A stretch of DNA of 64,000 bases. Source: Octopus sinensis. Its lineage: Eukaryota. The notes beneath the pieces were generated by a model. That model was not told the DNA's origin, ran no database searches, and was given only the letters and a program-made list of their open reading frames with translations. Positions 1 to 64,000 of the stretch are shown here, in pieces (position 1 is the first letter of the stretch; every line of letters begins with the position of its first letter). The stretch spans positions 33,976,001 through 34,040,000 of the forward strand of contig NC_043002.1 of NCBI RefSeq assembly GCF_006345805.1, read 5' to 3'. Made by a program: the position numbers and the translations under genes.

Positions 1-559
1 TATGGTTGTTGTCATAGTGATAGTGAACAATGGCTAAAGTTAGAGTAGTAGCGATTATGTCAATGGTGATAATGACAATAACGATGACAGTGATGGTTGA
101 GGTCATGTGGTAAGATCTATGGTGGTGATGGTCTCATGTTTTACTATAGAAAACTTAACCATTTCGCCTTATATTCAAGATTTGTTTATCCTGAATACTC
201 AGCCATTTTATAGACGATGAAATAGTATTTGAGAAAGTGTTGGCTGCTATTTCTTGAAGTTTTAAGTTTTCTGGTGTTTTGAGTTGATGGTGTTGTTTAG
301 TCCCAAATCGATCTTGATGGAGCAAGTTTATGATCTTTGGAGCTGGTTGGAAGTTATTTTGAGGAGATTTGACTTCTATTTCTGGCAGGTTGGGCAATTA
401 AGTTGGGGTCTTGAGTATCGTTCTGGTAAGTTAGGGATAGTGGCTGGTTGTTTGGAAAGTGATGGCTTGTATGAGTGTGCGTATGTATGCATACATACAT
501 GCATACATATATACATACATGGGTACATACATCTACGTACATCCATAATACATACATAT

Positions 560-586
560 ACACGTACACACACACAAGCACACACG

Positions 587-627
<41 letters not shown>

Positions 628-628
628 G
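560..628. repeat. (CA)n microsatellite
   Basis: Direct CA run; it explains the overlapping HTHT/CVCV ORFs. Confidence 0.95.
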
Positions 629-759
629 CACAAATTAAAACTTAATTAGACATACAAACATACTAAACCTACATGTTTCTCCGTTGACTGAAAAGAATAA
701 GGAGCTTTAATCGATTTTCAATCCTTCTTGGGGTTTCATCAGAGGTGTTCATCTCACTT

Positions 760-1600
760 GACCAATTTCATGGAAGTGATTCGCCAATCTGCATTAAATC
801 TAGTAACTTCAGAGAACTGGTGTTACCACGCACCCATAACACTCCGCCTCTACAGTATACTGTATTCCCGTGGAGTACAGAATATTATCACCCTCTTGCC
901 TCACAAAACTGAAATCCTTCATATTAGTCAGTTTCTCTCCTACCCTCGCTCAATAGTCACACAGATCATACCAAAAGTTTGGAATGCTACTTCGTTCTAG
1001 TAATATGGCTTAAGAACAAATATGTCTACACCATTCAGGTATTACTTCCAATCAGCAGTTTGAGTCTTGGCTTTCCTTTGCTTATACCTGTGAACTGCTT
1101 CATCTTGTCTCTTGGTGGGAACAACCGGGTATGGTTTGGCATTAATCTCATTACACTTAAGCTTTGCTGTTTTGATCTCAAAGCATGAATGATCAGAACA
1201 TAGTTGAGTCACAGTTAATATTCTTCAAGGGAGGAGTTGTATACTACCAGGACATACTCCAGCGATGCTCTATTAGGGGATAATATCACTCCTGCCTCAC
1301 CGATTGTGATTAGCTGTGGACAGAAGCACATCATACATCCATTTCCAGAAGTATCGTAAACTAAAACCATGCTCCACAATGTGCACCATGATAGCTGTTA
1401 TCGACGAGCATATTCCCTGCTAACTATTGGTGTTATCATCCTAAGGCCGCTGCCTTTGCCCCAGGCTTTTCATCTTTAGTCAAGTGAATTTCTCTTGTCC
1501 AGACATCTTGCTTGCTTTTGTTATTCTGACGGAACAAGTATGCATTTGATTTTAAAATTCGCCCCAGTTCTGTTCGTGAGTACTGTACCGTTGCTATGGT
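760..1600 (-). mobile_element. Highly degenerate RTE-type LINE endonuclease (APE) relic
   Basis: Frame-broken minus-strand motifs occur in the expected order: TIAT..RT (IATWNVRT-like), R.SGQEKFT (RWxGxG-like), GVILSPNRASLEY (GVGxxLS-like), D(Y)*ARVG (GDFNARVG-like). Confidence 0.4.
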
Positions 1601-2821
1601 ACATTCTGTAAACCGTATCTTAATGGTCTGCAGGCTGAAAGAGGGAGGACGGAGAGAAAATATTTTGTTAAGCTGAGAGAAAGGGAAGATGAGGAAAGAA
1701 GAGAGAAAGAAGGATAGAGAAAGAGTTGAGACGAAGACAATGATATCTGTGAAAAATCTGGAAGGAGAGATGAAAGAAAAAAAGGTAATATTGATGTGAA
1801 AAGGAAGAAGAAAAGGAGGAAAATATGTCGAGGAGGAGGAAGAAGAAAAGTTTTAAAATAAAGATAGATAAATGTATCTATATATATTCTCTCTCTTCCT
1901 CTTTCTCCCTCTCTCAATCCTTTCTCTCCCTACCCCTCTCTCTGTATTTATGCGTAAAATAAAAGGGGTAAAAATTTCGGGACCAAGTTTTCGTTCAACC
2001 ACTTGGATACATAACTCGAATGAAAAGAATTACTATTAGTGACATACAATTTCAAGTGATCGCGTGCTCGTTAAAGTCAACTTGTCGTTCATCGCACATC
2101 AGGAGGTTCTCTTTGAAATTCTCAAGAAAGAATTTGTGCATATGTCAGCAGATTAAAGTTAACTCCTTTCTTTTATTTAGGAAGGGACGATAAAGGACAG
2201 TTGACCCCAACGCTCATGTAATCACCTGAAAAACAGTGACTAATTTACACGTTGAACATTCTGCTGATGCGTGTTGTCGGCCGAATAACAGACTGAATGC
2301 ATGGTCTAGAAATACAATCTCTGTTTAACACTACACATAAAGAAACATTTACAAGACTTAACACACTTCTAACAAAAAGGTTCTTTTTTTACATAGGTGT
2401 GTTTTCTCGGAGTCTCGTTCACCTTAACAAAGAATTTATAAAGTCCAGAGCATTTACGTTTACGGTACTCCTCGTCTCGTTCGAATTGCTGGCCAATCAG
2501 AAGCCACTTTGTTCCCTTAAAATGATATATAGCTTTCACCGCCATATTTTGCTTGCAAGCCACCCTATGGATATCTGGCCTAGCAAGTCAAGAATATTTC
2601 AAATGTTTCTTTTTTTCGTGTTATTTTCGAAGCTATATTAAATCAGTTCCAAATTCATCACGTATACTTTAGCCATAGCACCGTATTCCTAATATCAATA
2701 TACCTTAGTGTTAAATATTTACTGAACACTTTTGTGATCTCGTGCCTCAGATTTGACTAGCTAGAAAATTATATATATATTTGCATGTCTAATGTCCAAT
2801 ACATTCGTATATACATCAATA

Positions 2822-3132
2822 CATCCCACATGATATATATATGACGATGGAGTCTCCCATCGAAGACGACGAATGAGCGTTCAGCTTTTACCAAACAACC
2901 TGCACAAATCATTTGTTTATAGTGATTAAATGTATGTGTTATATACTAGCTCACTGCCTCCATCAAAGCGACGTTGCCTGAACAGGTACACTGTGTACAA
3001 TGCGTCAGGTGCCGAAGTGATCGCCGAACAACGTGAGATGAAGTGTTTTGCTCAAGAACACACCGCACCACTTGGTCTAGCAATTGAAATTGTAATCTAG
3101 CGATGGCAAGTGCAAGACCCTACTCACTAAGA
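2822..3132 (-). mobile_element. tRNA-derived SINE, family D (diverged)
   Basis: Contains GTGAGATGAAGTGTTTTGCTCAAGAACAC, shared with copies at ~16.6, 28.9, 29.2 and 36.5 kb. Confidence 0.6.
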
Positions 3133-3164
3133 CATGTGTCCTTACGATATATATATATACATAC

Positions 3165-3260
<96 letters not shown>

Positions 3261-3261
3261 T

Positions 3262-3301
<40 letters not shown>
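3165..3301. repeat. (TAG)n microsatellite, possibly a LINE tail
   Basis: Near-perfect TAG run with one TTG interruption; source of the poly-V/T/Y ORFs. Confidence 0.95.
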
Positions 3302-3661
3302 AAAATACGGGAAGTATATTGTCCATGGAAGAGTTGTAGTGTATTGTTGAGCGTTGGTTTCCTGATCAGTGGACGGTCATTTTGGTGTCTGTAGTCTAGA
3401 ATATATTCGTTCACTCTTGTACATATTCTCTTGATTATTAATACTTGACCAAGTGCAATCGGTTGTAGCGGGAATAGGCTGTGGTTTCTACCAATGAGAG
3501 CTTCTACACCGTCGCGTGACCCGTTAGACAAGACAACCGAATCTCCTCAAGCCACACACTACTGTATTAAAAGAGGAAGAATATATTGGTCAGTTTAGTC
3601 TTAGATATTTAAAAAGACGTAATGGCCATGGTAGAAATACTTTGAATCATAATCCTGGGAC

Positions 3662-4053
3662 CAGGGCCGGATTAAGACCTATAGAGGCCCTAAGCACTTA
3701 AAAGATTTTGGTACCCCCATATACATGTAGTTCAAAATATAAATAATAATAAACCGTAAATGAATTTTTATTTTTCAAAATGAAACAAAACTCCCAGATG
3801 GAAAGTAATGTTTATTTTTGTATACTTCCACGTTATTTATATTTGAAAAGTTTTCTACTTTTTTTTTAATTGCAAAATCTGATCTTCAAAATCAATCTTA
3901 CATAACACATCTCTTTCTATACATAGTAGAGATAAAGTATCCTGGATAAATTTTTTCTAGCAAGTTTAAAGTGATTTCTTTTGAGCCGTATACCACTTAC
4001 CATTTCTGTGGTACCCCACTTCCCTTGATGCCCTATGCATTAATCCAGCACTG
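3662..4053. mobile_element. hAT-like MITE
   Basis: Imperfect terminal inverted repeats CAGGGCCGGATTAA...TTAATCCAGCACTG; no clean 8-bp TSD. Confidence 0.5.
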
Positions 4054-4948
4054 ACTGGTTTTGGAAAAAACAACAATGACAAAAGAATCACTAACAACTC
4101 TACACGTACCGTACATACAAATTAGACGCCCTTTCTGTTGCCAGCATTAAACGCCATCATCTATTTTACAGCTACTACGAATGACAACTCCCACTTCGAA
4201 CCAAAGAGAAAACCTCCACCTTGTCACACAACCTGCTAGAAATAGCAGTCAAATTCTCTCAACTGACACCTTACTGATATACAAGAAAAGCACATTGGTC
4301 AATGTAATGCTAGATGTACAAAAGCTACAAGATGGTCAAGGCTGGAAAGCCTTTATTCATAGGTCCCTTTGACCGATAATGACTTGGAGCTAAACAACTT
4401 CTTCAATCGAGTGATTCTCAATGAGAGAACCCTTATGTTGTTACACAACCAACTACAAATACCAGCTAAATCACATTCAAATTACATTACACTGTCTAGA
4501 AGAAGTGAAAAGAAAGTACATCGGATATTGTAATCCAACACTGTATATGCCTAAAAGTGGTTGTGATCACAGTAAAATGCTTTTTATCATTTGTCTGCTC
4601 TCACAGGGCTAAGTTAGAGCTTAACAAATACGACTTTCTCTCCCTTTAGACTGCCGCAAGATATCTAGATTCAATTATATGACATCATCTAGAAACATTG
4701 GTCCAAGTCTTCATTTGTCCTCATATCTGTTTCTCACAATTTTCACTTACAACTGATCCATAGAAATATTATAGTGCTATTATTGTTATTACTGTGTCAT
4801 ATGTACAACATCCCTCTCTCCTTCATCATCTCATTCTTTAATACTGTTCAGTATTACTTTTGTGAAAAGCAAAAACGTTAACCTTGATATTGGCAAAAAT
4901 TTTTGATTGTAACACGTAAATCAACTCCATAAGAATATTACACACACA

Positions 4949-5039
<91 letters not shown>

Positions 5040-5199
5040 GGGCGAACAGGTGGCGTATTGGATCATCTTTACAAACTTTTATAATGTCGAATCCGTTGTT
5101 GAATACCTAATTGCCACCGCGATAACCTTAATAAGTCAACATTTAAAGTTAAATAGATACTATATAACATAGCTAAGGTACTTCTACTTCACACACACA

Positions 5200-5267
<68 letters not shown>

Positions 5268-5402
5268 TACACACACACACTCCGCTGTGTTATTGTAAAA
5301 CTGAAACCAATTTAAATAATATTAAATATTTGCAGCACAGCAGCAAAACTATAAAAGCAAAAGGATTGAAATGTTTTTCATAAAGATAATCAATTCTTTC
5401 TC

Positions 5403-5439
<37 letters not shown>

Positions 5440-6046
5440 GCACACACATACATGAATACGTGTGCGTGCGTGCATGTGTGAGGTGGTGGTGGTGGGGGGG
5501 CACAGCTCTTATCTACAGATGAAAACTGTGAGAATGACAAGTGTACAAACGTACGAAAGAACGGTTGTGGGCCAGCTGTATAATCTGTAAGGTAAGCTGG
5601 ATTACGACAGAAGAGACAGCAGAAGAGGGCTTAACGATATTTACAATCAGTGAGCATTGATTAAGGAGTGATCGAGTGACAAACATGACCGACGCCTCAC
5701 TATCGAACCAGCCAGTCGCTCTCTGACGAGCCTTCACTGTTCAGACTTTAAGGAGCCGACCGTTGGCTGACGCTGGTTTGGCAGACGACAGCAACATCAT
5801 CAGCGTTTTACCGATAGCTAGTCTTTATACGTTAACAAATTGCTTGAAATGTCACGTTTGGTCACCATCTGGTTATATTACATAAACCACATCAGTCCGG
5901 ACCGTAGGGAAATAAATCACATTCACGAGAATCGGACGACATACCTCTAGACCAGTGGCGGCATAAGAAAATACATACAAACATACATACATACGTACAT
6001 ACACACACCTACTTGCATATACACACTAATACGTGCAGACAATCAT

Positions 6047-6086
<40 letters not shown>

Positions 6087-6365
6087 TATTCACACACACA
6101 TACTCACATATAACGAGAAAGAGAGAGAGAGAGAGCGAGAGAGACAAAGTGACAGGGAGAGATACACACAGAGCGCGAGTAGAGATACACCCATTGGTAT
6201 ACATATGAAAATAGTTATTCAACATTGCACATATATACACATGCGGTCATGAGCAAGGAGATAATAATGTTTTCATAAATATTCGTTCATAAGTATACGC
6301 GCGTATGTGTGTGTGTGCGTATGTGTGCGTGTGTGAATGTATGCAGGTATAATGGACATACATAC

Positions 6366-6373
6366 ATACAAAC

Positions 6374-6405
<32 letters not shown>

Positions 6406-6419
6406 CACATACATGTATA

Positions 6420-6502
<83 letters not shown>

Positions 6503-6521
6503 TATACACCATACATGTATA

Positions 6522-6598
<77 letters not shown>
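6366..6598. repeat. Compound (TA)n microsatellite
   Basis: Long TA runs with a duplicated CACCA(CA)TACATGTATAT spacer. Confidence 0.95.
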
Positions 6599-6600
<2 letters not shown>

Positions 6601-6920
6601 ATAATTAATAAATCTTAGGGTAGCAGAAAATTTTGAAAAATTCTTTGCTATCAGTGGTCTAGCGAGAAGAAAAAACTAGTCAATAGACTATATATTATTC
6701 ATATAAAAATAAAGTGTACATTTAAACACATAAGAGAAGGCCATAACGGGACATCTGATTCGCTAGAAAGAGTAGTTAAACTACAAGCCACTAATTAGTG
6801 GTAATTTCGAAAGGGAATGAAAAATAAAAACATTTACCCTATTTTTCCTGGACTATGCATAGTTTCAAGCAATCTTTTGTAAATAAAATAATTTACAAAA
6901 GATTGCTTGAAACTATATAT

Positions 6921-6968
<48 letters not shown>

Positions 6969-7384
6969 TATTATATGTGTGTGTGTATGTATGTATGTAT
7001 GTATGTGTATGTATGTATGTATGTATAGATTCATAAACTTTAAAATACACATTTTTACTTAAAGTTATTCTAAACAATTTTAATAATAACAACAGAACAT
7101 TTGCTAATGGAGAGACACAGTACTAAAAACAGGTTAATATTAAAGATTAAGAGTGAAAGCTGCGAGCGGGCAGAATTGTTACTGCACTGGGCAAAATACT
7201 TTGCGGCATTTCACCCGTCTTTACGTTCTGAGTTCAAATACTGCCTAGATCGACTTTACCTTTCATCCTTTCGGCGATCGATAAAATAAGCACCTGTTAA
7301 GTACTAGGGTCGATGTGATCGATTTACCCATTCCCCTATAATTACTGGATTTATGCCAAAAATTTGAAATCATTATTAAGAGAC

Positions 7385-7601
7385 GGCGGCGAGCTGGCAG
7401 AAACGTTAGCACGCCGGGCGAAATGCGTAGCCATATTTCGTCTGCCGTTACGTTCTGCGTTCAAATTCCGCCGAGGTCGACTTTGCCTTTCATCTTTTCG
7501 GGGTCGATAAATTAAGTACCAGTTACGCACTGGTGTCGATATAATCGACTTAATTGGTTTGTCTGTCCTTGTTTGTCCCTCTGTGTTTAGCCCCTTGTGG
7601 G
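7385..7601 (+). mobile_element. SINE family A (near full length); further copies at ~7.2, 7.6, 12.9, 13.4, 23.3, 33.1, 37.7, 38.9 and 47.8 kb
   Basis: GGCGGCGAGCTGGCAGAAACGTTAGCACGCCGGGCGAAATG head, GAGTTCAAATTCC B-box-like motif, CTTTGCCTTTCATCCTTTCGGGGTCGATAA central domain repeated many times in the window. Confidence 0.85.
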
Positions 7602-7755
7602 CTACGTTCTGAGTTCAAATTCCACCGATGTCAACTTTAGCTTTCATCCTTTCGGACTTGATAAATTAAGTACCAGTTGCGTACTGAGGTCGATCTAATC
7701 GACTGGTCCTCCACCCCAAAAATTTCGGGCCTTGTGCCTAGAGTAGAAAAGAATA

Positions 7756-7918
7756 GGCGTGGGAGTGGCTGTGTGGTAAGTAGCTTGCTTACGAACCACA
7801 TGGTTCCGAGTTCAGTCCCACTGCGTGATACCTTGGGCAAGTGTCTTCTACTATAGCCTCGGGCCGACCAAAGCCTTGTGGGTGGATTTTGTAGACGGAA
7901 ACTGAAAGAAGCCCGTCG

Positions 7919-7978
<60 letters not shown>

Positions 7979-8195
7979 GTGTGTGTGTATTTGTTTGTGT
8001 ATCTGTGTTTGTCCCCCCAACATCGCTTGACAACCGATGCTGGTGTGTTTACGTCTCCGTAACTTAGCGGTTCGGCAAAAGAGCTCGATAGAATAAGTAC
8101 TAGGCTTCAAAAGAATACGTCCTGGGGTCGATTTGCTCGACTAAAGGCGGTGCTCCAGCATGGCTACAGTCAAATGCCTGAAACAAGTAAAAGAG
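7756..8195 (+). mobile_element. tRNA-derived SINE family B with internal (TA)n/(TG)n tract; other copies at ~8.7-9.0, 10.8, 11.1, 26.7, 31.3, 35.7 and 39.8 kb
   Basis: A-box-like TGGCTGTGTGGTAAG, B-box-like GGTTCCGAGTTCAGTCC, body TTGGGCAAGTGTCTTC, internal microsatellite, tail ending GAAACAAGTAAAAGAG. Confidence 0.85.
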
Positions 8196-9246
8196 TATCA
8201 TCATCATCATCATCATCATGAACATCATCATCATCATCATCATCACCATCATCATCAACATTATCATCATCGTTTCAACGTCCACTTTTCTATGCTTGTA
8301 TGTATGTGCCGGACGGGATTTCGCTGAGGCAATTTTTTCCACGGCCGGATGTCCTTCATATCGCCAGACACCCTTAGATCAAAATCAATGGAGTTTCACA
8401 TTTGGTCTTAAAGAAAGGAACAGCAACAATGGTAAACAAACAATACGTTGGAAGTGGATCTACTGGCCCATATCACGTTATTCGGTTGACTCGTTGGAAA
8501 ACCATAGAAATGATCGGTCGGGACTGAACAAGAACTGCACAACAACCATATGAAACCACCAGGCACCACAAAAAGAATCTCTGTAACCACTCGATCAATA
8601 GAAATGGCACCCGAATCTACCCCAAATGACACGCAGTATAAAAATAGAGGTCCCATTGGGATATTACGTCTATCAGTTATCTTTTACTTGTTTCAGTTAT
8701 TAGAGTGAGGCCATGCTGGGGCACAACTTTGATGATTTTTTTTTGTCGATTTGTTTTTACCCCAATACTTACTTTTTGAAACCTGGTACTTATTCCATCG
8801 TTTTTTTTTTTTTTGCATGGGATGCAAGCACGCCAACACCGGTTGTCAAGCAGTGGAGGTAGACAGACACACACATATGTGACGGTGGCTTGTTTTAGCT
8901 TCCGTCTATCAAATCCACTCATAAGACTTTAGTCGGCCGAAGCTATAGTAGAAGACATTTTCCTCAAAGTGCCACGCCGTTAGACTGAACCCGGAACCAT
9001 GTGGTTGGGAAGCAAGCTTCTTACCATACAGCCACGACTGCGCCTATTTGTTAAATGTAATTAAATAATGAGTTGTGACAGCTAAGTCTTAACCAGCGTT
9101 AAACAACGATAGTCACTCTCAGGCTAGGGAATATATTTAAGGTCACTCGACCTGTTAGAAACAGCAGCCATATCTTTCTTAAATCACAGACTTCCGTCTG
9201 AAATAAAGACGACTACGTTGGGAAGTGTAATCTTAATGCATTAGAA

Positions 9247-9289
<43 letters not shown>

Positions 9290-10108
9290 AACGAGATGGT
9301 CACGACTAGAAACTCTTTGATCCTGGGTTTCTTCAATCAAATCGAATTCAGGGTTAAAGAACAACGGCAAACTAAACACTACTACATAGCCCCTACCCCA
9401 CAAAAACTTCCATAAATAAGCATTATTAGAAGAGATGTGTGAGAGAATGTGATATGAATCATTGGAGCGTGACATGTCAAAGAGAAAAGAACCTCTTCAG
9501 TTGTGTGCAACTGATTTGTCGATTGTAATTATAATATACGGTAGCACCTTGCGCCCCTCCATACACACACACACACACACAAACAAACATACACACACAC
9601 ACACAAACATACACATACAAACACATGCACATACACACACGCACTTATACGCACATACTCGAACAAGCATGTACGCGTGCGCACACTGAATCTATCATTG
9701 CATCTCTTATTTCTCTCTCTTTCTCTCTTTCACACCCATAAACACACACACAGAGTCTATCAATTTCTTTCTGCTTACTCCTCTTTTCCTGTCTGTCCCT
9801 CTATTTCTCGCTCTCTTTCTATCTTAGTTCTCTTACTTCAAAACATACCCACTTCAAACCCCTTCACCAACCAACCAACCAACCAGCCGACAGTCTCCTC
9901 CATGTCACCAATTGCTTCCTTCACTTTAAAACTTCCAGTCATGTTCTCTTCATTCGTTATTTTTCCTTGCATATTCTTAAAAATATTCCGATGTAATCTA
10001 TATTCCGTTGTGACTCTCGTCGATGACTATAACGATGATGATAATGACAACGAAGTTGTTGTTCTACTCCGTAAGAATACTTAACCTTGTGTAGTCCCCA
10101 TTGGTTTG

Positions 10109-10130
<22 letters not shown>

Positions 10131-10140
<10 letters not shown>

Positions 10141-10487
10141 GAGGGTACTACTATTAGTAGATACCAACACGCTAAGAGGGACCAATGCGGTCAAAACTAC
10201 TAAAAATAAACAAAATATTACCGAATGCAAAACTTCAAAACACATCATTTTAAAAACGAATTCAGTTACATATCACATGTGATTTCGCATTTAATGCAGA
10301 ATATGCATTTCATGTTCGTCAGTGCAACAAACTCAAGAGATATAAGAAAAAACATAACATTACAAACTCGATAGCCAACCGTAGAATTCATCGTTTGTTT
10401 ATTTTTGTTTATTTTTAGTAGTTTTGACCGCATTGGTCCCTCTTAGCGTGTTGGTATCTACTAATAGTAGTACCCTCATTATAATAT
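10131..10487 (-). mobile_element. Penelope-like remnant with 85-bp perfect inverted arms
   Basis: 10131-10215 is the exact reverse complement of 10403-10487; abuts (TA)n; encloses a hammerhead motif. The Penelope assignment is inference. Confidence 0.6.
10265..10328 (-). ncRNA. Type I hammerhead ribozyme motif, intact core
   Basis: Minus strand: stem I GUUGCA / CUGACGA / stem II hairpin / GAAA / palindromic stem III AUCACAUGUGAU / A17 / UGUAAC. Confidence 0.7.
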
Positions 10488-10594
10488 AAATGAATATTTT
10501 CAAAGAGGAAGAATTTACGGATTTTTTCTCTTTCGAGGTTTTTCACGCTGACTACTGATAATTTCTTTTAAAGATTTTTTAAAGATTTTATCCT

Positions 10595-10600
10595 CAATTG

Positions 10601-10651
<51 letters not shown>

Positions 10652-10672
10652 ATATATATATATGTATGTATG

Positions 10673-10771
<99 letters not shown>

Positions 10772-10795
10772 TATATATATACACATATATATATA
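10595..10795. repeat. (TA)n/(TATG)n microsatellite
   Basis: Direct repeat run; source of the IYIY ORFs. Confidence 0.95.
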
Positions 10796-10944
10796 CCATC
10801 CACTCACAAGGCTTCGGTCGGGCCGACGCTATATCAGAGGACACATGCCCAAGGTGCCACGCAGTGGGACTGAACCCAGAACCATGTGGTTGGGAAGCAA
10901 GCGTCTTACCACACACTCACACCATATATATATAGATATGTATG

Positions 10945-10975
<31 letters not shown>

Positions 10976-11513
10976 TACTACGTGGGCACCTACATCCCTA
11001 AAAATAGAAGTCAAAAATACTTCTGTGCCACGGAATAGTCACAAAATTAATACAAGCATGATAGGAAAACATTCCAGTGAACAATATCTATATAGGCACA
11101 GGAGTGACTGTGGGGTAAATAACTTGCTTACCAACCACATGGTTTCAGATTCAGTTCCACTGCGTGGCACTTTGGGCAAGTGTCTTCTACTATATCCTCG
11201 GGCAGACCAAAGCCTTGTGAGTGGATTTGGTAGACGGAAACTGAAAGAAGTCCGTTGTATGTATATATAATTCTTTTATATTTCAACATCATCTCTTCTC
11301 CATTTTTTAACATAGTTGTTGAGTTTCTATGGGATATCTTTAAATAAATTCTCTTAACACACCATAATAATAATTTCATATTCGCATAAATCTTACGCCA
11401 GTAAGCTACCAACAAAATATGAAGAATCTTTGTTAGAAATCGCCCTTTGGAACCCACCAAACTAAACGATGAAATAAAATTCAACTTCTCCGCACACACA
11501 TATATGTGTGTGG

Positions 11514-11544
<31 letters not shown>

Positions 11545-11562
11545 TGTGTGCGTGCGCGCGCG

Positions 11563-11603
<41 letters not shown>

Positions 11604-11872
11604 TAGACAAATGAATTATCTTATTACGGATAATTCGAAAGATAACCGATACCTGGGTAGCAAACTCACAACAGAAAAAGCATGGTTGAAGTTACGACCA
11701 TAGGGCATAAACTCCGTGCCTTAGTGCGGAAATTTGAAGTTTAATATATTAAGTATAGGAAAGAATGGAGCTGAACGAAGATTTAACAAAATTCCTTTAT
11801 TTTATTTTCGATATATGTTTCGAAGTTTGTTAAATCTTCGTTCAGCTCCATTCTTTCCTATACTATATATAT

Positions 11873-11929
<57 letters not shown>

Positions 11930-13853
11930 TGTGTGTGTGTGTGTGTGTATGTGTGTGTGTATGTTTATGTTACTTGCAATGCTCTCGATAGATTTTTGCT
12001 CAGACACTGAGTGAGGGTTGGTTGGTGGGTGAGTAAAATTTCGAATGGCAACGTTGATCTTCTGTAGATGTAACGGATTTACTCCAAATAAATTAAACAA
12101 TATGAACAAAAGAACAGATGATGAACAACACACATTATCCTAACTAAAACATATTTTTCTCGAACTTAGATCCGCAAATGTTTTCGTAGCAGTTTCTTTA
12201 TCGATCTTGATTAAAACATCATTTCCTATTGACAAAGTTCTCTATGAATTTAATCTTGTGATATGGACGACCGTAAATATGTCTTTATGAGTTTTAATTC
12301 ATCGAGGTCTTCCTCCCCACTCTCTCTCTCGTGAGATATATATACACAAGATATAAACATTTTCCTTAATGTAACTCGCAATTATTACTGTTAGTGAATC
12401 TAACAGTTTCTGTCGAAAGTTTTACATCTCCGCAAAATAATTCTTTAGCAATAACTAGTTAAGAGATAATACCCGTTAATATCAATGATTTCTTGGTAAC
12501 TTAACTCTTTGCCTGTCCTGTGAATCACATGTGATACAGGACATATTTTCCTGGCATCCATGCATCGCATAAGATACACATTCTCACTTTTTTTTTTCAA
12601 CCCAGAGAATAACTTGGGACTCATGAAAGGAAAGCTTTGTATTACTCAGGACGTATGAAATAAAGGGATAATTAGCAGTTTGAAGAGAAGCATTGACGTT
12701 CAGGACAAACTTATGAAAAGATTTAGGACAGGTAAAGGGTTGACTTATCGTCTTCCAAATCCAAAATCTGCTTATTTTTATCTGACAAATCTTTTATGTT
12801 ATTTTAAAATCTCTGTATCTCATTGAAACTTTATAACTGTTTAAATATAATTTTCACATTTTGGAACAAGGCCAGGAATTTTGGGGTAGGGGGCAACTTG
12901 ATTACATCGACCCCACTGCTTAACTGGTACTTATTTTATCAACCCCGAAAGGATGAAAGGCAAAATCAACCACAACGGAATTTGAACTCAGAACGTAAAG
13001 ACGGACAAACTACCGCTAAGTATTTCATCCAGCGTGCTAAGAATTCTACCAGCTCTCCACCTTTAATCATTCAAATATCAATAAAAACTAAATTAAGTGA
13101 AATTCCGTTATAACGAATACCAATATAGTGAATTTTTGTGACCATAATCTTAATGGAATCGTTAAAGCATCTCGTTATCACGAATATCGTTACAAAGAAA
13201 CAAATTTGAACATTTGGGAGCCAGCATTGTTTAACTACAACGAAAAATAACCTAAACAATATTTTTGAGACAACAGTCAAGCGTAATACATAGACAAAAT
13301 ACCAGCTGGGACACTGCGTGGGTTTGAATTCCGAACGCCTTATCAACAAATGCGTGTTTCAAATTTTGGCACAAGGCTAGCAAGTTTAAGGTGGAGGGGA
13401 CAAGTCGATTACATCGATCCCAGTACTTGACTGGAATTTATTTTATCAACTCCGAAAGGATGAAAGGCAAAATGGACCTCGGCGGAATTTCAATTCAGAA
13501 CATAAAAAGCCGGAAGAAATGTCACTAAGCATTTTTATTTTTCTTTGATGCATTAATGATTCTACCAGTACGCAGCCTTATCGATTGTATTACTAGGAAG
13601 CTACTTCAAACGAGCGCACTAAATACAACGTCGGCTGTTGATATCTTCTATTTCACGGGCCAAAATTAAAATTTCGTAAAATTCAAGCAAAGCTGCAAAT
13701 TTCAAAAGTCAGTACAGCAAAGAATTAGAATTTATTAATCAATTTCACAAACATTTATTAAAAGGAAAGCATTCCAAATGTGATCATCAGTTCTTCTTTC
13801 AAATTCAAATTTCAAATCAGATAGAGAAAATACGAATCAAAATTTTAAAAATG

Positions 13854-14261
13854 AATCTTTTCGGTTTGAACGGCAGTTTTTTTTAGTGGTATTATATGAA
13901 ATTGTCACCCATAATTATGACCCTAGTATCGGACTATTGCATTTCAATCTGTTTTAGGTTTAGGGGTGAGAGGAAGGGTATCTATTTTCTTCAGAAATGT
14001 AAATAAACCCAATCTGTTTCTTAAACGAGGGACATATTCATACGGCACAGAATGTTTTCACCTCAATATACGTCATCGATTGGTTGAAATTGCAGAAATT
14101 GAAGAAAAAGACAACAAATATCTTACAAACTATACAATTTTCTCAATAAAGCCTAGAGAAAAAGATGTTTTATAAACACATTCTACACGTATACGAAGTT
14201 TAAAAGTGTTTAGTTACGTGGAAATTATTTTTAAAAACTGCCGTTCAAACCGAAAAGATCC
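13854..14261. mobile_element. MITE with ~28-bp terminal inverted repeats
   Basis: ATCTTTTCGGTTTGAACGGCAGTTTTT at left, AAAAACTGCCGTTCAAACCGAAAAGATCC at right; a related diverged copy lies at ~15.2-15.8 kb. Confidence 0.7.
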
Positions 14262-14838
14262 TAAAAAATTTAATACAACAATAAAGCAGTTTAATACGTA
14301 TTATTGCAATATAATACGATTCAAAATAACGGCTAATTTAAGACATAAAGTCAGCAATTTTTGAGAACGGTTTTGTTGATGCCATCGTCTCCAATACTTT
14401 ATCAGTAGTACTTTACTTTGTTGAGCCTAAAAGGCGAAGTCGGGCTCAGTGCGATCTGAACCCAGAACGTAAAGAACCTGAACAAATATCGTAAAGTGTT
14501 TTTCCTATGTACTAACTCTTCCGACAGCTCGCAGGTTTAATGTAATTCAAATTTTATAACTTATGAAACACTAATGGTATATTTGTTGTTTGTCCCCTCT
14601 GTGTTTAGCCCCTTGTGGGAAGTAAAGAAATAGGTATGTTTGAGCTATATTTTAAAAGTAGGGGGAACAATACGAGCCTTGGTTTGAGTTGAACGCATCT
14701 GAAGAAGAGGCGAACAGAAAAAAAAAGTTGAAGTCGGCAGAGGAACATTGAAATTGAAAAGCAGTGATAGGATGAAGGTAAAGATGATAAATAGGTGATG
14801 GTCGCTAAATACATGACACGCCTATGCTAGCACGCACG

Positions 14839-14905
<67 letters not shown>

Positions 14906-14908
14906 GCG

Positions 14909-14951
<43 letters not shown>

Positions 14952-15516
14952 ACACACACACACACACATACACAAGCTGACATTTCTTCCCCGCACCTGT
15001 TAGCGCGTATACTGCTTGAAATACCAGGTGTTGCCGAGAGTAAAAAAAGCCTGGAGATTAATGTTTTACTGAATCAACAGTTGCATAGTGATGAAACTGT
15101 GTCTTGTTAGAAATGTTTTTCTTTTTTTATCCAAAAGAAATTTAATTATCCCGGTGAGCTTCGAACACATTACTTTCTGTAACAAATTTACACGTACGTG
15201 TGTGTGTGTGTTTCAAAAACTATTTTGGTTTTAATAATCGAAGACAACGATATTTTTCAAACAAAATTTTCATTTTGTCCCTTTTCCATTGGGAAGGATG
15301 CAACCGGTCAAAATATTTTCATTTTTGGATTGATTTCTGGAAAATTTCAGAATTCTGTTATAAACATAGGAGATTATTCTGTTGTGTCTGGGGAGAGTCA
15401 TTTTCTTTTTGTGCCTTATAATGTAACACACTCACCGGTAAAATTTCCACTTATTTCTTATTTTTATTTTCCTAAAATTTTCGTTGCGTCTTGAAACCTT
15501 TTGTGTCTTTAAGGTT

Positions 15517-15573
15517 TTAGGGTTAGGGTTAGGTTTTAGGGTTAGGGTTAGGGTTTTAGTATTAGGGTTAGGG
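15517..15573 (+). repeat. Short interstitial (TTAGGG)n-like tract
   Basis: About seven TTAGGG units with variants, inside a MITE-like element. Confidence 0.8.
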
Positions 15574-15852
15574 ACAAACAACAGCAGTAATTTTATTGAT
15601 TGGTTGAAATTACCGAAATAGGACAATTTTAGCGTGAAATAACTTCGTAAATATAATTTTTTTTTTTTCAAAAATGCTAAGAGTAAAAGATGTTTTATAT
15701 GACACAGTGTCCGAAGTTTGAAAGTGTTTAGTTACAAAAAATTATTTTAAAAATCTGTAGGTCAAAAGAAAAAGCTCTGTCAGACTGAGGTATCGCGTTG
15801 AAGGGTTTGGTCGAACAAATCCACCCCAGTATTAATTTTTTTAAAAGCCAGG

Positions 15853-16346
15853 TATAGTAATCCCTGGACTATTGCGGGTGTTATGTTCTCCCCACCCGCG
15901 ATAGGTGAAAATACGCGAAGTAGAAGTAGTACTGTACTGTATACATTTTTATTATTATTATTACAATTTGTATATATTTATTTTATTATAAATGCAAAAC
16001 AACATCACACACTGGCTTCTTGAGTTTTCCATACACTATGTACGATTCTTTGTTTACTCATTTACGGTACACTATGTATTTTCTTTTAATGCACTTTAAT
16101 TAATGTGTAACACACATTAATTAAAATTAATACTGTACTTTTATTTATTAATTTTTTAATTTTTGGGCGTGAAAATTCTTATTTTACCACAGAAATAATT
16201 AAAATCGGAAAAAATATAAATACCTATCGATCGCAGAATCCCGCAATATACTGAGGAGTCCGCGATAAAAATTTACATATATTAGCCAGAAAATTCCATG
16301 ATGTACTGAGGGCGCAATAGGTGAACCGCGATATGGCGAGTGGTAA
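15853..16346. mobile_element. Tigger/pogo-type MITE (diverged)
   Basis: TATAGTAATCCCTGGACTATTGCGGG... and ...GAACCGCGATATGGCGAGTGGTAAAC resemble degenerate CAGT-type TIRs. Confidence 0.5.
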
Positions 16347-17629
16347 ACAAACTAAAACCTGTTGTCAAGCGGTGGTGGACACACACATACACACACATAC
16401 ACGCGCACACACACACGCGCGCGCGCAAACACACTCGACTCCGTCGATCACGAATGACCATGGGTGCACCTAAGAGGTTCCCTCAGGGGTACAAGTCTGG
16501 GCAGAAAGTTGCCTCACAGGCGAACGCACAACCTAGGGTTGTTTTTATGGAAGACCAGCAGTCGCCCATGCATACCAGCCTCCCCCTCTCCACACCACCA
16601 ATGTTATCCAAGGGAAAGGCAGCTGAGTGAACTGGAGCAACGTGAAATAAAGTGTCTTGCTCAAGAACACAACATGCAGCCGGTTCGGGAATCGAACTCA
16701 CAACCTCACAATCGTAAGCTCGATGCTCTAACCACTGAGCCATGCATATGTATATATATCGTGTACTAAATTCACTCACACGCGCGCGCACAAAGCCCTG
16801 ATCTGCTCAAGACATTTGTCCTAGATGCCACGCAGTGGGATTGAACCCAAAGCCATGTAGTTGGGAGACAAACTTCTTACCACAGAACTAATCCTGCACA
16901 TATGTATTTTTTACCCTTTTTTTTATCTCTTCTTTTTCCAGCAGATTTTTTTCGGTCAGGAAACCTTACCTTTGATCGCTTCCTTTCTCTCTTTCTATCT
17001 GCCGTTTTCGTTTCTGTGACTAATGAGAGAATTAAAGTTCAGAGATATGTCATAGATCGATTATAAAACACAAATCGCGTCCTTTTGTGTCTGTGATTAA
17101 ACTAACAACAAGTAAGTTATAGCATCAATATTCCAGACAAAACAGGTGACATTTGAATAGAGTTACGTTAAATATCATTTCAGGCGCAGATTAAAAAAGG
17201 ACAGATATGATAAACATAGATTGTAACCAGTGACGGTAGTTAGAGTGTGTGTCGCCAGGGCTAGCACTTGAGTTTACCATCCACCCCGGGCCAATACAGT
17301 TTATATAGGCATATACGGAAGCCCCAAAATTACAGCACCCACAAAAGCGTTACCCAGGACGAACCACCCCTGATTATACTTGGGTTTCGATTGCCAACTA
17401 CGACTTTCCAACTACAATTATTATTGCAATGTCCATCAGTAAGCAGGTATTCTTTTTTTCTCCTCCAATTATTAATATTATTATCAACGATTTTTGTCAC
17501 GTACTTGGTGATCAGTTTCTTGATTTCCTCATTGCTTGAGAATCAGTGAAACTCGGAGTAGCAGCTTGTGAAGTTTTAGCTTAAGATAAATTATATTATA
17601 TACATATACAAACAATAAGGAAAACTACT

Positions 17630-18690
17630 ACTCTTGGAAGAAAACACAACGAGTTACAGACGCACCATTGTCATTCCCGTCTCTAGGAAGAAAGGCAAAT
17701 GAGAATGAAAAAGCGTACCTTCAGTGACATATTGCATCCGAGATTTTGGTAGCACTTGATTAGGCTCTTCACTATACTCTCTCACTGGGCCACTTGGTGC
17801 TTTCCCAGAAGTCATTTGTATACATCTTTGAATGCAAGCCAGGCCGCTAGGTCAGTTTAATCCATTGTCACCTCAAAGTTCTCATCAACTATAAGTTGAC
17901 GAATCTGAGGGCCTACGAATATGCCCTCTTTAATCTTGGCATCATTTATTTTAGAGAAGATCGCCTTGTGGTACTGGAAATATGGCTTGTTATGTTGCAG
18001 TGCTTTGGCAAATTGCTTCATTAAACCTAGTTTTATATGCAGTGGTGGCAAAATGATTCTCTCTTTCTTAACTAGTGGATCATGACTTACATTATAGCAT
18101 CCAGGTATCATAGTTACCCTAGATAACCATTCCGAGCGTAGTGTTCTGATCTGGCCCTACTGTCTCACTTGCAAAGAAAGTACATAAACTCGGTGTATCC
18201 AGTTTGTAGCCCATTAAGTAGGGCTACTATTTTCAAGTCCGCACAAATTAGCCATTCATGCTCTCTGTAACTTATGCGGTCTAGAATAAAAGCAAGGTCC
18301 TCATATGTCTCTTAAAATGACTGAGTGAGCAATAGGAACTGAAGGCATAGTGTTCCCAATGTGCAACAGAACCGCTTTTATGCTCTAAAGGGATGCAATT
18401 ATGAATAATCTCCACCTATTTGGTTCATAGAGGTCAGCTCTAGAGCATTGAATAGGTCTCTGATTTCATTACAGAAATCGAGTTGTTTTCCAAAGTGAAG
18501 AATTGCTGTAGATCTACAGAACGCTTCCTAAATATTGTAATTTGAGCATCTTTATCCAACAGATTGTGTTGTTGCAGACGTAAGGCCAGGATTTCACTCT
18601 GTTGCTTAGTAAGTATTGGCTCACAAACTAGATCATTGAGTTCATGTTGGGTGATGAGATGTGGTTTCTTGTCAGATTTACCACGGATTT
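17630..18690 (-). mobile_element. Chapaev3-type (CMC superfamily) transposase pseudogene
   Basis: Frame-broken translation gives PHLITQHELNDLV, WRLFI, KAVLLHIGN..PSVPIAHS, WLICADLKIV..L.GLQTGYT...FLC..DSRA, ILPPLHIKLGLMKQFAKAL, KIKEGIFVGPQIR, GCNMSLKV..HSHL. Confidence 0.85.
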
Positions 18691-19671
18691 GGACCCATAT
18701 AACTATAAAAATATTGAGTGTACTTTTATAATTTTCGTAGGTTAGGTTGATAAATACCTTAGAAACACTCCATTAAAATTATATAAAAATTCGTTGATAA
18801 CTTTTAGAGTTGTCAATTTCGGCCCAACCCTGTTTGCACTCAATTTCTACGGAACCATCAGTGTATTTAACGTAAGTAAGATGGTAATTTACGAGAAACT
18901 GAAGGGTCATAGAAAGAAACGAATGTTATATTCGTGATCTATACATAAAATACCCTTAGAAAAGGTTATTCTCATTTCCGCTTTCTCCACTGTTATGCAT
19001 ACAGTGTTATTGTACATACGGGTGCACACACACACACACAGATACACACACACACAGACAACACTCACTCGCACGCGCACACACGCACGCACACACACGC
19101 ACGCACACACACACACACACACACAGACACACATGCACACACACATTCACACGCCTATATAAATGTATATTCGCACCGAAACAACATTGATCCTGGACTT
19201 AATAGCTGACGAGAGGGTTTTCCAAATCTATTTTTCTTTTCCATTAGCCGTTTGCATGTCCTCTCGTATTTATATGCGCGCGCGCATGTACAAATTTACA
19301 CCTTTTCGCACACCATATATTATTTAGTAGTAGTAGTAGTCTTAGTTGTAGTAGCAATAGTTGTTGTTGTGGTGGTGGTGATGGTTTGGTCATGTGATGT
19401 ATGATTGTCACTAGCAATCACCTAAATCACACAGGTAACAGATGTCAGTAACATACAATGTCAAAGGTGAAAATGGTGGTGGAGGATGTCCCGCTTGTAG
19501 TTGAGGGATGGTATTTGAATGGTTGCGAAACCGGACCTATCCCCACCCCACCCAACCAACTGTTCTGTCTCTTTTATGGTCATCTATCATCTACTTAGTA
19601 ACCTTTTAATGGGGACCTCTCTAGACTACATCATTAACATTATCCAAGGAGATATAACATGCGTATGCGCG

Positions 19672-19736
<65 letters not shown>

Positions 19737-20343
19737 ATGTATACAGACACACACTCACAAGTACATATACACACGCATATATGTACACACATGAATGTAT
19801 GTGTGTGTAATTCAAGACGAAAGCTCTCATTGCCAGTATGGTACAGTTTATATAGTTCATCAGAATACAATCTCCTGAATAGACTACAAGTAGTTACATG
19901 ACATTATTCATATTTACGTAATTAACTCATCGGGTGTGAACTGACCGTACGATCATCTTAAGTGTGAGTGTGTGTGTGTGCGCGTGTGTGTGTGTGTGTG
20001 TGTGTGAGGGGGGAGTCGAAATAGCAGAACTAGCTAGGATATGCGGGATAATTCAAGTGTTAGCTAATAGGGTTACCTCCCTTCAAATACTGATGCTAAC
20101 CAATTGCCTAGCTCTGAATATACATGCAGGCACAGAAATACACACGCGCGTAACGGCTTATTCATATAATAACACACACACACATACACTCTCTCTCTCA
20201 CACACACACACACATATGCGTGTATGAGTGTGTTATATATTAACTGTGTATAAATCTTTATCCAGAAGTTTTTGAGTGCCTTGTTTTTTATTGTTGTTGT
20301 TTATATTGATAATATTATCATTATCATTATAATTATCATTATT

Positions 20344-21210
20344 TGATTAAAACTCATCGTATTTTGCTGGGTGTGATGTAAGTGTCAGCTGTCCAACAGT
20401 GATTTCATCATCCATACTCTCAACAATACGCCCTTAAATATGGTTTCTGATTACAAATATCTTGGGTCATACATATCATCATCTGAAAAATATTTTCTAA
20501 CTAGAAAGGGTGTGGCCTGGTCAGCCTATAATGATATAATGATATGCATCAAATCTAAGTAGAGATTTCAAACTTAAAATCTTCAAAGCCACAGTCGAAT
20601 CATTTCTACTATATGGCTCAGAAACCTGGACGTTATCAAAGAAGCTTTAGAGGCGGTTGGATGGAACCTACACTCGCCTCCTTATGAGAGTTCAAAATCT
20701 CTCGTGGAAGCGTCATCCAACCAAAATGCAAATATATGGGAAACTACTACCTGTGTCATCTCTTGTGAAAAGTAGGAGAGTCCAGTTTGCTGCACATTGT
20801 TGTAGAGCTGAAAACGAGGCAATTTCTACTCTTCTCCTCTGGAAGCCATCTACTCGCGATACCAGAGGGCGCACACTCTCCTACCCTGATGTAATCTCCA
20901 GCAACAGGACCTCCGTAATGCTATGATGGACTGTGAAGTCTGGCGTAGCATGGTAAATTCCATTGTCTCGACCACGGTCGAACAATGATGATGATGATGT
21001 CAGCTGTCCACAGCCAGCAGACTAAGGTGAAACTTGTTTACTGATCATGCTTCAAGAATCCTTCCGGAGAACTCTTCAGTTCCAAGCAATGATGATATCT
21101 GCAGATGTTCTATCTTTACATTTGTACCAATCTTTTTGGGGCCATGTAGCTGAGTACTGATATTTCCAAGTGCCCCAGTTACCACTGGTATGACATCCAC
21201 TCTCTTCGTT
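20344..21210 (-). mobile_element. R4/Dong-type LINE 3' end, split by an RTE insertion
   Basis: LWATKRVDVIPVVTGALG...HLQISSLLGT..ILEA* at 21050-21210; the 3' UTR resumes at 20344-20395 and ends in a degenerate (TAA)n. Confidence 0.6.
20396..20997 (+). mobile_element. 5'-truncated RTE LINE with (GAT)n tail and 13-bp TSD
   Basis: DYKYLGSYI, LLYGSETWTL, SRRVQFAAHC motifs; TSD TGTCAGCTGTCCA at 20383-20395 and 20998-21010. Confidence 0.9.
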
Positions 21211-21413
21211 GCCCACAACCTACGTCATGTGTGGGACGGATCCGTCTGTCGGCCGAGTTCACAGTGACGATTGCTCCGCCACTCTCCTTTAATCGGACAA
21301 GCATGCCACCAATTTTTCTTTGCATGGTGGCTGTGGCGAAAGAGGCTGTGTGGTGGATGACGCTGAAAGGCATGAGGACAGATACTTTCCTCTTTGGTTT
21401 GATTGTCACTAGC

Positions 21414-21653
21414 GAGCGAGTGGCGAGCTGGCAGAAACGTTAGCACGCCGGGCGAAATGCTTAGTGGTATTTCGTCTGCCGTTACGTTCTGAGTTCAAAT
21501 TCCGCCGAGGTCGACTTTGCCTTTCATCCTTTCGGGGTCGATTAAATAAATACCAGTTACTCACTGGGGTCAATGTAATCGACTTAATCCGTTCGTGTGT
21601 CCTTGTTTGTCCCCTCTGTGTTTAGCCACATGTGGGTAGTAAAGAAATAGGTA
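21414..21653 (+). mobile_element. SINE family A, full length, with 14-bp TSD
   Basis: TGATTGTCACTAGC at 21400-21413 and 21654-21667. Confidence 0.9.
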
Positions 21654-22361
21654 TGATTGTCACTAGCAATCGCCTAAATCACACAGGTAACAAATGTCAG
21701 TAGCATACAATGTCAAAGGTGAAAATGGTGGTGGAGGATGTCCCACTTGTGGTTGAGGGATGGTATTTGAATGGCTGCGAAACCAGAGTTATTTCCACCC
21801 CACCAACCACTTGAAAAGGAAATTGAGGGCGAAGATGGAAGTGCTGTCCTCGAGTGAGTTTACTGAAACGTGGGTGAAAGTTGCGAAAATGGCAAGAGTG
21901 TATGGTACACCAGGCACATGCATCACAACAATATGTGCGCGACATGGTGATCTCATATCAAGATAAACAGCGCATGACCTTGCAGGTGGGGCCCAGTTAG
22001 AATTTTCTTCAAGTCAAGTAGCCCATCCCGCACAAAGGATCCCTGAATAAGAATTGTTTAAGGATGTTGAATGAACCAACCATGTTTCCAAAGGTGAATT
22101 ATCCAAACCTCTAAGAATTCCTCTCAACATACGGCTATGAGGCTCTCCTCACTACTTCTGCTTGTGATCAGAGATGCACATATCGTCAGCCACTAAGGGA
22201 CATGCTCAACTGGTTAAGGTCAAACAACTGACAAGCAAATCTGTGGTACTGAGCAGAATACTTGCTGTAGCCCATCTTTTATACCAAGACAAAACAATGC
22301 TCATGATAATACTTCCAATCAGTTAAGATCAGAAGCCATGAGAGCCACTGTCTGGCACTGC

Positions 22362-22426
<65 letters not shown>

Positions 22427-22900
22427 GTATGTCTTTTAATTCAGGGTATGTTGGAACTCCTGAAGTCTTGCATGAGTAGCAGGTTTGCCCTCTGCATATC
22501 TGTTCTTTTCACCCATCTAATACTTTCCTCATAATTCTGGTATTGCCAAGAAGGCAAATTTTTGCAACAGCTCTACTGGGCACTCTATTCCCGTTTCATT
22601 ATATTCTTCTTGGTACCTTCTGATACTGTCCCCAAGGGTCCAACAACAACTAACACTATCATCACCTTTTTCATTTTCCACAGTTGAGGTATGACGTATT
22701 TAAGAGGATTGTATATGTCTATTTTTTCACCTTCCTTCTTAACTAGCCGTGGGTCAGAGAGGAACACAACATCTCTTATAGGGCACATGTGCTTACCACC
22801 ACTAGGTCCGGCTTGTTGTGTTGAAGTACCTGGTCCATTTGGATTGGGAAATGCCACAGGATTTTGTAGGCCTCCCATTCAGCCACTCTCTGTGATTTCT
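22427..22900 (-). mobile_element. R4/Dong-type LINE 3' fragment (restriction-like endonuclease domain)
   Basis: IRDVVFLSDPRLVKKEGEKI..Y..L......LWKMKKV...VVVGPLG, then GIECPVELLQK; 3' end runs into (TAA)n at 22362-22426. Confidence 0.8.
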
Positions 22901-23492
22901 GTTCATACTACAAATATCATTATTACTGACTGAGAGAGCAGCGCATGCCATCAACATGATATTGGGGTACAAATATACGAAGTCCAATATACCCATAATG
23001 ACTACCCGCCCGATAAGGGTACACCAGGTACATGCATCACAACCATATGTACGTGACATTATGATCTCATATTTATCTTAACAGCGCATGACTTTGCAGG
23101 TGGGGCCCCAGTTAGAATTTTCTTCAGGTCAAATAGCCCATCCCGCTCAAAAGGTCCCTGAATAAGGGTTGTTCAAGGATGCTGAACGAACATTCTTGTT
23201 GTTGTTGTTGTCGTCGTCGTTGTTGTTGTTGTTGCTATTGTTATTATTATTATTATTATTATTATTAAAGCGATGAGCTGGCAGGATCGTTAGTGAACTG
23301 TTTAGCGGTATTTCGCGAGTCGCTACTTTATGAGTTCAAATTCCGCCGAGGTCGACTTTGCCATTCATGCTTTCGGCGTTGATTTTTAAGTACCAGTAAA
23401 ACACTGGGGTTGATGTAATCGACTAGTCCCTTCCCCACAATTTTGAGGCCTTGTACCTCCAGTAGAAAAGTTTATTATTATTATTATTATTA

Positions 23493-23831
23493 CTTTTTTT
23501 CTTCTTTCAAATTTGCTTCCATTTCTTGCCGAGTGTCTTCCCGACTCCTAGGGCAAAGAAACTCATAGTATACATTGGTAGGCCATTAAACCAAACTCAG
23601 TAGTTCGTTCATTTTTTTTTTTTTTAAGTTAAATTAAAATACATGAGCAGCAACAGTTCTCACATCGACAATGCTCTTCTCAATACGTGTGATGTACCAG
23701 TTAAGACAATCTTTTGCACTTCTTGCAGGGATGGTAAGCCAGGGATCATTTTCATATAATTTTCGGTTCCCTTCTTGATCATTCCTAGTGCTCCTACGAT
23801 CACTGGTATTGTAACCGCCTTCAGATGCCAC
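23493..23831 (-). mobile_element. R4/Dong-type LINE 3' fragment inside a (TAA)n array
   Basis: WHLKAVTIPVIVGALGMIKKG...LQEVQKIVLTGTSHVLRRAL; (TAA)n on both flanks. Confidence 0.85.
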
Positions 23832-24249
23832 ATTATTATTATTATTATTATCATTATTATTATTATTATATTATTATTATTATTATCATCATTATTATTA
23901 TTATTATTAATGAGAAGACGACAACCAAAATTTGCTGGTGATTTAGTTAAGATCAGCAACGTACGATAGCAAAACACATATAGTGCGATATCAGTAAAAT
24001 AGACACTAACATACCTTATGGAGTGGACCAAATAATTTGATGTACCCTGGCTACATAACAATCATCATCTAAATCTCTGGTGGAGAAAGGTATGGGAAAT
24101 AACGCCGGAATTTTTAGTTAATTAAATTTATTAAAGACATAAAAGGCAAAAAGAAACAGAAGATGGTATGGAGTAAGTCTGATCATCATTAACAATATTT
24201 CCTTTAGTGAGTTTAGTTCTATGGCTGCAGTGCTATACGTTATTTCTGT

Positions 24250-24530
24250 ATAATAATAATAATAATAATAATGAAATTATTGTATACAGTGCTCAGGTGC
24301 ACCACAACTTGTCAGAAAGTGCATATAAAGTACATGCAGTAATATAGAAATGTCTGGAAAGCGAACAATGTATGAGTCAGATACATGTTTGTGTGTGTAT
24401 GGAGGGGAGAAATTCAATGTAGTGTTGGCGAATCTCAAGAAGCATGGAAGTTTTGAAGGATGCAGTGCTCCGACAACTAACAACCGATGCCGGCAGTTTG
24501 TTCCATGCTTCAACAACTCTCAGCGTGAAT
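24250..24530 (-). mobile_element. CR1-type LINE 3' end with (ATT)n tail
   Basis: Minus strand FTLRVVEAWNKLPASVVSCRSTASFK, the typical CR1 RVV.WN.LP motif. Confidence 0.75.
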
Positions 24531-26649
24531 AGCCCTCCCCAACAAAACATTGTCTAACTGTTTAGTGACAGATCTTAGACTCATTAAAGAAGACAGATTT
24601 ATCGTGAATAAACACTGAGTGTTGTACCAGCGTCTTCAATATTTTTAGAGTTCAGTCATTGTAAACGTATACAGAGAATATTAAAAAGTTAGCAAGAAAT
24701 GATTATTTAGTGATGGAGAAAGAAACATGATATTAGTCAATGGGTAATGACTGACAATTCATTAGAACATCATTGAGAAAATGTGTTGTGATATTTATTG
24801 CGTAATGAATCATAGCATTTTGAATTCAAAACTCATTACAGTCAACCTTGCTTTCATACTTCTGTTACTAGGGTTACTGATGTCTTGCTCAAAATTTGAG
24901 ACCGTGTCTCTATGTAAGAAATGTATATAATTATTTTTTGTGGTTGTTGTTTCTTCTATGTAGAAGAATCAAAACCAAACGTACCTTAGCGTTGAAATAA
25001 CAGCCTACATCTTAACCCTTTAGCATTTAAATCGGCCATATCAAACCCAAAATAGTCTACCTGCTTTATGATCAAGGTAGTCAGATCTAGTCTCTCACAC
25101 CTACCCTACAATGTCATTCTCAAAATAAATAATCACATCATAGAATCTCGAAGCTACAAGATAATGCATCATTAATTCAATACAATCCGAAAAAAAAAAA
25201 ACATTAAATTTGACAGAGTAATTAGTCTCGTAGTCCAAGGGCAACAACTTCTAACTAAATAATATTAGAGTTATTTCCCTGTGAAGTATTCCGCCATTTT
25301 TGTATCAGACAATTTTTGTTTTTGACTTTGGATGTAAGGTTTAAACTTTATCAGTTATCTTCAGCTCACAAGTAGTAAAGGTTATATTTTGCCTTTACAT
25401 CAATGTAGATATGGGACATCTATAATGCAATCCTGTTATTTTGTATGTAAGCCTTGTACAAACAGGTACGTAGATTGTTTTTCTTTTTAAAACTCAGCAA
25501 CGTTAATTTACAATTAATTACTCTACAACCTGTGTCCGTGCGTACGTTTGCACCTGTGTATACACGGCATAGTAAATGGAGAGAATCGCGGCGTAATTTC
25601 CGAAGAAAATGGACATTGTATAGAAAAAAAAAACAAAAAAAAACGTGGTTTACCTGAACTATCAAAACGAAAACAAAATAGTTTACCTCCACCTTTGTTA
25701 TTAATCTTTTCGTACACATCATTATATCATATCCTTAAATCCTTAAAAATGTTTCAGTCCGAAGGCTGCGGCCATGCTGGGGCACCACCGTTATTAATTA
25801 ATTTTTAAAAAAAATATTGTTTCTAATTAAATATTTTTAAGTTAGCAAAATGCGATTTTTTTTCACAATATACACGCTTTTAAAATGGTATTATTGCTGA
25901 TTCTGACATACCAACTTTCTTCATACCTTTCATGAAAATGAATAATATTTTCATTAATGAAATTTTTTACGAATACCATTTAAATGGTGTAAATGTGCCA
26001 CTGACTCTTACACATAATCATACCGTAAAATTCATATTTTTTTAATGCAGGTTTTAATCAGATATTTATAAATCACCGGAATGTTTCCACGTAATACTCG
26101 TTGCTTTTTCTCTTTTCGTAAAATAAAAAGAAAAAAAATTAATATTTCGCTGTCGATTCGGTTTTTTCCAGTTTACAATAGAGCGTTAAAGCATTTCAAA
26201 TTGTTTTTAAAATCAAGCCATGATTCTTCACCATTCACTGTCACATATATATTTATTTCCAACCTGTTTAACGTGAATTATTTACAAAACAACAAAAACA
26301 AAGTGCAGTGAATGAGGTGGCAAAGACACAGTTATATACAAGGGAGATAACCAGTGTTGTAAACCCTCGTTAATAGGTCTTGCGTGGCGTATTACCTGGT
26401 AACGTGAGATTATCAACAGAGGTAAACGGAGATTAATTCACTTTAATACACCTTGGATTTTTGTTTAGTGTTAGATGACTTAAGGTATAGGGGTGCCTAA
26501 ACCGAAACACCCTTGGTAATTTTATGCTGTAACTTTATGTATTATTAGAAAGAGCAGCGAAATCACCTTTAAGCGAATCGTTACCGTCTAAAAAATGAAA
26601 AGACACATTACAAAATGTAGTATCTCTAAATAAAAGAAGACTTGTTGTA

Positions 26650-26790
26650 CGGTATAGTCTTATGTGGTTGTGTGATAAGAACCACATGGTTCCCCACTGT
26701 GTGACACTTTGGGCAAGTGCCTTCTATAGTCTCAGGTCGACCAAATCCTTGTGAGTGAATTTGGTAGACTAAAACTGCAAGAAGCCCGTC

Positions 26791-26830
<40 letters not shown>

Positions 26831-27032
26831 TGGTTAAAAACGGTAAGATAACAAAAGAAAGAAAGAGACCTCAATATTATGTAAATAGAGGAAATTTATC
26901 TGTGAAATAATTTGTGACAATTATTCGGTAGCCAAGATAAAATTCAGAGATGGTGTTGTGATTTCAACCTCGGCATCCGAAACTCAGAGTTTTATCTTGG
27001 CTACCGAATAATTATCACATATTATTTTACAG

Positions 27033-27066
<34 letters not shown>

Positions 27067-27200
27067 CTGTTTTCCCCCACCCCATGACCGCTTGACAAAC
27101 GGTTGTTAGTGTGTTTATGTTCCTGTAACTTAGCGGTACGGCAAAACTGATCTATAAAATAAGTACTAGGCTTAAAAAGTAGGTCTTGGGCTCGATTTTT
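26650..27200 (+). mobile_element. SINE family B interrupted in its internal microsatellite by a Penelope-like remnant (26830-27035)
   Basis: SINE 5' half ends at ~26790; 3' half resumes at ~27060. Confidence 0.7.
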
Positions 27201-27514
27201 TCGATTAAATTCCTCTCACTCTCTTTCTCTCTCTCATATATATATATATATATAGGGAGAGAGAGAGAGAGAGCATGAGGCAAAAACGCTATTGTACCAG
27301 TCTGACATTTAAAGGTCCTCAATTCTGGCAGGGGGTGGTGGCGACCCCTGTTGTACTCTTTCACCCCCAACTTTCTCTCACTCTTTCTTCCTGTTTCTTG
27401 AGTAACGCTGCAATGGACTGGCGTCCTGTCCAGCTGGGGGGAACACATACGCCACAGAAACCGGGAAAACCAGGCCCATGAGCCTGGCTAGGCTTGAAAA
27501 GGGTGCATAAATAA

Positions 27515-27546
<32 letters not shown>

Positions 27547-27548
27547 GG

Positions 27549-27592
<44 letters not shown>

Positions 27593-27769
27593 TACCCCAG
27601 CATGGCCACAGTATATTGACTGAAACAAGTTAATAAGCAAAGAAATTGTGTGTGTGTACACATACATGTATACTTATACATTTATGCACACGCACACATA
27701 CATACATACACAATATATTTTCTTAACCACTCAAATGAACTGTCTACAGAGACGCCAAATTGCTATTTG

Positions 27770-27818
27770 ATGTCTGTAGTTGCTTCTTTCCTGAGAATCT
27801 CCTCTGCCGTTGTACCAG
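27770..27818 (+). CDS. Candidate upstream exon of the TMEM220-family gene (MSVVASFLRISSAVVP, phase 1)
   Basis: Strong donor CAG|GTAATG at 27819; splicing to 43601 keeps the frame (G+CT = Ala). No homology support. Confidence 0.22.
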
Positions 27819-28155
27819 GTAATGATTATACTGATACACTGCTCCTTGGGTATGACATTTCCAGGCAGACCCTCCTCCCACCTATTAGCATTATAGACCA
27901 CTGGGACTTGTTGACTTTATACACTGTTTACATTACATTTTTTTATTTGCTGTTTTTGCAGATTCCCATGACCCTCTGTCACCATCCAGTTCCATTAATA
28001 TGAATTTGGATTGGGAACTTGAGTATAGTGAATTGTTCATTAACTGATGATTACATTACAAAACCATGGACATCCCACTATGGATGAGTTGCAGTTACTC
28101 TCTGGATAGAGCTTGGTGATCCTGACCGTTGGTCTTTTAGGGTTCCTCCGTTAAG

Positions 28156-28437
28156 CATCAATAGCGCCACCTTGACTGGCTTCCGTGCCGGTGGCACGTA
28201 AAAAGCACCAACCAATCGTGGCCGTTGCCAGCCTCCCCTGGCACCTGTGCCAGTGACACGTAAAAAGCACCCACTACACTCATGGAGTGGTTGGCGTTAG
28301 GAAGGGCATCCAGCTGTAGAAACACTGCCAGATCAGACTGGAGCCTGGTGCAGCCTCCTGGCTTCCCAGACCCTTTGTTGAACCGTCCAACCCATGCTAG
28401 CATGGAAAATGGACGTTAAACGATGATGATAATGATG
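28156..28437 (+). mobile_element. SINE family C with RTE-like 3' tail; other copies at ~30.4, 30.9, 33.5, 34.8, 41.5, 43.1, 51.1 and 54.5 kb
   Basis: GGAGTGGTTGGCGTTAGGAAGGGCATCCAGC body; tail GGACGTTAAACGATGATGAT. Confidence 0.8.
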
Positions 28438-28792
28438 TAAGTAGTATCATTTGCTCAGTTTAGCTCTTCCACTACATCTTCACAATTCATGATGCTGCAG
28501 TCCCATGACTTCACCGTATCCTTGGCAGGATGGCTGAATGGGTGCTATGCCTTGCCAAAGAGCAGCCTGTATCTATGCAGGGCACGGTCATCACTCTGTG
28601 AGGTATTTTCAAAATATCCGCATACCCCATATTCTATGTTTTAATTATATATACAGAATGTAATGATTACATATTGAATGTAATTATTGTATTTTTAGAT
28701 TATGGTTGTATGTAGAATGTAATAATTTAATGGTATTTACCACATTAATGGTACACACATGATATTTACTAATACTGCGTTGTATATATAAA

Positions 28793-29293
28793 AATAAATG
28801 CGCCCTTTTAAAGCCTAGCCAGGCTCATGGCCCGGTTTCCCGGTTTCCATGGTGTATGTGTTCCCAAGCTGGATGGGATGCCAGTCCATCGCAGCGTTAC
28901 TCATTTTTGCCAGCTGAGTGGACTGGAGCAATGTGAAATGAAGTGTTTTGCTCAAGAACACAATGCATTGCCCAGTTCAGGAATCGAAACCTCAATCTTA
29001 CGATCATGATGCTGACACCCTAACCACTAAGCCATACACCTCCACAAAATAAATACGCCCTTTTAAAGCTTAGCCAGGCTCATGGGCCCGGTTTCAATGG
29101 CATATGTGTTCCCCAGCTGGACGGGACGCCAGTCCATCATAGCGTTACTCATTTTTGCCAGCTAAGTGGACTGTAGCAACATGAAATGAAGTATTTTGCT
29201 CAAGAACACAATGCGTTGCCCAGTCCAGGAATCGAAACCTCAATCTTACGATCATGATGCTGACACTCTAACCACTAAGCCACATGCTTCCAT
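28793..29293 (-). mobile_element. Head-to-tail dimer of SINE family D
   Basis: Two ~250-bp copies (28793-29045, 29047-29293), each with a tRNA-like head (GGCTTAGTGGTTAG...TTCGATTCC on the minus strand). Confidence 0.85.
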
Positions 29294-29330
29294 CATTGTA
29301 TATATAATTATATATATAACATATATTATT

Positions 29331-29644
29331 ATTACCTCCACCTTAGCGAAGGCAGAGGTATTATTTTCAGTCTTGTTTGTTTGTTTGTCCGTGGGCAAGA
29401 TATCTCAAGAACTGCTGAATGGATTCATATGAAACTTTCAGGGATCTTTGGCCTTGTGACTGGCATGAACTGAATAGAATTTGGGATTGATCTGGTACCA
29501 GACAAAGATTCTGGATTATTTTTCCTGCTTTTTTTTTTTACTTAATTTTTGAGAGTGGTCGTTTTTATAAAAATCATCAGCTGATCGTTGAGAGGACGTT
29601 GGTGTTGCCTCGGCAGAGGTTTGCACTCTTTGAGTGCTCTTGTT
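29331..29644 (+). mobile_element. Helentron/DINE-1-like non-autonomous element
   Basis: 5' subTIR ACCTCCACC, nearby inverted GGCAGAGGT, (GTTT)n, 3' GGCAGAGGT, hairpin GCACTC-TTT-GAGTGC, ending in TT. Confidence 0.7.
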
Positions 29645-30763
29645 GTGTATATAATTCCAAAAGGAATGTGAATGAATATATCAAAACAGATGACTGGAAA
29701 ACGTTTATATGTATGTATGAAGTGTAGTTGATTTCTGGTTGTGTCAGCCTCTGTTGTGCCACTGGTGTTATAGCTGATTGCAATGAAAAGTAAGTTCAGT
29801 GCTGTGCAATGCTTTATTCACTCACAGGAACTTCTTTAACTCTTAGAACATTTGCATGGAGTTTAGGAAGTGGTCTTACCACGTCACAAGTGGACTTCCA
29901 CTATGTATGTATGTATGTGTGTGTATGTGTGTGCATACATGTGTTTATGTGTGTGTATTTTTTGTTTGTATGTATGTATATATATAAATAAAAAATGATG
30001 GATAGGTGTCAATTCATTACAGATGTTTCCAATGAATTTTAAAATTGATTATTCATTATATCATTATACAAAACATTTTCTTCAGATGAATACGCAAACT
30101 ATACTGTTAAGGACATTTAAAAACATTTAAAATCCATGGCATGTGCATATTTTGTGATTCCATAATCATTATGGTAACAGAAGTATATGTTATGGACTGT
30201 ATATTTAATACAATGTGTGTTTCTTAATTAGCCCGAGGGCTGATGATATACTCTGTTTGATTCAATTAATTACATGCATAACTTGAATATCTTTCTGTCT
30301 GTACTTCAGTACTTATGTTTGTATTCATCTATAGTTGCTGTGTATGCATTTTAATTTTGACCTGACCTGGTGCCTTAGCATTTAAGCACCTTATTCACCC
30401 GAATCTTAATGTTATCATCATCATTTAACGTCCACTTTCCATGCTGGCATGGGCTGATGATTTGACTGAGGACTGGCGAACCAGATGGCTGCACCAGGCT
30501 CTAGTCTGATCTGGCAGAGTTTCTACAGCTGGATGCCCTTCCCAATGCCGACCACTCTGAGAGTGTAGTATGTGTGTGTGGCTTAGTACTCCACGGTCTC
30601 CTTTGGTATGGTTTCACTGGAGCATGATACATCTTTGGACCCAGCAGATTCTGTCAAAACTTCCAACTCAAGCAGCATGGTGATGGATGTTAACTGATGA
30701 TTTTATACACCATGATAGATTGTTAGCCACTACACACATTTTTTTTCTCTCCTTGTTTTCTGT

Positions 30764-30806
30764 GTCCTTTTCTGTAGAAGAGCATAGGCTCGAAACGTAA
30801 AAGACT
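30764..30806 (+). ncRNA. Degenerate minimal hammerhead motif
   Basis: CUGUAGA-A-GAGC-AUAG-GCUC-GAAAC-GUA-AAAGAC; core differs from CUGANGA at position 6. Confidence 0.4.
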
Positions 30807-30911
30807 TTTTCTATTCCTAGGTGTTATATTAATACATCTGTTTGTTTTGTACACCACCTGTCTTCGTTTTTGTTGTCTTTTTTGTAAACTCTCCCTGTAT
30901 ATATATATATG

Positions 30912-31279
30912 TATAGCGAAAGCGAAATCGAATTGAACCAGCCAGGATCCCTGGTCTGGTGGTACGTAAAAAGCACTATCCGACTCGTGGCCGATGCCAG
31001 CGCCACCTCGACTGGCTTCCGTGCCGGTGGCACATAAAATACACCAATCCGACCGTGGCCGTTGCCAGCCTCGCCTGGCACCTGTGCAGGTGGCACGTAA
31101 AAGGCACCCACTACACTCACGGAGTGGTTGGCGTTAGGAAGGGCATCCAGCTGTAGAAACATTGCCAGATAAGACTGGAGTCTGGTGCAGCCTTCTGGCT
31201 TCCCAGATCCCCGATCGAACCGTCCAACCCATGCTAGCATGGAGAACGGACGTTAAACGATGATGATGATGATGATGAT
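30912..31279 (+). mobile_element. SINE family C, long CpG-rich copy
   Basis: Internal repeats of GTGGCACGTAAAA-like units and a (GAT)n tail. Confidence 0.85.
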
Positions 31280-33366
31280 GAGGGAGAGAGAGAGAGAAAG
31301 GCCTGTGGTAAAACGTTTGTTCCCCGACCACATCATTCCAAGTTCAGTCCCACTGCATGATGCCATGGGTTTGTGTCTTCTACTATAGCCTTGAGCTGAC
31401 CAAAGCCTTGTAAGTGCATTTGGCAGATGGAAATTGAAAGAAATCCATTGTATGTATATGTGTGTGTGTGTTTATCTCCCAACACTGCTTGACAACCAGT
31501 GTTGGTGTGTTTATGTCCCTGTGTCTTAGTGGTTCAACCTAAGAAACCAATAGCATAAGTACCATGATTTTAAAAAATAAGTCCTGAGGGCAATTCATTT
31601 GACTAAAAATTCTTCAAGGCGGCACCTCAGCATGGCCACAGTCTAATGACTGGAGCAAGTAAAAGATAAAAGATATTTATATATCAACAACACATATACT
31701 CAACAGTATAGTGACTAAATTTCTTATATACTTATATTATTAATTATACATATTAATTAGCTAGTGTTAATTATAAATTGATGTTATAATGTATGTGTAT
31801 ACAATTTTAATTATGCATTGCTAGAACCAATTATATATAAGTATTGATTTCTCCTTATTTGTCACAATATGTTGATGTGTTACTGTTGAACATCTGATAT
31901 AGTGATATTTGGGCCCTACTTAATACAAATGATATGAAAGGTGACAATTGGATTCAAAATCAGGTCAGGGACAGTTCATCTGAAGTTTACTTCCCTTCTA
32001 TACCACTCACCTTATTTATGTTTTATTAATTAAATATTAATAATCTAATCATATTAATTTTATTTATACATTTGTATTTTCTCATGACGGCGTAGCTAAA
32101 AGTCTTTTTTTGAAATTTGGACATTTGTACATTGTTTGGTGATCGTTATACATCAGTGCATTTTCTGCTGCTAACCATTCAACTGTGAAGTGGGTGTGGC
32201 ACTGCAGTCACTCTATTGTGCCATGTTAGACAGCAACACAACTGGGTTGACTATGCTTTTCCTCATGTCCACATAGGTTGGATGAGTCTGCAGTACTATG
32301 ATACATATCATTACTACACCACTTGGTTTTTTTGTTATTTCATTTGTAGGGAGCCTGACAACCTAATTTCACACCTCTTCACATTTACTTCATGTTTTCC
32401 TTGGTCTTCCGCTACCTAACTAGCCTTTCTGTTACCACCACGACTAACAACTCTCACCATTCAATCGCATCACATACCTTTCAGTCACATGTCTGCGGAC
32501 ATCTTTCCTAAACAGCTTCCCTGTTGCCTCATTTCTATCCCACCTGAGTCAACTTGACCCTATCCATAGTGTCACACTTTCTTATTCATGCGTGTCTTAT
32601 ACAGTCTGTCATTTACGTTGAGTTAGATGCAGGTTTGTCCAGATGGTTAAAAAGTTCTCTCCATAACCATATTCTTCAGAGTTCATTCCAACTATATGGC
32701 ACAGTTGTTCAGTGTTTTCTACTAAAGCCTTAGGTTGACTGATGCCTTGTGAGTGGAATTGGTACTCAGAAACTATAAGAAACCTATTGTGTGTTATTTA
32801 TAAATGTGTGTGTGTGTGTGTGTGCTTTTTTTATAGAAGCTGAGAAATGTTCACCCAAACTTTTTGAGTTTCACATAAACATTCATCAGATAGTTGTGAA
32901 AATCACACATCTATACATATTTGAATGTATGTGTGTGTGTGTGTGCACATATCATCATTATCATCATTGTTTGATGTCTGCTTGCCATACTGGCATGGGT
33001 TATATATATATATATTTTTTTTTTCTTTACTACCCACAAGGGGCTAAACATAGAGTGGACAAACAAAGACAGACAAAGAGATTAATTCGATTACATCGAC
33101 CCCAGTACGAAACTGGTACTTTATTTATCGACCCTGAAAGGATGAAAGGCAAAGTCGACCTCGGCGGAATTTGAACTCAGAATGTAACGACAGACGAAAT
33201 ACCACTAACGTTTCTGCCAGCTTGCCTTATATATATGTGAGTGCCATGTTAGAACACCTAATACTGCATTATTAGCCTCAAAGGATCTTTCATATAGGCA
33301 GTTGATGCATAAAAGCACACACAGAGATCATAACAAGTGAAATTGGTCTGTCATGGGCTCTGGAAT

Positions 33367-33410
33367 TCCCATATCACATGATTTTGTTCTATTGGAACTC
33401 ATCAGTAAGG
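33367..33410 (-). ncRNA. Hammerhead motif with G12-to-A change (probably inactive)
   Basis: Minus strand CUGAUGA-GUUC-CAAUA-GAAC-AAAA-UCAUGUGAU-A-UGGGA. Confidence 0.45.
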
Positions 33411-36189
33411 AGGACCAGGTGACTACATGCTAACCAAATCTTACTGCTACAGTATATAGAATTTCATCATCTTTTCAAATGCTGATGTCACAGCTGGCTT
33501 ATTAAAAATTAATTATTAGTGACAGAAGTAAAAAGCACCATTCAAGCATGGTTGATGCCAGTGCTGCTTGACTGGCCCTTGTGCTGGTGACACATAAAAA
33601 GCACCTACTACATTCTTGGAGTGGTTGGTGTTAGGAAGGGCATCCTGCTGTAGAAACTCTGCCAGATCAGACTGGAGCTTGGTACAGCCTTCTGGCTTGC
33701 CAGTCCTCAGTCAAACTGCCCAACCCATGCCAGCATGGAAAGCAGACCTTAAACGATGATGATGATGATGATGATGAATTTTGTCTGCTATGATCTATGT
33801 GTGTGCTTTTATGCATCAAGCGCCTATATAAGAGAATCTCTCTCTGCTAATAACATAGTATTTGGTGTTCTAATAAGGTGTCCAAGTTGTGCTGGCTATA
33901 AAGATTGCCTTTTCGTATTGATACTGCTTTCTGTTGCCAATAATTTCTAATAAAGCCTTCTGTCTATTTGCAACATCAGCATCTGAAAATATGCTGAAAG
34001 TTTGTATATTGCCTAGAATATAAGCAGTGAGAGGAGAAACACAAACACATACATGCATGCATGCATACAAACATACATACACACACACACACACATACAT
34101 ACATATAATAAAAACTGACAAATGAGTTATCTGCTATTACTACAATTGTTCCCATTAAGAGTCCTTATTGTAATGTAAACAGGGCACAGTCAGTTTCTAG
34201 TATGCACATATCCGTGGAATAAGCTGCCGGACGAGATAGTGAAGATGCCGACGACCGCTCGGTTCAAAGTCTCTCTTGACCAGAAATGGCCTGAACTCTT
34301 TGCATGAACACCCTCCCTGTACATAACTCCATGTCCCCCTAACTTAACTTAACAACTTAACAGCCCTGAACTCCTCAGGCTCACTAAATAAAAAAGTGAA
34401 CAGTGACATGTTAATTCCTCAACAGATCATCAGCCAAACGCATCTGTTTTTATTATGTTTTTACACCATGCTTAAGGTTCCATTCATCATCGGATACTTT
34501 TGGACATTACTAGAGTTGCAGATTACCAAATGACGGTGATTTCCCTTCCTCGATGCATTCCTGTGCTATGAAAATGGATTACTTAAACTTCCTGATTTGT
34601 ATCATTCTGTTTACCCAATAGTTGTAGTGTACTTCACTCTAATATGCCTGGACCCTTTGTGTATACACTGTAATCAAATACCTCTCACTTTCTCTGTGTG
34701 TGTATATATATATATATATATAGGTGCCTGGTTAGAAATCTGGATACTGCGTTATTAGCCTTGAAACGGCCATAATGTATTAACACCTGTACATCCTTGT
34801 TACTTATATGTGTGTATACATATTATCATCATCATCATCATCGTTTAGCGTCCGTTTTCCATGCTAGCATGGGTTGGACGGTTCTACTGGGGTCTGTGAA
34901 GCCAGAAGGCTTCATCAGGCCAGTCAAATCTGGCAGTGTTTCTACGGCTGGATGCCCTTCCTAACGCCAACCAATAAGTAATTATTCCAACTTTGGGTAT
35001 AACGCAACCAAATGTACTATATCCCACCTGTAAGGGACAGATGCAGGATGGGTCAAAATGATCATTGTGCTGAATAAAGATTCTGGTTAAATCCATTTTC
35101 CAGCATTTCCCTCATTCATGATATGTGTGTGTGATATTGTTATTCTATTCCATCTGGTACCTAATTTGTTTCACTCATTGCTGTTGGTTTCTAATTAGAA
35201 ATAATAGATTATTTACTCATTGTTAATGGACAAGACCTAGTGAACACCCTTAGTAATAGACAGTCAATAGAAACGTTGGACTAATTATTTTTGTGGCCTA
35301 TTCTTACACACTGGTGTATTCACAGCCAAATGTGTGTATATATGCCTGCTGATTGTCAGAAATCAACAAATCCTTTTTACCCACCGACACATACACACTT
35401 TAGCTTCAACACACCATCAAATTGCCCCCTCCCTCTTTTGATAAAGAAAACCACACCATCACACAATCTTATCAAAATCGTTATGTTTTTTTTTTTTATT
35501 GATCAATTGTGATATTTGTTTTTCATTTCTCTTCCTGAAATATCCAAATCAGTTTTTTTTATTTATTTTATCACATTTTGTTATAAGATGGTACTCTTTC
35601 TTCCTTTTCTGTCTTAATCATTGCAGTCATTTGGCTGCGGCCATGCTTGAGCACTGCCTTAAAGGGGTTTTTAGTCAAAGAAATCAAACTCAGAACTTAT
35701 TCTTTGTAAGCCTAGTACTTATTCTATCATTCTCTTTTGCCATTCTGCTTAGTTACGGGGACATAAATATGCTAACATCAGTTGTCAAATGATAGTGGGA
35801 GGACAAAGCCACACACATACATATATATATATAAATGACAGGCTTCCAGTTTCCATCTACCAAATCCACTCACAAGGCTTTGGTTGTTGGCCTGAGGCTA
35901 TAGTAGAAGACACCTGCTCAAGCTACCACATGGTGGGACTGAACCCAGAATTATGTGATAGGGAAGTGATGTTCATGGTGGTGGTGGTGGTGGTGCTGGT
36001 AATCGTGACTGGTGATGGTGGTGATAGTGTCAGTCTTGGTGGGGTTTATGATGATGATGTATGTAATGATAACTTCAAGCCTCATTAATAGCAGGGATAT
36101 GAGTATTTAAATTTTTGCATACCTTAATGTCCTTTCGCACCACCCCCACCATTTTTCTTATTCCCATATACCTATTAGTAGGACATCAG

Positions 36190-36810
36190 GCTGGTATGTG
36201 GTAAGTATAAAATTCTACCAAGTATAAAACATCTACTTCAACTATAGCAAGTGTTTATATTGTACCTAGTACAAAATACCTATTTTAACTATAATTAGTA
36301 TTTATACTCTATTGTACCTAGTATAAAATACCTGTTTCAATGATACCTACAATTTATATTGTAGTGTGCCGAGTATAAAATATCTAGTTCAACTATAGTT
36401 AGTGTTTATTTTGTATTGTCAAAGATCAAAACTCCTTTCTGAGTGATAAAGCTCATAAAGCCAGTTTCCTGGATTCTGTGGCGATATAATTTCCTCCTGG
36501 ATGGGACACCAGCCTGTTGCAAGATAACTTGTTTTTGCCAACTGAGTGAACTGGAGCAATGTGAAATGAAGTGTTTTGCTCAAGAATACACTGGTCCAGA
36601 AATCAAAGCCACAATCTTATGATCATGAGTGCAACACCTGAACTGCTAAGCTACATTCCTCCACATTCTGTACTACACCTAGTATAAATTACCTATTTCA
36701 ACTATAGTTAGCATTTATATACTCTTTTGTACCTAATATAAGTACTTATTCCAACTATAGCTACTCTTTATACTCTGTTGTACTTAGTATAGAATATCTA
36801 TTTCAACTAT
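36190..36810. repeat. Degenerate ~45-50-bp minisatellite interrupted by a family D SINE (~36450-36665)
   Basis: Recurring TACCTAGTATAAAA.ACCTATTTCAACTATAG unit. Confidence 0.7.
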
Positions 36811-37399
36811 AGTTGAGAATCCATCAACAATGCCATTCAAACACAAGCATCATATAATCTACCTTTCACTCTGAGCGAAAGTCTTTTTGTTGCCACCAGA
36901 AGTAATAGTTCTCTGAACTTCCTCCATCCTATTCTCATTCTAGCAATAATACTTTCAGAACATCCTCTACCACTGCTAATTTGATCAGCTAGGTAACAGA
37001 AACTATGTACCACCTCGTGGGAGCTTCCTGGGCATTTAAGAGAATCTAATTCCTGTGTGTGTCATCAGTGCTTATTGTTCCTCTGCATCTGCCACATTCA
37101 AAAATGACTCTCTCTGTTAACCTAACTGTGATTCTACTGCACCTCTTATGAGTCTACAGCTTTCACTGGATGCAGCAACTTTCCTACATATTGAGCAGAG
37201 CCATTTACTTGATGGAAAGTGAGTTTTACCTGCTTTCTTGCGAACAACAACTTTGATCTATATATATATACACACACACATATATACATATATTTACATA
37301 TTTATATATTTTACATGTAGTATAGTTTTAGAAGTGCCACCATCTATGTTATCATACTGAAAGGTAGATTAGGTGTGTTGGGGGAGTTGATGTATGCTT

Positions 37400-38830
37400 T
37401 GTATGAAAGATATGATAAAAATACGGTTTTTAGCCAAAGCCCTCACTGGTAAAGAACAACAAAACAAATTTTTCTGGGTTGGTAGCAGCAATGAAGTGGA
37501 TGGTGTAGGTATATTAATAGCTGAGGAATGAATAGATAAAGTAATTGAGATACAGAAAGTGAATGATAGGATAATTAAATTTAGACTAGCTACTGGCAAT
37601 TTGACAGTAATACTCTTTCTACTATAGGCAAAAAGCGTGAAATTTTGTGGAAGGAGGCTAGTCTATTACATCAATCTCAGTTCTCAATTAGTATTTATCT
37701 AATTTATTGACTTTGAAATGATGAGAGGCAAAGTTAACCTCAGCAGAATTTGAACTCAGAATGTAAAAACATATGAAATGCCATTAAGCATTTTGCATGG
37801 TGTACTAATGATTCTGCCAGATTTCTGCTTAATTTGACTGTAATGCTGATCCCTTTATACATACTGCAGCAAAGGCAGGCCAATCAATCAAAGGACCGCT
37901 TCTGTGTGATCCTTCAACAGACTACTTCAGTGATGAATGACAGTGTCCTCATTATTGCAACTTGTGACTTTAATGCACATGTTGGACTAAATGATGAGGT
38001 CTTCCAAACTGAACATGACAGCTATGGATATGGTATTAAGGAATGAGGAGGGATCAAGGCTCCTGAAGTTCTGTGATGCAAATCATCTAAAGATTTGCAA
38101 CACTAACTTCAGGAAATCAGCCAGCTTCTTGATCATGTATCACACAAGCAAACTCATGAACCAAACTGGCTTCATTCTCTCCAGAAAATAAGACAGATGG
38201 TTGGTTTTTGGAGAATGTGCTATCAAGCACAAGTTAATGATTAGTAACTTTAGAAGAAGAGCTCGATGGATACAGAGATTCAAGACAGTTTAGAGAAGAA
38301 AGATATGGAAGCTTAAAGAGCCATCAAACTATCAGCGTTTCAGAGATGCACAAGTTGAAACATTTGAAGAGAAAGAAGAAGAGATAGCGACTTGTAACAT
38401 AGAAGAAAATTGGGATTTTCTAGAGACAACCTGCTGAAGGCCTCAAGCCAAATGTGTGACTGGTGCGAGATCCCAACCATATGGAAGGGAAATACTGCAG
38501 TTGATAGAGTCATCTACTTCTTCTAAACTTGGATAGACTACAAGAAGAGGAGTTACATAGAAAACAAACTATGAAACAAAATAAAAGAAACAAGACATCA
38601 AGTATATTTAGCAGAGAGAGAGGAGCAGAATGAAATAACCTTGCATATATTCTGCAATGTGAGAATCAGAATTGTGAGGTGTTCAGAAGTGCTAGGTTTT
38701 GTACAAGAGAAAATTGAGATGTCATTGGGGAGATGTGTATATGAAATGATAATGTCATATTTGCTATCACTGATGTTGAAATGAAAGAGACATGGAAATA
38801 CTACAAGAGGAGTATGCTGAATGTAGACCC
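37400..38830 (+). mobile_element. RTE-type LINE endonuclease fragment, interrupted by a SINE (~37620-37825)
   Basis: FFWVG...GVGILIAE, NDRIIKFRL, CDFNAHVG, RNEEGSRLLKFCDANHLKICNTNFRK. Confidence 0.85.
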
Positions 38831-39800
38831 AACATAAGAATCAGCCATATATATATATATATATATATTATTTTCAAATTTTGGCACAAGGCTAACAGTT
38901 TTGTGGAAGGAGGTAAGTCAATTACATCGACCCCCAGTGTTCAGCTGGTACTTATTTTATCAACCCTGAAAGGATGAAAGGCAAAGTCAACCTCAGCAGA
39001 ATTTGAACTCAAAAATGTATGAGTTGATATTTGAGAAAAGTTCTTATGAATGCAATTACTACAATATATCATAGATGAAGCGTTCACCAAAACTGTGTAT
39101 AATGTTTTTAACAAAAACTGTCTCTTGATTGCGTTTGTGCTTGCATGAGGTTGCGTCAAAAAGTGTATGCATATGAGTTGTGAATACCATTTACATTGAT
39201 AATGTACATGGTTGGAACTGGAAAAGAACTTAGTGATCATATTCCAGATCTATTTATTGCTATAACAAGATTCAAAATGACAAAGATTTTGCTTAAGCCT
39301 TTAGCATCCAAGTTACTCTGTCAAATGCAATGCTTGTTTATTCACATTGTTTTTAGATAATCATGCATTATCGGGGGGGGGGGGGGGCTTTTTCAACCAG
39401 TTACCCCAATATATATATATTTACACTGATGTTACCCCCTTGATTTGAAAGGAAGAAAATAATAGATTCTTAGAATTCAAAAGGTTTATTGAATCTATTT
39501 ACACGTTCATTACATTAACAGATTCAATGTTGCCAGAAGAAACATTTTTGTCATTACCAGGAACATGTTTTTTATGTAATTTTACTTATGTCTAATGAGT
39601 CCTCATTACTCCCTAGAATTTCATTTTTACCCCACTTGGGGTAATTTACCCTGGTTCCCTTACCCCTGGTTTAAAATGATACTGTAGGATAGGGGTGAGA
39701 GGCTGCACCTGGCTGATTTGAACATAAAACCAATAGAATATTTCTGTAGAAAATGGCTGGTTTAAATGCTAAGAAGGTTAAGAAACATAGAGTGGCTATA

Positions 39801-40200
39801 GGTGCAGGAGTGGCTGTGTGGTAAGTAGCTTGCTTACCAACCACATGGTTCCGGGTTCAGTCCCACTGCGTGGCATCTTGGGCAGGTGTCTTCTGCTATA
39901 GCCTCGGGCCGACCAATGCTTTGTGAGTGGATTTGGTAGACGGAAACTGAAAGAAGCCTGTCGTATATATGTATATATATATATATATATATGTGTATGT
40001 TTGTTATCTGTGTTTGTCCCCCCTAGCATTGCTTGACAACCGATGCTGGTGTGTTTACGTCCCCGTCACTTAGCGGTTCGGCAAAAGAGACCGATAGAAT
40101 AAGTACTGGGCTTACAAAGAATAAGTCCCGGGGTCGATTTACTCGACTTAATGCGGTGCTCCAGCATGGCCGCAGTCAAATGACTGAAACAAGTAAAGAG
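39801..40200 (+). mobile_element. SINE family B, CpG-rich full-length copy
   Basis: Closely matches 7756-8195. Confidence 0.85.
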
Positions 40201-40987
40201 AGATGTCATCTGATTACTTGAAATCAGTCATGTGACCAGACTGTATTGTTTTGCTGCTATGTCAGTTATGTATTTTGGTCCTAGTTGTACCCCAAAATAG
40301 ACTTTAACCAATCAAAATGGATATAAGCAGTTTAGGTTGTTTGAAGTTGCAATTGTAAATAGTAACCAATGGAATCACAGCTAATGTACATGTAATGGTT
40401 GAACAAGGCTAAACTGAATGTGAGCAAAAATTTATGTACAGCCATGTATATGTGTGTATAAAGTTGTCTATGTGTATGTGAGCATCAGCTTATGAATATT
40501 TTCACTGTGTCTTTGTGTTCGTGCTGTTTTTCATATTGTGCAGAAATGGTGTGAAACAAGTATGAAAGACCAAGAGGAGCAGAAAATGGTCACAAAGTTT
40601 TGTAATGCATCTACAGCCTGGTTTTTGATCTTGTTCTTTTGTATCAGTGTCAGAAACCAGGTTGTACAAAATACTGAAATTTTTTGATAAAATTTGCTGA
40701 TAGTCTGTAGTATATAATCAAGAAAAAGAACAAAAGTAAATATACCTGATGTGGCATATATATTTACACATCATTCAATTTTATCATGAAATTTTAAAAA
40801 AAAATTTAAGTTTTGGCTAATGAAAGTTTACAGGTTAATTGTTTTATTTGTTGACAGTATTTTGCATACATTTACGTATGCAAAATATTGTCAATATTGT
40901 GTGTGTGTACATGCATACCTGCATGTATAATGTTTGCACTATGTAAAATATATCACTGATATGCTTTACTGTGGTTACATTACTACT

Positions 40988-41025
<38 letters not shown>

Positions 41026-41092
41026 ACATATATATGTATATATACATATATATAGACACACACATATATACATGTATATATGTAAATATCTG

Positions 41093-41141
<49 letters not shown>

Positions 41142-41291
41142 ATATATATATACTTTATTTTAAGCAGCAGAAAATTCAACAAAATCAGATTTGTTGAATT
41201 TTCTGCTGCTTAAAATAAAGCATATTACTCTACCACTGGTATTTGAGTACTCTTTTTTCCACCTTGTTTCACATTTATGTGTTTACTCCGG

Positions 41292-41339
<48 letters not shown>

Positions 41340-42320
41340 CATATATATATGTATGTATGTATGTATTTATGTATATAGGCATACATCCATGTATATATTG
41401 AATGGTACAGATATAGACTTACATAACTGTATCAGTCAATAAATATAGCTTTCTATTTCCAATGATATTGAGGTCTACCTGTTTTGTCATCACATGCAGT
41501 TTGTCATCATCATCATCATCTTTTAACGTCCATCTTCCATGCTGGCATGGGTTGGACCATTTGACAGGAGCTGGCAACCCACAACACTGCACCCTGCTCT
41601 ACTGTATACTTAGGTATGATTTTTACAGCTGGATGCCCTTCTTAACAGTAAGACCCAGCAAGCCAAGTGAGACCGTAACTGTGGCCTATGCTAGTGCAGT
41701 ATAACTGGCCCATTTAAGACTACCTTTCAATCATTGGGCAATAAATTGTTCTTGCGAAGACCTATTGAGTCAAGTAAAGTCATTGTCGTGGCCGATGCCA
41801 GTACTGCCTGACTGGCACCCATGCCAGTGACATGTAAAAAGTGCCATTTGAGTATGATCATTGCCAGTGCTGCCTGACTGGCTCCTGTGCCAGTGGTACA
41901 TAAAAAGCACCATTCAAATGTGGTCATTGCCAGTGCTGCCTGACTGGTTCTTGTGCTGGTGGCACATAAAAAGCACTCAATACACTCTTGGAGTGATTGG
42001 CATTACCAATTATATACGTTTTTATTATTTTTTTTGCAATTTACTCAATCATTGGTATTTTATTGTTATTTTAATTTTAATATTTCTATTATATGTAATT
42101 TTCTAGATGGTGTAATTTAATTGTTCATTTTGAATTGATAAAAGGTGTTTTTTTTCTAATTTTATATATATATATTATATTATATTGTGTGAAATTTGAT
42201 TTAGTATTTCTAAATTGAATTTTTTCCCTGTAAGTTTGGATTAATATTCCCTCAAATAATAATAATAATAATAATAATAATAATTATTATTATTATATTA
42301 TTATTATTATTATTATAACA

Positions 42321-42352
<32 letters not shown>

Positions 42353-42585
42353 TTTTATAGAAGGAGCTTCTACAGGACTAGAACTGTTTCATTCAAAAGA
42401 AATCATCATGAATGAAACAGTTCTAGTCCTATAGAAGCTCCTTCTATAAAATAAATAATTTACTCTGCTATGTATTGAGTACCTTATTTACTGTGGTTAA
42501 CCCTGACTCAACCCGGGACCTACATATATATATATATATATATATATGTATAGGTATGTATATAGAAAGTAAGATGTTATTCATT

Positions 42586-42649
<64 letters not shown>

Positions 42650-42745
42650 ATCAACATGTGATCTTTCAACATGTGATCTCTTGAGCACCACCAGCAAAAA
42701 TATTTTTTTCCTCTGTCTTCCCTTCTTGGGATCTTTCCTTCTCCT

Positions 42746-42783
42746 TGTTTCCGACGAAGAGCTCCGCTCGAAACGTTATGCCC
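42746..42783 (+). ncRNA. Minimal hammerhead-like motif with CCGACGA core
   Basis: CCGACGA-A-GAGC-UCC-GCUC-GAAAC-GUU; stem I poorly formed. Confidence 0.35.
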
Positions 42784-43611
42784 TCCTTCCCTTCTTTCCT
42801 GAGCGTCACTAATACTTTAATTGTTCCACGTCCTCGCGTTGCTGTGTTTTTTCTCTTTTTTTCTGTGTTTTCTTGTTTGGATTAACTATATATATATATA
42901 TATATATATATAATGCTCGAAATGAGGAGTAGATAGGCAGCTGACAACTGATGAATGGTTGTTCCTTATGTTACTTGTCCTGTTTCCATTTGTTTCTCTC
43001 GTTGTTTACATATTTAACTAATTTGTTCTCATATTTCATGTCGTTTACTGTTTGTGATGTCCTGTACCCATATATGCATATATCATCATCATCGTTGACC
43101 GTCCGTTTTCTGTGATAGCATGGGTTGGACAGTTTGACCGGGTTCTGGGAAGCCAGGAGGCTGCACCAGGCTCTAGTCTGATCTAGCTGTGTTTCTACAG
43201 CTGGATGCCCTTCCTAATGCCAACCACTCCATGAGTGTGTTGGGTGCTTGGGTGCTATATGAAGTAAAAGATGGCCATAGGAAGAGCATCAAACCATAGA
43301 AACCAAACCAAAATGGCCTTTGAAGTAAGACATGGTCTCTGATCCATTTAGGAGGGTAGTATTTCCAAATAAGAACTAACTCAGGTCATGATGATCTGTC
43401 AAACCGCTATCTAGTAAAGAAGTAAAATATGGGAAATGCTGGTGATATATATTGCTTGAAGAATCATACTTAGTGATGGTGTCATATTAATAATTGTGTG
43501 AATCATCAGCTTCAAATGAATATATGAATTTTATTATATACATTGAATACTTGTTCTCTTTTTGTATATCTAAACATCTTGTCCATCCTGTTGTCCACAG
43601 CTGAACTGAAC

Positions 43612-43746
43612 ATGGGTAATGAAGAGACATTATATGAAGGAAGCTGTAATAAACTGTTCGTCAAATTACCAGACAGATGGGAAATTGTATGGAAAGTAAC
43701 CAATTTGGTTATGGCAGTTTTCTTCTTCTTGGCTGCTTTTGTTAAT
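43612..43746 (+). CDS. TMEM220: TMEM220-family protein, coding exon 1 (MGNEE...WKVTNLVMAVFFFLAAFVN)
   Basis: Acceptor GTCCACAG ending 43600, ATG 43612, donor GTAAGT 43747; matches the recalled TMEM220 N-terminus W..CN.LMA.FF.LAA.V. Confidence 0.9.
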
Positions 43747-44192
43747 GTAAGTATTCATTGTGTTTGTGGAGTGGTGTTGTAGTAATAATGTTGTTAGTGT
43801 TATTTTTGTTGTTTAACACCAGGTCAGCCCTGATCAAGCAGAGCTATGATCTGAGTTATTGTACAAGCTATTGTACAAGAGTCAGGACAATATTTCCTAG
43901 TGTGTCCTTTTTTAAAAGAAGGTATGGTATGGTTTGATAGAAAGATTTGGCTGTTATTTCTGCATGGTCAGTGGTGGTGGTGGTGGTGGTCATGGTGGTG
44001 GCTGTAGTGTTTTGGGGAATGGTATGTTTTGGCATGGCGTAGTAACATTTCAGTGGTGGTGATAGTCATGGTTGTAGTGTTTGGGGGAGGTGTGGTATGT
44101 TGTGGCTTGGAATAGTAAAATACACCTGTTTACACCAGTACACACACACACATAGGTACACAAATATATATATATATATATATATGTGTGTG

Positions 44193-44233
<41 letters not shown>

Positions 44234-44239
44234 ACAAAC

Positions 44240-44300
44240 TCATAATATTAGTGTCAACAGCAATGAGAATAGTCAGAATGGCAGGTAACAGGTAGACTGG
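44240..44300 (-). pseudogene. Antisense duplicate of TMEM220 coding exon 3 within intron 1
   Basis: 58/61 identical to the reverse complement of 48434-48494, with the upstream acceptor region also copied. Confidence 0.9.
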
Positions 44301-44576
44301 CTGTGAACAGAGATAAAAGACATTGATATGATAGATGAACTCTCCTGTGTCTTTATTGCTACAGAAATACAATCCTCCTGTGCCAATTAGTTTAGAGAAC
44401 AATCAAGTATTTGGAAGATTTTAGTGAAATAATTAACATTTTCATGATTAACCTAGTCTTTGGAACATGACTTAAGCAAAGGTTCAAAGTTAAAATTATG
44501 ATATTTTGATTTAGATATAAACATTTTGATATTGATAGTTATATATAATAGAAACAATGTCTATCCTAGAATACTT

Positions 44577-44796
44577 ATTTCTTTACTACCCACAAGGGGC
44601 TAAACAGAGAGGACAAACAAACGGATTAAGTCGATTATATTGACCCAGTGCGTAACTGGTACTTATTTAATCGACCCCGAAAGGATGAAAGGCAAAGTCG
44701 ACCTCAGCGGAATTTGAATTCAGAACGTAGCAGCAGACGAAATACCACTAAGCATTTCACTAGGCATGCTAATGTTTCTACCAGCTTGCCACCTTT
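44577..44796 (-). mobile_element. SINE family A inserted into the left duplication arm
   Basis: Imperfect 17-bp TSD TCTATCCTAGAATACTT / TCTATCCCAAAATACTT at 44560-44576 and 44797-44813. Confidence 0.85.
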
Positions 44797-45732
44797 TCTA
44801 TCCCAAAATACTTGGTATTAAAAGAATTAACCTAATCCTATTAATGAAGCCACTGAGTGACAGAACCAATGTGAGTTAGATTAAATGTTTTTCAGTTATG
44901 ATAACTGTTCAGTGTTTGTGTAGTAATGGTGTGCCATGGCCCAGTGCCATCTACAGGAGAAGGAAGTAAAAATGCATGGTATTGTTGGGGCAGTGGTGTT
45001 AGAGTGGTTATTCTGTTAACTTACTTTTACACAAGATCAAACTTCTTATGAGAGAAAAAAGTTAACCTGACTAAATGTGTCTCTTTTAAAAGACAATAAT
45101 ATTAAAAAATAAAGGTATTTTAGCTAACATTGAATAAATATCATGTGCAAAAAAAAGATAAAGTTGACATGCTATTAAAAGAAAGGACGGGCTTATTGTT
45201 TGGAGATAAAAGGACTATCATGGACACATGTTTCTGGCCCAATAGCAGAGTCTCTCATTTCAAGGATCCTGTGAAAACGTGTCTGGTCCTGGGGAAATTT
45301 GACCTTGCTTGGCAATAGGCCAGGCATCAAACCATAGAAGATCTACCTTAACAAATTATATCTAACCCTTGCAAGCATAGAAAAATGGAAGATGAATAAT
45401 GATGATGTACTTTATTCATTCCTGTCTCATCAGTTAATCCAGTGATATCTTTTAACCAAACATCCTTTAATACATTGCATTATTATATCTAGAGATGCTC
45501 TCTTATCCAATAACAGCTATCCAATGTCCAATATATCTCTTTATCTAATAATACATATCAGATGATATCCTTTGATCTCACAACAATATCATGTAATGCT
45601 ATAAAATGTTCTGTTTTCTCAATATTAATCTTACAATGAGTAATCTATTCATCTCACTCTTTAAATGTTTTTAGTCTTATCACTCTTTATGCAGTATTAT
45701 TAATTAATCTCATTCTATATCGTTTCTTACAG

Positions 45733-45762
45733 CACAATGATAGTGATTGGTACATCTGGATT
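45733..45762 (+). CDS. TMEM220: TMEM220 coding exon 2, 30-nt micro-exon (HNDSDWYIWI)
   Basis: TTCTTACAG acceptor, GTAAGT donor, phase 0/0; matches the recalled VNDPDAEVWV segment. Confidence 0.88.
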
Positions 45763-46126
45763 GTAAGTAGGATTTATTTTAATCTTAATTTCCATCTCTG
45801 ATTATCATCTCTCTGTATTATGAATATGACTTTATCATTTCTCTTTTTAACCCTTCTTAAGTAAAACATAACCCCTTATTCTTCTGATCCCTTCTTAATT
45901 CATTGACAACAAAGTTTAGCAAAGTTTCAACATTGGTGATTCATGTTTGTGAGATACAAAACTATAAAATTATAGAAAACAATGTGTGAATCTCAATAGA
46001 CAACGGAAAGCACACACATACATATGTACATACGTACATACGTATGTATACATACATACATACATACATGCATGATTGAATGCATACATACGTACATACA
46101 TGCATTCATACATACATACATACATA

Positions 46127-46976
46127 CATACATTGTGACTAAGTATCAATAAGACATTAGGGTTAACAGAGATTGAGTGTTAATGATTAAAGTAAAGATT
46201 AAATCAGAGTAATTCATTCATTAATTATCAATATACATACACACAAGTAATATGTATGTATGTATGCATAGTCATAAAACGAGACAGATGAGTGACACCT
46301 GGCCACTGGTGGTGGTGTAACACACCATACTAATCATATCTGTCGGGCATGTGGAAGAGAGAGTAATTCGGCAGGAGGACTTAAACGACATGCAAAGGTA
46401 CATGAAGCCCTGTTACAACTACAGCCGGCTATTACCAGTAAAGGTTTTAGTTGCCAATTTTGTACAAGACATTGTAGATGTTTAGTTGGGCTAAAACGTC
46501 ACATTCGATCACAGCATGCATACATTATGGCTGCCCCCTCGTTATCGAGTATGGCCATTGCACGAAGCTTAACTGTTACTGGTGCTGTGATCGAATGTGA
46601 CTTTTTAGCCCAGCTAAACATCTACAATGTCTTGTACAAAATTGGCAACTAAAACCTTTACTGGTAATAGCCGGCTGTAGTTGTAACAGGGCTTCATGTA
46701 CCTTTTGCATGTCGTTTAAGTCCTCCTGCTGAATTACTCTCTCTTCCACATGCCCGACAGATATGATTAGTATGGTGTGTTACACCACCACCAGTGGCCA
46801 GGTTGTCACTCATCTGTCTCATTTTATGACTATGCATACATACATACATATTACTTGTGTGTATGTATATTTGATAATTAATGAAATGAATTACTCTGAT
46901 TTAATCTTTACTTTAATCATTAACACTCAATCTCTGTTAACCCTAATGTCTTATTGATACTTAGTCACAATGTATG
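46127..46976. repeat. Long inverted repeat (390/394-bp arms, 66-bp spacer)
   Basis: 46127-46516 vs 46583-46976; I count 4 substitutions and 4 single-base homopolymer indels. Confidence 0.95.
46526..46831 (-). mobile_element. 5'-truncated RTE-like LINE 3' end encoding two C2H2 fingers
   Basis: CRACGRESNSAGGLKRHA and CQFCTRHCRCLAGLKSHIRSQHQ*, then a short 3' UTR; candidate TSD ATGCATACAT at 46516-46525 and 46832-46841. Confidence 0.65.
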
Positions 46977-48433
46977 AAAACCAGTACCTCAGTCATTTGT
47001 GACACTAACTATATCTTCAATAATCACTGACTAAAACCTCATTAATCATTGACTAAAAGTTCCTTAATCACTTAGCACAAATTAAAGGTTCCTTAATCAC
47101 TATTTGTTAATCTACTTTAAACATTTGCATTAAATTATCTCTACTCTCTCTGATCTAATTTTCCTAATTACTTTCTCTTAATTTTCTTAATCTGTATTAC
47201 CTAAACTTTCTTAATCTCACTGACTTAATCTTTTTTAATTTCACTTTATTCTATGTAATTGGAAGATGTTTGAGTTACTGAAATAGCAACACACCAGATC
47301 AAATATTGTAGAGTGTTTGATTTCAATGCTCTACATTCTGAGTTCAAATCCTGTTAAAATCCATTGTTTCCACAACCCCTCTGGGCTCAACAGAATAGAT
47401 CCTAGTCATATACTGTGATTTGTACAAGCAACTGTATATCTCACATATCTTGGCTTTGTGTCAGTATTCTGTAAAAAAATTTGGTTTCAGTTCTTCTTCA
47501 TTAATCTTCTCATACTCCTGTGTGAGTTTATCCTCATCATATAATTTCTATTCTGCCCACTCTATTGCAATGACTATCAGTCCAGTTACTGGTGCAGCCA
47601 TGCCTCCCACAAATGGTCACATCTTAGTTGTTCTGCTGGATCAAGGACTGGTAGTTCTGTCTACTAATGACTATATGGTACCCTATTAGCAAAAGCATGG
47701 TATATTACAAAGTCAATTCTATGTGATGACTGTTATATAATTTCTAACTCAAGCACAAAGTGAAAGGTTTGGGATGACAGCTGTAGTTGACTAAATTGTC
47801 TCCAGGATATGACTGGTACTTATTTCATCAATCTTAGAAGGATGAAAGGCAAAGTTGACAGCTGAAGGAAATTGAGTACCAGCTCTGGAGGGATGTAACT
47901 AAATACTGAAAAACATTTAGTGTAACTCACACTGGTTCTATCAATCAGTGACTTCATTAATAGGATTAGGTTAATTCTTTTAATACTAAGTATTCTGAGA
48001 CTGACTTTGTCAAGTTATAACAAAAAGTTAGTGAAATATTTAAAATGTTTATAGTTGGATAGATAGACGAATATAACAAAATTATTTGACAAAAAATGTG
48101 AATTTTTCAATTATTTTCTGAGATTTTACAAAAACAACAAAAATTTTTTTTTTAAATATTATATATAACTATTATATATTATATATATATTATATATAAC
48201 TATCAATATCAAAATGTTTGTATTTAAATCAAAATATCATAATTTTAACTCTGAACCTTTGCTTAAGTCGTGATCTAAAGTCGTGATCATGAAAATATCA
48301 ATTATTTCACTAAAATCTTCCAAATACTTTATTATTCTCTAAACTAATTGGCACAGAAGGATTGTATTTCTGTAGCAATAAAGACACAGGAGAGTTCATC
48401 TATCATATCAATGTCTTTTATCTCTGTTCACAG

Positions 48434-48494
48434 CCTGTCTACCTGTTACCTGCCATTCTGACTATTCTCATTGCTGTTGACACTAATATTACGG
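48434..48494 (+). CDS. TMEM220: TMEM220 coding exon 3 (PVYLLPAILTILIAVDTNIT)
   Basis: TGTTCACAG acceptor, GG|GTATGT donor, phase 0/1. Confidence 0.9.
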
Positions 48495-48922
48495 GTATGT
48501 ATGTATGTATGTGTGTGTGTGTGTATTTTTATGTCTGTATATGTAACTCTGCATGTGTGTGTGTGTGATGGTTTGAACAAGTGTATAGCATTATGTCTAT
48601 TTATGTGAAAAAATGACTTAACTGTTTCGTAAATAGATATTGATAAAATAAATACAATTTGGATTGATATGTTTGACTAAACCCTTGAAGGCCAGATTCA
48701 ATGACTGAAGCCATTAAAAAAGTAAAGAAAGAAAGAATATAACATTACTGTGCAACTGTTTTATTATTATTATTATTATATAACCATCGTCATTATATTA
48801 CAATACAACCATTACTGTTGCTCGTTGGTCTATGCTATTAAAACAAGGACTATATCACCATACCACTTATAGTACTACTGTTCTATTGCTTCAGAAACAA
48901 GAAATCTATCACTGTATTACTA

Positions 48923-50202
48923 TTGGGTTAGCAAGAAAGTAATTTCATTCTTCATAAATAGATAGAGTTACAATTTTTTTTAGTGACTTTTGTCAATGTT
49001 ATGATTTTTCCCTTTTGACATTTGATAGCTGTTACTTTTAGTTTACTTTAGAAGCAAATTGCACATAATTTTTTGTTTACAACTGTTAGTTCAATGTCAA
49101 TTTTGACATGGAGTGCAAAAACAAGCATTTTTGCTATATTTTGCTTTTTTTATTTCTGTAAAGGCAAGAAAGCTGCTGAGGCTCAGAAAGAGATACGTGA
49201 AGTTTATGGTGTTGATTGCTTAACAGAACGCACGTGTCAGAAATGGTTTGAAAAATTCTGTTCTGGAGATTTTTCACTCAAAAATGACCAATGTTCTGGT
49301 CTACCTACTGAAGTTGATGACCAAATCCAAGCCATAATTAAATCTGATTGCCATATAACTGTATGAAAGATTGCAGAGAGGTTAAATGTATCATACACAA
49401 CAATTGAAAATCACTTAAAATGTCTTGGACTCGTTAAGAAGCTTGATATTTGGGTTCCACATAAATTAAAGAGATTTACTTAACTCAATGAATCAATGTT
49501 TGTGCTATGCATCTCAAACGCAATTAAATCCACCTCTTTTTTAACCGAATCATCACTGGTGATGAAAAATGGATTGTCTACAATAACATCAATTGAAAAC
49601 GACCATGCTCCAAGCATAATGAACCAGCACAAACCACATTGAAAGCTTAAATGAAAAAATAACAGCAAGTTATGCTGTCAATTTGGTGGGATTACAAAGG
49701 TGTTGTGTATTTTGAGCTGCTTCCAAAGAACCAAACAATCAATTCAGATGTTTACTAACAACAACTAATGAAACTAGAGGAAGCAATCAACAGCCAGAAT
49801 TGGCAAATCATAAAGAAATCGTGTTTCATCATGACAATGCTAGACCACAACATGCCTTTGCTAACTCGTAAAAAAATATCGGAGCTTGGTTGGGAAATGA
49901 TGTCACATCCACCATATAGCCCTGACCTTGCACCATCAGATTATCATTTATTTCGAAGTTTGTAAAATTCTTTGAATGGTAAAACTTTCAATAATGATGA
50001 TGACCTGAAATCGCATTTGCTTCAGTTTTTGGCTAAGGACCAGAAGGTCTATGAACATGGAATTGTGAAGTTGCCAAAAAGATGGCAAAAGTCATTGAAT
50101 AAAATGGAAAATATATAATTAATTAAAGTTCATTCTTTGTATGAAAAAAGAAATGCCTTTTTTTCACACTAAAAAACCGAAATTACTTTCTTGTCAACCG
50201 AA
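48923..50202 (+). mobile_element. Full-length (1280 bp) inactive mariner element in TMEM220 intron 3
   Basis: TIRs TTGGGTTAGCAAGAAAGTAATTTC / GAAATTACTTTCTTGTCAACCGAA, TA at both flanks; ATG 49108; WVPHKL, ITGDEKWI, YSPDLAPSDYHLF motifs with stops and frameshifts. Confidence 0.95.
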
Positions 50203-50511
50203 TATATTACTACTATTCTGTTACTATAGATGCAAGGACTATATCATTGTACCACTATAGTACTGCTGTTCTATTGCCATAAAAACAAGTGCTATATTAT
50301 TAAAATATTAGTAAACTGGTATATAATTGTATTCCCTCAATAATATGATATTCTTTCTATAATAGTCTTTTCTTATGGAGTAATATTTAACATAGCAGTT
50401 GGTAAATTCCTCCCAAATTTTCATTGAATTAAGAATATTCCCAAACTGATAGCAAAGATAACAATTGTGAAATGGTAGGCAGCAGCCTGAGTGTATTGTT
50501 TGTAATTGCAG

Positions 50512-50644
50512 AAAATAAATATTGGAAGAATTTGGCGTTGGTGCACCTGCTGATGTGTTGTGCTTTCTCTGTCTACCAACTTATCATCCTACATGAAGTC
50601 TACAATGATAAATTCTCCAACCCACTTCGAGTGGAGGAAGGACG
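50512..50644 (+). CDS. TMEM220: TMEM220 coding exon 4 (ENKYWKNLALVHLLMCC...NPLRVEEGR)
   Basis: AATTGCAG acceptor, CG|GTGCGT donor, phase 1/2; conserved W K...H and EEGR. Confidence 0.92.
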
Positions 50645-52089
50645 GTGCGTATTTTCTCCTGTCACAACTGCTTTGCTAACAGAACCTTTCAAATCACCTC
50701 GTGATCTTCTGCATACATACACACATACACTCATTTGCATGCACATGCATACACTCATATGCACACACATATGAATATGCATACACACATGTACACTCAT
50801 GCGTGCACACAAACACATGCACATTTTAAAATTTCTTAGCTGCCCTAGCTGAAATTTTCTCCTCATTCCTGTGTCTCCTTTAAATTTTCTCCTCTCAAAA
50901 ACCCCACACATGCATAAGCCATACATCCACCCTTGTACTAAATCATTGTTGTCCCCAGCAATTGGTACTCCACTCCACTCCCCATCAATGCACCACTCAT
51001 ATACACTCCCCTCTCTTCTTCATCTCATCACTATCTGAACTCCTGAGACAATATAAGTTAAATACCGTCTAAACCATGAAGAACTCTTAAAGGTTATGTC
51101 ACCCACTTATTCCATCATCATCATCATCATTTAGTATGTTTTCCATGCTGGCATGGGTCAGATGGTTTGACTAGAACTGATAAGCCAAGGAACTTGGTTT
51201 CTACAGCTAGATGCCCTTCCTAATGCCAACTACTCTACAGAGTGTAGTGGGTGCTTCTTATGTGTCACCGACATGGGAGTGGAAGATCAAATCTGCCTCT
51301 GATTAAGCATAGCTGTGTTGTTATGTAGTTTGCTTCACAGCCATGAGGTTTTGGCTTCTGTCACATTGTGCAGCATTTTGGGTAAGTGTCTTTATCATAA
51401 CCCCCAGGTTAGCCCAAACTTGGCAGTGAAATTGAGTAGATGGAAATTGTGAATCCCTGTCAGAATTACCATATCTGTCTGCAGCTACACCATGATTATG
51501 CCACCACTTGGCACCTGGTAGTTTTTAGTGGATTTCATTTTGTAGAAAGTATTGAACAGTGTGCCTATTTCCTGTTTCCATTCCCCCGGTCTGGAAGACC
51601 TTCAAAAAAAAAAAAATCAAAAAGTTTGGAGCCTTTCCATCACTGACTGAATCATAAAAGATATCATTTTGTTGATAGACCCCAATTCCATGTAAACAGT
51701 GAGTGTAGAATCATATGTATACAGTGAAGTGCTGGTTACAGATGTGAACTGAAGGTCTGTGAACTAACAGTCCAATATCTTAACTGGTTACACCCAATTT
51801 GATAATGTAGTGTTCATACTCCTACAAAGAGTATATGGGTTTAGGTCTGCTCACTCAGGGTTGACTTTGGGCTAAGCAACAATATCAACAACAAAGTTCA
51901 GAGGTTATCTTCCTTGAACTTCTTCCACTTCACCCACCTTCCCCACCCTTCACACCAAACTCAGTCATAATTTGAAACCTGGTCTATATCTTCTGGTCTC
52001 TTTTACCCACAGTCACATGTCTTCTATCTCACTTCTTGACCTCTAACTCCTTTCCTCACTCTTACCTCTCTTACTCTCATTTAAATTAA

Positions 52090-52610
52090 CCCTTTAGTAT
52101 TCAAATTGTTTGTTCCTTCTCAAGTCATACCTGGCTCATTAGGGCCGGTTTCCCAGTTTCCTTGGCATATAGGTTCTCCACCTGGACGGGACACCGGTCT
52201 GTCGCAGGTGAGCTGCAAGATGCAGGAGGAAAGAATGAGAGAAATTGTGGCGAAAGAGTCAGCAGAAGTTTGCCATTACCTTCTGCCGGGGCCGCATGGA
52301 GCTTAGGTGTTTCGCTCATAAACACACACATCGCCCGGTCTGAGATTTGAACTCGCGATCCCTCGACCGTGAGTCTGCTGTTCTAACCATTAGGCCATGT
52401 ACCTTCACTCCATCAAATGTAATGCTTATTTATTCACATTGTTTTGAATTAATAATGCATTATCTTGTACTTTTGAGATTTCAATGATGTGATTGTTTTA
52501 TTTTTAGAATTACATTGTAAGGTAAGTGCAAGATATTGGATCTGACCAGTTTGAACATAAAACAGACAGAATGTTTTGAGCCTGATACGACCAGTTTAAA
52601 TCCTAAAGGG
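52090..52610. mobile_element. piggyBac-type MITE interrupted by a family D SINE (~52125-52410)
   Basis: TTAA|CCCT...AGGG|TTAA. Confidence 0.7.
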
Positions 52611-53189
52611 TTAAGTGACAAGAAATTTGAAAATCTCTAATTATTCTAGCCAAAGTTACCCCACCCCCACCTAATTCCCCTCTTTCCCAATTTTCTCCAC
52701 CAAAGTCCTTTCACTTCATTAATTTGATTCACCTGCTAGAAACAGTAGCCAAATCTCTTCAAGTTTCCTCTCTTACTCTCTCTCTGAATTATCTATCTTC
52801 TTTCATTTGATATGCAGACATATGTACATATACGCATACTTTCATACACAGGCATGCATCCACACTCATTCTTCTCTCTTGCTCTACTTTACCTAACATC
52901 TTCACTGAAACAACCCCCACTCTTCCATTTCACCTCAACTCACATCTTCACTTACTCTTCCTTTCTCCTTCTCTCCACCTTCTCACTTTTCTCTCCCTTT
53001 GCTCCACATTTCTTGATTCACATTTTATACCCACACACCTCTGTTCCATTCCACTCCATCTCTGCACATTCTCATTCACACACCTCACAATCTCACCCTT
53101 TCCTCATCTTTCTTCACTTCTCATCGCCCCCCCCCCCCTCCTTATCCATTGGCTCTTTCTCTAAACCATGTTTTTTGTTATATTTACAG

Positions 53190-53255
53190 AGAATTTGTTG
53201 GTCTTGCCATAATAGTTTTCTGGTTGTCTGTGTGTCGTTTCATGTCCCTGCCCAG
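53190..53255 (+). CDS. TMEM220: TMEM220 coding exon 5 (REFVGLAIIVFWLSVCRFMSLP)
   Basis: TATTTACAG acceptor, CAG|GTAATA donor, phase 2/2; completes EEGRE..GL.I. Confidence 0.92.
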
Positions 53256-54326
53256 GTAATATACTATACAGTACGTACTTTTTTTTATCATTGATCATGT
53301 TTCACTTGCCCATAGCTACATGTTGATGGGGTAACTATCCTACATGTGGTTATAGCAGCGGGACATAGTTGTACAGGTAACGACAGCAACAAAATGTGCC
53401 ACTTGTGTGTTTCTTTCCTCTTACTTTTCACATATGTTTGTTTTGTAGGTGATCTTTGTACAACTTATGATGATGTGAAGTGGACAGTTTTGTGTTCTTC
53501 ATAGTCTGTGATAGAGGTATTAGAGCCCTAGGCTGGGTCTAGGCATATTCCATGATGGATTTATGTTATTGTCTGTGTATCATTGTTGTTGTGTCTTTTT
53601 GTTACCCAAATGTAGTACCTGGGATTGCTCTGGATATGTTTGTGTTTTGTTTTGCTTTCTTTAGTATGTTTTATGTGGTGTGAATGTTTGGTTGTGCAGT
53701 ATGTAACTTCAAGTATTTTTGTCTTCAATGCATGTTAATGTTATTGAGTGGTATGCATTTGTTAAGCTGCACCATTGTCAATAATCATTGGAGAGCTGAA
53801 GAAGATCAGATGAAGAGCAGTCGAAGGAAGTGGAGGTGTGTGGCTTAGTGGTAAGGGTGTTGAACTCCTAATTGTAAGATTGTGGTTTCGATTTCTGGAC
53901 TGTGTGACACATATTCTTGAACAGTCAGCATCTACATTCTGTCTGTCTATCTATCAAACTAATATGTTTATTGGATATGTAAATATTGTCTATATATCTA
54001 GTCAAGCATCTGCACTTGTATTTATCCAGTTAGCATCTACACATCATATCTATCTACCTATCCAGTAAATGCTATCAACATGTACACAGTGTTATTGTTT
54101 TTATCTTAGACATGATGAGTGACTATATTTGAATTGAATTGATTTTATTGTTATCAATTTGAAATTATAGCCACGAAACATGTGTAGTCTAATAATTATA
54201 TACTATTTATTATTTAGTACTTTATTTAGTTTTAGGTAAATGTTTTATCGTATCTTTAATTTTTTTTCTATATGGTATGATTTAAGTATATCATTATTGA
54301 ATTGCTTCATGGTGGTTCTTCTCTAA

Positions 54327-54358
<32 letters not shown>

Positions 54359-54987
54359 CGGACATGCAAAGACTTGACGGAAATGAAGCCAGCATGCTTC
54401 AATGGATAGGTAATGTCAGTGTGCACATACGACAGAGTGTAAATGATTTGAGAGCAAAACTAGGTATACATAGCATTAGATGTAATGTGCTGGTATGGCC
54501 TTGAAATGTAGTTAGAATGCACCCAGTCCACTCTGTAAAGTAGTTGGCATTAGGAAGGGCATCCAGTCGTGAATACCATGCCAAAACAGACAGTGGAACT
54601 TGGTGTAGACCTCTGGCTTGCCAGCTCCTGTCAAGCCATCCAACCCATATCAGCATGGAAAACATGTTAAATGATGTTGATGATGATGATGATGATAGTA
54701 CATACACTGTGTCTATCTGTTCGGTCAATATCTACATACAATGTCAATCAAAGTAGTATTTACACACTGTGTCTATCTGCCTTTTTGTTCAGTTGATGAT
54801 GTCTCCCTGTCTGTTTGTTCAGTTGTTGTCTACACAATGTGTAGATATTGAATGGATCATTCAATATCTACATACCATGTCTGTCTATTCAGATACACTG
54901 TTTTTTATTCATCATCATGTAGTTATGAAAGAAAATCTGTTTTTATATCCAATCATTGATATGATATTTTTATTGTCTTTTTTTCAG

Positions 54988-55129
54988 CCTCAGTGGACAG
55001 AGAACCATAAAGGTGTTGTTTCTTTTATCTGTTGGTGTATCCTTGGTACCCCTGTTTTCCTGGGCACTCTGCTATGTTGGCAACTGGCACCAGATCTTAG
55101 GGCACTGCAAAGGAATGTTTCAATCTTGA
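54988..55129 (+). CDS. TMEM220: TMEM220 last coding exon (SLSGQRTIK...PLFSW...LGHCKGMFQS*)
   Basis: TTTTTTCAG acceptor, phase 2, TGA at 55127-55129; C-terminal P..SW and HCK as recalled for the family. Confidence 0.92.
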
Positions 55130-56090
55130 TTGATCACTTGGCTGATCTGCTTGGAATAGGACCAATCATATACCAGTTACGTGGGATTTCTATGTGAACT
55201 TCAACAACAAAAAAGCTTCTCTCTATACCTGAAACCTCTGTGATATACGATATATTTACATTACATCCATTGACCATGTTCAAGTGACATACCATGGTAC
55301 AGTGGTGTGTTCTCTCTAAGCCTTGTCTCTGACACAGTGTCAGTTCCTACTTAGAACCACATCATTTCATTTATAGAGTAAAAAATTCATAAACCTCACC
55401 ACTACTATTTTACACACCATTTTAAAATATAGGCTTCCTATATACATATATGAACAAAAATGATTATTAACAATCAGAAAATAGACTTTGTGCAGCTTGA
55501 ACTCACAAACTTTTAGTTCACATAGGCTAAAATTTAATCATCTGTGGAATAAGTATTTAAACTTCATATGAAGGTTCAGTCTTTAGCCAAATATGTCTAT
55601 ATATTAATTTCTTATACGCACATAGATACAGGTTTTACTATATATGTGTGTGATGGTAGTGGGGTTGGGAGATAATTATGTATGGACTTCATACCTCTCT
55701 TTAGAGCTTTAGTGGGTGATTTTTGGTGGAGGAAAGGTATCTGGAACCTCTTTAAGGGAGTGTTCATGTTGTTGGGTGGTAGACTCAATTCATTGTTTGA
55801 CACCAGCATCAAACCATCAAGCCAAGTCAATGGTTTAAAGATAATTCACTCCTTCCTGCCATCAGTCTCAGTGACCACCCAAAAGAGTCATGATTTCCTC
55901 TCTGCATAAACCATTAAAGAAACAAACTAATGACAAAGTAATTGCAAGTTTGTAAAAAAAATGTTATGGTAGACATATGAAATGTATGTCTGTTAAAACT
56001 ATGAGAATAAAGTGGGCAAATGAAATCAAGTCGTTAATTGGATACCTATAGTTTAACAACAACACTCGTTACACATAGTGTACAGATTAA

Positions 56091-56312
56091 CCCTGTAAAT
56101 TATTCAGATTAATTTATCAAATGTAATGCTTATTTATTAACATTTTAAAAAATTAATCATGCTGTATCTTGTTACTTCAAGATTTTGAAGATGTGATCGT
56201 TTAAGTTTAGAATGACATTGTAGGGTAGGTATGTGAGGCTGAATCCAGCCAGTTTCAGCATAAAGCAGGTAGAATATCTGGGCCGGTAATGGCTGGTTTA
56301 AATGTTAAAGGG
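56091..56312. mobile_element. piggyBac-type MITE
   Basis: TTAA|CCCT...AGGG|TTAA; same family as ~25010-25190 and 52090-52610. Confidence 0.75.
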
Positions 56313-58074
56313 TTAAGCAATAATAATGAAATGCCTGAAGATGATTGTATGTGTAACCAGTTGAAATTTATAACATAGCACAACAATGTTACAAGGATAT
56401 GTCTAATATGAAACCTCATGAATCTGTTGCATTAAAACTATAAGTTATGAACTTCAAGTTGTTGATAGTAGATTAGAGTTTCACAATTAAAACTGATGGC
56501 TATGACTAATACTTAAGACATGTAAGTATAATACTACTATTTATGACTTGTAATTGAAATGCACTGTTATGATCAGTCACTACACTAACATTCCGAACTT
56601 ATTGTTTGATTGACACTGAAAGAATTTAGATGACTTTGCTGATACTGAAGACTGAAAAGCTGAGAAAATGTAATAGTTTCTTTCCTTAAGAAAATGTAAT
56701 AGTTTCATTCCCTGGTCAAATCCATTTCATTTCATTTACACTAATTAAGCTTTTGCAAAAGGTATAAATATTAGAACTCACATTTCTCATGCCCACAAAA
56801 TATATGTCATTAGATTAATATTTAAAATCAGTATATAAAATCAATAATCTTATGCATAGATTATAATCCCATGATAATTCTTCCACATCACAGTATAATC
56901 AAATTTGAGTCAATCTATTCAACAGTCAGGTGTTTATATATTTCTATACAAAACCCCACTCTGACTGAAATTGAACTATTTTTTTTTCAAATTCGTTTCC
57001 ATAGAAAATATTTTCTTGTTTAAAATTGAGACACTTGATAATCATGTTAAGACTGACCAAACCACTCTTCGATTAGAATTTCAACAAATTTTGAAACAAA
57101 ATAGAAACTGCCTTAAAATTCCAATAAATGTTCTAAGTTCTGGAACTCTAATGCTGATTTTCTGATTTTAACTTGATGAGTTTCCATTCCATATCTTGAA
57201 ATAAGGTTCCAGAGCTGAAGAAATCAGCAAATATTCCTCAGTTGATATAATCCCAGTATATCCTCAATATATTCCTTGTGATAATGACATATGCATTATA
57301 AAATTGAAGAAATAAATGTATTTATCTGCAAATATTTTTGCTCTTGTTTCAGTTGTTTTACTTCTTGTTTAAAGCCAAGCACTTTTATTACATAAAATCT
57401 CTATCTGTTTCTCTCACAGTCTGGGACTATACAACAACAAACTGTCTCTTCCATTAGAGTAGTAGAATGGATAGAAGTGTGGTTGCAGGTGAGATTAAAA
57501 GCAACACAGCATGTAGCAATTTTAATCGCAGTTGGGAGTAAAAGAACTCAAGGGTTAAGAATATGGCTGTAGCTGGGATCAAAAACTATAAAATGATTAA
57601 TAGATATCATAAAATATGGCAAGGAGCAAAATGACATAAGATACATGAGTATTGTAATTTGATTGAAGCATTGCAATGTCTGTAAAAAATCTTTTGAGCA
57701 ATGCAGATTATAAGTTATGCAAAATATGTTAAGTGATGTCAATGAATTAAAACAGAGAAAAGATATTGTATTAAGTTACATAGGTTCTTTTTAATGATCC
57801 TATAATATGTTGGGAAACATTCCTTTGTTCAAATATAAGAAAGAAAATAATCAAAGAGTACAGAATAATGTGTTACCAATAGTCCATTCTAATGTGTTGT
57901 GAGCTCTTTCACAATATAATATAGAATTTTTAAACATCTTATTAAAGTAATGTCTTTGTCTTTGTTTTCATTTAACATCACCTTACATATTTTTTCTAAC
58001 TTCTCACATACATTGCTCAAAGGCCTTTTCAAACATTTATATAATACAAGATGTTCTTTTTTAAGTCAATTAAA

Positions 58075-58270
58075 TTTAGTACTTAGCCAAAAGAAAAACC
58101 TCTGTACTTGGCTTTTGTTTACAAGGAGAAAGCCTTTGACAGGGTACCTCGCTCAACTTATCTGGTGGTCAAAGCGGAAGCTAAGGATAGATGAGTGGCT
58201 CATGAGAGCCGTATAAGCAATGTAAAGGGATACTGTCATTAAGGTGAAAGTTAGCAATGAGTATAGCTAC
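58075..58270 (+). mobile_element. RTE reverse transcriptase fragment
   Basis: LYLAFVYKEKAFDRVP..IWWSKRKLRIDEWLMRAV. Confidence 0.8.
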
Positions 58271-58446
58271 GAATCTAGCATGCAGTAGTAAGTAAATAGA
58301 CTAAAACCGAATGCATCATACCTCTAAATAAGTTGAATATAAAAGATAATAACAGAATGTAGTGGAATATATTAAGTAGAATAATTAATTGTGGAATAAG
58401 TACATGTACAAATACTTATAGCATAAATGTATCATATGTATGTATG

Positions 58447-58507
<61 letters not shown>

Positions 58508-58697
58508 GAGAAAATAGAAGAAAATGGGGAAATTAACCTATAGAGATCAGTTTATTCAAAGATTCTTTTCTCATTCATAAATATTTAAATACCAATACAC
58601 ATCAATGCTAAACTAAAGTATATAGTTTTCACTGAATACTGGTATAAACTGGAGAACTAGGATGCAAATATCCCTTAAACCCTTGGCATATATATAT

Positions 58698-58987
58698 ATC
58701 ACGTGATCATGTGACCGACCAGACCATCAGATGTTGTTACACATCGCTGGTCACAATGCGTTCGCATTGTTTTAGCCTTTGAATGACGCCACCCGCTAGC
58801 TAAGCGAGCAGGCCAACAGACGAAAGAGTGAGAGAAAGAGTGGTGAAAGAGTACAGCAGGGATCACCACCCCCTGCCGGAGCGTCGTGGAGCTTTTAGGT
58901 GTTTTCGCTCAATAAACACACAACGCCCGGTCTGGGAATCGAAACCGCGAGTCCGCTACCCTAACCACTGGGCCATTGCGCCTCCAC
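58698..58987 (-). mobile_element. tRNA-derived SINE related to family D, CpG-rich copy
   Basis: Minus-strand head GTGGAGGCGCAATGGCCCAGTGGTTAGG...GGTTTCGATTCCC. Confidence 0.8.
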
Positions 58988-59548
58988 ATACATACATACA
59001 TACATATATATATATATGTATATGTCCTTCACCTAACAGCTTAGACATACTGTCACTAACAACATGCTGTATTAAAACCAAATGAAACAGAGTTCATTTA
59101 ACGAGATACCCCTTATAACATCACCTGAGGAGATGCCTCTGCACCGAGAGATGCACCACAACTAGTTGTACAGTATCCCACCCATGAAGGATCGATGTAA
59201 GATACATCGAAAAGATTGTTGTGAACAATAAAGTTCCTCTTGTATTCCATTTTATGTCTCTATCATTATATACTCAATGCACACTGAGGAATTTCCGATG
59301 GAGATCTAGCGATAATTGTATTAATACCGTGAATTATGTCAGTGAACGTGCTTCATTGGCTGACTACTAGGAACATACCCAACACTTAAATATCTACTTA
59401 TATATCGTTTTTAACAAGGAGACTCGAAGTAGGCAAAGTTACAAATAATAACACATAAATAAAATATTGGGTTAAAAGACTCTTCGATGGGAAAAATCGG
59501 GAACTGCCCGTGAAATTTGAAGCCATATCAGTAAACATAACAGACGTC

Positions 59549-60961
59549 CTACCATTGTACAAAAGCAATCGTTTTCTTAACCCAATATCTCCATGCTGTT
59601 ATTTCAAGCATAGATGTCTTATCATTTTTGGTTCTAATAAAATTGGTAAGAGGAATTATTTGTTGTGGAGTTGATGCCTTATGTTTCTTGGCTTCACAGT
59701 GGCTTACTAAAAGAGAATATTTTGCCAACATATTACATCTCCAATATCTACAATGTGCTTTAGATTGGTCACTAGGTACTTCACACAACCACTTAGTAAA
59801 CACTGGTATCTTAAGCCATTCCTTTCGGAATTTTTTCTGGTACAATTTTGTTTTTACTCATTATAATGTAATGGGAAGCAAGTTAATAAACTGAATGTTT
59901 AATAAAAATATAAAATTGAAAACACAACTTATCAGTTTGCCGCTAACAATTCTTTCATTCGTCATTAACAATTCTTATGTTTGCTGCTTACAAATTCTTG
60001 AGGTGAAGAATACTGATTCAGGATGCAGGGTGGCCAACTTATAAATGGAAAAGTAAAATCTGCAGAAATCTTAAAACTGATATAAACCTGGGAACATCAT
60101 ATTTCGCTTCCAATCTTACATTTAATATCTAAATATAACTGCAATACTTGAAAAAAAAAAGTAAGTAGAAATATATATTTCTTTACTACCCACAAGGGGC
60201 TAAACACAGAGGGGACAAACAAACGGATTAAGTCGATTACGTCGATCCCCAGTGCGTAACTGGTACTTAATTTATCGACCCCGAAAGGATGAAAGGCAAA
60301 GTCGACCTCGGCGGAATTTGAACTCAGAACGTAACGGCAGACGAAATACGGATACGCATTTCGCCCGGCGTGCTAACGATTCTGCCAGTAAGTAGAAATA
60401 TAAAGGGGGAGACCCTGCCACCCCTGTACTTCTATACAAGATATATAATCCAAAACAAGCATGAAAAACACAGGCCTATTTTAAAACAGTCAAACTGAAA
60501 GTAAATCAGTCAACCTGTCGTGATAAAAACTCATCACTACAGAATAAAGCATTGTTAAGGTGAATTTCCATGCTTCATTCTTTGCAACATATTTACATTA
60601 TTGAGTAGTGAGCTCAGGAGCTGACATGAGTTATCTTCTCCCTTTACCTCTGAAGCAAAGTCGGGGAAGGGGCTGGAAAAGATCATAACTTGATAAACTT
60701 CCTTTTGATAAACTTTCATTTGAAGTTTAAGTGAAAGAAAATTTCAACAATAGCCAATAGAACTAAAATTTGGCTATAAGATATATTAACAAAAGTAGAA
60801 AAGGAAGAAAAAGAAGAAAAAAGGGTAACTATTGTGGAAATGCTAAATAAAATTTTAAATCTGCTATTTTCCCTGCTAAATGCTAGATTCAAAAATTTTC
60901 TGCTAAAAGCTGAAAAAGAAATGCTAGATCTAGCATAAAACATGCTACATTGGCAACCCTG
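59549..60961 (-). mobile_element. hAT-type transposon 5' relic (N-terminal zinc finger)
   Basis: YQKKFRKEW...F.KWL..V..D..KAHC..W....LAK...L..H....KH at 59549-59845; CAGGGTTGCCAA terminus on the minus strand at 60950-60961. Linking the two is inference. Confidence 0.5.
60176..60386 (-). mobile_element. SINE family A with 16-bp TSD
   Basis: AGTAAGTAGAAATATA at 60160-60175 and 60387-60402. Confidence 0.9.
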
Positions 60962-61125
60962 GACAAATATCTTAAAAGTAAATAGACATTCCATATTATA
61001 TTGTTTTATCTGGGCGAACACTATTCGATGCTTCAAACTTGTTAATGTATTATGCACATGACATGACTACTAAGTACTAGATTAAGTATAGAAATGACGT
61101 TATTTCTAGAAATAAATCTTCCAGA

Positions 61126-61126
61126 G

Positions 61127-61198
<72 letters not shown>

Positions 61199-61308
61199 GT
61201 CTGTCTGTCTGTCTGTCTGTCTATTTATCTATCTATCTATGTCTATCTGTCTGCTTGCCTGTCTATCTATCCCTCTATCTATGAATCAATCAATCTATCT
61301 ATCTATCT

Positions 61309-61344
<36 letters not shown>

Positions 61345-61390
61345 CATTCACACGCACGCACGCACACATACATACATACATACATACATA
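61126..61390. repeat. Compound (TATC)n/(TGTC)n/(CATA)n microsatellite
   Basis: Direct repeat runs. Confidence 0.95.
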
Positions 61391-61800
61391 ACATCTTTTA
61401 ACCACCAAGAATCGAAGTGCATCCCTTGACCAAGTGTGCATAGATGAGGCTGATAACATCCTAAGACTTGGAAGCCAGCTCCTTGAGCAACACTCTTTGT
61501 CTGATAACCTAGAATACATGCCCAAAGAAGTCGCACGACTCTACCGCAACGTATCATCGGATGAAAGGATGAGCATATATGAGCAGAAAACTATGCATTG
61601 ACATGTTAGTAGAAAGCTCCGAGAAGATAGTAACATCGATCATCAAAGCAGTTTATCATGGACCAATAATCGGATTACTACTTCCCACTTTGAAGGGTAT
61701 GCGTTTGCAATCCAGGAACAGGAAATATCAACCAAGTACCTGATGCACAAAAGGGACAGAGCAGTAGGAAAAGCAGTAAAATGTGACAACCGATGCAGAC
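61390..61800 (+). mobile_element. R4/Dong-type LINE internal fragment (post-RT region)
   Basis: FEGYAFAIQEQEISTKY...KCDNRCRL, matching the EG...AIQ.Q...CRLC region. Confidence 0.75.
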
Positions 61801-63001
61801 TTCTTCGAATTTAAGAAGGTGAACAGGAGCATTATCCAGGATGATGAGGGCCTTCAGTGGAAGATCGTTCTCCAGATCGCACTTTTTTACTGCTGGCCCG
61901 AAGATAAGTTTGGCCCGCACGGTGAAGAATTGCCTGGTGATCCAGGCTTTAATGTTTGCCTTCCACATCATCTGCAGTTTCTCCTTCAAGATTTTGTGCA
62001 ACTTGAACGCTCGAAATGGTAGACGAGGAGTGGCTTAATCTTCAAGTCTCCATACGCATTGGTACAGTTAGCCTATCTTTCATATGCTTGTGGCTTGGCG
62101 TTTTCTCCTCTCCAGTTACGTAGGTTCTTCTGGGCTATTTGTTTTTTTTTTCCCCAAAATGGTCAGTTTCATCACAGTTGAATATCTGTTGTGCGATGTA
62201 CCCCTCGGCTGCGATGAGCTGACGGAATTCATGCACGAAATTCTCAGCTGCCTTCTTGTTAGAACTCGCTGCTTCTCCATACCTGACGACGCTATGAATA
62301 CCAGTTTTCTTCTTGAAATTATCGAACCAGCTGCAACTCTTCTGATGTCTTCTGCGTCGATGTTCCAGGGTTCTGCTTCAGGATATCCCCATTCAACGCT
62401 TGTGCTTTCTCGGATATTATGGTCACCATTATCGTATCCCCTGCGAGTTGCTTCTCGTTGATCCACAGGAGAAGCACGTTTTCAATTTCTTCGTGGATAG
62501 ATGTGCGTTTGCGTAGAAAAGCCTGGAGATACCCTTTGCTGTTGAAATGGCCTTGGTCTCGTCTTTTATTGTTTCAAGATGCTGCAGATCGTCAACGTGC
62601 TTCGGTCGTATTGGGTACTATGTCCACTACACGTACTCCTCTCCTATGTTTATCAATGATTTCCTTCTTCAATCCTATCGTAATCAGCTTTTTCTTCTTC
62701 TCAGCACTGTCCTTTGCACTAACCTTCTTAGGACATATGGCTAACACAACTAATTATTATAAACTAATCGCAAACGTGCACAAAACTAAAACAAACAAAC
62801 AAACAAAAAACACTGGAAACAACACAACAGGGATGCTGCGACAACGAAATAAACACGTGAACTGAGCAAGCAAAGGCTGCGCATGTTGGGAGCGCGTGTG
62901 CGAGCTCAGCGCCAACTTGCGGTCGCTTGTATGAAACTTGTACTGCGGATTTCCACACGTACTTCATGACAAAAATTACTCGTACCGCGAGGGTTCTACT
63001 G
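61800..63001 (-). mobile_element. Tigger/pogo transposon, 5' TIR plus truncated transposase pseudogene
   Basis: TA|CAGTAGAACCCTCG terminus at 63001; PKKVSAKDSAEKKKKLITI, CENP-B-type LLLWINEKQLAGD, KAWITRQ.F...FGPAVKK, LILDNAP.H-type motifs. Confidence 0.9.
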
Positions 63002-63024
63002 TATGTATAAATGTATATATATAT

Positions 63025-63092
<68 letters not shown>

Positions 63093-63300
63093 AGATAATG
63101 GTGTCATTGAGACCCAAAGGTGTCAGGTAATGCTGAATAAGTGCTATAGACAGACCATAGTTAAGTTCCAGATTCGGTAATATTGTGAATAAAGGGTTCA
63201 ACGTTGGTTCTATGTCAGCGTGTGTATATAAGAATTTTTTGCGTAATAAGATAAAAAAAACCCATGGCTCTGTAGATATTAGAGCATTTATAGATAGAAA

Positions 63301-63352
63301 GTCATACAACTGTTTCCAGAATATTTATTAATTATATCCCTTCATCGGAGAC
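63301..63352 (-). ncRNA. Hammerhead motif, CCGAUGA variant
   Basis: GUCU-CCGAUGA-stem II-GAAAC-AGUU-GUA-UGAC. Confidence 0.45.
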
Positions 63353-63691
63353 AGTATGAAAGGATAGTTAAGTCATAGTTAGTTTAGATGTGATACAAAA
63401 TAGAGAGTGAGGTGGAGGAAAGAAAATAGATGCAAGATGTGTATGGGTATTGAAGTTGTAAATCCATTTTTAGGCATAATGGTATATATGCAATGTTCCA
63501 ATATCCTATGAGTAAAGTCCAAAAGTCCAACAGAGTTTAAAATGATATTGGAATATACCATTATGCCTAAAAAGTGGATATTGGAATATTGCAATACCCA
63601 TACATATCTTGCATCTATTTTCTTTCCTCCACCTCACTCTCTATTTTGTATCACATCTAAACTAACTATGACTTAACTAACCTCTCACACC

Positions 63692-63743
63692 GTCTCCGAT
63701 GAAGGGATATAATAAATAAATATCCTGGAAACAGCCGTAAGAC
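63692..63743 (+). ncRNA. Hammerhead motif, CCGAUGA variant
   Basis: GUCU-CCGAUGA-stem II (AGGGAUA...UAUCCU)-GAAAC-AGCC-GUA-AGAC. Confidence 0.5.
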
Positions 63744-63820
63744 CTTCTGTCTATAAATGCTCTAATATCTACACAGCCTTGGTTTTTTAAAACTTATTAC
63801 GCAAAAAATTCTTATATATA

Positions 63821-63870
<50 letters not shown>

Positions 63871-64000
63871 TATATATATATTTGTATACGTTTATATATT
63901 CGTTTTGCAAGATTTTTGATGTGACAGCACGGAAGATCTCAGCAGGATCAACGACTGTAACAACACCTACGAGTTGACAGGATGTATAGTGGGTAGCATG

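What the first reader, a model, noticed from the sequence alone, without database searches (positions are those of the whole stretch)
44120..48590. Antisense copy of TMEM220 exon 3 and its splice acceptor in intron 1: a built-in complementary sequence
Seen: ~44120-44550 and ~44800-44900 are inverted copies of ~48188-48590 and ~47905-48000. The exon copy is 58/61 identical and ~40 nt of acceptor region is identical; a SINE later inserted in the left arm. Inference: the pre-mRNA can form a several-hundred-bp duplex that loops out exon 2 and covers exon 3 and its 3' splice site. Established: coleoid cephalopods recode mRNAs extensively by ADAR, which needs such duplexes. This could be a new editing-complementary sequence (e.g. 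TAC Y-to-C, ATT I-to-V) or a splicing switch; skipping exon 3 (61 nt) or exons 2+3 (91 nt) shifts the frame.
Basis: partly seen in the sequence, partly recalled or inferred. Interest (0 to 1): 0.7.

Follow-up and report, generated by a model that had tools for sequence, protein, structure and literature searches.

The report
Inverted exon copy inside octopus TMEM220
An octopus gene (TMEM220) carries a backwards copy of its own third coding exon and splice sites in an upstream intron, so its unspliced RNA can fold into a very long double helix of the kind RNA-editing enzymes attack; the copy looks like an ordinary duplication, and no role could be tested.

Summary
The window is Octopus vulgaris (GCA_951406725.2) and the gene is TMEM220 on the + strand (Pfam PF15071, E 1.4e-21).

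Left arm 44120-44576 plus 44797-44896, in the first coding intron, is the reverse complement of right arm 47905-48004 plus 48184-48586 (main block 358 nt, 89.7% identity, E 3e-137). The right arm holds exon 3 (48434-48494) and both its splice sites. The exon copy is 58/61 identical, and the 76 intron bases upstream are identical. A SINE with a 17-nt target-site duplication inserted into the left arm after the duplication. The arms have no other copy in the window.

In a 4.6-kb fold of the pre-mRNA, 59/61 exon bases, 40/40 acceptor bases and 7/9 donor bases pair with the left arm. All 12 exon adenosines lie in A:U pairs, and 11 edits would recode. Skipping exon 3, or exons 2+3, shifts the frame.

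No RNA data or sister genomes were reachable, so function is untested. A long near-perfect helix predicts promiscuous hyper-editing, not site-selective recoding. The mismatch pattern looks neutral. The left arm must survive intron-1 splicing for the helix to form. Most likely this is a non-adaptive inverted segmental duplication, a new member of a known kind.

The parts
43612..43746 (+). TMEM220 coding exon 1 (ATG to donor AAT|gtaagt)
   Evidence: tblastn of P0001 100% identity; splice sites and ORF
44120..44576 (-). Left arm, block 1: inverted copy of the 3' end of intron 2, exon 3 and the 5' end of intron 3; lies in the first coding intron
   Evidence: 358 nt at 89.7% to 48188-48541, E 3e-137; outer 34 nt 29/34 to 48553-48586
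44240..44300 (-). Antisense copy of exon 3 (58/61 identical; translation identical up to the last codon)
   Evidence: pairing partner = 92734 minus the exon coordinate
44301..44376 (-). Antisense copy of the 76 nt upstream of the exon 3 acceptor, 100% identical
   Evidence: no mismatch 48358-48435
44577..44796 (+). SINE inserted into the left arm after the duplication; 17-nt target-site duplications at 44560-44576 and 44797-44813
   Evidence: unfilled site in the right arm at 47988-48004
44797..44896 (-). Left arm, block 2: inverted copy of 47905-48004
   Evidence: 96 nt, 90.6%, E 5e-33; 87/95 paired in the global fold
45733..45762 (+). TMEM220 exon 2 (30-nt micro-exon) in the loop between the arms
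46127..46976 (.). Nested second hairpin in intron 2: arms 46127-46516 and 46583-46976, 98% identical, 66-nt loop, with a C2H2-finger-like ORF remnant
   Evidence: (388/394 paired)
47905..48004 (+). Right arm, block 2 (intron 2), source copy
48013..48183 (+). AT-rich ~170-nt stretch present only in the right arm (indel relative to the left arm); an internal loop of the helix
   Evidence: and direct reading
48184..48586 (+). Right arm, block 1: 3' end of intron 2, exon 3, 5' end of intron 3 (source copy)
48434..48494 (+). TMEM220 exon 3 (61 nt; PVYLLPAILTILIAVDTNIT); 12 adenosines, all in A:U pairs with the left arm
50512..50644 (+). TMEM220 exon 4
53190..53255 (+). TMEM220 exon 5 (66 nt; missing from the deposited O. 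vulgaris model)
54988..55129 (+). TMEM220 last coding exon with stop codon

Best explanation
This is a genuine DNA-level inverted segmental duplication. About 510 bp of TMEM220, comprising the end of intron 2, the whole 61-nt exon 3 and the start of intron 3, was copied in reverse orientation into the first coding intron, about 3 kb upstream. The copy has since decayed about 7% in unique sequence, acquired a SINE, and come to differ from the source arm by a ~170-nt indel.

Shown here: the two arms are transcribed in one pre-mRNA. Thermodynamically they form two helices of about 340 bp and about 90 bp. These bury exon 3, its acceptor and its donor, and loop out micro-exon 2.

Inferred: the helix forms only in those pre-mRNA molecules in which intron 1 is still present when exon 3 is transcribed. 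In those molecules ADAR, which is very active in coleoid neural tissue, would edit adenosines promiscuously in both arms. This includes the 12 adenosines in exon 3 (11 of the 12 edits recode) and the acceptor AG. Spliceosome access to exon 3 would also be hindered, giving frame-shifted, skipped transcripts.

The arrangement is most likely a neutral or slightly costly by-product of a structural mutation, not an adapted editing or splicing device. It is the unique-sequence, exon-containing equivalent of an inverted Alu pair.
For: The repeat is real and unique in the window. The left copy carries intron sequence on both sides of the exon, so it is an unprocessed genomic duplicate.

The right copy is the ancestral one. 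Exons 2 and 3 are conserved in order in other cephalopod TMEM220 transcripts and match Pfam PF15071.

Arm divergence of 6-9%, plus an independent SINE with target-site duplications in one arm only, argues against an assembly artefact and shows the duplication is not recent.

The helix is stable: -499.6 kcal/mol vs -138 for shuffles, and it is kept in the 4.6-kb global fold.

The mismatch spectrum is unbiased, with 5 wobble, 5 A:C and 5 transversions. Exon divergence (3/61) is about half of distal divergence (8.9%), as expected if only the non-functional copy is free to change.

Long dsRNA from young inverted repeats is the main ADAR substrate across Metazoa, most coding 'recoding' sites sit in such hyper-editing clusters (PMC9989829), and octopus shows the strongest hyper-editing signal of 21 species (PMC5625713).
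Against: No RNA evidence of any kind was available, so neither helix formation in vivo nor editing is shown.

The 134-nt core (48358-48491) has 1 mismatch against 8.9% in the distal arm (Fisher p 7e-4; permutation p 0.005). That is more uniform than simple neutral decay predicts unless the functional copy is constrained over 76 nt of intron. It could instead reflect gene conversion or selection for pairing.

Presence in other octopus species, which would bear on neutrality, could not be checked.
Confidence: 0.55

Rival explanations
1. Adapted editing-complementary sequence or RNA-structure splicing switch. The left arm is maintained by selection because pairing with exon 3 directs useful recoding of TMEM220, or tunes exon-3 inclusion and hence dosage through frame-shift and decay, possibly in a temperature-dependent way.
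For: Exon 3 and both splice sites are fully inside the helix. All 12 exon adenosines are in A:U pairs, and 7 of them have a 5' U or A, favourable by general knowledge of ADAR preferences. The core around the acceptor and exon is significantly less diverged than the rest of the arms (1/134 vs 24/270). Skipping gives premature stops. A nested 390-bp hairpin sits next to it and could recruit ADAR in the way described for editing inducer elements (PMC3479170, PMC5654063).
Against: A long near-perfect helix gives promiscuous, not selective, editing (PMC9989829). The arm is in a non-adjacent intron. There is no wobble bias among mismatches. The core conservation is explainable by constraint on the functional copy or by gene conversion (p 0.016-0.14 under a half-rate null). 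The SINE and the ~170-nt indel have been tolerated inside the arms. TMEM220 does not appear in the recoding tables searched or in any editing paper.
Confidence: 0.12
2. Inert in practice. Intron 1 is spliced co-transcriptionally before the right arm is synthesised, so the two arms rarely coexist in one molecule and the duplication has no RNA-level consequence.
For: The left arm lies wholly in intron 1 (43747-45732), whose donor (gtaagt) and acceptor (tttcttacag) look strong. The right arm starts 2.1 kb, and exon 3 lies 2.7 kb, beyond the intron-1 acceptor. Tolerance of the arrangement for long enough to accumulate 6-9% divergence fits a low cost.
Against: Exon 2 is a 30-nt micro-exon. From general knowledge, that class is often recognised slowly, which would delay intron-1 removal. 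Excised lariats can also persist and pair in trans. The helix is extremely stable.
Confidence: 0.2
3. An intragenic hairpin-RNA locus. The helix is diced into endogenous siRNAs that target TMEM220 exon 3 in trans, like Drosophila hpRNAs born by inverted duplication of their target genes.
For: It is an inverted duplicate of a gene fragment with >300 bp of near-perfect pairing. hpRNA loci of this origin are documented (PMC10317233).
Against: The loop is 3-3.6 kb and contains an exon. There is no sign of an independent transcription unit, no small-RNA data, and most of the helix is intronic. Rfam finds nothing.
Confidence: 0.05
4. Flanking complementary sequences that drive back-splicing (circular RNA), as with inverted Alus around circularised exons.
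For: The arms lie in the introns on either side of exon 2.
Against: The only exon fully enclosed is 30 nt, too short for a plausible circle (inference). The right arm itself buries the exon-3 splice sites instead of merely flanking them.
Confidence: 0.03
5. Assembly artefact: a falsely inverted or duplicated segment in the long-read assembly.
For: Inverted duplications can arise from chimeric long reads. The nested 98%-identical palindrome at 46127-46976 has the look of such an artefact.
Against: The outer arms differ by 6-10%, by a SINE with its own diverged target-site duplication and by a ~170-nt indel. Artefactual duplicates would be nearly identical.
Confidence: 0.03

Closest known systems
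Inverted Alu (IR-SINE) pairs in primate introns and UTRs, the classic long intramolecular dsRNA substrates of ADAR hyper-editing (PMC526178, PMC5625713, PMC5080714)
   Same: Two inverted copies of one sequence lie a few kb apart in the same transcript. The helix is several hundred bp and about 90% paired. The predicted outcomes are promiscuous editing and interference with splicing.
   Different: The arms are not a dispersed repeat but a unique two-copy segmental duplicate. One arm is a functional coding exon with its splice sites, and hyper-editing is reported to be very rare in coding sequence (PMC5625713).
Intronic exon/editing-complementary sequences of site-selectively edited transcripts (GluA2 Q/R and R/G, Drosophila Syt1; PMC4053846, PMC5705066)
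   Same: Intronic sequence complementary to a coding exon in cis. Editing would have to precede splicing.
   Different: Classical ECS helices are short, imperfect, evolutionarily conserved and usually in the adjacent intron. This one is long and near-perfect, sits two introns away from where it pairs, and is of unknown conservation.
GRIA4 'two inverted introns' helix and the SLC9A6 inverted-LINE exon (PMC4053846)
   Same: dsRNA built from inverted duplicated gene-internal sequence, giving edited sites within or next to coding sequence. It is cited there as an example of how an editing site is born.
   Different: In those cases editing is demonstrated and conserved across mammals. Here nothing is demonstrated.
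Editing inducer elements: long intronic hairpins that recruit ADAR to nearby sites (PMC3479170, PMC5654063)
   Same: The nested 390-bp hairpin (46127-46976) in intron 2, 1.5 kb upstream of exon 3, has that architecture.
   Different: No evidence that it acts so. It looks like a foldback copy of a low-copy element.
Drosophila hpRNA loci (PMC10317233)
   Same: Origin by inverted duplication of part of a protein-coding gene.
   Different: hpRNAs are separate transcription units with short loops and act through siRNAs. This one is inside its parent gene's intron with a 3-kb loop.

Membership tests
TMEM220 (Pfam PF15071), identity of the host gene | Significant match to the family profile above the gathering score | tested here: met
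   77.5 bits vs cut-off 27, E 1.4e-21; 100% identity to O. vulgaris CAI9724648.1, named Transmembrane protein 220 in UniRef
Site-selective intronic ECS (GluA2-type) | Intronic sequence in cis complementary to the exon around the edited adenosine | tested here: met
   59/61 exon bases paired to 44240-44300 in the global fold
Site-selective intronic ECS (GluA2-type) | Short, imperfect helix (bulges and mismatches) that confers selectivity | tested here: not met
   ~340-bp helix; 134 bp with a single mismatch over the acceptor and exon
Site-selective intronic ECS (GluA2-type) | Observed A-to-I editing at defined exon sites | not testable with these tools
   No RNA-seq access; no O. vulgaris transcript variants in the protein collection; no TMEM220 in the supplement searched
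Site-selective intronic ECS (GluA2-type) | Conservation of the complementary element across species | not testable with these tools
   No other octopus genome reachable
Inverted-repeat hyper-editing substrate (IR-Alu type) | Two inverted homologous segments within a few kb in one transcript forming more than 100 bp of dsRNA | tested here: met
   Arms 3.0-3.6 kb apart on the + strand transcript; 337 + 87 predicted pairs
Inverted-repeat hyper-editing substrate (IR-Alu type) | Arms are copies of a dispersed repeat family | tested here: not met
   No further copy in the 64-kb window, while the SINE has 10 or more. Genome-wide copy number was not testable
Inverted-repeat hyper-editing substrate (IR-Alu type) | Clusters of A-to-G mismatches in RNA over both arms | not testable with these tools
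   No RNA data
hpRNA / endo-siRNA hairpin | Inverted duplicate of a gene fragment | tested here: met
hpRNA / endo-siRNA hairpin | Compact hairpin in its own transcription unit yielding 21-22-nt siRNAs | not testable with these tools
   The loop is 3 kb and contains exon 2; no small-RNA data
circRNA-promoting flanking complementary sequences | Inverted repeats confined to the introns flanking a circularisable exon | tested here: not met
   The right arm includes exon 3 and its splice sites. The enclosed exon 2 is only 30 nt
SINE insertion (the interruption of the left arm) | Multiple dispersed copies and flanking target-site duplication | tested here: met
   Copies at 21420-21654, 60170-60388, 7379-7601, 33019-33208 and elsewhere; each with its own TSD; TSD 44560-44576 / 44797-44813. 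No tRNA fold or Rfam hit

The most novel reading that the evidence does not exclude
A lineage-specific editing or splicing device caught soon after birth. The inverted copy of exon 3 is kept complementary by selection or gene conversion. Together with the neighbouring 390-bp hairpin it drives ADAR recoding of the second transmembrane helix of TMEM220. It may also drive temperature-sensitive masking of exon 3, which lowers productive mRNA through frame-shift skipping. That would be a direct example of how coleoid recoding sites can arise from exon duplication rather than from pre-existing exonic structure.
Probability: 0.12. Interest if true: 0.65.

Novelty: new member of a known kind. Interest (0 to 1): 0.35.

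Why it matters
How the tens of thousands of coleoid recoding sites acquire the double-stranded structures they need is poorly understood. Hyper-editing of long helices is reported to avoid coding sequence almost completely. This locus puts an entire coding exon and both its splice sites into a long, nearly perfect helix with a datable origin.

It is therefore a ready-made natural test of three questions:
- whether octopus ADAR acts on such a pre-mRNA structure before splicing;
- what that does to the protein and to exon inclusion;
- whether such structures are purged, tolerated or co-opted.

If nothing happens at the RNA level, that result is informative about the order of intron removal. Either way the finding itself is an ordinary structural variant until RNA data say otherwise.

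Tried and rejected
1. Comparative genomics failed.
   - The protein search with exons 2-5 returned only the O. vulgaris model and one cluster of transcripts from a more distant cephalopod.
   - Exact look-ups of the ORFs spanning the exon in either arm found nothing.
   - A degenerate exon-3 DNA pattern found nothing in metagenome contigs.
   - The O. vulgaris locus could not be re-fetched because the annotated gene spans 113 kb.
2. Literature: no paper combines TMEM220 with RNA editing or with cephalopods. There is no TMEM220 entry in the supplements of PMC9989829. The 2017 Cell paper with O. vulgaris editing tables is not held under the id I tried.
3. I considered the whole 44120-48586 interval as a transposon with long terminal inverted repeats. 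I rejected this because it encloses the ancient exon 2, its right 'terminus' is the ancient exon 3, and the 1.2-kb and 0.9-kb segments between the outer and inner repeats are unrelated.
4. I considered one large palindromic duplication centred on the inner hairpin. I rejected it for the same reason, and because the inner (98%) and outer (90-93%) arms differ in age.
5. I found no convincing target-site duplication or flank homology around the left arm.
6. Rfam, tRNA search of the SINE and large-ORF listing gave nothing relevant.
7. I used a TMEM220 sequence recalled from memory only as a lead to find exons. All exon calls were then re-derived from database proteins.


Full report
**What is in the sequence.**
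An inverted-repeat scan of 43000-50000 found these arm pairs:
- 44193-44448 / 48286-48541 (256 nt, 91%)
- 44458-44569 / 48169-48280 (112 nt, 87%)
- 44801-44896 / 47905-48000 (96 nt, 91%)
- 44120-44182 / 48524-48586 (63 nt, 71%, largely microsatellite)

Gapped blastn joins the first two into one 358-nt alignment (44193-44550 vs 48188-48541, 89.7%, 4 gaps, E 3e-137). It gives E 5e-33 for the third. A local alignment also recovers 44120-44153 vs 48553-48586 (29/34), part of it outside the (TG)n/(CA)n runs. Apart from microsatellite matches, neither arm has another copy in the 64-kb window.

**The gene.**
- Joining the putative exons gives a peptide that matches Pfam PF15071 (TMEM220) at 77.5 bits, E 1.4e-21.
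- It is 100% identical to Octopus vulgaris CAI9724648.1 from assembly GCA_951406725.2.
- Mapping that protein and a related cephalopod transcript product onto the window gives six coding exons on the + strand:
  - 43612-43746
  - 45733-45762 (30 nt)
  - 48434-48494 (61 nt)
  - 50512-50644
  - 53190-53255
  - 54988-55129
- All six have canonical splice sites, and together they encode a 188-aa ORF.
- The left arm lies entirely in the first coding intron (43747-45732).
- The right arm covers the last 530 nt of intron 2, all of exon 3 and the first ~90 nt of intron 3.
- Exon 2 lies in the loop between the arms.
- Skipping exon 3, or exons 2+3, shifts the frame into early stops. Skipping exon 2 alone does not.

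**Fine structure and history.**
- Base by base, the exon copy differs at 3 of 61 positions: T48436A (synonymous), C48492T and G48494A.
- The 76 intron bases upstream of the acceptor (48358-48433) are identical.
- The remaining upstream intron, 48184-48357, has 15 mismatches and one 4-nt indel.
- The downstream part is a diverged (TG)n vs (TA)n microsatellite.
- Identity over unique sequence is 93.4%.
- Because the copy carries intron sequence on both sides, it is a genomic duplicate, not a retrocopy.
- The right copy is the original. Exons 2 and 3 occur in that order in other cephalopod TMEM220 transcripts and in the family profile.
- The interruption of the left arm is a SINE (44577-44796) with many copies in the window.
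  - It is flanked by a 17-nt target-site duplication (44560-44576 and 44797-44813, 15/17).
  - The single unfilled site is in the right arm (47988-48004).
- Separately, the right arm has ~170 AT-rich bases (48013-48183) with no counterpart in the left arm.
- These differences make an assembly artefact very unlikely for the outer repeat.

**Does the RNA fold as proposed?**
- Both arms are on the transcribed strand.
- Co-folding 44193-44560 with 48180-48541 gives -499.6 kcal/mol with 337 intermolecular pairs, against -138 +/- 5.7 for shuffled partners.
- The second block adds -121.8 kcal/mol.
- In the minimum-free-energy structure of the whole 44050-48650 segment (4,601 nt, -1923 kcal/mol) the outer helix is retained:
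  - 337/358 bases of the main block pair with the left arm.
  - 59/61 exon-3 bases pair.
  - 40/40 bases upstream of the acceptor pair.
  - 7/9 donor bases pair.
  - 87/95 bases of the second block pair.
- All 12 adenosines of exon 3 sit in A:U pairs.
- Eleven of the twelve possible edits are nonsynonymous: Y>C, I>V four times, T>A three times, D>G, N>D and N>S.

**Is there evidence that the structure is used or selected?**
I could obtain no RNA data.
- The protein collection holds no O. vulgaris transcript-derived TMEM220 variants.
- No paper links TMEM220 with editing or cephalopods.
- TMEM220 is absent from the recoding tables in the supplements of PMC9989829.
- No sister-species genome could be reached.

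From the sequence alone:
- Mismatches between arms show no preference for wobble-compatible changes. There are 5 giving G:U, 5 giving A:C and 5 transversions in the upstream intron.
- The exon is about half as diverged as the distal arm (4.9% vs 8.9%), as expected if only the non-functional copy is free to change.
- The 134-nt core 48358-48491 has one mismatch.
  - This is significantly below the distal rate (Fisher p 7e-4).
  - The permutation p for such a run is 0.005.
  - It is only marginal (p 0.016, or 0.14 if the two mismatches at the exon's 3' end are included) under a null where the functional copy does not change.
  - Constraint on the functional copy, a gene-conversion tract, or selection for pairing all remain possible. 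An outgroup would decide.

**Most likely mechanism.**
Literature read here:
- ADAR's main substrates across animals are long helices formed by evolutionarily young inverted repeats.
- Most apparent recoding sites lie in such hyper-editing clusters, not at selectively edited positions (PMC9989829).
- Octopus has the strongest hyper-editing signal of 21 species examined, yet hyper-editing almost never touches coding sequence (PMC5625713).

A 340-bp helix containing 134 bp with one mismatch belongs to that class, not to the short imperfect ECS class (PMC4053846, PMC5705066). I therefore expect promiscuous editing of both arms and some masking of exon 3 wherever the helix forms.

Whether it forms is a kinetic question.
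- The left arm is in a different, upstream intron with good splice sites.
- It must survive until polymerase has gone a further 2.1-2.8 kb.
- The 30-nt size of exon 2 may slow intron-1 removal. This point is inference from general knowledge, not tested.

My best reading (0.55) is a non-adaptive inverted segmental duplication. It makes a conditional hyper-editing and exon-masking substrate with a small net effect.

Rivals:

| Rival | Confidence |
|---|---|
| Helix practically never forms | 0.20 |
| Adapted ECS or splicing switch | 0.12 |
| Intragenic hpRNA-like siRNA source | 0.05 |
| Back-splicing driver | 0.03 |
| Assembly artefact | 0.03 |

**Context in the window.**
- Inverted pairs of at least 80 nt within 6 kb are common here: 21 others besides the two blocks of this repeat (23 rows in all).
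- Nearly all of them are 70-89% identical and TE-like, with one short 95-nt pair at 97%. None covers an exon.
- What is unusual is therefore not an intronic helix. It is that one arm is a functional exon with its splice sites.
- Between the arms sits a second, stronger hairpin (46127-46516 / 46583-46976, 98%, 66-nt loop, 388/394 paired).
  - It carries a remnant ORF with two weak C2H2 fingers, below Pfam cut-offs.
  - It has one 84%-identical relative on another O. vulgaris chromosome.
  - It has the architecture of the long intronic hairpins reported to recruit ADAR to nearby sites (PMC3479170, PMC5654063). Nothing shows that it does so here.

**Comparison and novelty.**
- It works like an inverted Alu pair, but the arms are unique sequence and include a coding exon.
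- It resembles classical ECSs only in being intronic and exon-complementary. It fails the 'short imperfect helix' criterion.
- The GRIA4 inverted-intron helix and the SLC9A6 inverted-LINE exon (PMC4053846) are the nearest documented cases of editing sites born from inverted intragenic duplication.
- I file it as a new member of a known kind.
- Interest is moderate-low (0.35) until RNA data exist.
- If the adapted-device reading were true (about 0.12), it would be a clear, datable example of the birth of a coleoid recoding structure (interest about 0.65).

Noticed in passing
window 46127-46976: Near-perfect palindrome in TMEM220 intron 2 (arms 390/394 nt, 98% identical, 66-nt loop), flanked by (ACAT)n. 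Each arm carries an ORF remnant with two weak C2H2 zinc fingers, below Pfam cut-offs. One 84%-identical predicted protein (P0007) lies on another O. vulgaris chromosome. It could be a foldback copy of a low-copy element, an ADAR-recruiting hairpin, or, given its near-identity, a long-read assembly artefact.
   Followed up: partly
window 53190-53255: A 66-nt in-frame exon (REFVGLAIIVFWLSVCRFMSLP, a transmembrane segment of the TMEM220 profile) is missing from the deposited O. vulgaris model CAI9724648.1 (166 aa). A 188-aa product of a related cephalopod transcript (P0005) includes it, so the deposited model is probably incomplete.
   Followed up: yes
window 53253-53261; locus L001: Reading through the exon-5 donor gives CCC AGG TAA (P R stop). 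Products ending ...SLPR (142/151 aa) dominate the related species' transcript assemblies (P0003 on 67 contigs). This suggests a common intron-5-retaining or early-terminating TMEM220 isoform that lacks the last transmembrane helix.
   Followed up: partly
window 44577-44796 and e.g. 21420-21654, 60170-60388, 7379-7601, 33019-33208, 12900-13064: An abundant ~220-nt SINE family (consensus starts TATTTCTTTACTACCCACAAGGGGCTAAAC), each copy with its own target-site duplication. ARAGORN finds no tRNA-like fold and Rfam has no family for it. Differences of the left-arm copy from the consensus are mostly at CpG sites (by eye).
   Followed up: partly
window 43983-44118: A 70-nt tandem repeat (1.9 copies, 78% matches) immediately abuts the outer end of the left arm. 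I found no target-site duplication or flank homology that would explain how the inverted copy was inserted.
   Followed up: partly
window 48013-48183: A ~170-nt AT-rich stretch present only in the right arm. It is either a deletion in the left copy or a later expansion in the source intron. It forms an internal loop opposite the SINE.
   Followed up: no
window 7100-13600 and 27400-40200: Dense clusters of inverted TE-like pairs (100-370 nt, 70-89% identical, 0.1-6 kb apart) lie upstream of the TMEM220 coding exons, within the annotated 113-kb gene span. They would add further dsRNA to the same primary transcript if that span is transcribed.
   Followed up: no
window 48358-48491 vs 44243-44376: A 134-nt tract with a single mismatch is embedded in arms that are otherwise about 9% diverged. 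This is compatible with a gene-conversion tract between the inverted copies.
   Followed up: partly
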